IMG/VR virus record: IMGVR_UViG_3300045988_110202
Coordinates: 1-64,000 of that record
Origin: a virus
Reading direction: 5' to 3' (one strand)
Length of the DNA stretch: 64,000 nt
Notes under the pieces: model-generated
What the model was told of the DNA's origin: nothing
Seen by the model: the letters and a program-made list of their open reading frames with translations, nothing else
Databases searched by the model: none
Made by a program: the position numbers and the translations under genes
In this document: positions 1 through 64,000 of the stretch, in pieces
How positions within the stretch are numbered: the first letter of the stretch is position 1
Layout of the letters: each line of letters begins with the position of its first letter

Positions 1-9692: not shown

Positions 9693-10427
9693 CTATTTAC
9701 GAGCGTTTTTCATCTGATCTAAGATAGCCTGAGCTTCCTGCTGTCGTTCATCCTGCTCCATACGATAATCTAATGTTTCTGCACTAGATTCATACGCAAT
9801 AGCAACGCCTTTGGCTTGTTCGCTAAGTTTCTTTGCTCCTTCTCGAACCTCTTCCAAACCTTCCTGAGCAACATTTGAACTATTATATTGATCTAAATTT
9901 TTCTGTAATTCTGCAATCTGCTGATCTGCCTCCATCTGGAGAACTACAGTATCTTTTTCGCCTTTTAACTTAATGAGCTGATCATATGCCTGGTTTTTAA
10001 TTTCTTCCTGTTTATCCTTTGTGGTTTGCAACTCTGGGATTTTCTTTTCGTACACTGATTTCTGTGCCTTTAGCGTGGCTAATTTTTGAGCATAATACAT
10101 TGCTTTTTTATCATCATGATTATCAATGTACTGGTTGATCATTGCCTCGGTTTTAGAAATTTCTTCTTTTGTTTCTTTGAGATCATCTTCCATTGTTGCC
10201 AATCTACCAGCTACCGTTGTGTATGTACCCATTGTTTTCTTATAAAAGTCTTGTTTCTCTTTAATTGCAGTATTATATCTGGCTCTTGCTCCCTCTGGAG
10301 TCATTGCATTTTCTTTGATCTTTTCTGTAACTGTTCCAGATGCCACATTTTTAATCTGCTTTCCGTTTTTAGTAAATTGTAAATATGCGATAATTGCTAC
10401 AATTACACAAATAATAATAATTGCCAT
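9693..10427 (-). CDS. membrane-anchored coiled-coil protein (possible PspA/LiaH/IM30-like)
   Basis: 244 aa; N-terminal TM 'AIIIICVIVAIIAYL' followed by about 200 aa of heptad-rich, Q/E/K-rich sequence. Confidence 0.35.
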   Translation of the reverse strand: MAIIIICVIVAIIAYLQFTKNGKQIKNVASGTVTEKIKENAMTPEGARARYNTAIKEKQDFYKKTMGTYTTVAGRLATMEDDLKETKEEISKTEAMINQYIDNHDDKKAMYYAQKLATLKAQKSVYEKKIPELQTTKDKQEEIKNQAYDQLIKLKGEKDTVVLQMEADQQIAELQKNLDQYNSSNVAQEGLEEVREGAKKLSEQAKGVAIAYESSAETLDYRMEQDERQQEAQAILDQMKNARK

Positions 10428-10441
10428 AATAATTTCTCCTA

Positions 10442-11902
10442 TTAGAACTCACGGTAATCTGCTGGCTCTGGTGTTCCAAGACTTTCATTATCTGTAAACT
10501 CTACTTCTTTATCTTCAGAAACAAAATCTTTCAACATCTTTGCAAGATCAACACCTGTAGATCCTTTAACACCATCTGATACCTGATTCACAACATTCAT
10601 AATATCTTTTGTTAATTTTGTTGTATTTCCTTCTCCATACATAGTAATGCTTCCTACATTACCTAATGGCGCAGCTGCATTTTTAACTGCTTCTGGGAAC
10701 ATCTGGCACATCATTTCTACGATAGAAGCTTTACCCATCTGTTTCATAGCTTCAGCTTTCTTCTCAATAGCTTCTGCTTCAGCAATACCTTTTGCTTTAA
10801 TCGCCTCAGCTTCTGCTACACCTTTTGCTCGGATACCTTCAGCTTCCTGTTCCATAGCATATTTTGTAGATTCAGCTTCTTTTTCTTTAGCATATTTATT
10901 TGCTTCTGACTCTTTCTGTCTCTTATATAAATCTGCATCTGCTTTCTGCTGAGAAGCATATCTTTCAGCCTCTGCCTGTTTCTTGATCTGTGCATCTAAT
11001 GTCTGCTCTGTTACCTCAACGTCTTTGCGTTTCAATTCAATTTCTTTTTCCTGACGCATAATATTAGCATCCGCAGTTACAACTTCAATTTCTTTACGTG
11101 ATTTTTCTTCCTGAATCTTGTATGCTGCATCTGCCTCAGCCTTCTTTGCCTTTGAAATCTTCTCAAGTTCAGATTTTTTAATCTCCAGATTATTATTCTT
11201 TTCTGCAATCGCTGTTTCTGACTCGACTCTTGCATCATTCGCTTCTTTTTCAGCCATTGCTTTTGCTTTTTCAATATCTCTTTCGCTTTCAGCTCTGGAA
11301 ATCGCAGCCTTCTTCTGAATTTTAACAACATTATCTACACCAAGATTTTCAATAACATCATTATCATCCATAAAATTCTGCACATTAAAACTGATAATAT
11401 CTAATCCCATTGCAGCAAGGTCTGGTTTTGCATTTTCTGTAACAAGCTGTGCGAATTTCTGACGATCGGAAACCATTTCTTCGAGACTCATCTTTCCAAC
11501 GATCTCTCGCATATTACCTTCAAGGACTTCTCTTGCGACCTGTCCAATATCGCCTACTGGCTTATTTAAGAAGTTTTCTGCTGCAAGTTTTAATCTTTCT
11601 GGATTACTGCTAACCTTTACATTGACCGCTGCATCTACATTGATATTGATATAATCTGCTGTAGGCACAGAACTTGATGTCTTAACATCAATTGGAATTA
11701 ACTCAAGATTAAGATGATCTGCTTTTTCAAAGAATGGGATTTTTAACCCTGCCTTACCAATTAATGTCTTAGGTGTCTTTCTAAGTCCAGAAATAATATA
11801 AGCTTTATCTGGACTTGCTTTGACATAACCGCTACCGATAATAGCTCCTACGCCACCTACCGCAATAACCACTGGTACCACTGTTCCAATTACTTCAATC
11901 AT
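10442..11902 (-). CDS. SPFH/band-7 flotillin-family protein (FloT/YqiK-like)
   Basis: 486 aa; N-terminal TM, SPFH-like domain, then a long Ala/Glu/Lys-rich coiled coil with 'AEAEAIKAKGIAEAEAIEKKAEAM' flotillin-type repeats. Confidence 0.75.
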   Translation of the reverse strand: MIEVIGTVVPVVIAVGGVGAIIGSGYVKASPDKAYIISGLRKTPKTLIGKAGLKIPFFEKADHLNLELIPIDVKTSSSVPTADYININVDAAVNVKVSSNPERLKLAAENFLNKPVGDIGQVAREVLEGNMREIVGKMSLEEMVSDRQKFAQLVTENAKPDLAAMGLDIISFNVQNFMDDNDVIENLGVDNVVKIQKKAAISRAESERDIEKAKAMAEKEANDARVESETAIAEKNNNLEIKKSELEKISKAKKAEADAAYKIQEEKSRKEIEVVTADANIMRQEKEIELKRKDVEVTEQTLDAQIKKQAEAERYASQQKADADLYKRQKESEANKYAKEKEAESTKYAMEQEAEGIRAKGVAEAEAIKAKGIAEAEAIEKKAEAMKQMGKASIVEMMCQMFPEAVKNAAAPLGNVGSITMYGEGNTTKLTKDIMNVVNQVSDGVKGSTGVDLAKMLKDFVSEDKEVEFTDNESLGTPEPADYREF

Positions 11903-11967
11903 AAATATCTCCTTTGTTATAAAATTTATTTATCACAACACCATATATAAATGTTATAATCTTGTTA

Positions 11968-12300
11968 TTAAATACACCCACCACATGAGTTAGGGCGAAA
12001 ATCCTCTTCATTGATTGCTTTGAAGATCTGACGCTGAATATCAATATCTGTTGTGATTTCATCTAACCAATATTTATTAGACTCAATCCATTCATCTTGC
12101 TTTAGTCCGTCATAATATGATTCCCATTCTACGTCCCAACCCTTAAAATACCATCGTTCATATCTCTTATACGTATTCATAGATTCTGTACGGAGATCTT
12201 CTGGAATTTTGTCTGTCACATCTTTTCCGTCAACATAAAGCTTCCATTCTCCAATACAAAGGGCTAGACCGTGACCTGTCCATTTTGCTTTAATTTCCAT
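11968..12300 (-). CDS. hypothetical protein with a C-terminal 'SCGGCI' tail
   Basis: 110-aa ORF directly downstream of the radical-SAM gene. Confidence 0.4.
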   Translation of the reverse strand: MEIKAKWTGHGLALCIGEWKLYVDGKDVTDKIPEDLRTESMNTYKRYERWYFKGWDVEWESYYDGLKQDEWIESNKYWLDEITTDIDIQRQIFKAINEEDFRPNSCGGCI

Positions 12301-12320
12301 AATTAATCATCCTCTTCAAT

Positions 12321-13283
12321 TTAATTCCCTAATGCAATTAATGAATTTCCACATGTAATTCTGTCTGCGTCTTCTTCTTTCGATGGAACAAATACAATTA
12401 CATCCCAACCGTCTTTTACAAGTGGTTGTTCAAATTTTTCATATACGTCAAAATCTGTTACAATCTCATATCCTTCGTCAACTGCTTCAACTGTTTCATG
12501 AATAGGAGTAATCTTGACAATGCATTTTTCCTTATCGAAATACTTGTTCATCAAATCTACGTCTAAATTACTTTTGGATGTAACAGCAAAATTCAATGTA
12601 TACTTACGCTTCTTTGGCATTGGCAACCAATCAATAATGCCTCCGATCTCTGTTAAAGATAATGAACATCCTCGAAACATTTCATTTCTTTGTTCTTCAT
12701 TAAGAGTATTGATAGAAAACTGAAGACCAAAGCCATCTTCTCCGCCATATTCGAATCCAGTTTTAACCCATTTATGTAAAAATTCTTTTAAATTATTATT
12801 TGCCTTTGGCATCATTGTAGAAATTACTGGATGATATGTGTTGAAATGTATATCACTGTCTGGATCTGCTAACATATGTGCAATCTGTTTAGCCGAAGCA
12901 ATTACATTTTGATTAAATGTAGGTTCTCCCATTCTTGCATAATGTACATTTAATCGTTCTCCATGTCTGATTCCTGATAAAGCAATTCCAGAAGTGATCT
13001 CCATCATTAACTCTGGCAACGATGCATTTCCTTTAAATCCAAGTTTAGGGCAATCACAGAAATTGCAATGCATCGGGCAACCTTTCTGCGACGAAACAGT
13101 CACAACTAATTTTTCTCTAATATCAACTGGTTTATGTTCAACTTTTTCAATTCGTTTATCATACCCAAGAAAATCTGCCTTAATGTTGTTTTCCTTGCCA
13201 TAATCACCAACGAATAAGTATTCTAATGTTAAATCTGTATCGGAGATAATTTCTCCTGTATGTGTGTCTGTAATCTGTCTCAT
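12321..13283 (-). CDS. radical SAM enzyme
   Basis: 320 aa; 'GCPMHCNFCDCP' = CxxxCxxC cluster motif; 'MGEPTFN' glycine-rich SAM-binding-like motif; no SPASM-type extra Cys cluster. Confidence 0.7.
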   Translation of the reverse strand: MRQITDTHTGEIISDTDLTLEYLFVGDYGKENNIKADFLGYDKRIEKVEHKPVDIREKLVVTVSSQKGCPMHCNFCDCPKLGFKGNASLPELMMEITSGIALSGIRHGERLNVHYARMGEPTFNQNVIASAKQIAHMLADPDSDIHFNTYHPVISTMMPKANNNLKEFLHKWVKTGFEYGGEDGFGLQFSINTLNEEQRNEMFRGCSLSLTEIGGIIDWLPMPKKRKYTLNFAVTSKSNLDVDLMNKYFDKEKCIVKITPIHETVEAVDEGYEIVTDFDVYEKFEQPLVKDGWDVIVFVPSKEEDADRITCGNSLIALGN

Positions 13284-13313
13284 TTTCTCTCCTTCCTTTA
13301 AATTACTGTTTTA

Positions 13314-13781
13314 TTAATCAAATAATCCATACCCAAAGTGCTGTCTCAGTTCATCATTCCAACTATTAATCGATTCAACTTTTGGCTCTTGGACAAGCTT
13401 ATATCGAAAATCTTCAGGCATAGACAGTGCGATAAAATTCATAATAAGTTTTGCACAATCTTTCCTTTCTTCAATATAATACACGCCATCTTCTTTATAG
13501 AAATCAACCTCTTTAAAACACCCAGAATTATTTAAAATTTCAAATGCTGTTTCGCGCATTTCTGATTCTTGATACTCTGTCCAAATCAGTCTCTCACTTC
13601 TATAACCAAGACCTAGACCCGTATAATCTTCATTGTAATTAAAAGCTACTCCTAGCTTTTTACAACTGTCTTTATACGCTTGTCGAATTTTATGAATATC
13701 ATAGTTACAATCAAATAAAAAACTTTCTGATATTTTATGCCCATCTTCCGACCAGTCGCCTAATTCTAATTTATAAATCAT
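13314..13781 (-). CDS. hypothetical protein
   Basis: 155-aa ORF. Confidence 0.4.
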   Translation of the reverse strand: MIYKLELGDWSEDGHKISESFLFDCNYDIHKIRQAYKDSCKKLGVAFNYNEDYTGLGLGYRSERLIWTEYQESEMRETAFEILNNSGCFKEVDFYKEDGVYYIEERKDCAKLIMNFIALSMPEDFRYKLVQEPKVESINSWNDELRQHFGYGLFD

Positions 13782-13838
13782 TCCAGTCTCCTTTCTTTAA
13801 GCACCCACCCGTCAAATTTGACGGGAAGGTGTATTATC

Positions 13839-14228
13839 TTAATCTTCTAACGAATCAATCATTGCACGTAATTCTGCTTCTGACATCTTCTCAATAGCCT
13901 CATCCTGTTTCTTGGAAAGAGCATCAATATATTTTCTCTGTGTCAGTTTCTTATTAATACGTTCCTTTTCAGCAAGTCTCTCATTACGTTTTGTTGTAAA
14001 GATATACTTCACAATACCAATCGCAGCCGTTAATTTTGGATCAACATTTGCATCATCCAACAGACTTTCTTCTGAAGATTTAACTTCCTGATCTTTCAGA
14101 TTTTTATAAACCACGTCTAAATCTTTATCAGATAAATCCCATAAATCTTCTACGGATAATTCTCCCTTTGTTGATGGGAATCTCAATTTGCTTCTTGTTG
14201 CCATTTCGAATAACTTTTCTGTTGTCAT
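13839..14228 (-). CDS. hypothetical protein
   Basis: 129-aa ORF. Confidence 0.4.
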   Translation of the reverse strand: MTTEKLFEMATRSKLRFPSTKGELSVEDLWDLSDKDLDVVYKNLKDQEVKSSEESLLDDANVDPKLTAAIGIVKYIFTTKRNERLAEKERINKKLTQRKYIDALSKKQDEAIEKMSEAELRAMIDSLED

Positions 14229-14248
14229 AATTTAATCTCCTTTTTATG

Positions 14249-16318
14249 TTAAAATTTAATTTTAAGAACTCTTTCTGTTGCACCCTTGACTTTAACAATC
14301 ACATCATCTCGCTTTGTAGAGCTGAAGCCAATTCCTGATAACTGGTTTGGATCATCTGCGACATGCATTTTGCTTCCTAAAGCCTCGAATACTCTCTTGT
14401 GCTGTACTAATTCCTGCTTCAAAAACTCATTGAAGAATCCATTTGGAGTATCTTCATTTACACATCCGTTTAACATAAACAGATAATGTTTATGTCCAAT
14501 ACCTGTCTGCTCGTCCCAATAGTTAGGTGAATAACACATTACTGTTACTGGCACAAACTGATTTGTATTGATTCCCCAGATTTCTCTTGAAGATGTTGCT
14601 GATGGAAGTTTCTCTTTGATTGTGAATACTCCATCTTTTAATGCAACTGTAGCCACTGGAACATCTTCGTTCTGACGTAAAGGCTTATCATATTCAAATT
14701 CATAAATCTGTCCATCAAATTCAATCTCTGCTGTAAATCCAGAAACTCCATTTCTATGAGCAAAATTTCTTACGAAAAATTCATATTCTCCGTCAACCAT
14801 TTTGGATTTATCTGCCCATGTAATATTTTCTACGGCAGGCTCTCCTCTATGTGGATGAGTTACATCAACATCAAGGCTTCCACCAGTTGCATAATCATGC
14901 ATTGAAGCATAATAGATATGATGACGTGGAGTTCTGCAATGTGCATCAAAATCATCCTGATTCCAATCTGTATTTGCATTCCACTGAATTGAGAATCTTA
15001 AAACTCCATCAACTGTACCACCTGCGTTCTTAATTCTTTCTTTCATTTCACTGTCTGTCATATTTCCTGAATATGCCCAGCTGAAAGGATTACTCCACTT
15101 CATCATGTTCTTAGCATCTTTATTTACAGGTGCGATCAGTGAAACCATATTCTTCTTGTGACGATTTTCAAACAGAACTTCTAATTCTTTTGCCGTTGGA
15201 AGTACATCTGATACGAATTTCTCTGCACTGATTTCTTCGACTTTAGAGAACTTCTTAGGATTTACAGCAACTTCCTTACTCATCTCATCGAAAATATCTA
15301 AACCGCCCTGAATACGTGGTGCTGCATCACGATTACAAAACAGGATATTGTTGACTGTAATATCATCAAGTTTCGCAAATCTACGCTGTAATGAATCCAT
15401 ATATCCTAAATCAGTCACAGTTTTCTTTGCATCCTCAAGCATTTTCTTTGTAAAAATTGCCTTTGGTCGTTTGTAATTCGCAGGAGCTACAACATTTTCA
15501 TAAGCCTTAACCGCATTATCTAAGTCCATATCCTCACTGATATTTACAAGCAATGTACCAATACTATGGTTTCTAATACGACCAATTACATCTCCGATAG
15601 TCATTGCTTTTGCCCATGCGTATGTATCTTTTTCTTCATCAGACAAAGCATCATATTCTCGCTGATATTTTCTAAAGTCTTTTAAGACTCTTTCCCATTC
15701 CTGTCCTCTGTAAAGAGTATTTGAAGCGATCAGTTCTAATACGGTATCAACAGCTTCTTCTGTAATCTCATCGAGTGATCTTTTAAACACATTCTTTCGA
15801 TCTCTGACTTTTGCTTTTGCTGTAGGAATATCGGATTTTCTCTCTAGTAATCTCTCTGGAATCGGTGTATACATATGAGTCCATTTGATAATCTGCTTAT
15901 CTTCTGTATACTCATTTGTGGTTTTTGTACCAACTGTATTTGTAAAATGTCTCCAAATATCTTTGATTGGTTTAGATTCTACATATGTTCTCAGAGCATC
16001 AACTACTGGCTGAAATACGGCATCCTCAGTGTCGATCTCCCAGATAGTATGAATCTTGCCATCAACAATTGCCACAGCTCCACCGATTGTTTTAATAAAG
16101 TTTCGGCAATGACCACAATCGTATTCTCTTCGCTTGCGATACATCTTGTTAGTTCCTTCGGGAAAACTACTCAGATATACTTCCCAAAGTTCATCTTTAT
16201 CAATATCGGTTTCATACAATGTAGAATTGTTTTTCTCTACATAATCGAGCATTTTATTTAAACGCTCTGACAATTTGTTTAAAAAATTGCTCCAGTTTTC
16301 ATTCATTGGTGTGCACAT
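14249..16318 (-). CDS. large hypothetical protein (689 aa)
   Basis: long uninterrupted ORF; contains 'CGHCRNF'; no catalytic motif recognised. Confidence 0.55.
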   Translation of the reverse strand: MCTPMNENWSNFLNKLSERLNKMLDYVEKNNSTLYETDIDKDELWEVYLSSFPEGTNKMYRKRREYDCGHCRNFIKTIGGAVAIVDGKIHTIWEIDTEDAVFQPVVDALRTYVESKPIKDIWRHFTNTVGTKTTNEYTEDKQIIKWTHMYTPIPERLLERKSDIPTAKAKVRDRKNVFKRSLDEITEEAVDTVLELIASNTLYRGQEWERVLKDFRKYQREYDALSDEEKDTYAWAKAMTIGDVIGRIRNHSIGTLLVNISEDMDLDNAVKAYENVVAPANYKRPKAIFTKKMLEDAKKTVTDLGYMDSLQRRFAKLDDITVNNILFCNRDAAPRIQGGLDIFDEMSKEVAVNPKKFSKVEEISAEKFVSDVLPTAKELEVLFENRHKKNMVSLIAPVNKDAKNMMKWSNPFSWAYSGNMTDSEMKERIKNAGGTVDGVLRFSIQWNANTDWNQDDFDAHCRTPRHHIYYASMHDYATGGSLDVDVTHPHRGEPAVENITWADKSKMVDGEYEFFVRNFAHRNGVSGFTAEIEFDGQIYEFEYDKPLRQNEDVPVATVALKDGVFTIKEKLPSATSSREIWGINTNQFVPVTVMCYSPNYWDEQTGIGHKHYLFMLNGCVNEDTPNGFFNEFLKQELVQHKRVFEALGSKMHVADDPNQLSGIGFSSTKRDDVIVKVKGATERVLKIKF

Positions 16319-16340
16319 AATTTATCTCCTTTTCATTTTG

Positions 16341-17678
16341 TTATTTAATTGCTACGAAAACGTCTTCCTGTTTTCTATCATTAATATAAATTTCCATACA
16401 TTTAAGTTCTGGAAAATATTTCTTTGCTAATTTCTTAAATTCATTAGCAAGCTTTTCATCTTCTGGTGCATAATGTAATTTGTCATCTAAAAAGCTAGGT
16501 ACTAAACGATCCACCGTTCTTCTTAAGAATTTTGCATGAGGTAAACCTTTGCGTTCCTCTTCTCTGTGCTTATCATTCTCGATGATCTCTTCCAGTTTGC
16601 ATAAATTTTCTGTCACTTCAATGCAGCTACTTGGATATTTCACATATTTGTTTGTCCAGAAGTCAACAGCATCATGGGCACCTGCGTTACCAAACAGGTA
16701 TTTTAATACACAAGTCTTGAAACCTTCTTCTCTGTTAAATCTGTCGAATCTGCTTGTATAAGCAACAGTTTCAGTACCACAGTTCCAAACCACCTTAACC
16801 ATACCTCTGTAAAATTTAGCCTTAGTTACTGGTTTACCACCTCTTTCGAGTGGCTTACCATTACTATCTAAAACAGGTTCCCTAACTGTCATCTCTTTGT
16901 CTACATAAATAACTTTTTTGATTTTGTCTTTTAATTTTTCTGTATTCATATCTTTCTCCTCTTCGTTTCCTGTAAGTTCACTCATGATTTCATCCAATTT
17001 TTCTGACGCAAATGTTAAAGTCGCACTCATTTCACCATTCCAATCAATATGTGTTGGTGCATAAGGACTCAACCCACTGTCGTCATGTATCATCCATGAT
17101 TTCCCTGTGGTTGAAAGCTCACCAACCTCATTCTTTATTGGTTCTGACGTTGCAGTAATTGGTTTTTGTTGATAGTGTGACAGAGCAGATACTCTTCTTT
17201 CTGAAAGTGGCGGTAGAGTTGATGTATCAACCTGTATTTTGTCAGCTAGAATCATACCTGTCTTAATCTCGCATTTTTCATTCATTGTTTCTCCTTTTCT
17301 TATGATTCTAATAGCTGCCTCTGTTGACTTTATACTTTGTAGTCTATATCGCAGTTTTTCGTACCAATATGGAACAATAATATTTACTACATCATTTTTA
17401 TAAACATCCATTACAATTGACTCCGCATCATCAAACACCTCATATTGATAAGGATGTAATGTTTTAGTAATTAGACCTTGAGGTTTTATCATGTAAGTAG
17501 CTATTATCGCTGAATCAAACTTTGATTCAACTGTCTCAATTTTAAATTTTACATACACATCATCGTTTTCTACTTCGACAATCTCTCCTACATTAAATGA
17601 TGAAATCTGATTATGATTATATTTAACTTCTTTACCATTCATACAGCGTACCCAAACGCCCGTTTTATTTTCTTCCAT
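16341..17678 (-). CDS. hypothetical protein (445 aa)
   Basis: long ORF adjacent to the 689-aa ORF. Confidence 0.55.
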   Translation of the reverse strand: MEENKTGVWVRCMNGKEVKYNHNQISSFNVGEIVEVENDDVYVKFKIETVESKFDSAIIATYMIKPQGLITKTLHPYQYEVFDDAESIVMDVYKNDVVNIIVPYWYEKLRYRLQSIKSTEAAIRIIRKGETMNEKCEIKTGMILADKIQVDTSTLPPLSERRVSALSHYQQKPITATSEPIKNEVGELSTTGKSWMIHDDSGLSPYAPTHIDWNGEMSATLTFASEKLDEIMSELTGNEEEKDMNTEKLKDKIKKVIYVDKEMTVREPVLDSNGKPLERGGKPVTKAKFYRGMVKVVWNCGTETVAYTSRFDRFNREEGFKTCVLKYLFGNAGAHDAVDFWTNKYVKYPSSCIEVTENLCKLEEIIENDKHREEERKGLPHAKFLRRTVDRLVPSFLDDKLHYAPEDEKLANEFKKLAKKYFPELKCMEIYINDRKQEDVFVAIK

Positions 17679-17692
17679 GCGATTCTCCTTTT

Positions 17693-18130
17693 TTAATTTC
17701 TTAATTCACAAGGTACTTTTACATTAAACGTATCTTCACGCTTATATTTTCCTATCAAAATGGTAATAACGATATCTTGATCTAATGTATCGACAAACGA
17801 ATATATTCCATTTCGTTTTCTTTCAATATCAAACGAATCATATATACGCAATATCCACCTTTCTTTATCAAGCAAAGCTGAAACACTAAACATATAAATA
17901 TTATCCAAATGTTTTTCATCACAAATTGTATAATGAACTCTTGGCATTAACTCTCTTGTATGTAATCGTAGATCACCTACGTTTTCATTAATCACTACAT
18001 ATGTTTTTTCTTTTCCATTTTGCTTGTTTAACACTTTAATACAGTCTCCTGAGTGTGGACTATATTCTATTTCATCTAGTTCAAAATATCTTTGTCCTGA
18101 ATGTCCGAATCTTTGTATGTAAATACCCAT
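17693..18130 (-). CDS. hypothetical protein
   Basis: 145-aa ORF. Confidence 0.4.
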   Translation of the reverse strand: MGIYIQRFGHSGQRYFELDEIEYSPHSGDCIKVLNKQNGKEKTYVVINENVGDLRLHTRELMPRVHYTICDEKHLDNIYMFSVSALLDKERWILRIYDSFDIERKRNGIYSFVDTLDQDIVITILIGKYKREDTFNVKVPCELRN

Positions 18131-18141
18131 AATTCTCCTTT

Positions 18142-18966
18142 CTAAGCCAAAGCACTCTGTGATGCAAAATATTGTGCTAATTTCTTTGCTAAGTATAATT
18201 GCCCTTTGCCAGTCACATATGTCTTAGTGATCAACTTACTCCCATTCTTAGTCTCAACTTCACTCTCTGTTAATTTGAAAATGCCCTGCTTAACATATCT
18301 TTCATATGGTGTGTTATCTGACATGAGATACCCTTCTTTTCTTAACCACGCAAACAATTTGTTTCTACCCATATGAATATCTTGATTTTCTTTCTCAAGA
18401 AGTTTTGCCATTGTTGTCATGTCAACCATTGTTTCTGTGGCACTGACTGTATTGGCAAAATCGACAAGTGGCTTCTGCTGGCTAATAACTTCTTCTTTCT
18501 GGGCTAATAGCTCATCCTTTTGCTCCAAAGTATTTTGCATAATATTCAATGCTTTTGCCATGATGGTTAAATCATCATCATCTTTTTCGATTGGAATATA
18601 TCCACCTGTCTTACGAATCTGCGGAAGAACTTCTGATGTGACCCAATGCTTAAATTCTTTTGCGGTATCCAATTTACTTCCAAAAATTAAAGCGTATAAA
18701 CCAGATTCATTAATAAATGTAAGCCCTCTGTTTGGTACGTTTTCTAAGGTGGCGATTTGGCACCTTAGAAATAATCTCTTATCTTCGTCATCAACATGCT
18801 TCTTTAATGCATTAACCGTATCTACATATCCAAGACAGCTTGCAACATCTTTGCCAGAAAACCAAGGCTCGTTATCTAAGACCGCTGTGCGGATATTTCC
18901 AAATTCATCATTGTTGAACACCAAAGTGTTTAACCCTTCATTAACCATATTCTTTTCTTCTGTCAT
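18142..18966 (-). CDS. Bro-N domain antirepressor-family protein (paralog 1)
   Basis: 274 aa; N-terminal 'FNNDEFGNIRTAVLDNEPWFSGKDVASCLGY...QIATLENVPNRGLTFINESGLYALIFGSKL..WVTSEVLPQIRKTGGY' = Bro-N signature; about 75% identical over some 110 aa to 53313..54080. Confidence 0.8.
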   Translation of the reverse strand: MTEEKNMVNEGLNTLVFNNDEFGNIRTAVLDNEPWFSGKDVASCLGYVDTVNALKKHVDDEDKRLFLRCQIATLENVPNRGLTFINESGLYALIFGSKLDTAKEFKHWVTSEVLPQIRKTGGYIPIEKDDDDLTIMAKALNIMQNTLEQKDELLAQKEEVISQQKPLVDFANTVSATETMVDMTTMAKLLEKENQDIHMGRNKLFAWLRKEGYLMSDNTPYERYVKQGIFKLTESEVETKNGSKLITKTYVTGKGQLYLAKKLAQYFASQSALA

Positions 18967-19049
18967 TAAATGCCTCCTAAGTTATAATTTTACATTTCAA
19001 TTTTGCACAAATGCCTGTGCGAGTCATCATATATAATAAGGAAGAAACT

Positions 19050-19700
19050 CTACCCGATTATATTCTGGATCAGCTCATAATACTTTGTTCTACCGACATA
19101 CGACTTATGTTCTGCATCTTTTAATTCTTTCTTCAAAGTACATATATCTTTCTGATTATCCATGCAATTCTGCATCACTTCTATGTATCGAATACAATTC
19201 TTGATCTTTCTATGCAATTCTTGTAAGGTTTTAAGATACCCAACAATCACGGCACGTTTCGCAGCATCAATCTTTTTAAACTCAATTGCATGAAGAATAT
19301 CACTTCTGGCAGAATCGGCATATGATAATGCCTGTTCTAACTCAAATTTCTTTTCTCCTAATTGATCTGAGTCATATGCTAAAAGCCCTACTATAGCTCT
19401 TTCCTCAGTCTCTATATTGTCGATCAATGTATTATCACATTCCCAATCCATAAAGCAATTTCCATTACCTTTACGCATTATTTCACTAGATTCCATAGGT
19501 TTTCCAACTTTACCTAGCTCAATTTCTCTGGCATGAAATCCGTCTTTCATCCACGTATATTTATGCTTCAAACCTAAAATGTGCTTTGCTTGTTTGGATG
19601 TAAATTGAGTAGCTTCAGACTTACGATTATCACGAACGTATTTATTTCTTGCATGATCTCTTTTCACATAGAACTCTTCATTCGTAATTATGTATTTCAT
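19050..19700 (-). CDS. hypothetical protein
   Basis: 216-aa ORF. Confidence 0.45.
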   Translation of the reverse strand: MKYIITNEEFYVKRDHARNKYVRDNRKSEATQFTSKQAKHILGLKHKYTWMKDGFHAREIELGKVGKPMESSEIMRKGNGNCFMDWECDNTLIDNIETEERAIVGLLAYDSDQLGEKKFELEQALSYADSARSDILHAIEFKKIDAAKRAVIVGYLKTLQELHRKIKNCIRYIEVMQNCMDNQKDICTLKKELKDAEHKSYVGRTKYYELIQNIIG

Positions 19701-20195
19701 ACATCACTGCTACTAAAAACATATACAAACGTGTATATGCTAGATGATTCGCTACAATCTCTCGATTTATAGTTACTGCTTCAACGTATATGCTTTTGAT
19801 GATATAAATATCAATCTACTCACAAGTTCTTGTACACTCCACAGTCGTAAATTCCCGACTTAGCCATCGGTACACATCTGTAAATTCATATATTTGATTA
19901 GATACAGATTTCATCTAAATAGCTTTTCCTTTCCTAATATTTTACGTTTTGCTACTTGGTTTTCGTAGACTTATACCATTACTCAATTACAACCATCAAG
20001 GTTCTACCCTATAGTTAACAAGACTATTTCAACTCGCACTGGTCTATATTTCCTGTAATTTCAGTGGTTTTAAGTTACCAACTAGTGTTTTGGATTTTAA
20101 ACACCTTTGAGATTGTTTACTCACATTTGTTTACGTTTTTGGTTACATATGAAGCACTCCTATATTTAGTTGTATTTTTTGGAAAAATTTTCATG

Positions 20196-20224
20196 TTGAC
20201 GAACATGTTTAGAATTGTTATAAT
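20196..20224 (+). promoter_or_regulatory. consensus sigma-70 promoter (TTGACG - 17 nt - TATAAT)
   Basis: TTGACG at 20196-20201, exact 17-nt spacer, TATAAT at 20219-20224; lies in a 640-nt intergenic region between minus-strand genes. Confidence 0.55.
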
Positions 20225-20230
20225 GATTTT

Positions 20231-20326
20231 AAGGATATTATTATCCTTTCAGATTAAACAATTCTAAATATCAAATTCGATTTTCTATCGTGCTGCCAAC
20301 ACGGTAGATTCAAAAAATCTTTTTTT
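20231..20326 (+). ncRNA. candidate small RNA of about 95 nt, bracketed by the promoter and an intrinsic terminator
   Basis: predicted transcript holds hairpins AAGGATA-tta-TATCCTT (20232-20248) and CTATCGTG-ctgccaa-CACGGTAG (20286-20308), then terminator AGATT-caaaa-AATCT followed by T7 (20306-20326). Confidence 0.4.
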
Positions 20327-20342
20327 GTTATCTATGATTTGT

Positions 20343-20708
20343 TTAGTTGAAATTTTTAGTTTGTGTGAAAGTAGAAGTTTTACCAAAGACTTCTGCTTTC
20401 TTTTTTATTGTCTGTATTTTTATTCCAACATTGTATCTCTCTTTGTATGTAAATTGCAGGCATTTGATTATGTCAAATATGTCGTCCTGCTTAATATGAG
20501 AGAACAAATTCTCATCTTGAATAAATTCGATCCAATGATATGAAAGATCTTTATCTTTGCCATAGATCTTCATCTTTCTATCATCTGCTCGAATCTTATA
20601 TTCACTCAGAAACCACGATGACATTTCTGATGAGTGTAAATCAAGTACATCAATATGCATTTGATTTGATTGATTCGCTACCAATGTTTTTAATATTTGA
20701 TTGTCCAT
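20343..20708 (-). CDS. hypothetical protein
   Basis: 121-aa ORF in a very AT-rich block. Confidence 0.4.
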   Translation of the reverse strand: MDNQILKTLVANQSNQMHIDVLDLHSSEMSSWFLSEYKIRADDRKMKIYGKDKDLSYHWIEFIQDENLFSHIKQDDIFDIIKCLQFTYKERYNVGIKIQTIKKKAEVFGKTSTFTQTKNFN

Positions 20709-20722
20709 ACATATACCTTCCT

Positions 20723-21751
20723 TTATTCTGTCATGATTTGATGTACACGATAATTCTTATAGTCCTCATCTTTATATAAATAACCAATAGTTTTACCAAT
20801 TACAGTTTGACGATCACTAAATTGTTTCTTTTTTAATCTATATGATATATAATAATTATAATAAAAATCAATTGCAATATCACTAAATTGACGTGCGATT
20901 ACAGATCGTGCGATTCCTTCTTTTGATTTAATATAATATAAATCTGCAATTGCCTTGATATCCATTTTAAATTTTAAATATTGTATAAAACCAGAATTAA
21001 TAACATCAATGGTTGTCAATTTTTCATAAGATAAAGTGTTACCAGTTAATTCTAATTGAGACTGCACATTATTATATATCCTCTTTTGCTCTGCTTGATA
21101 TTCTTCTATATTATTACATTTTTTTCGTGGTATTAATACAAAATCATCATATATATTCGTATCTCCCATTTTCAATTTATATTCATTCAATGTCTCGATA
21201 AAATCTTTGGAGACTGGTTTCCCAAAAATTGTTAAATCATTTTGATTAATATCTGAGAATTTTAGATTTCTTAACTCCTTTCCATTTATCCCATTATATA
21301 AACTCACAATATGAAATCTAGTATTCAATTTGGTATCGGCTGATGCATTGCACGACATCAGATTCGAAATAAACGCATTTATTTTATCTGGTGTAACATA
21401 ATTAACATTAACTCTATTTGAAAAATATATATCAACTGCTAATTGCAAGTTTATAAATTTATCATTAACAAATGGATTATATTTAATATAATTTTGTTCA
21501 TATGCATAAGTATACAGTTTAACGAGCTGGTCATATCTTTTTTTAATAGAATTCATACTTTTGGTTTTTTTACCCCTAGTATCTGATAATATAGCCTCTT
21601 GGATTGTACCTGGTGCATACGTTAACCCAGATTCATTGTCGTCCGCAATATCAGAATCTAATAACCAATTCCATGTTGGACGACGTGATTCTGATACGTG
21701 AGAATCTATATAATTTTGTATCAATTCTTTATTATTCATAATATTCTCCAT
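20723..21751 (-). CDS. hypothetical protein (342 aa)
   Basis: long ORF in the AT-rich block; its start overlaps the stop of the MazF-like gene. Confidence 0.45.
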   Translation of the reverse strand: MENIMNNKELIQNYIDSHVSESRRPTWNWLLDSDIADDNESGLTYAPGTIQEAILSDTRGKKTKSMNSIKKRYDQLVKLYTYAYEQNYIKYNPFVNDKFINLQLAVDIYFSNRVNVNYVTPDKINAFISNLMSCNASADTKLNTRFHIVSLYNGINGKELRNLKFSDINQNDLTIFGKPVSKDFIETLNEYKLKMGDTNIYDDFVLIPRKKCNNIEEYQAEQKRIYNNVQSQLELTGNTLSYEKLTTIDVINSGFIQYLKFKMDIKAIADLYYIKSKEGIARSVIARQFSDIAIDFYYNYYISYRLKKKQFSDRQTVIGKTIGYLYKDEDYKNYRVHQIMTE

Positions 21752-21753
21752 TT

Positions 21754-22230
21754 CTAGGATGCCATTGTCATGTACGATAACATGCCGTTTTGTATTAAAA
21801 TGCCATGTCCTATTTTTAACATTAAAGATAGATCAGATATTCTTCCCCAATACTCTAAAAGATTATTCTTTGGAATTGTTCTTCCTTGCTCTAAATACAC
21901 CTGTGATACCATTTTTAATCCATTACTGGTATTTGGATAAATGGTCACATGTGTCGGTATCCAGTTCCTTAATTTTTTTGTAATTGGATACACGTTAATC
22001 TCGGTGCTCGTATTATTACAAATATTATTAGAATATACGATGACTGGTCTTTTCCCATGCAAGATGTGACTACCTTCAATTTTCGGCAAATCTGCAAAAT
22101 ATATTCCCCAAACTTGAGGATTTTGATATTTGCCATATACATATTCTTTTCTTTTTCTGTTATCGTTTCCTTTGCTTTCTTTGTTAGTATATCCGTTCAT
22201 TTTACGTCCCTCAACTTTCCCCAGTTGCAT
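21754..22230 (-). CDS. MazF/PemK (Kid)-family endoribonuclease toxin-like protein with an N-terminal extension
   Basis: 158 aa; 'VWGIYFADL...GSHILHGKRPVIVYSNNICNNTSTEINVYPITKKLR...THVTIYP' matches the PemK/MazF core (RPxxVxS..N..xxxVxPxT). Confidence 0.65.
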   Translation of the reverse strand: MQLGKVEGRKMNGYTNKESKGNDNRKRKEYVYGKYQNPQVWGIYFADLPKIEGSHILHGKRPVIVYSNNICNNTSTEINVYPITKKLRNWIPTHVTIYPNTSNGLKMVSQVYLEQGRTIPKNNLLEYWGRISDLSLMLKIGHGILIQNGMLSYMTMAS

Positions 22231-22264
22231 TTTTTATTTTCATGAATTAAATATACCATACTTT

Positions 22265-22287
22265 TTGCACCCTGTCAATAGGTGCAA
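22265..22287. promoter_or_regulatory. 7-bp inverted repeat TTGCACC-N9-GGTGCAA upstream of the MazF-like gene
   Basis: perfect inverted repeat in the 129-nt intergenic region 22231-22359. Confidence 0.35.
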
Positions 22288-22359
22288 GAAAGAAAGTTAA
22301 TTTTTATTGTGAACAAAGAATCTCTACATTTCTTATTATAATGCTACTATAGAACAAAA

Positions 22360-22680
22360 TCAAGATATTTTTCGAACAAATGTTCTCTTTTTGTTCGAAC
22401 ACTTTACTTTGTGCTTACTTGGAAGGGGGAAATACTGTCTAACTTTATGAGGCTTATCCAGTTTCCATTTCTTTTCTTCAAAATCATAGTCACAAAAATC
22501 AAGCACTTCGTCCACACATCCATCATTATATTGGTAATCTACGATAACAGGATATGTTTTATACCTCATGTAACGTGATGCATTATCTGGTTTCAATGGT
22601 GGAATCTCTGCTGAAATCCACATAAGATTCTGGTTTGCTTTCTTTTCTTCCTTATTTTGTCTAATCGTATTTATCTTCAT
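22360..22680 (-). CDS. hypothetical protein
   Basis: 106-aa ORF. Confidence 0.4.
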   Translation of the reverse strand: MKINTIRQNKEEKKANQNLMWISAEIPPLKPDNASRYMRYKTYPVIVDYQYNDGCVDEVLDFCDYDFEEKKWKLDKPHKVRQYFPLPSKHKVKCSNKKRTFVRKIS

Positions 22681-22691
22681 ACAAAATTCTC

Positions 22692-23438
22692 CTATAAAAT
22701 CCTAATAATTTGTTCGTAAATTGCAATCGCCTTATCTCCTGGAAAGTTCTGGTTCACATGCATATGTCCAAAGAACCACTTTTTATATTCAACAGATTCT
22801 TTAACCTCTTGCAAATAATCCGTCAATATATCTGTTTTATACACTCCTGATCCTTGATCCATTTGACATAATGCAGATGTGTATGGACTATGTGTAATTA
22901 TATAATCCACTTGCGATCCATTCTGCTTCAGATTCATCATACCTTCTGTCATTTCTTCTTCTGAAGGCAACTCCTCTTTCCACCATGACGTATGATTGAT
23001 CCTAAACATTTTGTCATAATCTCTGTACCACTTACTAATGCTTGGATCGTCTGGCTCTAAAATCCCATCCTGAACATCGTGAGAACTAGCTCCACCAAAT
23101 GTGAAGAATCTCTTTCCCTGGATATCAAATACCTGTCCTCGCATGAGATGAAAAACAGAGCTACAAATCTTATGAATCTTTCCTCCACACCATTTCTCTA
23201 CAGAATATTCGTACAGCCTATCATAATTCTCATGGTTTCCGCATACAAACAGTGTAGTAAATGGTTTATTGTCTAACCATTCCAGATTATATCGTTCTTC
23301 TTTTGTGTCATGCCATAATCCAAAATCTCCACAAATGATCACGTAATCATCTTTAGTTAACTCTACTCCTTCAGGAAAAGAACGACTGTTTAATCGAGTC
23401 ATCCAATCCCCATGAGTGTCTCCTGTTACAAATATCAT
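22692..23438 (-). CDS. calcineurin-like metallophosphatase (lambda Ser/Thr phosphatase / PrpE-like)
   Basis: 248 aa; motifs 'GDTHGD', 'GDFGLWHD', 'GNHENYD', later His motifs. Confidence 0.8.
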   Translation of the reverse strand: MIFVTGDTHGDWMTRLNSRSFPEGVELTKDDYVIICGDFGLWHDTKEERYNLEWLDNKPFTTLFVCGNHENYDRLYEYSVEKWCGGKIHKICSSVFHLMRGQVFDIQGKRFFTFGGASSHDVQDGILEPDDPSISKWYRDYDKMFRINHTSWWKEELPSEEEMTEGMMNLKQNGSQVDYIITHSPYTSALCQMDQGSGVYKTDILTDYLQEVKESVEYKKWFFGHMHVNQNFPGDKAIAIYEQIIRIL

Positions 23439-24385
23439 AAAATAACTCCTTCCAACAACTCTTTTAATGCCTGCATATTATCCTCATGCACTCCATCATC
23501 TTTATCTGCATCATCTTTCCCTGTCTCATAAGCACACTTGATAATCTCTATTACTCTATCATAGCTCACGTTAATAACATTTTCCCTCAGTCCATTAAAT
23601 GCTCCGCTGATAATATCCTTATATGTCTGAGCAATATCATCAAATAACACATGAGTTTCCTCTTCTGTAATTGTAGCATATAAAAACGTCATTGCAGGGC
23701 TACTATGATTCAACAATCTCATAAGTGTATACAATACGTTCTGATCATCTTTATGATCAACAAGTGTCCAATACACAAAGTTCTTTCGTAGTGTATGCGT
23801 ACCAATATTGTCCTCAATTCCAACTGCTTTAGCACCTTTTTTAACAAAATCCAAAGCATTTGCTTCAGTCATGTGTCCTGATCCAGACTTACATGTTCCA
23901 AAAACATAATCATCCATTGGCACTTCGCCATCAATCTTGACATCATATTTAGTTCCTGCAACAGCTTCAAAGAAAATATCCACTGCTTCAGTTACCAAAT
24001 CGTTAAAGTATACAGTTCTGAATTTCTTTGTTTTCTTTTCCTGCTTACGAGTCTTATCGTCTAATAAATCGCCCCATTTGAGTCTGACGATATCAGAGAT
24101 ACGATATGCTGTATTGTTTCCAACTGCAACTAAAAGATTGTTTCTGGCAGCTACATATCGTTTGTACTCTGTGTACGATTTATCAATCTGGTCTCTAAAA
24201 TATGCATTAAAGGCTGCAAATTGTTTTCTGTCCTTGATCGGATACACTAAAGATGATACGCCTTTTTGTTTGTTAGATCGAGTCCATTTAGGACTTCCAT
24301 CCTTACGTCTTTTAATCTTTGTTTCAGATTCTTCTGCGTTATTATTGTTTACTGTTTCAATAACTTCAAACTGTGTTGCTGCCAT
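23435..24385 (-). CDS. tyrosine site-specific recombinase (phage integrase)
   Basis: 316 aa; box I 'ISDIVRLKWGDL', box II 'GTHTLRKNF' (HxxR), 'LLNHSSPAMTFLY' (H/W then Tyr nucleophile); ATGA overlap with the phosphatase gene. Confidence 0.7.
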   Translation of the reverse strand: MAATQFEVIETVNNNNAEESETKIKRRKDGSPKWTRSNKQKGVSSLVYPIKDRKQFAAFNAYFRDQIDKSYTEYKRYVAARNNLLVAVGNNTAYRISDIVRLKWGDLLDDKTRKQEKKTKKFRTVYFNDLVTEAVDIFFEAVAGTKYDVKIDGEVPMDDYVFGTCKSGSGHMTEANALDFVKKGAKAVGIEDNIGTHTLRKNFVYWTLVDHKDDQNVLYTLMRLLNHSSPAMTFLYATITEEETHVLFDDIAQTYKDIISGAFNGLRENVINVSYDRVIEIIKCAYETGKDDADKDDGVHEDNMQALKELLEGVIL

Positions 24386-24485
24386 GATAATCTCTCCTCT
24401 CTAATTATTGCACTGTTCACGTACTTCTGGTCTAATTTCTACTTCGATTAATTCCATAATTCTTACTCCTATTCTCTAAATTTAG

Positions 24486-24513
24486 GCAAAATAAAAAGAA
24501 GCCATAAGCTTCT
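24486..24513 (-). terminator. rho-independent terminator for the minus-strand gene 24538..25002
   Basis: AGAAGC-cataa-GCTTCT hairpin with an adjacent A-run on the plus strand (U-run on the minus transcript). Confidence 0.45.
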
Positions 24514-24537
24514 CAATCTCATTCTGTTATTCAATTT

Positions 24538-25002
24538 CTACAATGGTCTAATAATATCAGGATTCATGATCAGAATACTATCACAATCCCAACCGTAAAG
24601 CTCATAATATAACTCATAATCACCTTTGGATAAATTAAGCTTAATTGCATCAACTCCATCTTCGACCATCTTCTCAAAATCTGGCACAACGCCCATTGTA
24701 TCAAATAAATATTCTGGGAGATATCCCGATAGATCTTGCGTTGGAACCTGCTTTAAATCGGCTTTCGCTGTCCATTCAACAATATTTGCCGAATCATCCA
24801 ATGTAAATTTAAAGTTTTTGTCTAGTTTATCAATTCTAAAATCATTATCAATACACCATTTCTCCCACGGCTGATCCGCCTTTATATCCGATGCCCATAA
24901 ACCTCCAAATGGTTTGTTAATCATGTTTCTGTTCACAATTGACATAAACAACTCTTTCTCAAACTTATCACTTCCGTAGTGAATATAAATATTTTCTGAC
25001 AT
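24538..25002 (-). CDS. hypothetical protein
   Basis: 154-aa ORF. Confidence 0.45.
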   Translation of the reverse strand: MSENIYIHYGSDKFEKELFMSIVNRNMINKPFGGLWASDIKADQPWEKWCIDNDFRIDKLDKNFKFTLDDSANIVEWTAKADLKQVPTQDLSGYLPEYLFDTMGVVPDFEKMVEDGVDAIKLNLSKGDYELYYELYGWDCDSILIMNPDIIRPL

Positions 25003-25023
25003 TTTTCCATCCTTTCGTCAAAC

Positions 25024-25743
25024 TTATCCTGTCATCTGCTTCTCAAACAACTGTCTTTCCAACGCACCAAAATCATAATCACGATCACATTCCAAGTGTG
25101 CAAGGTTCGTTACCTTTGGCTTTTGTTTAGCGTTCTTCTTAGCCTGATTTCGTTCCCAGTTTCGTACTGCTGCCTTCCAGTCTTGCATCTTGCTATTGCC
25201 CATCATCCAATCTTTGGCTGTGTAATAATCCACAAACTCTTCTGGATCAATCCCATTGTTTCTTTGTTGACAATATCTGGAGACTTGCTCGCAATCAGGC
25301 GGTGTGAATCGCTTTATATTATTATTATATTTATTATTATTCTTTACTTTCTTTTTATGTGTCGCTTCTGCGTCGTTTTGGTGTCGTTTCTGTGTAGTTT
25401 TTTCATCTACAAAACCTTGATAAACACTGTAATTTACTATGGTTATGACTGTCTTTTTAGTGTCGCTTTTTACATGTATGATACTGTCGTTTTCCAGTGT
25501 CTTTAAAAATTTGACAACCTTTGAATTACTCCACCCCCATCGATCACACAATCTTCTGATCGAAGTAACCATCGATCCTCGCTCGACTGTTTCTAAGTTT
25601 CCATCAACATACTTAGGTTGATCATTATAACCTGCGAGAATCAGTAAGTCAATCATTGCTTGTCCTCTGGCAAATGGTTTGTCTTCCCATAGCCAATGAT
25701 CTGTAATTTTCCGATGGAGTTTAATCCATCCTGTGTTACTCAT
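25024..25743 (-). CDS. phage replisome organizer (N-terminal) / DnaD-like replication initiation protein
   Basis: 239 aa; 'MSNTGWIKLHRKITDHWLWEDKPFARGQAMIDLLILA' resembles the phage_rep_org_N signature. Confidence 0.55.
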   Translation of the reverse strand: MSNTGWIKLHRKITDHWLWEDKPFARGQAMIDLLILAGYNDQPKYVDGNLETVERGSMVTSIRRLCDRWGWSNSKVVKFLKTLENDSIIHVKSDTKKTVITIVNYSVYQGFVDEKTTQKRHQNDAEATHKKKVKNNNKYNNNIKRFTPPDCEQVSRYCQQRNNGIDPEEFVDYYTAKDWMMGNSKMQDWKAAVRNWERNQAKKNAKQKPKVTNLAHLECDRDYDFGALERQLFEKQMTG

Positions 25744-25783
25744 GGCATCGCTCCCCTCTATATGTGGAGATAAAATTCTCCTT

Positions 25784-26029
25784 TCACTGTTTTAAATGCT
25801 TACCTGTTAATTCATCGATTGCATAATGTGTCATAAATTCATCATAACTCATTATACGTTTACCACAGTCACAGCATGTCATACATTTATTATATGTACA
25901 GTATTCAATAATTTCTTCATCTTGAAAATGTCCATCAAAACTATATATATCGGTTCCAGTAGCTTTAAACCTAACAGCCATTCCACGATCACTTCCGCAG
26001 TGCGGACATTTTGTTATTGGTTTTCTCAT
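25784..26029 (-). CDS. Zn-ribbon protein
   Basis: 81 aa; CPHCGS ... CMTCCDCG cysteine pairs. Confidence 0.45.
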   Translation of the reverse strand: MRKPITKCPHCGSDRGMAVRFKATGTDIYSFDGHFQDEEIIEYCTYNKCMTCCDCGKRIMSYDEFMTHYAIDELTGKHLKQ

Positions 26030-26367
26030 TTAGCACCTCTTTCAATTTCATTCTGTTTTATCCAACGATCAGAAATTTCAGATAGTAATGTAACATACAT
26101 TCTTTGTTCGTGTACAGTTAATTTACCATTTTTCATTTTATTTTCAAATTGTTTGTATTCCACAATCAAGTCACTATCTGCCCTTCTTTTATAAATACTT
26201 TCCATTCTTATCATCTCCTATAATATACATTATTTTTCAGACATAGATTCTACCCAGCAATTAGAAATTTCCACTAGCAACCTAGTCAAATGTGCAGGGA
26301 ACGCTCCTTTATACATTTATGTTGATCCCAATCCACCATTCGTACCACCACCTATCAAATTTTCGTT

Positions 26368-28319
26368 TTATTCTTCATCAAGTTCCATATGGTTTACATC
26401 AACAGGATTCTCTAATTTTAAAATATCTTCTTTCTGTTCTACAAGAGCTTGTTGAGCTATTGCATTAATTTTATTCTGTGCAAAAGCCTCGATTTCTCCT
26501 TTAGCTTCTGTAATTGTTTTGTCTATCTGATTTTGGAATTGATCAAAGATAAATTTTGAACTAGATTCCATACCTTGAGTCACGTTGGCAAGTCTTCTCA
26601 GAATCATTTCTCGATCACATTTTCCAATAGATTTCTTCGTAGTAAAAAGCTCCTTGACTTCATCATAAAATTCTTTTGCATCGCTCATACGCTCGTTCAT
26701 GCACTCTTTAAATTCATTTGTTATCTGCTGTCTTTTATTGATAAAATCCGCTTCGTTAATACGTCCTTTACCACGTAAATATTTAATAGTACATGGAGTA
26801 CCTGTTCCAACATTCATAGAAGTAATTAATTCCGCAAATTGTGATTGCGACATTTCTACTTCCAGAATCTCATCTTCTCCAACATACCAATCATCATTGA
26901 GTCCCCTTGTAACCACACCTTCCCTTAATACCATATGGATTGTATCGTTATGCTGAATGCTACTACCAAATAAATTGCTATGCCCGCCATGAGTACGATT
27001 GAATGATAACATTCCAAATGATGGGTGTTTATATGATGTTCCAAGAGCATCTTCTGATATTATATAATCTCCTTCTTTCCTAGCATTTTCTCTCATTTAT
27101 CTAACTTCCTTTCTATCAAAGTTTCATTTTATCTATATGATCGTCACATTCCCATACCGCTTCATAGCAGACATCTAACATATCTCTTACGATTTGTTTC
27201 CTCTGACTTAACTTTTCTTCTTTTTTTTCAATATCCTCTTTCTCACGCAATAAATGTATATATATTTGATACGGCATGTTTGTATCTGCTAGTTTTTCTT
27301 CTATAGCAATCCTTTCATTAATTACTTTTCTTAATTTATTACATAATTCCTTATGCTTATCTTTAATCGCTTTAATGACTGCATATTCATACATTCTTTG
27401 ATATTTAGACTCAAATTTTCCATCTTTGAATTCATAACGATCCTCAACCTTGCAGGCATCTAAAATCTTATCTCCGTTTTCTCTGCACTCATTTAACAAT
27501 TCCATTAAAGCCTCTTCGTTGTCAAATGTCGCATAACCAATTCCATCTTCTTTTGTTTCGTAAACACACATATATGGTTTTTCTGGTGTATATGCTTTAG
27601 ATTTTTCCATTTTAATCACTCCTTTTTAATTACTTTATTCTTTACAAGCTACAATGCAAGTTGGAGCATTATACTTTTCAATACCCGCATAAAAATTATC
27701 CAATACAGATTCTAATTTCGTATACACTCCATCTCTTCTCATTTCATTTTCTGTCTTTACATTAGAGTATACAACAATATAATCAATAGGTTCATACACA
27801 ACTGTCTCCATGTGTTTAATATACTGTCCAACACTACTTTCTACAAATTTAATATCGTCTGTTTCTGCACAAATACAACCATATGGAATCCAACTTTTAG
27901 AAACATTCTGTCCTTTATATATAATCATTAAAGCTCGCTTTGATTCACATTCATTCATCAACTGCATTAACAGTTTGGATTTTCCAATACCCTTTAATGT
28001 TAATATTTCCATTTTTCATCACTCCTTCCGATCAAATATTTGTTTCATTTCAATATCCCATATTGGTTTCTTTTGTAATCTTTGCTGCTACAGAATCTAA
28101 TATCTCATATTTTTCAATAATATTAGATACTTCTTCTTTTGTTAGGAGTCTCCATTCATCAGTTCCATTCTTTTTAAATTCTAGTGTATGAGAGCCACGA
28201 TCTACCCATACAGGAATTCCAAATGTTACTCCAACATATTTATCCATTAAAGTTAAACATTTATCAACTAATTTCCTATATTCTTTAGCTTCTTCTATTC
28301 TCTTTTCTAATTTATCCAT
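26368..28319 (-). other. four minus-strand hypothetical ORFs: 26368..27096, 27116..27619, 27635..28012, 28050..28319
   Basis: contiguous ORFs on the coding strand between the replication gene and the ORF6N gene; no motifs recognised. Confidence 0.4.
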
Positions 28320-28366
28320 CCGAGACAGCTCCTTTTCTGTTTTGTTTCATAATTATATCACACTCC

Positions 28367-29461
28367 TTATTCTTCTGAAATAATTTCCACCGCAGCTTCG
28401 TAAAATCTGTTGTATAAAGTTGCATTTGTTTTAATAAGCTGAGATTTAGACAGTCCATGAGCATATTCATCCCAGTTAACGCCATTCTCTGTCATCTTAT
28501 TATAGATTTTCCGATAAACAGAAGTTCCACCTTTAGATTTATTTCCAATGTGATTAGCATAATTGGTAATCTTAATCTTCATTTCATCCCAATCAGGCTG
28601 TGCGTTCTCTTTTCGGAACTGTCGCAGAAGTTTTTCCAATGAATTAACCAATAGGTCAGGATATTTGTCATAGCAAAGATCAATCGTTGGTACATTACCT
28701 CTTTCCCCGATATTATACTTCTCTTTGTATTCTTTTCGATCCTGCTCCCACACAATTCCATATGTGTTGGTAAGATACCTATATGTCTCTTTAAGAATAT
28801 CTCTTGTAGTAGTTCCTAACTCATCAGATTCTTTCAAAATATCATTGATGATTGAATACACGTTGGATTTCCATTCATTAAGTTTGTATTCTGCAATAGC
28901 ATTTTCCGTATCCACAACTGGAATATCTTTCGTAGGCTTGCCAATCTGCTTATACAGTTCTTTCCGCTCCGCTTTCATTTCTTTAACAATGTCTGCTAAC
29001 TGATTGAAACCTTTAATAGTGATGTTATACAGACGTTCATTGTTTCTTTCCATTTGCTTCATAAGTTCTGTCTGCTCTGTAAGAAACCGTTCTACTGTTG
29101 TCACAGGAGTTCCTGTTCTTAAATTTCCATGACGATAAGCTTTGATAATATTCCATGCCCAATCCATAAAGGCATTTGCCTTCGGTTGTTTACTCCATCT
29201 ACAAATTTCCATCACGCCACGTTCACTATAAAGTGTAGTATCATACTTCTTGTTATCAGTAGCCCCCAGTTTGAGGGTAACTGAATATTTATCCAGTCTA
29301 TCTCTATACCTATTGTGTAAATTATCAATTGCTTTCTGTGGATCACTGTATTCCAGTGCTTCTCCGATCTGCTTTCTTGTCATCCAAATATCGTCATCAG
29401 CACTATAAAAATCACACGTTATATCATTAAAATTTTCCGTTTTTACCAACTGTAGGTTCAT
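28367..29461 (-). CDS. ORF6N/KilA-N-like antirepressor-family protein
   Basis: 364 aa; N-terminal 'ENFNDITCDFYSADDDIWMTRKQIGEALEY...LYSERGVMEICRWSKQPKANAFMDWAWNI' resembles the ORF6N domain. Confidence 0.5.
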   Translation of the reverse strand: MNLQLVKTENFNDITCDFYSADDDIWMTRKQIGEALEYSDPQKAIDNLHNRYRDRLDKYSVTLKLGATDNKKYDTTLYSERGVMEICRWSKQPKANAFMDWAWNIIKAYRHGNLRTGTPVTTVERFLTEQTELMKQMERNNERLYNITIKGFNQLADIVKEMKAERKELYKQIGKPTKDIPVVDTENAIAEYKLNEWKSNVYSIINDILKESDELGTTTRDILKETYRYLTNTYGIVWEQDRKEYKEKYNIGERGNVPTIDLCYDKYPDLLVNSLEKLLRQFRKENAQPDWDEMKIKITNYANHIGNKSKGGTSVYRKIYNKMTENGVNWDEYAHGLSKSQLIKTNATLYNRFYEAAVEIISEE

Positions 29462-29783
29462 TCTTCATCTTCCTTTCTAAACTGTCTTATTTTTCTCTAT
29501 ACTCATTATTTTTATATAGCTGTATTCCGTAAACTAATAGAAATAAAATCAACATTTAATTCCAACTATTAGTGTGCCAATCCTAATAGAAACCTATTCT
29601 ATTCCTATTAGTTCTCTATGTAATCAACACCTTATCTATTAACAATTATATGTTTAGTTAGTTATTAGTTTGTGTATAATAAATTTGACAAAGAACCGAC
29701 CTGCCAAATCGGTTCCTGTCAAATATTTCCGTAAAATAAAAAGAACCTTCCGTTCGGTTCTTTGCCAAAATTATTATATGGAA
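29462..29783. promoter_or_regulatory. intergenic regulatory region with repeated CTAATAG/CTATTAG heptamers and nested inverted repeats
   Basis: at least 4 copies of the heptamer in both orientations; inverted repeats GAACCGA..TCGGTTC, AGAACC..GGTTCT, TTTGACA..TGTCAAA. Confidence 0.4.
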
Positions 29784-30013
29784 TTATAAAATAAATGCCG
29801 TTCCTATTTTCATAATAAACCAAGTCCATAAAATAATAGTAGTTGGTTTATCAATAACATTTATTATATCCTCTAATAAGTTTGTATACTTCTTATAAGC
29901 TATTGTAGGATATTTTCCATTAATTAATATCAAAAATTCATTTGCAATCATAACTATGACTTTGAATGTAATCATTACTCCTACAAATACATCTGAATAC
30001 CGAATAATCTGTT

Positions 30014-31381
30014 CTAATTCCATACTTCATCATCCTCACTTTCTTCATTATCATATAAGTTTTCCACTGGTGCTGTCTGTTGGAACATATCTGTTGGAGA
30101 TAGGTTTCTAGCTTCACACATTGCACAAAAGACTTTCAGTACCTTATCCCATTCATGTTCTTGAATCCACTGTAGAAATGGTTTCTTCCCACGTTTCTTA
30201 ACATCAATCTGATATTTGTATTGCAAATTCTTATAAAGCTCATTCCACATAACAGAGAATTGCGTTCCTGTTACCGCAGCCAACTTCCTAATCCCAGCGT
30301 TCATCTTATTGCGATCATCCCATGTTAAAATTTCCGCTGCTAATAACTTGTTATCATTCTGCAACTTCTGATTCTCTTCTTTAAGTTCTTTATTTTGTGT
30401 TCGCAGATCGGTTACCATAGCAAGCTTGACGTCCTCAGAGAATGATGGAAAATAGTGTTCAATAAACTGTGATTCTTTTCCAAAGTCAACTGCACCGCCT
30501 GTCTTACGGATGTTTCTAAGATATTCTTTAATCTGTTTCTTCATCTGCTTTGCAATCGGTTTACGTGACTGCATACACACTTCATAAAGTCCATCTTCTG
30601 TGAGGAACCAAAACGGATTGATGGTCTTTCCAGTAGAATCAATCTGACCTAAATTTGACCCGCTAACATTATTAGCGGTTAAGATTTTGGTCTTATATTT
30701 TTCTTCTGAATCAATCGCCTGTAACATTTTATCCGTTCTATAACTTCCATCAGGGCGTTTACTGTAATCAATCCATTCTGCAACATCTCTTGCTAAGAAC
30801 AACGGATCTTCAATGCTTCTATACAGATCAATTCTTCTGCCTAAAATTTCCGTTGTGTCTACAAGCTGCACACCTGCCTCTACCTGCTCTTGTTCTCTCT
30901 GCTCTTCTATCGTGATATAATCATTAATGAAAACATAATACCTCACGCTCTCGGCAAGTTTTGAAGTTTCCATTAGTAAAGATAACCTGATCAAACATTT
31001 AAGAGTAAACACCTTAGCACCCTTATAGCCGAATGAGATATTCAATCCGTTCGGATACGTTACCATGATTCTTCCCTTCTGTTTTTCCGTTGTTGCGTCC
31101 TGACCGTCAATGATCTCTTGTACTGTCTTAACTTCCATTCCATCGTCTAAAAACTCTTTGCGATACTTCGTACACAACCTCTTAACCTCGTCAACATTTC
31201 CATCAAAGAATCGTGCTACCTGTTCTGTAGTAATATAATCTCGTCCAGGAAGCCACGGGATCGGCTTGATTGTAACCTGTTTTAAAAGTTCTGTGTTCTG
31301 CACCAACTCATCCCTCTTTGCTTTGTCCAAAATTGGATCGCAAGGGATTTCCATTTCGTTTAGATTCATAATTAATTCCAC
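30014..31381 (-). CDS. antirepressor-like protein (possible KilAC/Ant-type C-terminal domain)
   Basis: 455-aa ORF; weak resemblance only. Confidence 0.3.
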   Translation of the reverse strand: MELIMNLNEMEIPCDPILDKAKRDELVQNTELLKQVTIKPIPWLPGRDYITTEQVARFFDGNVDEVKRLCTKYRKEFLDDGMEVKTVQEIIDGQDATTEKQKGRIMVTYPNGLNISFGYKGAKVFTLKCLIRLSLLMETSKLAESVRYYVFINDYITIEEQREQEQVEAGVQLVDTTEILGRRIDLYRSIEDPLFLARDVAEWIDYSKRPDGSYRTDKMLQAIDSEEKYKTKILTANNVSGSNLGQIDSTGKTINPFWFLTEDGLYEVCMQSRKPIAKQMKKQIKEYLRNIRKTGGAVDFGKESQFIEHYFPSFSEDVKLAMVTDLRTQNKELKEENQKLQNDNKLLAAEILTWDDRNKMNAGIRKLAAVTGTQFSVMWNELYKNLQYKYQIDVKKRGKKPFLQWIQEHEWDKVLKVFCAMCEARNLSPTDMFQQTAPVENLYDNEESEDDEVWN

Positions 31382-31462
31382 CTTTCTTATGTAAAAATTT
31401 GTATTAAAAAAGACACTCTGGAATTTTCCATAAGTGTCCTAGTTACCTATATTAATTTGTAT

Positions 31463-34400
31463 TCATTCTAATTCTAGTTCATCAATTTCTGGCGTATCGG
31501 AATGATCCATTTCCCTTAGTTCTTCGATACTTGTTCCAAGCAAAGTAAGAGCCGACTTAAATCGTTTAGGATCAATATATCCTGTAGGTCTATGCCAAAA
31601 ATTTTTAGCAAAATTGGGATCTTCTTTTTCCAATTCATATGCTATGTGATCGGCTTTATCATACAATAGCCTTGCTCGTGTTGGCAGTTTCATCGGTTCA
31701 TATCCTCTACTCTGCTATCTGTAATCTTCTATTATGTTATCCCAACTAAGATCATCAGGAATCTTTTCTATTATATATACTTCTTGTAATGCTTCTTCAG
31801 GTACATCAGGATAATGAATTAGAGCATACCTCTCTTTTCCATTCTTAACATATTTATATACTTCATGTTCAAGATCTGGAAGTGCTACATATTCTAATCC
31901 GTTTTTCTTTAGTCCATCTACCCAGTTTGTTTCTGTAAATGTCTGAACCCATACATCTTTCCCATAATGCTTGAATTTATTCATATTCATAACTCCTTCC
32001 ATATATAATCTGCTTTATCAAATAATATTTTCCATTCTATCTTCCATTCCAAAGATCGGAAAAGAACTTATAAATCCCATACAGAATAGCAACAAATGCT
32101 ATAACCATTAAAATTCCATAACCACCACCTAAAATAGCTCCTAACATATATTCCAAAGTGTCCTCTGGAACGATAAATATAATTATTAATAATAAAACCA
32201 ATGGCATAATTTACTCTCCTTTGCTCTGTTCTTTAAGTTTTTTGTTTGTCTTGTATCTCAACTAATATGTATATATCATCATCTTCTCTGACTGTAGTAA
32301 ACAGTCCATAAAAATTACACTTCGCTTTCCTCTACCTCACTTGCAAATAACTCGTACTCATAGTCGTAACCACCGCCATCACAAGGAATATCAATATCTC
32401 CTGTATTAATCTTTTCCGCTACAATATTTCTTGCTTCATCCTCTGTTTCTGCTTTAATTTCAACTGATCTCTTATATGTTTCTACAACATCTATTATATA
32501 TTTTTTCATGTAAATTTCCATCCTTCCTATTGTTTTTCTAGTGCTTCAATAAAAGTCTTATACATAAGAATATCTTGCTTAAGACAGTTCTCAAAGACCA
32601 CTTTGCCTTTTTGATTAAGAAATAAATCAGAAGAAAGATTTTGTAATCGTATTTCATAATTTTTCTTTCGTCTATTTAATTTTTCCAACAATTCTTCTCG
32701 TGTTCCACATTGTCGGATGTCGGGACCTAAGCTACTATTTAATTCCATATCATTTCCATACCAATAAAAATTTCTTTTTGAGTCTGGGCTGCATACCAAT
32801 TTACATACTACACCAAGACCATCTGGTTTGGTCGTTGTTCCATAATTTGATTCTACTAAAACTCTCATGATTATTTCTATCCTTCCTACAATAAAATTGA
32901 CATTTAATTAGTTAATAGATCCATCTGCATTGACAAGTTTGTTTTCCATTTCTGCGTTATCATCTGCAATATTCTGTAACACATGAAATAGCAGATCATC
33001 TATCATAGATAAATTTCCAATACTTTTAGTCAGCATTTCCATATCCTCTCTGTAGTCATCAACAGAGCTATCATAATCCATATCTAAAGACATATTGAAT
33101 AAAATATTTGCAATTCTCTCTTCTTCTGATCCACTAATAAGACTTATAACATTATCAATGTCATAACATTCTGTAATATAAGGATAACACTTTGCTTTCC
33201 ATTCAAAAGACGTTTCATATGGTGTTACATGACTGTGCGAATCTACAACATCGCATATATAACCTTCTTTTTCCAATACATCTGCCCAAACTGGAATATC
33301 AGTATTGTTTGTATATGCTTTACAGCTTTCTACTTCTAACGCTTTCAATCTTTCCACAGGTGCGTTTGTTCTAAAAATAACTAACTCTCCATCCATTCCA
33401 GGACTATCAGATAAAGTAATTAATCTTGTTTTATTTTCCATTGTTCGTCACTCCTATTCATGTGATAAAACTTTTCTTTTATGCTACTACTTCAATCAAT
33501 CGAATCATTGATTCTTTGTAGATAGTTGTTCCATCCACGTCCAATCGTTCAATACATTTAACTATTGACATAGGCTTATTCTTTGGTAACTGCCATGCAT
33601 ACATACCAAGCCAATCTTGTAATAAATTTAACATCGAATAATTTCCAAACGGACATCCTTTTGGCTTGAATTCAGTTAAGATTTCTTTTACCCTACTTGT
33701 TAATGTCATACGTATTGTTCCACCTGATGTAACTACAATATAATTTTCTTTCATAATTTCCACTCCTATCTGTAATAAAGTTTTCTATAAAGCTTTCAAT
33801 TCTTCTTTTGTATACTTACTCCATTTTCCAGTCTGAACACCATTCATTCTTTCTTCAAAAGTTCTTTTTCTCATGCCATACTGTTCCGTTGCAACTCTAT
33901 AAAAGTCATAAACAAGATCTTTTTTGGTATCAATAATCATAAAATCATGTGGATTATTCGTATTATCAAGAATGTATTGCATAAAATCTCTGAATGTGAC
34001 AAGATCATTTGTCGTACACCAACATATTGCTTTATCATTTTCCTTTGTTACAAATTTTACTGTCTGCATATTCATTTCTCCTAATCTTTAAAACATTAAT
34101 CCACCTAAGTCTGCTTTTGCTTTATGATATTTTGCTAACCAAAAATTTCTGTCAAGTTGCACAAGGTCATATTTCCGTTTCATTCTTTCCAGCTCTTTGT
34201 TGGTTTTACAAACATATGGATTAGACCCATCTTCAAATTTAATATGATTCCATGCCATAATTTCCACCTCATATCTTTCCGTTAAATCTGCATTTTATTA
34301 TCCGACCAGTTCTAAGTATCCAGCTTTCACAAGATCCTCTTTCTGTGACAGTGGTTGCGGTACATACTGCATACCCTTTTCTCGATCGTAGTCGTAATAC

Positions 34401-37400
34401 CATACACCGTATTCTTCAATCGGCTCCAGGATATGAATTGCAAGACTAACTTCCATCACGTTAACTGCTTCAACGCAAGCATTTTTCATATCTTCTAAAC
34501 TACATAATGTGCTGTATTGTGGTTTTAATTTTTCCACAAAGTCCTCAAAATCTAATCTTTCGTACTCTTCTTTACTAACTTTCATTCGTTCTTACCTCGT
34601 TTCTTTCCATCAAAAAAGGAAGATACATTTCTGCATCTTCCTAGATTACTTTGTTTTTATTTAATTTTCCGTTAGTCTATAAACAATAATTAATCAAATA
34701 TTCTTTTCCATTATATTCTACAAAACTATATCCACTCATCGGTTTTTTAGTTTCAAGCATCTTCTTATATGCTTCAATTCCTTCCTTGTCTTCTTGCCAA
34801 TCTTCCATAAACTGACCAAAATGTTCTGTAAAATCTTTCAATTCATATACTACTGTACTATTTTTTAACAATCGTTCCGCTTCTTTTCGTGTACAACGAT
34901 CTTCCATTAAAATTTCCACATTCTTTTCAAATTCTTTTCTTTCATAATCAAACATAATTTACCACCTACATTCCCTTCTTGATCATATTTTCCGCTACTA
35001 TTCTAACCAACCATGAATATTTCCAGTGCATATTAAGGTAGTCATTATAAGCATTTCTGATAATCTCATCTGCCCTATCTTTATCATAATTTTCTTGAGT
35101 CCATTCAACGTCCCACTTTTCTGCATCGGTTGATAATAGCCAATCTTCAAAATCCATTGCATGATCACGATTATCTTTAATATCTGCGACAGCTTTTTCC
35201 ATATCATCATCCATGATTTTTACTATAAGATTTCCGTTGTCGTCAACAATATTCCACCATTCTTCTTCAAATTTTCCGTAATAATCACGTTGTACTAGTA
35301 TCTTGATCTTGTCGTATTTTTTCCAATCGTACTTAGTGCTTGTCACACATAAACTTCCGTCAGAACTCTTCCCGTAGTACCAATCACAGTTATATTGATT
35401 TAATTTGATTGTATAACCATGATAAGTGATTTTTGTAAATCCATCAGGCATTTCAGGAATCTTATGGATCTCAAAGCACTCAGGATATTTAATATATTCA
35501 AATAAAAGTGTTTCGATTGTGTTTCCATATTCCATAACATCAAAGTGATCAATTCCACTCATAATATCATCATTAAGGTTTTCATAATCATTCTCGCTAT
35601 ACCCATACTTCATCATAAGATTACTTAGATAATCAAAGTTCTTGAACTCTTCATTCTCATAAAGCACCGTTTTCTTTCCAGTAGATTGTTCTGTCATAAT
35701 AAGTTCTTTGTACTTCATAATTTCCACCATCCTTTTTAGGAACTGACTGCCTTGCGGTCAGATTTTAAGTTAACTGTTCTCTTATATTATACACGATAAT
35801 TTCCATCGTGTGAAGTGGCGGAGTGGAAATTGAACCCACCGATAAAAGCACTCTTTTATCTACCATACGCCACCGTTTTTCCGTTCCAATACGTCACTAC
35901 CATCAACCAGTAGTACAGTCATTCCGTTCATTTAAAGTAACTATTAGCTTCAATAGTCGAGTCTTTCCGTTAGGGTGTATACTCATATCATCATGAGTAG
36001 TAAAAGCCTTTAATTGGCTATGTAACTAAATAATTCTGACGGATCTTCTTTTAAAATTTCCGTCATGCTGTTAATTGCTTCTTCTTGTGTTCTATACTTC
36101 CGAAAAATTCCGAACGTGTTCTTGAATAATAAGAAGTATTTGTAACCATGTAAGCTATCATCAGTTCCAGCGTTCGGAAGATTTTCCGTGTAGTACAGTG
36201 TGTTGTACTTTCGTTCAATGTGACACGCTAATGCTTCCATAGTCGTTCTGCGACTCATTCTTTCCACCTACTTTCTATTCTTCTTTATATTTAAAATAAA
36301 CATCTACGTTGTTCTTATCATCGTGTGACCAACTAGATCCAACATATTTTCCACTGTTGCCGCAATCTTCAAGATCATACTCACAGTATAAGTCGTTATA
36401 CTCATCAGGCGTGTTACAGAAAATTTCCGTTCTACCGTCAGGATATTCATTTCTTACTATCATAATTTCCACCTTCCTTCTATAATCTTTCCATCAGTTC
36501 TACAGCTAAGATGTACGCTACATACTTCCACACGTTCACGTAGCCGTTCAGATCTTCCAATCTACATTGTAAAGCTGTATGAATCATTCCATCGCAGAAT
36601 CCCTTGCACTTAAGTTCTGCGACAAGATCTTTCTTTGCAATCGGTGGCAAGTCTGATACTTTGATTTTTCCAATGTCAAAAGTGTTACGTTCTTCCTTTT
36701 CTACTGTCTGAATCACTACCGTTTTTCGTTCTGTTATCTTTAAAATTTCCATGATTATTCTCCTTATTTACTTAAAATTTTCCAATTATCAATGTTGCTA
36801 TCATCGAAAAAACTATGCACTTCTTGTTCTGTAAGTGGAGTTATACCATACACTCCATCATATCCAAACTTTTCAATATCTTCTTTGCAAAAATTTTCCG
36901 CTTCTTGTAACGATGGATAATGATCAGCTTTAATTGCTATGCTGTATTCTGCATCAATCATCCCATGAACGATAGGGATTCCATCATCTGTTTCATATGG
37001 GCTTTCTGATTTTTCATTAAATTTTCTACCGAATTCAATTTCATAATATTTAACTTTATTCTTTAAAATTTCCATTCTATCTTACCTCCTTTTCTTTCTT
37101 ATAAATCATTCTGCGATATTGGTAATCACAATATAATTTCCATTTCCCTTAAGATATAACAATTCATACACCTCCCCATCGTATCCGCCATTATTTTGTT
37201 TATAGCCATCTAGTGTATTGTATTTTTCATAGTTAATAATGTAATCACACATATCATATAAACCAGTTTCCATTGCTTCTTTATTTCTATATTCAATTTC
37301 ATTCTTATCTTTATATTTATGACTATTTACATTATCGTAGCTACATTTTACAAATGGCACATTAAGATATTTTGCAAGATCATTTTCAATTTCTTTTAGT

Positions 37401-40400
37401 TCTGTTCCATCTTTTTTCAATTCATATCTATTTCCAATCATATCTATCGTTCCTCCTATTCATATAATTCATACGCAATTCGATTGACTTCATCTGTGAT
37501 ATTTTCCACAATAGATTCTTGACTTTTCGTGACGTTATCTTCACACCACGTTTTAAAATCTGATACCCCATTCTCTCCGCAATCGTGAAAGAAATTTTCC
37601 ATTAACTCTAACACTGCCGTTCTATCATAAATGTTTGTTTTGACTTTGATTTTAGCCATCTTCCAACACTCCTATTCTATGCCGTTTCTAATTCTTCTTT
37701 CTCACATTCTTCACGATCCTTATAATAAGCATCATAGAGTTCTTTATATTTCTCATAGCTGTCTGTCATGTACAGTTCGTTGACACTAGACCATTCATTC
37801 AAGCCATTTTCTAAGATCATCACGTATTTTCTTAGTTTGACTCTGCCCCATCTCATGTTATTATTTCCAATATCAAAGAAATAGTTATCTAACATACAGC
37901 CTTCAAAACTATCTTCTAAGTAATCATCTAAGGTCGTGCAAAACATTTCTAGTGTATCATTATCAATAATCGTTCTATAATCTTTCATGATTTCTAACCT
38001 TCTTTCTATCTGATTTTTCCATTATCTGCGATCGCTTCTACGTCATCACAGTAACTATTACAAGGATTCCATACACAATAGCTTGTTACGTGCTTTCCCT
38101 TGCGTACACGTTTGTTATACGCAAGGTAGTAACCTTTTCCATACGTTCCATGTTTACCTCCGGCAGAAACACTTTTAATAATTTCCACATAAATCGTATG
38201 CTTTACAGCACGTTCACGGATCATTTTATCGGTTAATTTTCCAGTGCTGATATACTTTACTCTATAGGCTTTTAAGTCGTACTCATGGCGTATATAATCG
38301 TTTACAAGCTGGATGTTCTTATTCTTTGCATTGATCTTTACGATCGAATCATCGAGTTTGTTTCTAGTGCCGTGAGTATTGAATTTTACAGTTACAACGG
38401 TAGTCTCTGGATAGGCATATGATTCCTTGCGTACTTTCCAGCAAGAGCCATCTGCCGTATCAATTGTGCCGTCACTGTTATAAATGCCGTTTATCGTTCT
38501 GTACGTGCTTCTTTTTGTCTTTGCGTGTACTGTATTTTCCATCATTAAAAAAGCCGTAAACATAAGTGCTACGGCTAATAAGATCTTAATTGTTTTGTTC
38601 TGTTTTGTTCTCATTGTGTTTTTACCTTCTTTCTTAATATTCAAAATTCGGAAATAGTTCGTATAAATCTTCTTCATCTATGTATTTTCCATTAATTGTG
38701 ATACTAACGGCATAGGATACAAAATATTTTCCATTATCATCTTCTAAACCATCATCATCTTCTTGTTTCCAAAAAGAAAAGCAACTACCACAAATACAAA
38801 TATCTTTTGCTTCTAAATTGTTAATAAAATGCTGATTGATTTCATTAAGAACGAATTGTTCAAAATTGAAATTTTCCGCTTTTGCCAATGTGGATTTTCC
38901 CGTTAACCAGTCTGCATCTTTTCCACGTAAAGGATCAATAAGTTCTCCGTGTTCATTCTCTTGAAATATGTCGGCAGAAATCCCATGCAATTTAATTGTG
39001 TCAAGTTCTCTATATTTTTCAAAATTCATAATCATTTACCTTCTTTCTTATTTTGTATCTGTATCATCATCAAAAAATCCAACGCAAGCAAGCATATAGA
39101 CAGCGGTAATCATTACCAACAACGCTTCTAATATAAAGGCTTGCGGGATCTTGATAAACGTAATAATAGCCATTGCGATTCCTACAAGTGCAATGACTAT
39201 ATCTGTTAGTTTTGGTTTATGTAATTGTGCTTTTTCCATTGTTCTTCCTTCTTTCTGCCCTTTACGGGACTTTATTGCTTTATAGGTTCAACAAAATAGA
39301 CAAGTCGTGTTTTGACTTGTCTATAATATTCAATCTATAAATACGCCACAAACTCTGAAAAATCAACCGTATCATATAAGTTCTTGATTTTCTCATGATA
39401 TACATTATCCAGTTCTTCTTGAGTATCTACCCACGGCATACCATTAAAAACCTTCTCAGCTTCTTGCAAGATATACTGTTTTGCTAATGGCTGTAAATCA
39501 CAAACAACCGTTTCTGCTTCTTTATGTGGACAAAACGGTTCAATAAGATCCATTCTTATATTGTCTTTAATATAATCATCTAAACTTGAACCGTTCTTTT
39601 TATCATCCGATTTATTAAAAAATTCTAACAGTTGTCCAACCGTTAGAATTTTAATCTCATTGTCATCATATTCATCAGCATATAAATATTGTTCCATAAT
39701 TCAAACACTCCTTTTATTTAATATCGTTTAGTGTATATGGTTTATCGTTAATATAATCTTGTGATTCTAACCCTTCTTTACAATTATGGTAATAATTTAA
39801 CAACATTACTATTTCATGATCGGGTATACACATTTCATTATCGTCATTACCAAACCCTTTAACAAAAATCCCGTTTGGCGTTTCTTTGATTGTAAATAAA
39901 CTATCGTTGTTTGTATGTATTATTTTCATGATTAATAACCTCCTAAATAATAATATTACTTTCTTTTTTAAGTAGCTTTCTAAACTCCCTAAAGCAAAGA
40001 TAATCCATTAAGTTTGCCGTTTCTTCCACGTCAACAACTTCTCTTCCAGTCCAGTCTTTCATGATAATACTTGATACTCTTTCATCATCTTTGTATAGAC
40101 AATAAATATCAGCACCAAAACCACGCAACCCCATGTGGAAATGTTTCCACTTTTCAAAGTTGGTGTATTTATCATAAATACCGCCGTTGATTTCATCTGT
40201 TATGATATTCCAGTAAGTAAGAAAAGGACTGTTTTCACAGTCCTTTTTATCATACTCGTGTGCTTCTAACCAATCTTTGATTGATTCCGTTAAATAGATT
40301 CTGATTTTTTTGTTGATTTCTTTGTTATATGTAATACTCATAATATACCTTCTTTCTAAATCTAATTATAGAAAATAGCATGAACTAATTCTTGTATGCC

Positions 40401-41006
40401 TCCATTTGTTGTATCTTTTGCACCAATTAATGGATACCATGACACATAAAAAAGATCTAGTCCATAGATTTCTTTGAAAGTTTTTTGTAATCGTTTAAAC
40501 CATTTACTTTCTCGTTCTTCACTCTTATGAGTGCTTACTCGATTATAAGTATTTTCATTGTTTGTAAGCATTAAATTCCTATTAGCTAATCCACACAAAC
40601 GATAATAAGAATTCATTATTTTACGTGCTTCTTTATAATCCGCTGGTGTTGGGTTGCTAGTTTTATAACTAATTAATATATCTAGTTCTTTTTCTCTTCT
40701 TTCTGCGATTGTTAGTTTTTTCATAATAATATACCTTCTTTCTTAAGTTACCCTACATAAAAGCGGGATTTTATAGTTGCAAATAAAAAAGACACAATCT
40801 TTTTTAGATCGTGCCTTTATGGTTTAGAATAGTCCGATATATCCGTATTCTCCATCATACCATTCTTCTAAATCTGCGACTCTTAAGTCGTAGTTATAAC
40901 CCGTGCTAGGGTATCCTTCTTCCATACATTCATACGAAATTTCTTCACACTCAGCTAAAAATTGATTGTGGATTTTTTCTTTTAATCTTTCAATTGCTTC
41001 TTTCAT
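31463..41006 (-). other. array of about 30 small, mostly acidic minus-strand ORFs (putative early/host-takeover block); includes the secreted protein 38006..38677
   Basis: tightly packed ORFs of 60-250 aa, many with overlapping start/stop; 38006..38677 has an N-terminal signal peptide 'ILLAVALMFTAFLMMENTVHA'. Confidence 0.45.
35815..35839 (-). other. tRNA 3'-end-like fragment (T-arm plus acceptor 3' strand) in an intergenic region
   Basis: minus-strand read GTGGG-TTCAATT-TCCAC-TCCGCCA-C; no complete cloverleaf could be built upstream. Confidence 0.35.
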
Positions 41007-41603
41007 AGTTGTTTACCTCCTATCACTACGACCAGCTTTTCAAGGCTGGATTTTTCAGTTATAAGTTCATGAATGGATACAAATAACAGTGTCATGGACA
41101 GTGGCTTGTCTTTCGAGTGCATACCATGCAAGGCGTTAATTTGTACCCCATCATCGACCTATAAAAGAATTATGATATCTTAACCAGCGGATTACTGGTT
41201 GATTCATTGTTAATCTTTGGTTATGATGTTTTATTCAAAAAAACAGAGTATCAAAAATGATACCCTTAAGCTTAAAACTAATTTTTAATAGTTCCATACA
41301 TTTTTCTTTAGTTGTAAAATGTCAAAAACAAGTTATTAATCAAAAAAACTAACTAATAACGTCCGTCCCCCGTTATGTAACACTATCATGATCAACATAA
41401 TAGCTGGTAACAGCTCCTCCCTACGTTGTTCCTGGTTTGCGGTTTATTCCCTACATTATTACCACCGTTTTCTATGTTCTAAAACTTGATCCATCACGAT
41501 CAGTTATCTAGTCTTAGAACTGTATCCCGTAGGATGCCCCTTATGCCCTTGTCCGTACTACTTCCATATTAGAAGATTTTTTAATGAATACACTGTCAAG
41601 AAT

Positions 41604-41632
41604 TTGACAGATTTGAAAAGATTTGATATACT
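41604..41632 (+). promoter_or_regulatory. sigma-70 promoter (TTGACA - 17 nt - TATACT) with an overlapping inverted repeat CTGTCAA/TTGACAG (41593-41610)
   Basis: consensus -35 and near-consensus -10 with exact spacing; the inverted repeat overlaps the -35. Confidence 0.5.
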
Positions 41633-41650
41633 TTAAATTGTCTAGATTTA

Positions 41651-41710
41651 AGATATATTCATATCTTTTTGCCTGGTAAAAGTTGGTAGCTTTTATCAGG
41701 CTTTTTTATT
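41651..41710 (+). terminator. tandem intrinsic terminators
   Basis: AGATAT-attc-ATATCT plus T5 (41651-41671); then GCCTGGTAAAAG..CTTTTATCAGGC plus T6ATT (41671-41710). Confidence 0.45.
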
Positions 41711-41839
41711 CATTTTTCTATATCTTGCAACAAACAAGATATTCAAGTATCAAGTTAATTGAGATTTTAAAGCTCTGCGGATCAATCAAGATCGTTTGTT
41801 TTGCTACTCTTTTAACTTGTCTTTATTATATCATGACTT

Positions 41840-41857
41840 GTATTGTTATGTCAATAC
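41840..41857. promoter_or_regulatory. operator-like palindrome GTATTG-ttatgt-CAATAC (copy 1)
   Basis: lies within a 32-bp direct repeat (41836-41867 and 41963-41994). Confidence 0.55.
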
Positions 41858-41895
41858 TTTTTTAAATTTTTTGATTTACTTTTTTGAGTAAATCG

Positions 41896-41904
41896 TGATA
41901 TAAT
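41896..41904 (+). promoter_or_regulatory. extended -10 promoter element TGaTATAAT
   Basis: between the two operator copies, oriented toward the XRE gene at 42014. Confidence 0.35.
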
Positions 41905-41966
41905 AATATCAATCGGATTGGACTTGTATGTCTTATCCTTTTGACAGTTATAATTATACAATACTT

Positions 41967-41984
41967 GTATTGTTATGTCAATAC
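41967..41984. promoter_or_regulatory. operator-like palindrome GTATTG-ttatgt-CAATAC (copy 2)
   Basis: second copy of the direct repeat, 30 nt upstream of the XRE gene start. Confidence 0.55.
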
Positions 41985-42013
41985 TTTTTTAAATAATTTA
42001 GGAGTAATTTTAT

Positions 42014-42271
42014 ATGTATACTATTGTAAAAAATCAAGATGAACTTATCTTACAGATCAAGCATTATATGCTAGATAATAAATTAAAGCAAAAAGACATA
42101 GTAGTTGCAACGGGATTATCTAAACAGACTATAAGTAATCTGTTAAACGGTAGAAGCAAAAATATGACACTAGACACTCTTTTTATGCTTTTAAATGCTT
42201 TAGATTGTAATCTATCTATATCTTTAAATAAGAAAGACAATACAGATAATACAAGCAAAGAAGATCAATAA
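42014..42271 (+). CDS. XRE-family HTH repressor (cI/Cro-like)
   Basis: 85 aa; 'LKQKDIVVATGLSKQTISNLLNGRSKNMTLDTLFMLLNAL' HTH; RBS AGGAGT upstream. Confidence 0.65.
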   Translation: MYTIVKNQDELILQIKHYMLDNKLKQKDIVVATGLSKQTISNLLNGRSKNMTLDTLFMLLNALDCNLSISLNKKDNTDNTSKEDQ

Positions 42272-42289
42272 TAATGTGTACTATATCTT

Positions 42290-43110
42290 TATACGCCGTA
42301 TGCGCCTATAAGCACTTATACAACCGTTTAAATGCTTTAGAATAAACGTATGCAAAGATCATCTATATAATATAGAAGAAACACGCATATAACAGTATTA
42401 TTAATATAATATATGAGTATATCTGTTATAGTATAGTGTATAACACTTGCCTATGCCGTAGGTGTTTTATTGTATAGTGGTATGTATATGTAGTATATTT
42501 ATATATTATGTTATAAATGTATGTTGTATATAATTGTATGTTATACTATTATATACACTTATATAGTTGTCGTAGTTTGGATCTAGTTTTGCATGGTAAT
42601 ATAAGATATACTATTGTGTTATGTTTATATATGTATTTGTTTAATTTTGATAGCTTGATCTTGTATAATTGATATATATTAATTTGTTTAGTTTGTATCT
42701 TAGTTTGTGTAGTTATTGCAAGTGCTGGAAGTCTGCCAAACATCGAACACTTGTTTGTTTAGTAGTGTAACATGGTTTGGCTGTGCTGTCAAGTGATATA
42801 GATTATAGGTATAGGTTGGTGGTTTGGTATAGAGTGAAGTTATAGGTGGTAGAATGTTAACTTGTATAGAGTTTAGTGGTTAACAATAATATAATGTGAT
42901 CTGTTTTGATTGTTTGTGATTTTGTTAGATAGAGAAAATATTGTTTTGCTGGTGTGGTGTTGTGTGAAGTTTTATTTTTCGTTGATGGTATGGATAGACT
43001 ATCCAACACATTATACAAAAGTGTCGGATAATAGACAAGTGTTGTGTAAATAGTCGCAAAGTAGTAGTCCTATTTTTGAATACTACGACACGTCGTAAAC
43101 CATATTATAT
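42290..43110. other. non-coding block strongly depleted of C on the plus strand (G+T+A rich, many TG/TA alternations)
   Basis: direct counts, e.g. 42781-42840 has 20 G and 3 C; no ORF. Confidence 0.6.
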
Positions 43111-43201
43111 TATACAGCATCTGATACACTATCATGTAGTTTTGAATACTATGTGGAAATAGTTGGAAATTATCTGCACTCCTGATCCTGATCTGCCTAC
43201 A

Positions 43202-43261
43202 AATTATTTACAATTATTTACAAAATCTATTTGATAAAATTATAGTATTTCAAATAGATTT
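43202..43261. repeat. ori-like element: tandem AATTATTTAC iterons (43202-43221) plus a perfect 12-bp inverted repeat AAATCTATTTGA/TCAAATAGATTT (43223-43234 and 43250-43261)
   Basis: sits exactly at the C-depleted to G-depleted switch. Confidence 0.45.
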
Positions 43262-43289
43262 TTACAATTTTAACAATGTAATTTTTATA

Positions 43290-45250
43290 CCACCAGATCA
43301 AAAAGCGGGGGGTAGGTTTACATTTACAAAATTGGAAACTATTGCCATTTTAGACAGACGTGTTCAATCACCGTGTCAACAAAATTTTTTCGACCTTGCA
43401 ACAAAATCCCAACTTTCCCAAGCAATTTCCTACACTTTCCTAGATAAACACTTTCTGCTAATCGAAAACATGTCTTCGGAGGCGTCGTCGAGCGAATTGT
43501 TTATTTTACTACTCTTTTTTCGACGCTCTCAGAACCCCTTCTTTCAAAAATCGCACTTTTCCAAAAAATCAGCCCCATTTTCCCCTTTATTTTCCCCAAT
43601 TCTCTCGACGACACGTTTTTGTTTTGCACCATTTCATGCAGGTTTTACCCTCAAAAACCTAAGCAATTTCTTATATTTTTCACATCAAATTTTACACAGT
43701 TTTACACAATTTCTCGAAACATGATTTTTAGCATTTCTCGAAGCACGATTTTGACCATCAGCACCCTCACAAATACCAGTAAATCCCTACACAAATTACC
43801 TCTCAACCTTTGCACAAAATTACTCCCAGAAAAATGCATAAATTCGATCAATCATGTCTAAAACTGATTTTATCTCTACAATCAATCGCACAAAATCATC
43901 GTCACTTTCTCTTTATAATCACTACATCTTTAACTATTTTGCCTACGAAATTGATGACACCACATATAGAAGGGTCACAACAAAGATATGCACAAAAATA
44001 TATGAATTGCACAAACTATATACAAACACTAAAGGAAATAACAACTACCTCTTCTCTCTTATCCCAAATAAACAAGCAATTTATTGCGCAGTTTAGGAGA
44101 GACAGGATAAGCGTCAGCGTTCCTTCTCGACATTGCTACCGCAGGTAATATCACTTACACGCTTCCATTTCTCAGACAATCATGTTATACTTCCATTGAG
44201 GGATTAGGCAACCCTCGGCATCTATGCCAAAAACAGACACAAATAGATGATATTAAGGTATTCAAGTTGGTACCCCAGATAATGTATCTGCAAATGCATT
44301 ATCAGAATTTATGTTCAGGGAAATTTCTCTGGGCATATTTTTTTTACAATTAACAATCTCTCATTGCAACAAAGTATCTTATATGATATAATCGTGTATA
44401 TGGCATTGAACAAGACATTCAATGTATTCCATGTATCAATAAAAACAATCCCTCGCAAGGCAAAACATTTTAATAAGATGGAATCCCTTGAACTATCAAC
44501 CAGATTTGTGACAGATAGTGAACACAAGAAATCTATCAATCAGATATTTAACCTTGTAAGCAGGGATTATTTTTATGCAAAAATTTATCTTTCATTCAGT
44601 CCTATAAAAAATCGCACTCTACAAATCATAAATCCATTTTACCTGTCTACCTTAACAACTCTCCATAACATACCACAAAATCCATATTTGACGGATATAC
44701 TCTTCTAAACATTGAGAATCACATATAATCAACACCAACCATTATGTCAGATAATCAGCACATATCATCTTGCTACAGATTCCAAAATTAGACATTTGCC
44801 ACAACCTTTCTTAGATCCACGGTAAAAATATCTCTTCATTATACCCTTTAAAAAATGTACTCTGAGAGAGCAAATTTCAATTCTACTATCTTACCCTAAC
44901 AAGTTATCGCCAGAACATATAAAATGGAAATTAGCATCTGATTTCTCGTCTAAACATTGCAAAAGTACCCTAAGTAATTTCACACATAACCTGGCTCTCG
45001 CACACTTATATCACATAGGGGGTACACTTTACATTGAAAAGACCATTATCTGCGCCAGTATATATTGTACGTGAAAAAGTACAAGGATATTTCCTATGAA
45101 AAAATGCACTTGAGAGATCATAAATCAATTTAACACCTCTCCTCTACCAACAATACAAATTTACATATAGAATGGAAATTCACAACGAAAAGCTCTTCTA
45201 AATGTACAGAATCCAGTATAAAGAAAATTACATTCTACCAAGATAAAAAT
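43290..45250. other. non-coding block of about 2 kb strongly depleted of G on the plus strand (C+A+T rich)
   Basis: e.g. 43381-43440 has 3 G and 19 C; the ORFs here are composition artifacts. Confidence 0.6.
44367..44395 (+). promoter_or_regulatory. sigma-70 promoter (TTGCAA - 17 nt - TATAAT) preceded by nested hairpins and a T8 run (44272-44330)
   Basis: -35 and -10 hexamers with 17-nt spacing; upstream inverted repeat GATAATG..CATTATC then T8. Confidence 0.4.
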
Positions 45251-45311
45251 ATGACTAACTTCCCTCATTGCACCCGTTGACAAGGTGCAAAAAGTATGTT
45301 AAAATACCAAT

Positions 45312-45719
45312 ATGCTTAAAAAGAAAATGAAGAAAGAAAGGATATGTACCGTGAAGAATGCAAATGATTTTACATATAATCGCAATGAAGAGACAAAATT
45401 CTCTTTCAATTTGCCATCAGATATGATATTCCAGATAATCAATCATGGTAATCTGTGTAAAGATTCTTCCAGAGAATATATGTTGGCAAATACCAGAAAA
45501 GAAATTACAATGAAGATTCATGATTACTGGAAAGATCATTCTGAGATATTATATCCAAGATCTTCAAGATCATATATGTGGTTGTACTACAATGAGATAG
45601 CAAGAAAAAGATTACGGACATTGCAGGAAGAAAATATAAAACAATTATCATATATGATCTACATGATGAACAAAACAAAGAAAGGAGAAATGAGCGTCAG
45701 CGAACAGAGGAAATGGTGA
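45312..45719 (+). CDS. hypothetical basic protein
   Basis: 135-aa ORF; first plus-strand gene of the right arm. Confidence 0.4.
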   Translation: MLKKKMKKERICTVKNANDFTYNRNEETKFSFNLPSDMIFQIINHGNLCKDSSREYMLANTRKEITMKIHDYWKDHSEILYPRSSRSYMWLYYNEIARKRLRTLQEENIKQLSYMIYMMNKTKKGEMSVSEQRKW

Positions 45720-45733
45720 AACCGTTTCCTAGG

Positions 45734-45816
45734 CTTTACGTATTACCGATTTTTGTTTTTATGAATAGTGAACGTAGTGAACTATGAATAAAAATGAAAA
45801 TCGGTAATACGTAAAG
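45734..45816. repeat. perfect 20-bp inverted repeat (CTTTACGTATTACCGATTTT / AAAATCGGTAATACGTAAAG) with a 43-nt loop containing a mirror repeat (ATGAATA-GTGAAC | GTGAAC-TATGAATA)
   Basis: arms at 45734-45753 and 45797-45816. Confidence 0.6.
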
Positions 45817-45997
45817 GTTTAATCTTTATCAATCTCCTCTTAAATGTTTACTCTTATATTATTAGGCTGTTTTTCTCACATTTTCATAGCGTAGATTGAT
45901 ACATTTATCCCACATTATATGTGTGTATATTTTTAACACTTTCACAAATAATGTGAATTGTAAGAAACTGTAAATAGTGTTACAAAGGAGTATAAAA

Positions 45998-46849
45998 ATG
46001 AAAATTACAATACCTACAAAACGACCTTATTTTAAAAGGATTCCCAAAGATCTAATATACGATTTTATCAGATTTAACGATTATCGAGTGTTATTTTATT
46101 TGCTTTTACAGCAACATATAATGACAAATTCATGGGAAGATAACAGTGTGATATTTATGGATTATAGCAGAGCCTTATCACATATTAATATTTGCCCAGA
46201 CAGGCATAAAAACGCAAACTTGGAACACTTTCGGCATTTCGTTGAAGAATTAATTCAATCAAACGATCTTATATTAGATGAAAACACAACGATAAAACAA
46301 CCAACTTTGTATGTAAATAAAGAATCTGATTTCTTTTATCCACACGAACAGTTTGCGATACTGTATGATTTTGAGATTAATTATATCTTAAATCAGAGTA
46401 AAGATATGTTACCAAATGGTGTGCAGCGTTGGAAACTGCTGTTGGTGCTGGCTTACTTAAGGCTGAATATAAATATCAGATATGGAACTTCATATAATAC
46501 AAAACAGAATCGGCAAGAATATCCCGAAACTTATCATCAATACTTTAGAAATATTGCTGATGATTTAAATCTGCATAAAACAGCAATCTCAAAATGCATT
46601 GATGCGTTAACCGAAATGGGAATTATCGCTTACAAACATACGAAAATTTTTACAAATTATAATAAAACAATCGCAGGAAGAACTATTTTTGCGAACCAGT
46701 ACAAATATGATTTACAACAAAAAGGATATTTGGATAGCTCTTACAATTTTAAAAAAGAGATCAAAGAATGTGAAATGAAACTACAAGGGAATAGTAGTAA
46801 AGATTTATCTGTAAACACAGAAGATGATATGGAACTTCCATTTGATTAA
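45998..46849 (+). CDS. hypothetical protein with a C-terminal winged-HTH-like segment (possible replication initiator/DnaD-like)
   Basis: RBS AAAGGAG (45984-45990) fits the ATG at 45998 (the track started at TTG 45977); 'DLNLHKTAISKCIDALTEMGIIAY'. Confidence 0.3.
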   Translation: MKITIPTKRPYFKRIPKDLIYDFIRFNDYRVLFYLLLQQHIMTNSWEDNSVIFMDYSRALSHINICPDRHKNANLEHFRHFVEELIQSNDLILDENTTIKQPTLYVNKESDFFYPHEQFAILYDFEINYILNQSKDMLPNGVQRWKLLLVLAYLRLNINIRYGTSYNTKQNRQEYPETYHQYFRNIADDLNLHKTAISKCIDALTEMGIIAYKHTKIFTNYNKTIAGRTIFANQYKYDLQQKGYLDSSYNFKKEIKECEMKLQGNSSKDLSVNTEDDMELPFD

Positions 46850-46944
46850 TCACTTTGTTGGCAGCATTGTGAGTAATCAAGTAAACACAAATTAAAAATT
46901 AACTAAACAATAATATACATAACGAAAGGATCTAACAAATTTTC

Positions 46945-47382
46945 ATGACAACACAATTAAATACAGAACTCAAAGACTTATTGGCTACTTCTGACCGTAT
47001 CTCATTTGAGAACATGACGCAAGAACAGTTTGCAGTAAAACTAGCAGCACAGAGACTACGCACTACTCCTTCTTCAAAGAAAAGATTAAAAAGAAATGAT
47101 GGTATTCGAGCAAGAGATAGTACAACAGATGCCGTGGTCTATAAGCCAACGCATGACCAGTATTATCGAATTTTCATCAACGATATCTTGAGTAACATTC
47201 GATCAGGTGGCACTGATTATTGTTTCAAATGGTATCAGGTGAAAGAATTGCTGCGGTTTCACAAGCACACGCTGATATGCAAAATGGTCAAAGAAAACAA
47301 GAGTGCCCGCGGCATTTATTTCAAGGTATCTCTTCCCAACGATTGGCGAAAGATTGAGAAAAATATTTTACCAGAACAGTAA
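46945..47382 (+). CDS. hypothetical protein
   Basis: 145-aa ORF. Confidence 0.45.
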   Translation: MTTQLNTELKDLLATSDRISFENMTQEQFAVKLAAQRLRTTPSSKKRLKRNDGIRARDSTTDAVVYKPTHDQYYRIFINDILSNIRSGGTDYCFKWYQVKELLRFHKHTLICKMVKENKSARGIYFKVSLPNDWRKIEKNILPEQ

Positions 47383-47458
47383 GCAAGAATTATTGAAATA
47401 CATAATAAACACAAATTAATAATTAAACTAAACAAATACATAAATAAGGAGACTTTTA

Positions 47459-47887
47459 ATGAAATCCAGAAAATTTAATAAAGAAAAATACGCAGAACAG
47501 AAGGCAATGAAGAAAAAGAATCGTCCACAACGCAGTTATAAAAGCCTTGGGACAACCATTGAGATTCCGATCAATCACAGAAAGCATAAAATTTTGGCTA
47601 CTGCCCGACATAATGACGAAAATGGTAAAGAGGACGAAACTTTTACTGTAACGCTTTCAATTGCCAAAGAGACAGGAGATTTCCCAATCTGGCATCAGTT
47701 TGAAGATGATTTACAGATCACGGCAAAGAGATATTCTCTTAGAACAGCTCTGATGGCTAAGGTAGTTGAGCTTGAAACAGCTGGTGATCTTGATATACAT
47801 ATTGAATCTGCTGATGCTATCTATAAGCTTCTTGAATGTGCAGGCGATTACCTAAGTGGTAAGTCAAATACAGTGGAGGTGCAGTAG
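47459..47887 (+). CDS. hypothetical protein
   Basis: 142-aa ORF; RBS AAGGAG. Confidence 0.5.
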   Translation: MKSRKFNKEKYAEQKAMKKKNRPQRSYKSLGTTIEIPINHRKHKILATARHNDENGKEDETFTVTLSIAKETGDFPIWHQFEDDLQITAKRYSLRTALMAKVVELETAGDLDIHIESADAIYKLLECAGDYLSGKSNTVEVQ

Positions 47888-48095
47888 AATGATAGTTTTA
47901 TCTACGATTCTGATTGGCGGTGCCGTACTGTTTTGCGCAGGAATGTGTCGTTCTGCTGCTACCAGAGAAATGATTACAGAAGATATCTATTGTCAGATCA
48001 AGGCAGAAAGTTTACATAAAAACGCTTTCAGGAAACCAAGAACTGAAATGGAACGGATGACAGACATGATTTTTAAAGAAAGCGAGGATGATTAG
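47856..48095 (+). CDS. small membrane protein
   Basis: 79 aa; hydrophobic 'LSTILIGGAVLFCAGM'. Confidence 0.35.
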   Translation: MVSQIQWRCSRMIVLSTILIGGAVLFCAGMCRSAATREMITEDIYCQIKAESLHKNAFRKPRTEMERMTDMIFKESEDD

Positions 48096-49419
48096 TAGAA
48101 TGGCAAACACAGGATATGTACCAATTTTAACAGTGCATCAAAATCAAAATATCGAATTGGCAGATAAAGTAACCGATCAGATTGATGAGATGTTTCGAGA
48201 TGTTAATGTATTGATTACTCAGAATGAAGTAAATCAAGTAATAACATCTCTTAGTATGTTGATAAAAGTAAATGATACTTCATTCTACTTCCCAACAATT
48301 TTAAAGTTTCGAAATTATGATGACGATAATCCATTAAGAGATAAGATTAAATTATCTTCAAGAGATATTGAATATTTATCTCAGATTAAAGTTTTTTATG
48401 GCGAAGTTTTTGAAAGTTTACAAACATTAAAAAATCATAAATGTAAATTTATCAAGTGTACATTCGAATTTCCTTGTACTATACGAGTTTCTAATTTGAA
48501 TTTTACAGTATCATTAAAGACGTCTTTTTTTGATAAAAATAATGACTATATGTTAATCACATCTGACTTAATTGATGCAAGAATCATTCGTACAGATCGT
48601 GTGCGTATTACAAAACATATAGAATACACACTGCAACGCCTTGACGATATTGATCAAAGATATGGTGTTTGGAAATCATTATCAAAACTAAAAAAAGACA
48701 TAAGTAAAGATGAGAAATTGTTTGTTTCGGTAAAAAATATCGTTGAGACACTACGTGTATATGAAAATAAATTTAATTGCGAACCATATTCATTGCAACT
48801 TAGCATTGATGAATTTTCAACAAGAGGCGTGAATATTTCTTTTACATATAAAAAATTTATTATAAGTAAAATTCGTTTAGAAAATCATATTGTAGATATT
48901 GAAGAATTTAGGGATTCAATTTATGAGGCATGGGAAATTTTCAAAGATAGATTTTTATATCTAATGGAAAACAATATATATAGTGTTTTTGAAGAACTCG
49001 TGAATTATTTGAATAAATCGGCAAACAATTTGTGGACAGCAAATATTGTGGTCGAGCCATTTATGATTTATTTGCATGTTGAAGTAAAGCATAACGTGCT
49101 CCATGACTGTATTTACGATATCAAAACACAGAAACCATATTTGCCATGGTACGAAATTGATACGCAGATTCAGAATATAAGCAATGAAATGACTTTTCAT
49201 GCAGACATTCCTTTGATTTCTAGTGATTTGTTTAATCCAGATGGGTTATTGAAAATTACAAATACTTTTTTATATCAATGGAAACAACCTCTACCTAATA
49301 CCAATTGGAAGCAATACGTTGCCAATGAACTGTCAAATTGTATAATCGAAAAAATTAACACATCTGATGAGATGCCAATCCGATTCATCGAAAAGAATAC
49401 AAAGGAGAGTTATGAATGA
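48088..49419 (+). CDS. hypothetical protein (443 aa), translationally coupled to the RNAP-like gene
   Basis: stop TGA overlaps the ATG of 49416 (ATGA). Confidence 0.5.
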   Translation: MISRMANTGYVPILTVHQNQNIELADKVTDQIDEMFRDVNVLITQNEVNQVITSLSMLIKVNDTSFYFPTILKFRNYDDDNPLRDKIKLSSRDIEYLSQIKVFYGEVFESLQTLKNHKCKFIKCTFEFPCTIRVSNLNFTVSLKTSFFDKNNDYMLITSDLIDARIIRTDRVRITKHIEYTLQRLDDIDQRYGVWKSLSKLKKDISKDEKLFVSVKNIVETLRVYENKFNCEPYSLQLSIDEFSTRGVNISFTYKKFIISKIRLENHIVDIEEFRDSIYEAWEIFKDRFLYLMENNIYSVFEELVNYLNKSANNLWTANIVVEPFMIYLHVEVKHNVLHDCIYDIKTQKPYLPWYEIDTQIQNISNEMTFHADIPLISSDLFNPDGLLKITNTFLYQWKQPLPNTNWKQYVANELSNCIIEKINTSDEMPIRFIEKNTKESYE

Positions 49420-52301
49420 CAAAAAATATTAATACTAATCCATTGCAAATCCCAAGCATTGATGCAAAAGATTTGTATATTTCAAATCATCAAATTTCTG
49501 AGAACGAAGAGAGTGCGAAAGGGTACTCTCTTCTAAGAAAGACGGATCATGGATTTAAACCGAATTTGAAAAAATATATTAACACATATGACTTCAGCCT
49601 AGATTTAATTGAATTAAGAAACTATGTTGCCAGTAACGGGAAAAATTTTGGAATTGGTAAAAAGGTTTTTTCATTTTTCGATGAACATGACAATACCAAA
49701 GAATACAGTAATATGGTAATAAATGTTACATTTAACTATAGCGTAAAAGAATTTAACAGAATCAAAGTTGATACATATATGAAATTTGGATACGAATTAT
49801 CTAAAAATGAATTCAAAAATTGTATTTGTAAAGATACTTCAACTGGAGAAGTCATAGGTGTCAGGACAGATCGATGGATAGATAAAAGGCTCATGTGTAA
49901 TAATTTGCCTCCACAATTTTGTTATAAAGAAGAAGTTGATGAAGAAACTTCTGTTCATAAAATTATGTATATTTTAAAAACATCTACTAATAAAACCATT
50001 GTTGACGTAGCCACTTTAAGAAATATTTTATATAAAGAGGGATTTAAATGTGATGGTAGAAATTATGTAAGATTTAAAAGATCGTCAGGAAGTAGCCGTG
50101 TTGGCAAGTGTTTGTTTATTGAAAAGAATTTATCAAAACATATGCAAAAATGGGGACTGTGTGGACTTGAAGTAAAAGATGGAGAAGAAATTGATCTCGC
50201 AGCCCTTGAAGCATATATTGCTCTTCCAACAAGTAGTATCATTGATGTTATTGAAATCGATCCAAAATCAATTTTAATCATTGGTGATTATGAAAGTGTT
50301 TTTAATGATACTGTGATTGAGACAACGATTGGCAATGACGGTTGGCTTCATACAGATGAAAAAACTATTGAAATACATAACTCAATTTGGGATGGACAGA
50401 GTTTGATTGATAAATCTGTTATGGAGGAATATTCTAGTTACGGAATGCTTCTTTTAAGAAATAAATTTTTTAAATCATGTTGTTTCAATACAAATATTCA
50501 AAAATGGTTTCATGATAATAATATTACGGAAATTTCACAATTAAATGGTTTTACATTCGCAACCGATGTATCTGAAATTAAGATGATCACGACTCCAAAC
50601 AGCGTAAAATATCTGAAATTTGGATCAATGGAACAATGGCTAAACAATTTACCAAGTATGTTCGGAGTTGTAAAACATGAGAAAAAAACACATTTTTTTG
50701 ACGGACAAATGGTTCAGTGTCATTATCAGTTATTAAATACATTACAATTATCAAAAAATGACGTAGAAGAATTTTTACAGCCATCTTTTGATTATATGAA
50801 CAAACTTAACACCGATATTGATGTCTTTAAATATCATATTAAATGTCAGGCATTGAAAGATGAAAACCCAAAAAATATGAACGACATTATTTATACTATG
50901 TTAAATATATGCCCAGATTTCGAACGTACGGAAATATTTTTGAATTTCAAAAGATCGTTGATAAAGGCATACCGCAAAAATTTAAAAAAGGGACATGTAC
51001 TTGTCAATGGTAATTATTCTGTATTATTTGGAAATCCGATCGAAATGTTGAAATCTTCTATTGGTGAATTTAATCCAACTATTTCGACTTTAAACAAAGG
51101 AGAAATATATAATACTAGATTTTTAAACGATCAGGAATTGTTGTGTTGTAGAAGTCCACATGTCACAATTGGCAATATTCTTGTAGCAAAGAATACTCGT
51201 GTTAATGAAATTGATACCTATTTTAATCTAACTGATGAAATTGTTTGCTTAAATTCAATTAACGATAATATTTTAGAACGGTTAAGCGGATGCGATTTTG
51301 ATTCAGATCAAATGTTGATCACAGATGATCAGATTTTGTTGAATGCAGCCAAAAAAAATTATTCTGTATTCAAAGTTCCAACATCGAATGTTCATGCAAG
51401 AAAAGCTAAACGATATTTTACACCAGAAGATCAGGCAGACCTTGACATTCGTACAAGTAATAATTTGATTGGAGAAATTATTAATCTATCACAACAATTA
51501 AATAGTCAGCTGTGGGATAAAGCTAACAATAGTGAAAAAAGTATTCAAGAATTATATGATACTGACAATGTTTTTCGAAGACTGTATTTTGATATTTGCC
51601 AGTTGGATGTTATGTCTTGTATTGAAATTGATAAAGCAAAAAAAGAATTTGAAATTGATTCCAAAGCTGAGATTAAGCGTATTCAAAACAGGCACATTAA
51701 ATTAGATAAAGAAACTGGATTAAAACAACAAGCTCATTTTCTTGGAGTAATTTCTCAGATAAAAGGGTACGAAGACAAGAAAAATGTAGTATATAAATTA
51801 TGTAAAACCACTATGGATTACCTTGAGGAAACGATTGATGATTTTAGTCCAGCAAGACGTAAAAATAAAAAGATATTACTTTCAAGTTTATTCAAACCTA
51901 AAAATTTTAACAAAGAGTTAATTATAAAACCACAAATAACTTTAATTTTGAAACAACTTGATACATTGTATACGTCTTTGATTCAAATTATGAAGTTAGA
52001 TAATTATACTTATTCTTATAATGTAAAATGTAAAATGATTCAAAATAAGAAATTTGAAACATATGAATTGTTAAAAAAATATACAATTAATCAACATACT
52101 ATGTATCGATTACTAAAATATATAGACAACGATAAAATTACAGCAAAAAAATATTTATTTGAATTTTTGTTTTATTATTCAGATTTAATCAAAGAATATA
52201 AAAATAAACTTTGTGTGCGTAACGTAAATCTACGTGTTCAAAATGAAACTAATGAATATGATGTTTCCTTATATGGTATGAGATTTAAGAAAGAATTTTA
52301 G
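49416..52301 (+). CDS. putative non-canonical RNA polymerase (YonO-like, multisubunit-RNAP beta-prime DPBB catalytic motif)
   Basis: 961 aa; 'RSPHVTIGNILVA...ILERLSGCDFDSDQMLITDD' aligns with the universal beta-prime 'RHPSLHRLGIQAF...[21 protein letters not shown]'; RBS AAAGGAG. Confidence 0.55.
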   Translation: MTKNINTNPLQIPSIDAKDLYISNHQISENEESAKGYSLLRKTDHGFKPNLKKYINTYDFSLDLIELRNYVASNGKNFGIGKKVFSFFDEHDNTKEYSNMVINVTFNYSVKEFNRIKVDTYMKFGYELSKNEFKNCICKDTSTGEVIGVRTDRWIDKRLMCNNLPPQFCYKEEVDEETSVHKIMYILKTSTNKTIVDVATLRNILYKEGFKCDGRNYVRFKRSSGSSRVGKCLFIEKNLSKHMQKWGLCGLEVKDGEEIDLAALEAYIALPTSSIIDVIEIDPKSILIIGDYESVFNDTVIETTIGNDGWLHTDEKTIEIHNSIWDGQSLIDKSVMEEYSSYGMLLLRNKFFKSCCFNTNIQKWFHDNNITEISQLNGFTFATDVSEIKMITTPNSVKYLKFGSMEQWLNNLPSMFGVVKHEKKTHFFDGQMVQCHYQLLNTLQLSKNDVEEFLQPSFDYMNKLNTDIDVFKYHIKCQALKDENPKNMNDIIYTMLNICPDFERTEIFLNFKRSLIKAYRKNLKKGHVLVNGNYSVLFGNPIEMLKSSIGEFNPTISTLNKGEIYNTRFLNDQELLCCRSPHVTIGNILVAKNTRVNEIDTYFNLTDEIVCLNSINDNILERLSGCDFDSDQMLITDDQILLNAAKKNYSVFKVPTSNVHARKAKRYFTPEDQADLDIRTSNNLIGEIINLSQQLNSQLWDKANNSEKSIQELYDTDNVFRRLYFDICQLDVMSCIEIDKAKKEFEIDSKAEIKRIQNRHIKLDKETGLKQQAHFLGVISQIKGYEDKKNVVYKLCKTTMDYLEETIDDFSPARRKNKKILLSSLFKPKNFNKELIIKPQITLILKQLDTLYTSLIQIMKLDNYTYSYNVKCKMIQNKKFETYELLKKYTINQHTMYRLLKYIDNDKITAKKYLFEFLFYYSDLIKEYKNKLCVRNVNLRVQNETNEYDVSLYGMRFKKEF

Positions 52302-52614
52302 TAAAAAAACGCCAAAAATTATCCCCTTTTTATTTTCGGACACCGTCTAAACCCAGTGTTTATGCGGTGTCTAGGGTTTCTGCTAAATGGAACTATAGGA
52401 AGAAAGATTAATCAGAGCAGATAAACTCTCAAAATACCAATTTGCACTTCGTGTAAATGCTCACGCTGCTTGCAGCTAAAGAAATTTCACACCGTGAGTT
52501 CCGAGGTCTATGTCATCAAAAACAAAAAATCAGAGATGGTATCCGAGACTTGCAACTGTTCTATTAATATAGTAGACCTCCAGAGGAAACTGAAAAGCAA
52601 CCAAAGGAGAAATC

Positions 52615-53010
52615 ATGAAAAAGAAAATTTCAATTATCACATTAGTTATGGCAATGCTACTGGCAGTCGGAGGATTCACTACTTCTACTTCTACTGCTGT
52701 CTCTGCGAAAAATAAAAAAGTCAAATGTTTGGGAACATACAAGATTACTGCATATTGCGGTTGTCGGTCATGTTCTGGCGGTTGGGGAAACCGAACTGCT
52801 TCAGGTCGCAGAGCAAAACAAGGCAGAACCATTTCTGTTGATAGGAGAAAAATTAAATTAGGTACTAAAGTTAGAATTAATGGACACTGGTATATCGCCC
52901 AGGACGTTGGTGGCGGAGTAAAAGGAAAACACATTGACATGTACTTCTCTTCCCACTCACAGGTCAAGAGATTCGGCAAAAAGTACCGTAAAGTATATGT
53001 GGTAAAGTAA
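52615..53010 (+). CDS. secreted 3D-domain protein (YuiC/MltA-like lytic transglycosylase family)
   Basis: 131 aa; signal peptide; 'YKITAYCGCRSCSGGWGNRTASG..ISVD..LGTKVRINGHWYIAQDVGGGVKGKHIDMYF'. Confidence 0.65.
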   Translation: MKKKISIITLVMAMLLAVGGFTTSTSTAVSAKNKKVKCLGTYKITAYCGCRSCSGGWGNRTASGRRAKQGRTISVDRRKIKLGTKVRINGHWYIAQDVGGGVKGKHIDMYFSSHSQVKRFGKKYRKVYVVK

Positions 53011-53312
53011 CAAAAAGCTAATTTTATCACACGTAAGAAATATCGCCTATAGGGCATCAATGAAGATATTTTGGTGAGCATGGGACGCCATGCAAAACAC
53101 AGAGGTATAAAGCTCGTATGTTTGGAGCTTGCGTATAGACATTTACCATAGAATTTACAGGAGCAATATAACTCTGATTTCAAATGTGTTGGACGCCTTT
53201 TAGTGCATACGCAAATTATTTGTCGGTAACTTATGTACACATCAAGTAGTGTACACCGACTAATGGATATTTTCTCGGATAATTACCGAGCCTCCATTTA
53301 TTATTCTGGCAG

Positions 53313-54080
53313 GTGGCGAAATGCCATCTGTACATTATATTAAAGGAGAAAATTATTATGAATACAACAGCAATTACAACATTCAATAATGAGGAATTTG
53401 GAAATGTGAGAACTCTGACAATTGATGGAGAACCTTGGTTTGTTGGCAAAGATATCGCAGAATGTCTTGGATATACAAATACTAGAGATGTTTTATGGAA
53501 GCATGTTGAAGATGAAGATAAACAGCAAATCCTAAAGTCGCAAATTGCGACGTTAGAAAATGTGCCAAACAGAGGACTTACATTTATAAATGAATCTGGC
53601 ATTTATTCTCTTATTTTTGGCAGTAAGTTAGAGTCAGCTAAGAAGTTCAAAAGATGGGTAACTTCTGAAGTATTACCATCTCTTCGCAAGACTGGTACAT
53701 ATACTGTAGTGGCAGCTCAGCCAAGTGCAACCTCTTCCATTGTTGTTCAGCCAACGAGTGATATCGAATTGCCAAAAGCAACAAATACTTGGTATCTGAA
53801 AAATAGAAAACGCATAAGAGAATTATGTGATCTCATGGATATCGAACGCAAAACTTTATATCATTTGATTCTTACGGAAATTGGCAAAACGATCGACATT
53901 GAGCAGTCAAAATCAATCTACACAAGAGATCACGGATTCCCACCAGAATTCATTATGGATGTTGTTGGATATTTTACAAAAATGCAAGAAATTGCTGATG
54001 AATATCTTGATAGATTATTAGAAAAATATGAGTCTTTGAATTCAGATGATGATGAAGATGATGATGAAAGTGTATGGTAA
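53313..54080 (+). CDS. Bro-N domain antirepressor-family protein (paralog 2), with an acidic C-terminus
   Basis: 255 aa; 'FNNEEFGNVRTLTIDGEPWFVGKDIAECLGY...QIATLENVPNRGLTFINESGIYSLIFGSKL...WVTSEVLPSLRKTGTY'. Confidence 0.8.
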   Translation: MAKCHLYIILKEKIIMNTTAITTFNNEEFGNVRTLTIDGEPWFVGKDIAECLGYTNTRDVLWKHVEDEDKQQILKSQIATLENVPNRGLTFINESGIYSLIFGSKLESAKKFKRWVTSEVLPSLRKTGTYTVVAAQPSATSSIVVQPTSDIELPKATNTWYLKNRKRIRELCDLMDIERKTLYHLILTEIGKTIDIEQSKSIYTRDHGFPPEFIMDVVGYFTKMQEIADEYLDRLLEKYESLNSDDDEDDDESVW

Positions 54081-54440
54081 TTTACCATATTATAAAACAT
54101 TGCACCTTGCGTGCCCAACAAGAAATGAAGTGATCCGACTAAGATCGGTGGATTTAGGCTATTAGCTGATAAAAGAAAACACAAATCGTTGAAAGAGTGG
54201 TGCCGAAGTACAAGGTGGATCTCGTGTAGAAACTTGCGATACTCTAATCCAAGGTGTTTTGATCGCACAAAGAATGTGTGTCTTTTTATAGAGTGGTCTA
54301 CAAAAATTACACAATTAAGTGTATGGCATATTCTGGAAATGTTATATTTCGCTTATTGTATGGATAAGTATGCCAAAAGTGAGGAGGAATCACTCACTAA
54401 AATTTGTGTTAGTTTTGTTGAAATTAATACAGATACAGAA

Positions 54441-54533
54441 TGTACGGGTGGCAGAGCTGGTTTAATGCGCAGGATTGCTAATCCTGTATACGTACGAATA
54501 TGCGTATCCTGGGGTCGTAGCCCAGTCCGTACG
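54441..54533 (+). tRNA. tRNA-Ser (GCU), class II
   Basis: acceptor GTACGGG/TCCGTAC, anticodon arm CAGGA-TTGCTAA-TCCTG, variable-arm hairpin ATACG..CGTAT, T-arm CTGGG-GTCGTAG-CCCAG, discriminator G. Confidence 0.6.
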
Positions 54534-54539
54534 CTAAAT

Positions 54540-54614
54540 CGCACCATCGTCTAAATGGTTTTAGGACACATCCCTTTCACGGATGCAATACGAGTTCGAC
54601 TCTCGTTGGTGTGA
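54540..54614 (+). tRNA. tRNA-Glu (UUC)
   Basis: acceptor CGCACCA/TGGTGTG (one G-U), D GTCT/GGAC, anticodon arm CATCC-CTTTCAC-GGATG, T-arm ACGAG-TTCGACT-CTCGT. Confidence 0.6.
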
Positions 54615-54654
54615 TGTTTGTCCTACAATGTTCTTCGGACTTGTGGGCCAATAT

Positions 54655-54738
54655 CCCTGTTTATACTGCTAAGGAGACAGGCAAAACTGTAAATTTTGCG
54701 GCTTCGGTCACGAGTGGGTTCGATTCCCTCAACAGGGA
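54655..54738 (+). tRNA. tRNA-like, Tyr (GUA)-type class II candidate with an irregular D region
   Basis: acceptor CCCTGTT/AACAGGG perfect, anticodon arm CAAAA-CTGTAAA-TTTTG, T-loop TTCGATT; 4 nt instead of 2 between acceptor and D-stem; U-U mismatch in the T-stem. Confidence 0.4.
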
Positions 54739-54952
54739 TGATTAGGTTAGTAACTATACGATAGATTAACCAAAAAATATGCGAACACCCTGATGGTTGG
54801 TGGATATTGGAATGTATACCTCTTCTGATATTCTGATGGAGTTCATCACTTCAGTTCGCCCTAGAAAAGCAATACTTACACACTGTTGCTTTTTAGAAAT
54901 ATGTATTGTCTCGCCAGTGTGTACGTATGAGAGGCAAATACATATTCGTTAT

Positions 54953-55026
54953 TGACATGTAGCTCAATTGGACAGAGCACAACGCTACGGACGTTGGTGT
55001 TGCAGGTTCGATTCCTGTCGTGTCAG
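54953..55026 (+). tRNA. tRNA-Arg (ACG)
   Basis: acceptor TGACATG/CGTGTCA, D GCTC-AATTGGACA-GAGC, anticodon arm CAACG-CTACGGA-CGTTG, T-arm GCAGG-TTCGATT-CCTGT. Confidence 0.65.
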
Positions 55027-55029
55027 TTT

Positions 55030-55113
55030 TCCTATATACCTCAGTTGGCAGAGGGTCATCACAGCAAGGATAACATTAGATGAAAGTCGCTGGTTCGAAT
55101 CCAGCTGTAGGAA
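55030..55113 (+). tRNA. tRNA-like gene with an 18-nt anticodon loop (11-nt expansion); identity unclear
   Basis: acceptor TCCTATA/TGTAGGA, D CCTC-AGTTGGCA-GAGG, anticodon stem TCATC/GATGA perfect but loop ACAGCAAGGATAACATTA, T-arm GCTGG-TTCGAAT-CCAGC perfect. Confidence 0.45.
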
Positions 55114-55119
55114 TTATAT

Positions 55120-55192
55120 TCTCGTATAGCTCAACTGGTAGAGCGGATGGCTGTTAACCATCATGTCGGAGGTTCAAATCCTTCTACGAGAG
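55120..55192 (+). tRNA. tRNA-Asn (GUU)
   Basis: acceptor TCTCGTA/TACGAGA perfect, D GCTC-AACTGGTA-GAGC, anticodon arm GATGG-CTGTTAA-CCATC, T-loop TTCAAAT. Confidence 0.7.
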
Positions 55193-55782
55193 TTTGTATT
55201 TTAAACATAAGCAACTCGGTTATAAAACTCAATGCCATGAGTCCGAGAGATATTCTAGGCACATATGTCGAATTGGAGAGATACATTGTACGGATACGTT
55301 CTTTGTGTCTCTTTTTATGTCGGAGTGATCTGATATGGACAAGAGAGAAACTCTCAAGCAAATGGATATTGTGCAGCATTTTGGTCTGGTTAACGCACAG
55401 AACTTTTCGCTACAATAATAGACGCTCCTGTGGAGAATAATCCACTTCAATGCGTACTCTGGCAGGTACGTAAAAGGTGGAAAAGCCAAATAATGTAGTT
55501 TGATGTGAATCTGTTCAAAAGACAGTGTATAAGAAAAGTCGCTGGTATGTCGCTCAAGTCAGTTAAGGGTAAGTTCAAATTTATAAAAACATTCTAAAAC
55601 TTAATTCTGAACGGTGGGTTGACATTGCATGTATTGATCATGTCATAGAACTGGTTTTTTAGACTTAGGTAAGAAGTTAGAGGTCGCTCCTCGAAGCTCA
55701 GACTTATCTACTATGTTGCAGAATAAACTGTTCCACAAATGACTGTAAGGTGAAGACCTGCTTTAAAATTAAAATACATTTA

Positions 55783-55854
55783 AGGGGTATCGCCAAGTGG
55801 TAAGGCACAGCACTTTGACTGCTGTATTCACTGGTTCAAATCCAGTTATCCCTG
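55783..55854 (+). tRNA. tRNA-Gln (UUG)
   Basis: acceptor AGGGGTA/TATCCCT, anticodon arm CAGCA-CTTTGAC-TGCTG, T-arm ACTGG-TTCAAAT-CCAGT. Confidence 0.6.
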
Positions 55855-55855
55855 T

Positions 55856-55930
55856 CGCAGAATGGAGAAGTTTGGTTATCTCGTCAGGTTCATGCCCTGA
55901 AGATCGGTGGTTCAAATCCACCTTCTGCTA
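55856..55930 (+). tRNA. tRNA-Met (CAU) with a C1-U72 mismatch at the top of the acceptor stem
   Basis: acceptor CGCAGAA/TTCTGCT (6 bp plus a 1-72 mismatch), D GAGA-AGTTTGGTTA-TCTC, anticodon arm TCAGG-TTCATGC-CCTGA, T-arm GGTGG-TTCAAAT-CCACC. Confidence 0.55.
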
Positions 55931-56002
55931 TTTTTCTAGGTTTCATTTTATTTTTCATATAGTATCCTTTATTGGTAGGGACATTTATGTCCTTACCAAT
56001 AT

Positions 56003-56078
56003 TGCACAGTGGAAAAGTTGGTAAATTCGCTCGTTCCATTTGGTTCTGGAGACGTAGGTTCAAATCCTACCTGTGCAA
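56003..56078 (+). tRNA. tRNA-like gene with a non-canonical anticodon arm (best fold gives an 8-nt loop TTTGGTTC)
   Basis: acceptor TGCACAG/CTGTGCA perfect, D-loop AGTTGGTAA, T-arm GTAGG-TTCAAAT-CCTAC perfect; no standard 5-bp/7-nt anticodon arm can be drawn. Confidence 0.4.
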
Positions 56079-56082
56079 TCAA

Positions 56083-56110
56083 AGAGCTGTTTGGTGGTCA
56101 GTTCTTTTTT
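56083..56110 (+). terminator. rho-independent terminator
   Basis: AGAGCTG-tttggtggt-CAGTTCT followed by T6. Confidence 0.5.
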
Positions 56111-56177
56111 CAACAAAGATTTTTTCTCATTGTTAGCATATAGTGGATGGATATTAATTCATCCACTACTCCTTTCT

Positions 56178-56249
56178 GCTTCTATAGCTTAACGGAAAAG
56201 CAAAGCCCTTCTAAGACTTAGAGTGTAGGTTCGAATCCTACTAGAAGCT
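56178..56249 (+). tRNA. tRNA-Arg (UCU)
   Basis: acceptor GCTTCTA/TAGAAGC perfect, D GCTT-AACGGAA-AAGC, anticodon loop CTTCTAA, T-arm GTAGG-TTCGAAT-CCTAC. Confidence 0.6.
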
Positions 56250-56489
56250 TTCCTATCCAGTATATATGTACGACGACTGCTATATGCAGCGTCAAGCATC
56301 ACTGGAAATATTTTAAGAATGGAGGGATCTTCTATAATTAAGATCACCAAAAATGAAGCTTTTTATCTTCGCTCAAAAGGATTCAAGGACAAATCTGATA
56401 TTCATCAGACGTATTCTGGACATCCTACTTACTATGCAAGTGAGAAAAGAAGCGTAATGAAAGCTCTAAAGAAATATAGAGAAAGATAG

Positions 56490-57929
56490 GTGTTCTCTAT
56501 GAAGAAAAAACAAAACAATATCAGAGTATCATTTGTAGATGAACCTGCTGCCATGGATGTTACTGGTTCTATGGTTTATGTAAAAACAGATACTCACAAT
56601 ATTTTGATTGATGCTGGCTTACATCAGTCAAATAGTAAATACGATGATTTTCTTGTAAATAAGAGAAGATTCAAAGAATTTAAGCCAAAAGACATTGATT
56701 ATATCTTTATTTCCCATCTCCATGCGGATCACGTATTTTTAAGCCCAAGATTATATAAAGAGGGATGTTCTGCAAAAATTATTGTTGCACAAGACAATTA
56801 TCGAATTATGCATCGAATGGCTGAAGATTCTGCTTATATCATTGAAAGAGATATAGAATTAATTAACAATCAACATGGGAAGAATTATGAACCATTGTAT
56901 ACTATTGAAGATGTAGAACGTACAATGAATTATGTTTCTGAATATCCTGTTATGGAAAAGATTGTTGTTGATGACACTTTATCATTTATGCTTATTCCAA
57001 ATGGACATTTGCTTGGTAGTGTACAAATTTTATTGTATCTCAAACAGAACAATATTGAAAAGACATTACTGTTCACAGGAGATATTGGAAATTCTAAAGT
57101 ACATAATTATTACGTCAATAAGTTTACTCCTGTTGATCATGCAGATTTAGTCATTGGAGAATCAACTTATGGGGATCGCCCAGATTTAAAAACTGGACAA
57201 AAAGAAAGAAATAATGATATCGAAAAATTATTTTCTATTATTACACAACAGGTATGCGAAATGCATGGACAGGTAATTATACCAACTTTCGCAAATCACA
57301 GACTCCAATTTCTTACAACAATGATTTACCAGGTCATGAAAGATTATGATTTTCCTTATAAAGTATATATTGATACACCGTTAGGAATTGATATTTTCAA
57401 CGAATATCGCAAAATCTTATCTGGCGATGAATTAAAATTGTTTGATGAAGTCCTAAATTGGGACAACTTGATATTTGTGCGTGACGCAGAATCCAGTAAA
57501 GCATTGGTACATAGCAATGAACCATGTGTAATATTATCTACGTCTGGAATGTGTAATAATGGTAGAATTAGACACCATTTGAAAAAAGCAGTTCCAAATC
57601 CTAATGCTACTGTTCTATTTGTAGGATTCAGTACACCAGGAAGTTTAGCTGCATTACTTAAAGACAAAAATGTTAAATCTATCTCTATAGATAATAAACA
57701 ATATACTTGTAGATGTGCAAGTTTCTCACTCAAATCTCTTAGTGGACATGCTCCATTCTGCCAACTTCTTGATTACTACTCTTCTATTAACACAAATCGA
57801 ATTGTATTACATCATGGATCAGAAAAAGCAAAGTTAACATTAAAAGAGAAATTAACTTCTGAACTTGAAAAGAAATGCAAAAGTACACGAGTTATTATTG
57901 CAAATTCAAGTTTGAAAATTTCATTATAG
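56490..57929 (+). CDS. metallo-beta-lactamase-fold beta-CASP-type nuclease (RNase J/CPSF/Artemis-like)
   Basis: 479 aa; 'ISHLHADHV' (HxHxDH), 'NGHLLGS', 'FTGDIGN', C-terminal 'LSGHA'; the true start is possibly the ATG at 56499. Confidence 0.6.
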   Translation: MFSMKKKQNNIRVSFVDEPAAMDVTGSMVYVKTDTHNILIDAGLHQSNSKYDDFLVNKRRFKEFKPKDIDYIFISHLHADHVFLSPRLYKEGCSAKIIVAQDNYRIMHRMAEDSAYIIERDIELINNQHGKNYEPLYTIEDVERTMNYVSEYPVMEKIVVDDTLSFMLIPNGHLLGSVQILLYLKQNNIEKTLLFTGDIGNSKVHNYYVNKFTPVDHADLVIGESTYGDRPDLKTGQKERNNDIEKLFSIITQQVCEMHGQVIIPTFANHRLQFLTTMIYQVMKDYDFPYKVYIDTPLGIDIFNEYRKILSGDELKLFDEVLNWDNLIFVRDAESSKALVHSNEPCVILSTSGMCNNGRIRHHLKKAVPNPNATVLFVGFSTPGSLAALLKDKNVKSISIDNKQYTCRCASFSLKSLSGHAPFCQLLDYYSSINTNRIVLHHGSEKAKLTLKEKLTSELEKKCKSTRVIIANSSLKISL

Positions 57930-57938
57930 AAAGGACTG

Positions 57939-58541
57939 TTGAATATAGAATTCGAACTTCCAATTAAAGATTTACTAAAACAATTTGGCGGTGGACTGCC
58001 AGATGTAGTAGATTATCAGTATTATGTAAATTTACAGCAGCGCAGAATTATTGTAAATGAAGCCATTTGCGATACCATCCTTGAAAGTGCTGTTCTCCCA
58101 CTTATTGAGATGGATAATGATGGTTCTGGAGAACATATTACAATTATTCTTGATTCACCTGGTGGCGACGTATATAGAGGATTTAATCTTGTTGATGTTA
58201 TTGAAAAGGTTAAAACTCCACTTACGATTCACATTATGAGTATGGCAGCCAGTATGGGGCTACATATTGCTATGGCAGGACATAATAATCCAAATGTAAA
58301 AACCGTATGTCATCCATTTAGCGTAGGTTTACTTCATAGTGGATCAGAATCTGTTAGCGGAACAGCTCATGCTGTAAGAGATTTATTTAATTTTTCGCAG
58401 AAATACGAAGAGAAAATTAAACAGTATGTACTTTCACATTCTAATATTGATGAAGAAATGTACGAAAAAGTATATCGTCAGGAATTATGGCTTGATGCAG
58501 ATGAAATGCTTCGCCTTGGAATTGTAGACGAAATCATTTAA
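57939..58541 (+). CDS. ClpP-like serine protease (S14 family; possible prohead protease)
   Basis: 200 aa; 'DSPGGDVYRGFNLVDVI...TIHIMSMAASMGLHIAMAG...HPFSVGLLHSG'; TTG start sits only 3 nt from the SD, so the start is uncertain. Confidence 0.6.
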   Translation: MNIEFELPIKDLLKQFGGGLPDVVDYQYYVNLQQRRIIVNEAICDTILESAVLPLIEMDNDGSGEHITIILDSPGGDVYRGFNLVDVIEKVKTPLTIHIMSMAASMGLHIAMAGHNNPNVKTVCHPFSVGLLHSGSESVSGTAHAVRDLFNFSQKYEEKIKQYVLSHSNIDEEMYEKVYRQELWLDADEMLRLGIVDEII

Positions 58542-58663
58542 TTTTTTATTCATAAAAATGCTTAAACTACCTCTATTTACACTATAACACATTTTTAATC
58601 AAGTGTGTAGAGGTATTTCACAAATAATTAAAAAAATTCACATTAGTTTAAAGGAGAATAAAT

Positions 58664-58876
58664 ATGGCTAAAGCTTTATCTTATAAAAAATCTACTACTG
58701 TCACAGTTAAGGCGGCAGGTTATGTAGACATCGAAAAAGGAGTTATTGAAACAGAAGAAGGAAATGTATCTTTCAAAGATTTATTAAAAGACTTTGATGG
58801 AAAATATGGTGAATTTCAGATGAAAGAAAAGACTGATGAAGATCTGGAATTAAACGTACCTTCTGATGAAGAATAG
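58664..58876 (+). CDS. small acidic protein
   Basis: 70 aa; strong RBS AAAGGAG. Confidence 0.45.
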   Translation: MAKALSYKKSTTVTVKAAGYVDIEKGVIETEEGNVSFKDLLKDFDGKYGEFQMKEKTDEDLELNVPSDEE

Positions 58877-59258
58877 ATTGGAGTGAAGATTTATCAGTAT
58901 TAATTTTGAACAAGAATTAGCAAAAATCGGATTAACTCCAGAAACATATGAGGCTGTCTGTGCAGATATTGATTCAAAACTTGACGGTGTAGTTGATATC
59001 GACTGGCAGGAAATTAAAGAAAAATATCATGTACAATGTGCAAGCGATACAATTCGCAAGTCCTCTTCTACTCCATTTGGTGGTAGATTCAGAGATGCTT
59101 ATTTTCGCAGCAAGCAAAAATCTGGTAATGATGAAAAATCTGAAGATCAGTTATTATATGAAAAAATTCGTAAGGAACGACAGAAATTACAGACAGTTAA
59201 TTTAGAGAGAAATCGTATTTCTCGCCAAGAAAGTCGTTTTGAACTATTCAATGAATAT

Positions 59259-60113
59259 GTGGCTGAAGCAATTCAGATGCTACCAAACCCACACTTTAAA
59301 CCTCTGAGAGTTGAAGATAAATCTAAAGGATATGTGCTTTCTATTGCAGATATTCATTACAATGCAGTATTTAAGAGTGTTAATAATGAATACTCTCCAG
59401 AAATTTGCATTGAAAGATTTCAAAAATTATTATCTAAGACCATTGTGCTGATACATAGACTTGGTATTTCTAAACTCAAAGTCGTCACATTAGGTGATGA
59501 CATTCAGGGTATCTTACGTCTTACTGACGTCAAATTAAACGACTCTGCCGTTGTCAAAGCAGTTGTTGATATCTCAAAAATCATTTCACATTTCTTAAAT
59601 GAATTATCCAAATATGTTGAAATTGAATATTATTGTGTAGGTCGAAGCAATCACAGTCAAACACGACCTATAGGAACAAGAGCTTCTGAATTATGTGCGG
59701 AAGACTTTGAGTATATTATTGGAAATTACATCAATGAATGTTTGGCAAATAATGATCGTGTTGAAGTCCATCTTGATCTGGAATCTGATTGTATCCACAT
59801 TCCTATCGCTGGCTTTAATATGGTTGCAATGCATGGACATACCTTAAGAGGAATTGATAGTGCCATTCAAAATATGGAGTCTATTTATAACGAAGATATT
59901 GACTTCTTATTGGTTGGTCATTACCATGGAATGCTTGAAAAATCTCTCAGCGAAGGTATTACATGCGATAAGGAAATTTTAGTGTGCCCAAGTTTTGTAG
60001 GTAGCGATCCTTATGCAGACAGTATTTTTAAAGGGTCAAAGAGTGCTTGCAAGTTATTTGAGTTCACAGAACGTGAAGGACATACAGCATCATTCAAGAT
60101 ACAGTTAAATTAG
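59259..60113 (+). CDS. calcineurin-like metallophosphoesterase (SbcD/Mre11-like motif set)
   Basis: 'IADIHYN' (DxH), 'TLGDDIQG' (GDxxD), 'GRSNHS', 'MHGH', 'VGHYHG' (GHxH); GTG start in the track, while the reading frame is open upstream to 58887. Confidence 0.55.
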   Translation: MAEAIQMLPNPHFKPLRVEDKSKGYVLSIADIHYNAVFKSVNNEYSPEICIERFQKLLSKTIVLIHRLGISKLKVVTLGDDIQGILRLTDVKLNDSAVVKAVVDISKIISHFLNELSKYVEIEYYCVGRSNHSQTRPIGTRASELCAEDFEYIIGNYINECLANNDRVEVHLDLESDCIHIPIAGFNMVAMHGHTLRGIDSAIQNMESIYNEDIDFLLVGHYHGMLEKSLSEGITCDKEILVCPSFVGSDPYADSIFKGSKSACKLFEFTEREGHTASFKIQLN

Positions 60114-60293
60114 CAATTCGGCAGTCATTTTTAGGATCAATCTCTCAAAACAGGTCGGACAGACTGCCTATTATGAGCAGATGATATTACTTCTTCTGCT
60201 CCACTTCTATAAATATACGGCTTTCAATTGTACTTTGATTTGTCGTTATCAAGTAGGCTGTTTTCCTACTTCTTCTATTGTAAGGAGGAATTC

Positions 60294-61121
60294 TTGGCAA
60301 AATATTTTACTAAGAAAGAACTGCAACGCTTAGGTTGTACTGATGACGAAATTAAATTGGTAATGAAATACCAAAAGAAACTTCCAGTTTTAATTGAAAA
60401 TATGGAAGTTAAAGGATTCTGTGTTGACGCACGAACATTACACGAACAACTAGAAGTTAAAGCAAATTATTCTAAATGGATAAAACGTCGTATCAATACA
60501 TATAAATTTCAAGAAAATACTGACTTTGTTACGGCTTGTCAAAAACGGAAAGCCGTAAATAATGGGTATTTTTATACAACGGAGTATATATTGACGATAT
60601 ACATGGCAGAATCTCTTGCTATGGTAGAGCGTACAGAAACAGGTGAAATTGTTCGTCGTTATTTCATGTTGATGAGAGATATTGTTGCAAATAATAAAGA
60701 ATGGTGGGAAATACGTATTTCTGAACGATCAAATTATAAACCACTATGTGAAGCATTATCTCAAAATATTTTTAGGAAATGCGGTCGTTATGGTGATAAA
60801 TATGATTTTGCTAGAGAAGCAAATTTCCTAAATGTTATTGCAACTGGTGCAAAAGCACAGGATATTAGGAATTATCTTATGATCCAAACAAATGAATTAA
60901 CTAGAGATAGTTTGGAAAAAGATTATAATGAGCGTCTGGAATTTTTACAAGAACAAGATATTTTGTATTTAGGAACAGATATGCCATTAAGACAACGGTT
61001 AGAATTTTTGATAACTGTATTTGATATTAAATATCCAACTTGTACTCCGCTTATGTCTTATATGAGCAGAGATGGCATGTTGGCAGAAAGAACAAAAATG
61101 TTAAACGAATTAACATTTTAA
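60294..61121 (+). CDS. AntA/AntB-type antirepressor-family protein
   Basis: 'VDARTLHEQLEVKANYSKWIKRRINTYKFQENTDF' matches the AntA N-domain; AGGAGG (60283-60288) fits the TTG at 60294 rather than the track ATG at 60228. Confidence 0.55.
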   Translation: MAKYFTKKELQRLGCTDDEIKLVMKYQKKLPVLIENMEVKGFCVDARTLHEQLEVKANYSKWIKRRINTYKFQENTDFVTACQKRKAVNNGYFYTTEYILTIYMAESLAMVERTETGEIVRRYFMLMRDIVANNKEWWEIRISERSNYKPLCEALSQNIFRKCGRYGDKYDFAREANFLNVIATGAKAQDIRNYLMIQTNELTRDSLEKDYNERLEFLQEQDILYLGTDMPLRQRLEFLITVFDIKYPTCTPLMSYMSRDGMLAERTKMLNELTF

Positions 61122-61209
61122 TTATCAACAATTTACGGCTACTCTCTTTAGAGAAATCGTAGAAAATAGTCAAAAACAAAACATTAATTATAAAAAGGAG
61201 AATTAAACT

Positions 61210-61506
61210 ATGACAACATCAAAAGATTTAATTAAAAGTATTGCAACAAAGAAAACAGCAACAGAAGGACGCAAAGTAACTCAGATCGAGGCAAAAGAAG
61301 AATTAGATAGAGTTGTTGAATGTATCGTTGATGCCATTGTGTCTGGAGAAGGTGTTCGCTTAATGGGGCTTGGAACATTTACTGTTGAAGATAAACCAGC
61401 TCATGTTGCAAGAAATCCAAGAACAGGTGAAACAATCAATGTTCCTGCTAAGAAAGCTCCAAAATTCAAAATTTCTGCTTCATTAAAAGATGCGGTAAAC
61501 AAATAA
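61210..61506 (+). CDS. HU/IHF-family DNA-binding protein
   Basis: 98 aa; 'GEGVRLMGLGTFTVEDKPAHVARNPRTGETINVPAKKAPKFKISASLKDAV'. Confidence 0.85.
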   Translation: MTTSKDLIKSIATKKTATEGRKVTQIEAKEELDRVVECIVDAIVSGEGVRLMGLGTFTVEDKPAHVARNPRTGETINVPAKKAPKFKISASLKDAVNK

Positions 61507-61513
61507 GATTGGA

Positions 61514-62059
61514 GTGATTGTTATTTCTTATAAAGATAAATATAACAAATATGAGGATCTGAATATTACAGATTTCGAAGACCAAATTGAGCTTTTATTT
61601 ACAGTTAACGATCAGTTGGTCGATGGAGATAATTGTGTAGATATCATTGCAAACGCTGAGACAATTCGTTATATGTTATCCATTGCAATGTCAGAACTTG
61701 ACTATGCTCCACATAAGATTAATATGGAAAAAGACGATGTCACATATTGTCTTGAAATGTTTGATGATGGAAGTTTGAGAGTTTTCTTATATGATAAATA
61801 TAATGATTCTTTACAGGGAACTTCCATTTATTTATATCAAGAAGAGGTTACTCAGGATATTGTAGATTTTGTATTGAACTTCTACTCTGATTCTGATATC
61901 TGGCTTTTTGGATATGAAGATGAAGACGATGTTCCGATCAGCAAGGAAGATGTATCTGATTTAGATATCGTTGCCAGAATTATGGAAGATAAACATTTTG
62001 AAGTTTTGCCAACTATGTTGCCTTTCGAGCATCTGTTAAAGGATCTTTGGAGATTTTAA
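61514..62059 (+). CDS. acidic hypothetical protein
   Basis: 181-aa ORF. Confidence 0.45.
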   Translation: MIVISYKDKYNKYEDLNITDFEDQIELLFTVNDQLVDGDNCVDIIANAETIRYMLSIAMSELDYAPHKINMEKDDVTYCLEMFDDGSLRVFLYDKYNDSLQGTSIYLYQEEVTQDIVDFVLNFYSDSDIWLFGYEDEDDVPISKEDVSDLDIVARIMEDKHFEVLPTMLPFEHLLKDLWRF

Positions 62060-62132
62060 TATTATAAATTATATGCAGTAGGTGAATAATATCATCTACT
62101 GCTCTTCTATTATATAAGGAAAGGAGGAACTT

Positions 62133-63122
62133 ATGGCAAGAGAATTAACGCCAGAAGAATTGGTAAAAGCCCCAATGTACATCAATAGAGACGTGCAATT
62201 TGAGATGCCAAGGCGATCTACTAGGGTAGATAAAAAATATAAATGCACATGCTGTGGTAAGAGTTGGGATAATCAGAGAAGCCATTTCGCTAAATCTCCT
62301 TCTCCTTTATACCAGAGTAATGATGGGTATATCAACATCTGTAATGATTGTATGGACTTGTATCTACAGAAGTTGATCAATTACTACAATGGAAATGAAG
62401 TCCACGCAATTAAGCATGTGTGTCAGCAATTTGATGTAGTGTTTCATGTTGATGCATACAAAAATGCAAAGGTTGAAAATCAACCAATCACATTTTCACA
62501 ATATCTTTCAAAGCGTAATCTTCATCAAACAACAAAGGTTGGTAACACATATCTTGATGGAATGAAGACGAAATTTTATGAAGATGGATATGATCATGTT
62601 ATGAGTGCAGAACAAGCTGTAAATGATGATAGTATATCTATTTCTGGTTCAGCTACTAAGAGATGGGGTGCTGGATTTACACAGGCGGATTATAAAAATC
62701 TTGACGAGCATTATAATATGCTGAAAGACAACAATCCAAACATTGATCAGAATCAAGAAATCTTCGTAAAATCGTTATGCAATTTATACATGCTACAAAT
62801 ACGTGCTCTACAGGCAGGCGATTCAAAGAAATATATCGACCTTAGCAGCCAGTATTCTAAAACATTCAACGATGCAGGTCTAAAAACAGTTGAAGAAAAA
62901 GATGAAAGTCAAAATACTACTCTTGGAGTAACATTGGGTACTATATCAAAATATACGCCTGAAGAATTTTATAAAGATAAACCATTATATGAAGATTATG
63001 ATGATTTGGCAGACTATGTGGACAGATTTATGCTACGTCCATTAAGAAATTTACAATATGGATCTTCTGATAGAGATAAGGAATATTTCATTCCTGATGA
63101 TGAGGATTTAGACGATGAATAA
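62133..63122 (+). CDS. Zn-ribbon protein, putative terminase small subunit
   Basis: 329 aa; CTCCGKSW...CNDC; ATGA overlap with the downstream putative TerL. Confidence 0.3.
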   Translation: MARELTPEELVKAPMYINRDVQFEMPRRSTRVDKKYKCTCCGKSWDNQRSHFAKSPSPLYQSNDGYINICNDCMDLYLQKLINYYNGNEVHAIKHVCQQFDVVFHVDAYKNAKVENQPITFSQYLSKRNLHQTTKVGNTYLDGMKTKFYEDGYDHVMSAEQAVNDDSISISGSATKRWGAGFTQADYKNLDEHYNMLKDNNPNIDQNQEIFVKSLCNLYMLQIRALQAGDSKKYIDLSSQYSKTFNDAGLKTVEEKDESQNTTLGVTLGTISKYTPEEFYKDKPLYEDYDDLADYVDRFMLRPLRNLQYGSSDRDKEYFIPDDEDLDDE

Positions 63123-64000
63123 ACAAGTAAGTAAAAAGACCGCTGCCAGACGTCTTAGTAAAATGATTGAACAGTTTCCTGCCGACGAATATCAAAAGGA
63201 ATTGTATAAAAAATTCCCATCTACGCATTATTTAAGCAATCCAACAAATGTTATGCATACATTGGCATGGTGTACGTTTTTTAGGAAAAATTTACACAGA
63301 TTTGTACAAGACTACTTAGAAATTCCAATATATACATATCAACAATTGGCACTATATTATATGGGTGTTTCCAACTCAATTTGTATTGTTGCAGCACGTA
63401 ATGATGCAAAATCATTCTTAATTGCCCTATATGCATGTTCTAGAGCTATTCTTTATCCAGGATCAAAAGTTGTTATTGGTTCTGCTACTCGTGGACAGAG
63501 TAAATTGATTATTACCGAAAAAATTCAAGGTGAATTAATGGTAAAATCGGCTGTTTTAAGAGCAGAAATTGAATATGTTAAGACTAATGGACAAGACGTT
63601 GTTGTAAAATTTTATAACGGATCTACAATTAAAGTGTTTACAGCAAATGATAACGCCCGTGGTATTCGTTCAAATGTTGCTATTAGGGAAGAATTTAGAC
63701 AGATCAAGAAAAATATTGAAGATAATGTCATTTCCCCATTTCAGATGGTACGTCAGCCAGGTTATATACAACTTCCACAATATAAAGATAATCCAGTTTT
63801 AGCGAAAATCTTGCAAGAAGACCCCGTTGATATCTATATTAGCTCATCTTGGCAAGACCCTACACATTGGATGTGGACAATTGTAGACATGAACTATGAA
63901 TTAATGCTGAAACACGGAAAAGGTATGCTTTTAGCATTTGATGAAAGTATATGTCTAAAACATGGATTTAAAACAAAACAACAGTTGATCAAAGAAAAGA
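63119..64000 (+). CDS. putative terminase large subunit, N-terminal ATPase part (runs off the window end)
   Basis: manual translation is open through 64000; 'VAARNDAKS' deviant P-loop and 'GMLLAFDES' Walker-B-like motif. Confidence 0.4.

Follow-up and report, generated by a model that had tools for sequence, protein, structure and literature searches.

The window, a 64-kb stretch of phage DNA, carries a 3-kb non-coding region 4-7 kb upstream of a gene for a YonO-type single-subunit RNA polymerase (49416..52301; Pfam RdRP PF05183, E = 5e-7) and on the same (+) strand. The polymerase is 22% identical to SPbeta YonO over 472 aa (E = 4e-8), the DxDxD stretch included, and its gene is the syntenic anchor to the yonR-pac-yonP-yonO arrangement of SPbeta. 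The same order (region upstream of, and co-oriented with, a YonO-type polymerase operon) was found in SPBc2 and BUCT082, and the window phage is best read as a member of the SPbeta supergroup, i.e. the phages with YonO-type RNA polymerases, of which Bacillus phage SPbeta is the type member. The gene preceding the window polymerase gene showed no similarity to its BUCT082 counterpart, and terminase genes are absent from the 64-kb window.

On its left, the region is preceded by a small Cro/CI-type helix-turn-helix (HTH) gene (42014..42271, + strand; Pfam HTH_26, E = 3e-11; PHROG HTH and repressor families), which reads into a C-poor block. Three relatives (L024, L026 and L027) likewise have a small regulator gene at this position, on the + strand. 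In SPbeta, the HTH gene yonR adjoins the pac region on the opposite strand to the HTH gene of the window; homology between the two was rejected, as no BLASTP alignment to YonR was obtained. About 170 nt past the HTH gene, a terminator-like hairpin was predicted (42442..42466, + strand; consensus fold z = -6.4); across 21 sequences, 2 of its pairs are compensatory and 9 contain breaks. The C-poor arm (42440..43010) has a + strand composition of 44.5% T, 27% A, 22% G and 6.8% C and contains a hypervariable indel patch (42860-42980). Word enrichment in the C-poor blocks is strongest for TATA, ATAT and GTATA-type words, in agreement with the TG/TA texture described in the initial annotation.

The neutral core (43000..43306, skew ~0) is rich in short repeats and hairpins: a hairpin with a 10-bp stem (43000-43032), the loop of which is inverted in four relatives, a hairpin with two alleles (43050-43130), three copies of TTTTGAATACTA, a tandem AATTATTTAC and a perfect 13-nt inverted repeat (43222-43234 / 43250-43262). 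The single-sequence DNA fold of 42990-43160 was not significant (z = -1.0); despite this, the two-allele alignment supports a conserved hairpin within the same interval. Folding z-scores at 43020 and 42840 were very large, owing to the few sequences and the tiny shuffle variance.

A motif with the consensus GGGGG-N3-4-TTTACAT follows the core. Pattern search located copy 1 (GGGGGGTAGGTTTACATTT; 43307..43325, + strand), which opens the G-poor arm, and copy 2 (GGGGGTACACTTTACAT; 45018..45034, + strand), which lies 294 nt before the first ORF of the right arm. At up to one mismatch, these were the only two matches in 64 kb, both in the skewed region and both on the + strand. The motif was rejected as a host promoter (the -35/-10 spacing, checked by eye, failed in every lineage) and as a general YonO promoter (the surroundings of the SPbeta late start and the sequence ahead of the late-like genes of the window both lack it).

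G-poor arm 1 (43330..44030, + strand; A 33%, T 32%, C 25%, G 10%) is essentially structure-free as + strand, with a consensus MFE of ~0 to -5 kcal/mol per 120 nt over 43500-44030. The arm contains 8 TCGA words, mostly TTYTCGAM, i.e. 10.4 per kb versus 1.94 per kb window-wide. It is followed by a neutral and near-invariant island (44030..44560, + strand; 94-100% column conservation in 21 relatives), in which a terminator (44310-44345), a sigma70-like promoter (44364-44392) and a candidate sRNA of ~175 nt (44400-44575) were predicted, all on the + strand. The candidate sRNA folds without compensatory change and has no Rfam match, and a structured RNA in the conserved island was rejected (0 compensatory pairs). 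G-poor arm 2 (44560..45010, + strand) is partly paralogous to 45092-45221 (repeats D1, D3 and D6). The right boundary of the non-coding region is a sigma70-type promoter (45277..45305, + strand; TTGACA-17-TAAAAT with TG), which serves the right arm, starting at 45312, and its operon leading to the polymerase gene. Phased DNA bending was discarded, no consistent 10-11-bp periodicity being found (L027 alone was periodic, from a tandem repeat), as was a mirror-image relation of the arms, the word content of which differs.

Strand composition in the window and in its relatives

Between 42440 and 43000, the + strand contains 126 G and 35 C, a GC skew of +0.57 (binomial p = 4e-20 against the window-wide G/(G+C) of 0.427). 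When the 64 kb were scanned, this was the window maximum, the next-best 561-nt windows reaching at most +0.33. The G-depleted side (43290-45250; 233 G, 442 C, skew -0.31) is uneven along its length and consists of two sub-blocks, 43330-44030 (skew -0.44) and 44560-45010 (skew -0.43), separated by the neutral island (44030-44560); within the latter, 44100-44560 (skew -0.12) is indistinguishable from the window average (p = 0.75). By magnitude, the G-poor blocks fall within the lowest 1.3% of windows and are therefore not beyond the extremes of minus-strand coding (e.g. -0.61 at 34701); relative to the adjacent right arm (mean +0.11, sd 0.064, minimum -0.04) they are ~8 sd lower.

Two adjacent, oppositely skewed blocks had been described in the initial annotation, and their strong opposite skews are real; the first 150 nt of the left block as first delimited (42290-42440) are nearly neutral, and the right block is divided as above. 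The abrupt switch placed at 43.1-43.3 kb passes through the neutral core (~43010-43300). The sliding-window comparison that had been proposed as a check set the C-poor block above all other 561-nt windows and left the G-poor blocks within the coding range. The skew was also said to oppose that of the flanking arms and not to be a by-product of coding, and both points held: the left arm has a mean skew of -0.27 (sd 0.09), the right arm is positive, and the blocks, which are non-coding, have the opposite signs.

The asymmetry is conserved in relatives, even in those without nucleotide similarity. In a blastn search of 41600-45400 against 50,697 phage records no match was obtained, and the motif (~17 nt) is all that is shared with the yonR-yonP intergenic region of SPbeta, nucleotide homology being absent. 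The order C-poor block, neutral core (~250-570 nt), motif and G-poor block nevertheless recurs upstream of the YonO-type polymerase gene in relatives lacking such similarity, including cultured Enterocloster phages and Bacillus SPbeta-like phages. Skews on the two sides were +0.60 then -0.73 in L024, +0.70 then -0.66 in L027, +0.75 then -0.85 in CB473P1, +0.65 then -0.63 in BUCT082 and +0.38 then -0.72 in SPBc2; in PMBT24 the values were +0.90 at the record end and -0.91 at the record start, and L026 showed the same pattern more weakly. The motif heads every G-poor block, with counterparts in L024, L026, L027, L043, BUCT082, SPBc2, CB473P1 and PMBT24; in L027 the motif is likewise present twice, the second copy lying 186 nt ahead of the first ORF. 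In three higher-GC relatives (L039-L041), the 10 kb preceding the polymerase gene lacked a skew flip.

The exact 16-mer of the motif occurs at 76 IMG/VR loci, 43 of which have a skew below -0.4 over the next 400 nt; high-GC chance matches to the 16-mer lack the skew and served as an internal control. Averaged over 18 non-redundant low-GC loci, the skew was ~+0.1 to +0.24 further out to -700 relative to the motif, +0.3 to +0.39 at -500 to -250, ~0 from -200 to 0, -0.4 to -0.47 at +100 to +300 and ~-0.36 to -0.39 to +400. In three close relatives (L009, L019 and L025), 43289-44036 is swapped for unrelated sequence with the motif and the G-poor composition retained. Substitutions in 21 close relatives seldom add the depleted base, be it by transition or by transversion, while its losses are symmetric. 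The conserved feature is strand composition, not sequence.

The virion DNA end and the proposed initiation of packaging

DNA packaging was absent from the proposals of the initial annotation; comparative and published evidence points to it. The virion DNA end of cultured relatives was placed from published PhageTerm and restriction-mapping results, the starts of two GenBank records and one adapter remnant at a contig end, and it falls where the C-poor block gives way to the core. In SPbeta, pac was located between yonR and yonP by restriction mapping, with confirmation by PhageTerm (PMC8270828; bioRxiv 10.1101/2021.11.22.469490; Fink and Zahler 1982 as cited), and the opening point is followed by a sharp block of ~250 bp of extra coverage, with packaging towards yonP and yonO (PMC8270828; bioRxiv 10.1101/2021.11.22.469490). 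The PhageTerm peak of PMBT24 was called pac and was made position 1 of its record (PMC11035940). Position 1 of BUCT082 is position 3001 of SPBc2 (L036), 200 nt upstream of the motif (L036 3199), and L043, a Clostridia-binned contig, begins with an Illumina adapter remnant ~275 nt upstream of the motif. From the DNA end to the motif downstream, the distance is 200-275 nt in SPbeta-like phages, in PMBT24 and in L043. The published pac calls (a one-strand PhageTerm peak for PMBT24, and coverage plots) could instead represent short direct terminal repeats or a nick.

In our view, the 3-kb non-coding stretch is where DNA packaging starts (pac site or "genome opening point") in a Lachnospiraceae gut phage of 140-170 kb, with a probability of roughly 0.7. 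As to how the skew acts, a role as arms of the packaging signal is the most likely, followed by a rightward transcript of the G-poor arm. In the packaging reading, terminase would recognise the core and the motif and would make its cut where the core begins on the left, some 200-280 nt before the motif, which predicts a cut at 43030-43110 in the window phage. This interval was inferred from the distance to the motif and is extrapolated from relatives with polymerases that are only 22-46% identical. From the cut, the DNA would be threaded rightwards, so that the core, the motif and the G-poor arm would enter the capsid first. The C-poor arm would then be the non-packaged flank and the G-poor arm the packaged flank of a three-part packaging signal, and the TTCGA words clustered in the packaged flank would be candidate binding sites arranged as an array. 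In the reading that we prefer and purely infer, strand composition would give the packaging site its polarity and keep both strands free of palindromes and hairpins that contain G:C pairs. The arms differ in word texture and lack helical phasing, both of which weigh against their being read by terminase. Among the IMG/VR and metagenome contigs of the window clade, none ends at the predicted cut; the contig ends scatter through the C-poor block and were set aside as terminus evidence, low complexity or variability of the block being equally possible.

The arrangement of skewed arms around a packaging start, common to SPbeta and many uncultured gut phages, seems to be previously undescribed. If the motif and the skew do mark the packaging start, the DNA end and the packaging direction could be predicted from sequence for many uncultured gut phages, across lineages without shared nucleotide similarity. 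The pac of SPbeta has been located but not dissected; the motif, the core and the two composition-defined arms provide targets for mutagenesis in a tractable phage.

Alternative roles for the skewed blocks

The G-poor arm might mainly be a rightward, untranslated, C-rich and structure-free RNA running from the motif to the terminator at 44310-44345, which pac merely adjoins; such an RNA could be a leader or attenuator of the polymerase operon (e.g. a Rho-loading tract), or a protein-binding or decoy RNA. Transcription of both blocks had been raised in the initial annotation in a different form, as two G+U-rich transcripts, and that form was less well supported: the signals of the right block are reversed (the + strand terminator at 44310-44345 and the + strand promoters), and in the left block the sole strand signal is the + strand hairpin after the HTH gene. 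For a rightward RNA speak the + strand terminators that end the G-poor block in the window and in L024, the bidirectional hairpins that end it in CB473P1, PMBT24 and BUCT082, and a consensus + strand MFE of ~0 to -5 kcal/mol per 120 nt over most G-poor blocks. An untranslated, unstructured RNA of at least 80 nt with much more C than G is the established signature of a Rho utilisation site; this composition and the low structure are present on the + strand of the G-poor arm, which may be transcribed.

A candidate sRNA of SPbeta, ncr1052, was reported at 2221800-2221982 on the yonP strand (PMC2965217). It maps to L036 3132-3314, an interval that covers the motif and part of the G-poor block, and the RNA would be G-poor; the mapping used the yonP coordinate implied by the tables of PMC4448311 and agrees with the YonO primer pair. 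In coordinates of strain 168, this mapping sets the opening point at ~2,221,669, the motif at ~2,221,867-883 and the far end of the G-poor block at ~2,222,238. The support for ncr1052 in the source table is very low (PMC2965217), no host-type promoter is conserved at the motif (by eye, spacing and -10 failed in all lineages), and neither an Rfam match nor covariation backs an RNA: with Rfam 15, neither 41400-45500 nor its counterparts in six relatives gave a match at E up to 1. Minus-strand genes converge on the G-poor block in the Enterocloster phages and BUCT082, where the block cannot be a leader. A transcript would also leave the C-poor arm, with its single + strand hairpin, unexplained. 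On balance, we regard a mainly transcriptional role as unlikely, at about one chance in five.

Packaging and transcription might be combined: the packaging signal of a large and widespread group (SPbeta-like phages, Enterocloster "Kielvirus" and many uncultured 100-170-kb gut Lachnospiraceae phages) would then be partly coded by strand composition, its arms acting via single strands or transcripts. For example, a lid-less YonO-type polymerase or the host polymerase would transcribe the G-poor arm and thereby mark or open the site for terminase, in the manner of T7 polymerase pausing at the T7 concatemer junction. We hold this to be somewhat less probable still; if true, it would link the co-inheritance of the YonO-type polymerase family with the pac architecture.

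The arms could also be polarity signals for the processing of DNA ends made by the packaging cut. The 3'-ending strand is G-rich and C-poor on both sides, which would place Chi-type stops for RecBCD/AddAB in the right orientation and provide structure-free tails for RecA or annealing during recircularisation. The geometry fits exactly, as the skew to the left and to the right of the mapped cut has the expected sign; the C-poor arm of the window is GT-rich, and recombination functions are annotated in relatives (a Sak4-like protein and an exonuclease in TR-TP1, Gam and RecA in PMBT24). The Chi of B. subtilis is AGCGG, and this word is absent in active orientation from the arms of SPBc2 and BUCT082, though the Chi of Lachnospiraceae may differ. 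Against such a role also stand the differing word content of the arms, which are not mirror images, and headful packaging, which takes the right-hand end only, so that protecting the left-hand end has no obvious value. We judge this role improbable.

Even less probable is a replication feature (origin, terminus or rolling-circle start) or a passive mutational scar of an exposed single strand. A replication origin was among the proposals of the initial annotation, and it was not upheld: the sign change from + to - is terminus-like, the reverse of a bidirectional origin, the DnaA box TTATCCACA had no match at up to one mismatch between 40595 and 46336, and in cultured relatives the skew changes sign at the virion DNA end rather than at a mapped origin. 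We conclude that the skewed region is not a replication origin. The core does contain iteron-like short repeats and an AT-rich stretch, and a weak match to a replication-initiator O-like protein lies 2.7 kb rightwards (PHROG 678, E = 0.001). Nothing ties the short repeats of the core to an initiator. The window resembles the skew switches of bacterial origins and termini in that the G-C skew changes sign abruptly at one point, but it does so on a scale of 0.4-2 kb and with an amplitude 3-5 times larger than in bacterial replichores; unlike bacterial origins, it has the sign of a terminus, lacks DnaA boxes and is tied to a specific motif. As for a scar, the C-poor strand of the window has an excess of T and G, the outcome expected if C and A were deaminated on an exposed strand; against it, C>T and G>A losses are about equal in both blocks and the asymmetry is in the gains, transversions included. 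The C-poor blocks of the Enterocloster phages have 42-45% G and are T-depleted in genomes of ~30% G+C, which deamination cannot yield, and a simple deamination scar was rejected on the substitution spectrum and this base composition. The sharp end of the blocks at the motif also speaks against a replication feature or a scar. Selection against motifs containing C or G, also raised earlier, is possible and is inseparable from the skew itself.

The absence of credible ORFs noted in the initial annotation was confirmed, none being conserved and none across the skewed region matching a Pfam or PHROGs family. In the majority of the 20 aligned relatives, indels of 1-2 nt or stop codons disrupt most ORFs of 43332-44148; the ORF at 43619-43861 is intact in 10 of the 20 and the best-kept one (44400-44708) in 15, its variable columns having no third-position excess (12, 19, 21). 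The control genes of the codon-position comparison were misaligned, hence it had no valid positive control and ORF conservation was read from the pattern of indels and stops alone. All three + frames show long open stretches across the G-poor side, as G-containing stop codons are scarce on the + strand, and not as a result of coding. That the blocks are decayed or recoded protein-coding genes, their composition a relic of former coding, is hardly credible and was rejected: the open frames and the ORF kept in 15 relatives could be cited for it, but simultaneous openness in three frames indicates compositional depletion of stop codons, no stop-codon type is selectively tolerated, frameshifting indels are common in relatives, protein family matches are lacking and the real genes of the window phage have G-rich, not G-poor, coding strands. 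The tiny ORFs annotated across the equivalent blocks in the PMBT24 and CB473P1 records are probably spurious.

Comparison with known packaging sites

The pac region of SPbeta, like that of the window, lies beside a small HTH gene, upstream of and co-oriented with the yonP-yonO operon, and has a C-poor block, a neutral core, a GGGGGTA..TTTACAT motif and then a G-poor block. This signature of motif and skew is an observation of the present analysis and not a published definition; in the SPbeta papers the skew and the motif are unmentioned, and the site is only said to be unlike the pac of SPP1 (PMC8270828; bioRxiv 10.1101/2021.11.22.469490). The motif is found 200 nt past the published opening point of SPbeta, which agrees with the coverage block of ~250 bp; a short terminal repeat from the opening point to the motif would fit this block. 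The window differs in its length (3 kb versus 0.95 kb), its two motif copies and its inserted conserved island, and the C-poor arm of SPbeta is short and weak (+0.38).

In pacL-pacC-pacR of SPP1 and cosQ-cosN-cosB of lambda, the cut site lies between a non-packaged and a packaged arm, and the packaged arm bears repeated binding words of the small terminase. Likewise, the TTCGA words of the window cluster only on the side that would be packaged. The arms of SPP1 and lambda are tens to ~100 bp long and defined by sequence, whereas arms of the window type span 0.4-2 kb and are defined by strand composition, with replaceable sequence. A cis-acting signal that is kept by strand composition while its sequence is freely replaced would, if true, be unusual among phage packaging sites.

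At the concatemer junction of T7, a non-coding, G-poor CCTAAAG array (SRL, skew -0.57) directly follows the 160-bp terminal repeat. Transcription by the T7 polymerase, which pauses at the junction, is coupled there to DNA maturation. Unlike in the window, the array on the other side of the T7 junction has the same and not the inverse orientation, no C-poor block is present, the terminal repeats are exact and the polymerase is of an unrelated family; the window region has no repeated heptamer of the T7 kind. The terminal repeat of T7 contains ATAGGGGGTAC, which is identical to 45014-45024 of the window, an 11-nt identity that may be due to chance.

Composition and coding potential of the skewed region

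The AT-rich window (33% G+C) contains approximately 3 kb without credible genes, located between a minus-strand left gene arm (to ~41.1 kb) and a plus-strand right gene arm (from 45312), beside a small plus-strand HTH gene (42014-42271). The C-depleted block reported in the initial annotation is real: the plus strand at 42440-43000 contained 126 G versus 35 C (skew +0.57); elsewhere in the 64 kb, 561-nt windows reached +0.33 at most. Mean skew was -0.27 (sd 0.09) in the left arm and +0.11 (sd 0.064) in the right arm. The adjacent G depletion, described as one block of about 2 kb, was confirmed as depletion and was resolved into two blocks, 43330-44030 (skew -0.44) and 44560-45010 (skew -0.43), separated by an island of ordinary skew (44100-44560, -0.12). 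Minus-strand coding DNA in other parts of the window reaches extremes of equal magnitude; the G-poor blocks are non-coding and lie ~8 sd under the skew of the adjoining right arm.

All three plus-strand frames were unusually open across the region, as a scarcity of G-containing stop codons would produce. The majority of the mechanically listed ORFs were interrupted, by stops or by indels of 1-2 nt, in most of the 20 close relatives compared (43619-43861 was intact in 10/20, 44400-44708 in 15/20), no third-position excess of variable columns was found for the region's ORFs in the close-relative alignment, and the ORFs had no match in Pfam or PHROGs, in agreement with the initial reading that credible ORFs are absent. 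In the records of the cultured phages PMBT24 (L030 158-2057, L031 2262-3597) and CB473P1 (L029 1367-1762), tiny ORFs (30-50 aa, one of 131 aa) are annotated over C-less or G-less blocks; these probably reflect nothing more than the shortage of stop codons in skewed DNA.

Conservation of the skew and its associated motif

The non-coding stretch was 82-92% identical in 24 IMG/VR relatives, even where the polymerase protein was at 67-81%. Conservation was highest in the neutral island (44030-44720), at 42650-42800 and in the core (43190-43280), and lowest in the skewed blocks. In three relatives (L009, L019, L025), 43289-44036 was swapped for unrelated sequence that carries the motif described below at its start and is again G-poor (-0.57 to -0.65).

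The flip recurred in distant relatives without nucleotide similarity. Skews of the C-poor and G-poor blocks were, respectively, +0.60 and -0.73 in L024, +0.70 and -0.66 in L027 (MT835469.1), +0.75 and -0.85 in Enterocloster phage CB473P1, +0.90 (last 300 nt of the record) and -0.91 (nt 300-600) in PMBT24, +0.65 (record end) and -0.63 (record start) in the SPbeta-like phage BUCT082, and +0.38 and -0.72 in SPbeta c2; both were weaker in L026. Flanking-gene orientation varied by lineage (the G-poor block is met by oncoming minus-strand genes in BUCT082 and the Enterocloster phages) and the skew stayed, so it is a property of the element and not of its neighbours; the view that it is no by-product of coding was upheld.

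In the window and the relatives compared, every G-poor block is opened by GGGGG-N3-4-TTTACAT. The pattern occurs in the window only at 43307 (GGGGGGTAGGTTTACAT) and 45018 (GGGGGTACACTTTACAT), both on the plus strand, and was present as GGGGGTATATTTACAT in SPbeta and BUCT082, GGGGTGTATTTACAT in L043 (Clostridia-binned MAG contig CAKZZS010000005.1), GGGGGATAGTTTACAT in L027 and GGGGGTACTTTCAGACA in the Enterocloster phages. No copy was found near the SPbeta YonO late transcription start or the window's late-like genes. When IMG/VR was scanned for the exact 16-mer of the motif, 87 loci were obtained (76 with enough downstream sequence); the next 400 nt had a skew below -0.4 at 43 of the 76, most of these with an upstream window above +0.45. 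The mean profile of 18 non-redundant low-GC loci was ~+0.1 to +0.24 out to -700, +0.3 to +0.39 from -500 to -250, ~0 from -200 to the motif, -0.4 to -0.47 at +100 to +300 and ~-0.36 to -0.39 to +400. High-GC chance matches of the 16-mer, which were without skew, provided an internal control.

DNA ends in relatives and the predicted packaging region

In PMBT24, the single significant PhageTerm peak was named the pac site and set as record position 1 (PMC11035940), which immediately follows the C-less block and precedes the motif by 252 nt. The SPbeta pac was placed between yonR and yonP by restriction mapping of virion DNA (PMC8270828), and read mapping of four SPbeta isolates gave a common "genome opening point" in the same interval, followed by a sharp ~250 bp block of extra coverage, equal in size in all isolates (bioRxiv 10.1101/2021.11.22.469490). 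Packaging proceeds towards yonP and yonO (PMC8270828; bioRxiv 10.1101/2021.11.22.469490). The published 250-bp block corresponds to the distance from opening point to motif. The BUCT082 record starts in the yonR-yonP spacer (SPBc2 region L036, position 3001), just past the C-poor stretch and 200 nt before the motif. In L043, nt 1-24 are an Illumina adapter remnant (TTCAGACGTGTGCTCTTCCGATCT) fused to phage DNA ~275 nt before the motif and G-poor block; the remnant shows that the contig was not adapter-trimmed and that the phage DNA of the sample concerned had a real end here. Beside the join stands a perfect 20-bp palindrome (ATGTCAAATATATTTGACAT). Taken together, these lines of evidence from several lineages locate a physical end of the DNA where the C-poor block meets the neutral core, with the packaged DNA on the motif side. 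Neither the skew nor the motif was found mentioned in the PMBT24 and SPbeta pac papers or by full-text literature search.

The closest known object to the window element is the SPbeta pac/opening-point region, whose position and signature the window shares; nucleotide homology to it beyond the motif was not found in the window. On the grounds of location, synteny, motif content and composition, 42.3-45.3 kb would be its counterpart, and we put the probability that this is a packaging region at roughly 0.7. The best-supported reading is that packaging initiates here, the arms being the non-packaged left and first-packaged right flanks. We regard the element as a probable packaging site in a group of phages already known; its architecture, set by composition, seems to have gone unremarked before, and its motif is deeply conserved.

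The cut is predicted ~200-280 nt upstream of 43307, at ~43030-43110, a stretch holding three copies of TTTTGAATACTA, a tandem AATTATTTAC and a perfect 13-nt inverted repeat. A core hairpin (43000-43032) keeps its 10-bp stem in the 21-relative alignment, with the 11-nt loop reverse-complemented in L009, L019, L023 and L025; the 80 nt that follow come in two unrelated allelic forms, each with a hairpin between conserved AATAGTCG and CGACACG. The inverted loop and two-allele hairpin (43000-43130) could be modules that give the packaging site its specificity. Whole metagenome contigs holding the core had their left end within 900 nt upstream in 14/26 cases and their right end within 900 nt downstream in one; the ends were scattered through the low-complexity C-poor block, and their excess is weak evidence for a terminus in the window clade.

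SPP1 and lambda have three-part packaging signals, which the window layout resembles. T7 (L131) is a partial analogue: its terminal repeat contains ATAGGGGGTAC (30-40), identical to window 45014-45024 (second motif copy and left flank), and is directly followed by a G-poor CCTAAAG array (160-350, skew -0.57). On the other side of the T7 junction, the array has the direct and not the inverse orientation. The shared ATAGGGGGTAC may be due to chance or may be a feature common to maturation sites.

Possible roles of the skew and neighbouring transcription features

Any particular role for the skew is proposed with far less confidence than the packaging assignment. The two arms do not mirror each other. 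TATA, ATAT and GTATA-type words abound in the C-poor arm, consistent with the TG/TA runs noted initially; the G-poor arm is built from tracts of A and of T, runs of C, and TTCGA words. The few G residues of 43330-44100 cluster in TTCGA/TCGA (8 TCGA in 771 nt, 10.4/kb versus 1.94/kb window-wide), a five-fold density that is the window maximum. TCGA was in 5-8-fold excess in the relatives L024, L110, L026, L027 and L043 and ~2.4-fold in SPbeta (L036); no excess was found in the Enterocloster phages, and no helical phasing in the arms. Ranked first, the arms would belong to a DNA-level packaging signal, of which polarity and the lack of G:C-containing palindromes or hairpins on either strand would be features, with TTCGA words as candidate binding sites.

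Ranked second, the G-poor arm would be expressed as a rightward, structure-free, C-rich transcript. Plus-strand terminators at the block ends favour this, as does the SPbeta sRNA candidate ncr1052, which maps to L036 3132-3314, over the motif into the G-poor block (placed via the yonP coordinate implied by the PMC4448311 tables and cross-checked with the YonO primer pair). Consensus folding energy was ~zero for most of the G-poor blocks as plus strand. Two perfect minus-strand sigma70 promoters (TTGACA-17/18-TATAAT, 41825-41999, at 41.83-41.98 kb) drive the left arm and a strong plus-strand promoter (45277-45305) drives the right one, so the skewed stretch is no leader to them, as far as host-type promoters are concerned. 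Ranked third, the arms would be end-processing polarity signals; the geometry fits, the 3'-ending strand being G-rich either side of the cut, but the B. subtilis Chi is absent, in the active orientation, from the SPBc2 and BUCT082 arms.

A replication feature (the origin asymmetry suggested initially) or a mutational scar ranks last and is disfavoured by the sign of the skew change, the lack of DnaA boxes in the region and the substitution spectrum. Among 21 close relatives (substitutions polarised by majority rule, which is crude), loss rates C>T versus G>A were about equal in both blocks and gains of the depleted base were rare, transitions and transversions alike (A>C 0.21 versus T>G 0.06 in the G-poor block). 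Enterocloster C-poor blocks are 42-45% G with T depleted, in genomes of ~30% G+C, a composition that deamination of C or A on an exposed strand could not produce. These findings and the cassette replacement argue for a maintained composition and not a scar.

A 37-nt direct repeat next to the HTH gene (41836-41872, 41963-41999) encloses one left-arm promoter in each of its copies, an arrangement that looks like an operator-promoter switch. In the neutral island, a candidate small RNA of ~175 nt (44364-44575, plus strand) has a sigma70-like promoter (TTGCAA-17-TATAAT), would start near 44400 and is closed by a long stem with a U run behind it. The candidate was 98-100% identical among 21 relatives with variable flanks, showed no covariation in these and had no Rfam match. 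A leaderless 102-aa ORF would open at the ATG of position 44400; this ORF is broken in 5/20 relatives.

Further right, the 961-aa product of 49416-52301 matched Pfam RdRP (PF05183) and SPbeta YonO (22% identity over 472 aa, E = 4e-8, acidic catalytic stretch included). In SPbeta, the late operon is transcribed by YonO, a single-subunit DNA-dependent RNA polymerase (PMC5467207). Relatives of the 961-aa protein were binned with Lachnospiraceae and Clostridia genomes, and the clade's IMG/VR contigs measure 80-170 kb. A 10-tRNA array (54442-56249) just downstream of the polymerase gene encloses a ROOL RNA (55191-55779, 308.8 bits) and is followed by a yonJ-like metallophosphoesterase ORF. At the same place, the distant relative L027 has a GOLLD RNA and tRNAs (11884-13677), and SPbeta a 1.7-kb GC-rich non-coding stretch with the YonO transcription start inside; transcription by the phage polymerase may begin with large non-coding RNAs. 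In the left arm, a RAGATH-18 RNA motif was detected at 19773-19845 (minus strand, 73.6 bits). An Rfam tRNA match over 139 nt (9484-9622, minus strand, 44.6 bits), not called by ARAGORN, may be an interrupted tRNA gene.

Follow-up and report, generated by a model that had tools for sequence, protein, structure and literature searches.

The tRNA array in the 64,000-nucleotide stretch of viral DNA that we analyzed (hereafter the window) may be understood as a tRNA-punctuated operon of non-coding RNAs from an SPbeta-like phage, with two tRNA-like RNAs that would not decode, one of them maintained and the other a recombinant relic; we regard this reading as about evenly balanced between right and wrong. 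Between positions 54442 and 56249 of the plus strand, ARAGORN recognizes exactly ten tRNA-shaped genes, eight of which also pass the gathering score of the Rfam model RF00005 (40-70 bits, E-values of 1e-6 to 1e-15). Such an array is far beyond chance expectation for 1.8 kb and bears out the initial annotation, which had counted ten tRNA or tRNA-like genes; we also agree with it on the seven clean tRNAs (Ser-GCU, Glu-UUC, Arg-ACG, Asn-GUU, Gln-UUG, Met-CAU and Arg-UCU). The elements considered below are as follows:

9484..9622, minus strand: tRNA-shaped gene with a 68-nt anticodon-loop insert (Rfam 44.6 bits; ARAGORN with intron search)
54442..54533, plus strand: tRNA-Ser(GCU), class II, with a long variable arm (ARAGORN; RF00005 40.3 bits)
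54540..54614, plus strand: tRNA-Glu(UUC) (ARAGORN; Rfam 52.4 bits)
54655..54738, plus strand: tRNA-Tyr(GUA), class II (ARAGORN; compensatory changes)
54739..54952, plus strand: structured RNA lacking an Rfam match, flanked by tRNA-Tyr and tRNA-Arg (RNAalifold, covariation)
54953..55026, plus strand: tRNA-Arg(ACG) (ARAGORN; Rfam 59.5 bits)
55030..55113, plus strand: tRNA-like RNA "odd18", class I cloverleaf (minimum-free-energy fold; alignment of relatives)
55120..55192, plus strand: tRNA-Asn(GUU), abutting the 5' end of ROOL (ARAGORN; Rfam 69.9 bits)
55191..55779, plus strand: ROOL RNA (RF03087), full length (Rfam 308.8 bits)
55783..55854, plus strand: tRNA-Gln(UUG), beginning 4 nt past the end of ROOL (ARAGORN; Rfam 64.3 bits)
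55856..55930, plus strand: tRNA-Met(CAU) with initiator-like features (Rfam 56.1 bits, alignment)
56003..56078, plus strand: tRNA-like RNA "odd8" (Rfam 44.5 bits; slot alleles; folds)
56083..56110, plus strand: terminator-like hairpin of 7 bp with a 9-nt loop and a T run after it, directly 3' of odd8 (read from the sequence)
56141..56168, plus strand: 12-bp hairpin ahead of the last, exchangeable tRNA slot (terminator-like scan)
56178..56249, plus strand: tRNA-Arg(UCU) (ARAGORN; Rfam 66.6 bits)
56490..57929, plus strand: metallo-beta-lactamase/beta-CASP/RMMBL ribonuclease-type protein, directly downstream of the island (Pfam)

In all, 47 loci from IMG/VR and 33 from human-gut metagenomes, on contigs of ~140-170 kb, make up the lineage to which this phage belongs. 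We call the phage SPbeta-like on account of its YonO-type RNA polymerase (Pfam RdRP, 29 bits); the YonG, YonJ and YonD genes are found close by in relatives. The source is an SPbeta-like human-gut phage of ~160 kb, and its host is probably a Clostridia-type Firmicute. Comparison of 40 complete related arrays revealed that content differs even among close relatives: ROOL, tRNA-Asn, odd8, tRNA-Pro and the last slot come and go, and genuine tRNAs and ROOL are often lost, with tRNA-Arg(ACG) present in 40 of the 40. Certain slots behave as exchangeable cassettes, that of tRNA-Arg(UCU) being occupied by Thr-UGU or Lys-UUU in sister phages and that of tRNA-Glu(UUC) by tRNA-Ser(UGA). A chimera of tRNA-Met and odd8 with its junction inside the T loop (loci L024 and L052) demonstrates a recombination route. 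The canonical tRNAs of the array match frequent codons of the phage (GAA, AAU, UAU, AGA and CAA); AAA, ACA and CCA are also frequent and are read by sister-phage tRNAs in the exchangeable slots, CUG makes up only 73 of 11,413 codons, and there is no sign of stop-codon recoding. The island resembles the tRNA clusters of T4, T5, mycobacteriophages and large Firmicute phages, with which it shares a dense same-strand run of tRNAs in a large phage, anticodons that fit the commonest codons and variable content between close relatives. It differs from them in that two members have anticodon arms that look unfit to decode, one of these lying in the conserved core, and in that it also carries ROOL and another folded RNA.

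The initial annotation had set apart three of the ten genes as non-canonical in their anticodon arms; these are three different things. Covariance-model scoring, which it had proposed as a refuting test for them, placed tRNA-Tyr and odd18 below threshold and odd8 above it. The first, 54655-54738, is by its pattern of covariation a genuine, well-supported class II tRNA-Tyr(GUA). As expected of a bacterial class II tRNA-Tyr, it shows GUA in a 7-nt loop, a long variable arm, A73 and covarying stems: compensatory changes occur at 19 of the 24 pairs, and 88% of cells are paired as against 36-44% when the partners are slid. The anticodon arm has a 6-bp stem and the canonical loop CUGUAAA (U33, A37), the variable arm forms a hairpin with a UUCG loop, and the gene further displays C1-G72, no nucleotide 26 and a U.U mismatch within the T stem. 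Its D region, described earlier as irregular, is indeed unusual in combining a conserved 4-nt acceptor-D connector (UAUA) with a 3-bp D stem, but it needs no special explanation. No RF00005 match was reported for 54655-54738, the only match being to tRNA-Sec, whose 24.4 bits fall short of the cut-off of 47; this missing score is a limitation of the model and not evidence against the gene.

The 1-72 mismatch noted earlier in tRNA-Met is real, as the Rfam alignment displays an unpaired C.U at 1:72, i.e., the lack of a Watson-Crick pair that typifies fMet tRNAs. Among relatives this position is C.U or U.U, or G.U in two loci, with U72 constant. Initiators are marked by A11:U24, whereas elongators have a pyrimidine at 11 and a purine at 24; the D stem of tRNA-Met (GAGA/UCUC in the Rfam alignment) places A11 opposite U24. 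However, its anticodon stem UCAGG/CCUGA yields A29-U41, G30-C40 and G31-C39, and thus only two of the three G-C pairs (29:41, 30:40, 31:39) of fMet tRNAs. Hence, tRNA-Met is predicted to be partly initiator-like.

In odd18, the second of the three genes, the 18-nt loop on a perfect 5-bp stem described by the initial annotation is supported both by the fold and by the relatives. The gene possesses the arms of a canonical tRNA in cloverleaf order, all of them perfect: a 7-bp acceptor stem (55030-36/55106-12), a D arm (stem 55039-42/55051-54), a T arm with a UUCRANY-type loop (55089-55105) and A73. The 5-bp anticodon stem (UCAUC at 55056-60 with GAUGA at 55079-83) encloses the loop ACAGCAAGGAUAACAUUA (55061-78), which lacks the canonical 7-nt form with U33 and a purine at 37. 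This cloverleaf with its 18-nt loop is also the minimum-free-energy fold. ARAGORN's alternative, a class II Leu-CAG fold, is an artefact: its anticodon stem is 72.6% paired, with A33 and C37. RF00005 did not match odd18 even at E<=10 with permissive filters (gathering score 29 bits).

Across 15 variants of odd18, 99.7% of cells are paired, with compensatory changes at three pairs in the acceptor and T stems (6:67, 7:66 and 50:64). The loop is of 16, 17 or 18 nt among seven variants (16 or 17 in two of these), and the 5-bp stem remains invariant while both the length and the sequence of the loop vary. All copies derive from one close lineage, with a flanking protein 91-100% identical, so these compensatory changes stem from few events, and shared ancestry could account for the near-universal presence. 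Taken together, these features suggest that odd18 is a maintained, non-decoding tRNA-like RNA, which forms part of our preferred explanation.

The foremost alternative, which we consider possible though on the unlikely side, is that odd18 and odd8 are functionless pseudo-tRNAs, i.e., by-products of recombination that have not been purged and that serve at most as passive cutting sites for RNases P and Z. It would be in keeping with the highly mosaic array, with its chimeric tRNAs and homing endonuclease, the single shallow lineage that supplies all copies, and the nucleotide diversity of the two genes (0.068 for odd18, 0.051 for odd8), which resembles that of the spacers and is not below several of them (0.04-0.15). 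Moreover, no canonical ancestor of odd18 was found, nor any site complementary to its 18-nt loop in the 64-kb window. What argues against this alternative is that odd18 is kept in 39 of the 40 arrays, the exception (L029) carrying a canonical tRNA-Trp in its stead, although genuine tRNAs and ROOL are often dropped; and that its stem substitutions are all compensated save for a D-stem mismatch in a single variant. Likewise, the anticodon stem and the loop ends ACA...CAUUA are the same in types A and B of the gene despite T-arm differences at 5 of 17 positions. Finally, a more distant relative, at 73% protein identity, has a second gene of this kind, in which a perfect 5-bp stem closes a large loop of 15 nt (L128, 6124-6203; 30.2 bits).

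A further tRNA-shaped gene, present as a single copy in the window, bears on a different alternative. The interrupted tRNA reported earlier at 9484..9622 is upheld by both Rfam and ARAGORN; its insert is A+U-rich, predicted to be unstructured, and 66-69 nt long in 31 of the 31 relatives whose locus covers it (a 32nd, L112, was left out as its locus ends before the insert). The loops of odd18 and of this gene share their ends, ACA on the 5' side and CAU(A)UA(A) on the 3' side. This shared frame, the conserved placement of the expansions, which fall exactly within the anticodon loop while the rest of the cloverleaf is perfect, and one odd18 loop position with G, U and C alleles before AU, reminiscent of wobble, could be accommodated by post-transcriptional removal or remodelling of the loops to give functional tRNAs, or else by abnormal decoding, with the large-loop genes reading Ile/Met codons via the NAU triplet near the 3' side of the loop and odd8 acting as a +1 frameshift or quadruplet decoder. 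We judge this to be improbable. Like the tRNA genes with bacterial group I or archaeal bulge-helix-bulge introns, 55030-55113 and 9484-9622 have extra nucleotides in the anticodon loop, but the inserts here, of 9-11 and 66-69 nt, lack a catalytic core or helix. Indeed, inserts of 9-11 nt in odd18 (11 in this phage) and 68 nt fall far short of a group I intron, whose core exceeds ~200 nt, and Intron_gpI (RF00028) has no match in the window at the gathering score, nor in 54400-56300 at E<=10. An archaeal-type intron, which calls for a helix between two 3-nt bulges at the intron-exon borders, was likewise rejected, as both enlarged loops are predicted to be unpaired and no 4-bp helix can be drawn at their borders on inspection. 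Nor does any joining within the enlarged loops, again by inspection, provide a splice junction that restores a canonical loop with U33 and a purine at 37. Accordingly, the proposal that these tRNAs need intron-type processing is not sustained.

The third gene, odd8, passes RF00005, but the match skips its anticodon arm (18 nt versus 15 expected). Its acceptor and T arms are near-identical to those of a normal tRNA-Pro(UGG) that occupies the same slot in other phages (L022, L039), its D arm is foreign and weak, and its anticodon region, CUCGUUCCAUUUGGUUCUGGAG, is devoid of a canonical arm. The earlier statement that it can only form an 8-nt loop holds insofar as a 5-bp stem (56034-38/56047-51) enclosing the loop UUUGGUUC can be drawn; however, this arm is then displaced in register, leaving 5 nt between the D stem and the anticodon stem and 2 nt for the variable region. 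It is not part of the minimum-free-energy fold, such folds having no anticodon arm at all. Five related variants instead have the stem CUCGC/GUGAG with a 12-nt loop, giving two incompatible stem registers among six variants in total and no conserved 5-bp stem with a 7-nt loop. In sister phages the slot holds a normal tRNA-Pro(UGG), the 12-nt-loop version or an HNH endonuclease gene, and odd8 is dispensable among related arrays. Directly 3' of it, the hairpin at 56083-56110 is aligned as the terminator part of a sub-threshold SpF41 match (32.6 bits versus 52).

The classical frameshift suppressors sufA/sufB derive from tRNA-Pro and have 8-nt loops, and odd8 resembles suppressors of the sufA6/sufB2 type in its derivation from tRNA-Pro(UGG), its drawable 8-nt loop and its retention of the UUUGG of the Pro-UGG loop; these features would favor the abnormal decoding introduced above. 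It departs from them in the shifted register of the arm, the 2-nt variable region, the 12-nt loop of close relatives in another register, and its exchange, in other phages, for either a normal Pro tRNA or an endonuclease gene. No recoding signal was seen either. For these reasons, we consider odd8 unlikely to be a +1 frameshift suppressor, and the quadruplet-decoding or suppressor-like role once assigned to 56003..56078 conflicts with the relatives. Enlarged anticodon loops of tRNAs have been reviewed elsewhere (PMC5009743). The dispensability of odd8 and its want of a consistent fold agree with the pseudo-tRNA alternative; in the preferred reading it would descend from tRNA-Pro(UGG) by recombination, its anticodon arm being scrambled, and would be dispensable and probably degenerate. 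In sum, of the initial interpretation the tRNA array with aberrant members stands, and the loop expansions are real and heritable, but neither their excision nor quadruplet decoding does.

Two elements in the interval had been overlooked by the first reading, namely ROOL at 55191-55779 and the structured RNA at 54739-54952. The former matches its model over positions 1-574 of 574 (E-value 1e-71; gathering score 99.1). According to the passages on ROOL in two studies of ROOL and GOLLD (Weinberg et al. 2017, PMC5737381; Kretsch et al. 2025, PMC12286853), this RNA typically lies close to the tRNA islands of phages, and the full-length ROOL inside a phage tRNA island seen here agrees with them. 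Those passages do not state that it is butted between tRNA-shaped genes with tRNA-Gln downstream, as in all the contexts recovered by us: in six independent contexts tRNA-shaped genes lie 0-4 nt from ROOL on both sides, the upstream neighbor being an Asn, Ile, Glu or odd18 type B gene and the downstream one always Gln. This position directly upstream of tRNA-Gln extends to relatives at 73% protein identity. In one distant relative (L137) a GOLLD-like RNA is found in place of ROOL (131.7 bits, below the cut-off of 150).

The RNA at 54739-54952 has a hairpin on its 5' side and another on its 3' side. Between them lie a four-way junction, which GCGAAC/GUUCGC closes (about 54781-54860), and a further hairpin whose loop, UUACACAC, is conserved (about 54867-54893); one extra covarying hairpin in some relatives brings the length to about 250 nt. 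In an alignment of 26 distinct versions, RNAalifold identified 51 pairs, 12 of them with compensatory changes. The 5' 127 nt are 97.8% paired with 7 compensatory pairs, as against 27-45% in slid controls. No Rfam family was recovered for it at E<=10 other than a chance-level GIR1 match, and a model of our own for it (R1) has matches in this lineage only.

The protein encoded directly downstream of the island (56490-57929) has Lactamase_B, Beta-Casp (88 bits) and RMMBL domains in Pfam, with the Thermus ribonuclease TTHA0252 as its best PDB match (E-value 1e-38). The HxHxDH motif (H76, H78, D80, H81) and other motif residues are invariant in 24 homologs, and the predicted product has the domain make-up of beta-CASP ribonucleases of the RNase J/CPSF73/TTHA0252 type. 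A ribonuclease-type gene adjoining the array might be taken to favor post-transcriptional remodelling of the loops; however, in more distant relatives this gene is not tied to the array and occurs without neighboring tRNAs, and it therefore offers no real support for special processing.

Based on these observations, our preferred explanation of the island runs as follows. Arranged head to tail and all on one strand, with gaps of 0-5 nt in places, the genes would most likely be transcribed as a few precursors, which host RNase P and RNase Z could then cut at each tRNA-shaped unit. Since ROOL is always butted between two such genes, we propose that it may be released likewise by cuts at its flanks. 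Eight members would be decoding tRNAs fitted to the commonest A/U-rich codons of the phage, among them the class II tRNA-Tyr and the initiator-like tRNA-Met. In odd18 and odd8 the acceptor, T and D arms that the processing enzymes and the tRNA elbow need are retained, while their anticodon arms, as encoded, look unable to present a normal anticodon. Thus, odd18 would be a non-decoding tRNA body bearing an invariant 5-bp stem and a 16-18-nt loop, and might act as a stable scaffold offering this loop to a protein or RNA partner, as a decoy or as a processing signal. The mosaicism of the island probably has two sources, namely recombination between T-loops, which are conserved, and visits of a homing-endonuclease gene to the array.

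A narrower variant, drawn by analogy, would have the aberrant tRNA-like RNAs act as anti-defence decoys that soak up anticodon nucleases or other tRNA-targeting proteins by means of a loop that cannot be productively cleaved. Phage tRNAs have been proposed to escape anticodon nucleases through changes in their anticodon loops (PMC10264068), and cassette-like exchangeable slots are what an arms-race locus should have; the unusual G37 of tRNA-Met would also fit. Yet, this is pure analogy with no nuclease or target known for this host, the loop sequence is unlike any known nuclease substrate, and the proposal is a special case of the preferred explanation rather than a true alternative. We deem it highly unlikely.

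There are precedents for stable, non-decoding RNAs of this general kind. Species 1 and 2 of the T4 tRNA cluster (rnaC and rnaD) are stable non-tRNA RNAs, and the MHV68 TMERs and the MALAT1 mascRNA are viral and cellular tRNA-like processing modules. The RNAs described here are akin to these in being tRNA-shaped or tRNA-linked, in their putative recognition by RNases P and Z, in predicted tRNA-like stability and in apparently not decoding. They differ in that there is no sequence relationship, the whole cloverleaf is kept with only the anticodon loop enlarged, and the processing is putative.

More speculatively, and with a rather low likelihood in our estimation, odd18, the tRNA at 9484-9622 and the 15-nt-loop gene could constitute a natural class of "tRNA-scaffolded" phage RNAs in which the enlarged loop is the working part. 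Two of the enlarged loops contain CU-rich, anti-Shine-Dalgarno-like runs (CUACCUCC and UCCUUUCC) and one contains AAGGA. If such a class exists, its members would owe their RNase P/Z processing, their stability and the addition of CCA to the tRNA body, and their loops may serve either as decoys for host tRNA-targeting defence enzymes or as single-stranded seeds for ribosome-binding sites or rRNA.

Ten tRNA-shaped genes, all on the given strand, were recovered between positions 54442 and 56249 with ARAGORN, and the same run returned no further tRNA-shaped genes elsewhere in the 64-kb window. Eight of the ten also pass the Rfam curated thresholds as tRNA (40-70 bits), which bears out the array of ten described in the initial annotation, and the seven genes that it had regarded as clean have canonical 7-nt loops in the Rfam alignments. 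The locus overall is of an ordinary kind, a phage tRNA/ROOL island, and the tRNA-like gene with an 18-nt anticodon loop is an unusual variant in it, namely a conserved large-loop tRNA-like gene. The features of the array and its surroundings are as follows.

Features of the array and its surroundings
49416-52301, plus strand: 961-aa protein matching a eukaryote-type RdRP Pfam family (29 bits) and phrog_8308
54655-54738, plus strand: tRNA-Tyr
54739-54952, plus strand: predicted structured RNA of 214 nt, supported by covariation, between tRNA-Tyr and tRNA-Arg(ACG)
55030-55113, plus strand: tRNA-like gene with an 18-nt loop
55191-55779, plus strand: full-length ROOL RNA (RF03087; Rfam 308.8 bits, model positions 1-574 of 574)
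56003-56078, plus strand: Pro-like gene
56083-56110, plus strand: terminator-like hairpin with a T run, 3' of the Pro-like gene
56141-56168, plus strand: 12-bp hairpin, 5' of the exchangeable last tRNA
56490-57929, plus strand: beta-CASP/RMMBL ribonuclease-type protein of 479 aa with metallo-beta-lactamase, beta-CASP and RMMBL domains

Searches with the protein encoded at 56490-57929 recovered 47 IMG/VR loci, which lie on contigs of about 140-170 kb and encode the protein at 91-100% identity, and a DNA pattern retrieved 33 human-gut metagenome contigs. A DNA search among cultured phages found no close relative, only generic tRNA matches; in protein comparison the nearest cultured homologue of this nuclease is that of Clostridium phage c-st (29% identity). 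Scanning 185,579 species-representative genomes twice with the same nuclease as the query, we found neither a prophage copy nor a homologue. The eukaryote-type RdRP family match of the 961-aa protein is common to it and the SPbeta YonO DNA-dependent RNA polymerase, and the relatives encode YonG, YonJ and YonD domains, HU and a ClpP-type protease in a conserved gene order. On account of the YonO-type match and the YonG, YonJ and YonD genes, we identify this as a large, SPbeta-like phage of the human gut; its host is probably a member of the Clostridia. Reading through TGA or TAG raises ORF coverage from 0.58 to only 0.66 or 0.65, respectively; as neither read-through markedly lengthens the ORFs, the genetic code is standard, and stop-codon recoding or suppressor tRNAs were rejected. 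The window also carries a RAGATH-18 RNA (RF03064; 73.6 bits against a cut-off of 44.9) at 19773-19845 on the minus strand.

We then compared gene content and order over 40 complete arrays from this phage and its relatives, which revealed several slots, that is, positions filled with different genes in different phages.

Variable and constant positions over 40 complete arrays
Slot 2: Glu-UUC or Ser-UGA
Asn: 5' or 3' of the 18-nt-loop gene, or missing; present in 31/40
ROOL: present in 18/40
Slot after Met: the odd Pro-like gene (17), a normal tRNA-Pro-UGG (at least 8) or a 910-nt insert with an HNH endonuclease (12)
Last slot: Arg-UCU, Thr-UGU or Lys-UUU
Constant members: Tyr and Arg-ACG (each 40/40), Met, Gln and the 18-nt-loop gene (39/40)

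The endonuclease is encoded by a 186-aa HNH homing-endonuclease ORF (4987-5547 of locus L001, and likewise in 11 other arrays) that occupies the slot of the Pro-like gene. Two loci, L024 and L052, carry a chimeric tRNA composed of a Met 5' part and a Pro-like 3' part with its junction in the shared T-loop sequence GGUUCAAAUCC, which directly demonstrates the route by which the hybrid tRNAs of the array arise. The hairpins at 56083-56110 and 56141-56168 suggest that the last slot is transcribed, or recombines, as a unit of its own. With its terminator included, the Pro-like gene gives a sub-threshold match (32.6 vs 52 bits) to the Streptococcus tRNA-like sRNA SpF41.

Against this fluid background, the gene at 55030-55113 folds at minimum free energy into a cloverleaf with a perfect 5-bp anticodon stem (UCAUC/GAUGA) and an unpaired 18-nt loop, the stem and loop length being those given in the initial annotation. 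Its 27 distinct versions (counting flanks) across all fetched loci have only seven loop types: five are of 18 nt and vary at loop positions 2, 3 and 9 (the last being G, U or C), while in one 17-nt and one 16-nt type the centre has been swapped and the ends (ACA...CAUUA) and the stem are identical. Among 15 distinct sequences of the gene, pairing in the cloverleaf reaches 99.7%, and compensatory changes occur at 6:67, 7:66 and 50:64. ARAGORN assigns the gene a class II fold as "Leu-CAG", which we rejected: it needs A33 and C37, and its stems are poorly paired, one pair never forming and another being broken in 5 of the 15 sequences. The cognate codon CUG is rare (73 of 11,413 phage codons). 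An ORF starting from the AUG in the stem was likewise rejected, as the downstream sequence differs between arrangements. The window contains no complementary (antisense) target of the 18-nt loop, and none of the 202 distinct tRNAs of all fetched loci is a canonical ancestor of the gene.

The initial annotation had proposed that such tRNAs need processing or have altered decoding, a view that we consider improbable. With intron search enabled, ARAGORN still reports Leu-CAG, and excision is unsupported: at 9-11 nt the surplus sequence is too short for a group I intron, it forms no helix, and U33 with a purine at 37 results from no way of joining the loop ends. Instead, the gene resembles a tRNA-shaped RNA that is maintained while its anticodon arm serves some other purpose. 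In favor of maintenance, it is kept in 39/40 arrays while real tRNAs vary, and the stem stays the same even where the loop has been replaced; against it, all copies belong to one shallow lineage with a nucleotide diversity of 0.068, which is not below that of the spacers, although as a selection test this diversity is uninformative because the alleles are mosaic. That both this gene and the Pro-like gene are pure pseudogenes, as the shallow lineage would allow, strikes us as rather unlikely, and we give about even credence to the combined proposition that the two are non-decoding as encoded and that the 18-nt-loop gene is maintained for another role.

The Pro-like gene at 56003-56078 presents a different picture. 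It scores 44.5 bits with Rfam from its acceptor, D and T arms, the anticodon arm being skipped by the model. A normal tRNA-Pro(UGG) takes its place in L022, L039 and some 20 further loci that were fetched, not all of them from different contigs; the acceptor and T arms of this tRNA nearly match those of the Pro-like gene, and its anticodon stem covaries (CCUGA/UCAGG vs CAUGA/UCAUG). The odd allele comprises one window-type sequence and five others. In the former, 56034-38 pairs with 56047-51 in a 5-bp stem closing the 8-nt loop UUUGGUUC; 5 nt precede this stem, and the variable region measures 2 nt. In the latter, CUCGC pairs with GUGAG around a 12-nt loop, and each type forms just 3 bp of the other's helix. 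Hence the 8-nt loop noticed at the outset can be drawn for the window type but not for the other five sequences, and nothing specific favors the quadruplet decoding that had been read into it. The ARAGORN call of "Trp-CCA" is a forced fold with a non-canonical loop and one Watson-Crick pair; a genuine tRNA-Trp with the loop CUCCAAA is found in relatives (L128 5987-6062 and L029). As the alleles have no fold in common and the slot can be filled by a normal tRNA or an endonuclease gene, the gene is most simply read as a recombinant derivative of tRNA-Pro; it is probably degenerate and most likely a relic.

The third gene flagged as abnormal, at 54655-54738, is a real tRNA-Tyr. We aligned 13 versions, four of them from phages at 60-73% protein identity, to a structure specified by hand: 88% of the positions pair, with compensatory changes at 19 of the 24 pairs, and sliding the partners by 1-3 columns lowers pairing to 36-44%. 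The gene has the loop CUGUAAA, a small variable-arm hairpin and A at nucleotide 73. Its D region is indeed irregular: a 4-nt connector (UAUA, UAUC or UAAA) is found throughout the lineage and also in L128, and the lineage likewise conserves a D stem of 3 bp, which directly adjoins a 6-bp anticodon stem, and a T stem with a U.U mismatch; more distant relatives have the usual 2-nt connector. No match to the Rfam tRNA model RF00005 was reported for 54655-54738, which is a weakness of the model and not of the gene. A tRNA-Sec or allo-tRNA-like reading, raised by the 6-bp anticodon stem, a tRNA-Sec match of 24 bits and a possible eighth acceptor pair, was rejected because the score is far below the cut-off and the eighth pair is nucleotide -1 with A73; this U(-1)/A73 combination recurs in both other odd genes. 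An unpaired 1:72 and A11:U24 are marks of initiator tRNAs. In the tRNA-Met of the relatives, nucleotide 72 is always U while nucleotide 1 varies between C and U, with G in two loci; therefore, 1:72 remains unpaired or wobble. With A11:U24 in its D stem, the gene is in part initiator-like, as proposed, but its anticodon stem has two rather than three of the initiator G-C pairs, and nucleotide 37 is G in most copies.

Non-canonical genes of this kind extend beyond the array.

Features around the interrupted tRNA
9484-9622, minus strand: interrupted tRNA-shaped gene (Rfam 44.6 bits) with a 68-nt A+U-rich insert in the anticodon loop
10442-11902, minus strand: SPFH/flotillin-like protein (Band_7, 85 bits), near the interrupted tRNA
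12321-13283, minus strand: weak radical-SAM match (20.8 bits, below cut-off), also near the interrupted tRNA

The Rfam score confirms the interrupted tRNA, and in each of the 31 relatives for which the fetched locus extends over it, the insert measures 66-69 nt. The insert is predicted to be unstructured and contains CUACCUCC. It may be of MITE-like origin, given the imperfect direct repeats ACAUAAAU and ACAUAUAAAU on either side, but it is single copy in the window. An intron was not supported: with intron search, ARAGORN places the intron at 32/33 and calls an implausible Tyr(AUA), and no junction provides U33/R37. An antisense small ORF through this tRNA was rejected, as the downstream sequence differs between arrangements. 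Further, L128 (73% protein identity) has a tRNA-like gene at 6124-6203 (30.2 bits) in which a perfect 5-bp stem closes the 15-nt CU-rich loop CUUUAGUCCUUUCCA. Long variable arms are normally confined to class II tRNAs (Ser, Leu and bacterial Tyr); in more distant relatives, an 83-nt tRNA-Asn(GUU) (L136 4962-5044) and tRNA-Thr(UGU) (L135 7849-7931) have an extra GAAA-capped hairpin in the variable region. The insert, the 15-nt-loop gene and the GAAA-armed tRNAs thus indicate that non-canonical tRNA-shaped genes recur in this phage group. In L128 we also observed an apparent tRNA-like element without any anticodon arm (about 7355-7409) and, at the head of the array (5907-5984), a near-threshold skipping-rope RNA match (36.3 vs 36.7 bits).

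ROOL is an abundant, cage-forming RNA; here it fills the gap between tRNA-Asn and tRNA-Gln and had been missed in the initial annotation. In the window and five other contexts, two of them from phages whose flanking nuclease gene is at 73% identity, its start lies within 0-4 nt of where a tRNA-shaped gene ends, and 1-4 nt lie between its own end and tRNA-Gln. The gene on its 5' side is Asn, Ile-GAU, Glu-UUC or a 16/17-nt-loop gene, whereas that on its 3' side is always tRNA-Gln. A more distant relative without ROOL (L137) has a GOLLD-like RNA near tRNAs at 2552-3053 (131.7 bits, cut-off 150). A tRNA-shaped unit requires only the acceptor/T module for cleavage by the end-processing enzymes RNase P and RNase Z. 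ROOL would then be released by RNase Z and RNase P cuts at the flanking tRNA-shaped genes, which fits the 0-4 nt butting and is consistent with the parts of two published accounts that place ROOL near tRNA islands (PMC5737381, PMC12286853). The need for an acceptor/T module could explain why the aberrant genes retain exactly those parts, but it leaves the invariant anticodon stem of the 18-nt-loop gene unexplained.

The stretch at 54739-54952 is, from its covariation, predicted to be a structured RNA and no spacer. An alignment of its 26 distinct versions shows clear compensatory changes, and of the 51 pairs that RNAalifold predicts, 12 have double changes; the predicted elements are a 5' hairpin, a four-way junction, a conserved-loop hairpin and a 3' hairpin. 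In one hairpin the stem is wholly replaced between lineages and the loop UUACACAC is kept, and in the 5' 127 nt 97.8% of cells are paired vs 27-45% in slid controls. The depth is limited because its own covariance model finds copies in this phage lineage only.

The nuclease gene adjoins the array directly downstream, as in several phages down to about 60% identity. Its catalytic motifs are conserved, it has more than 3,000 metagenome homologues, and its best solved relative is the Thermus ribonuclease TTHA0252, with Cas14 also among the closest. However, other homologues at about 60% identity have zero or one neighboring tRNA, which weakens the link to the array, and for this reason we do not count the nuclease as evidence for special tRNA processing.

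Taken together, the initial observation of aberrant anticodon arms stands, while its interpretation is only partly supported. The two aberrant genes received confident-looking wrong identities from ARAGORN (Leu-CAG and Trp-CCA) and the genuine tRNA-Tyr was overlooked by the Rfam tRNA model, a lesson for annotation. The framing of ROOL by tRNA-shaped genes provides a directly testable model of ROOL end formation, and the same operon holds a further covarying RNA, that at 54739-54952, with no Rfam match. Phage tRNA islands are usually read as codon supplements or counter-measures against anticodon nucleases. In the 18-nt-loop gene, a tRNA shape seemingly unable to decode as encoded is yet among the most faithfully kept members of a fluid array; if its maintenance for another role is true, phages would be reusing tRNA bodies for non-decoding jobs, and this gene would be a natural counterpart of the engineered "tRNA scaffold" for RNA expression.
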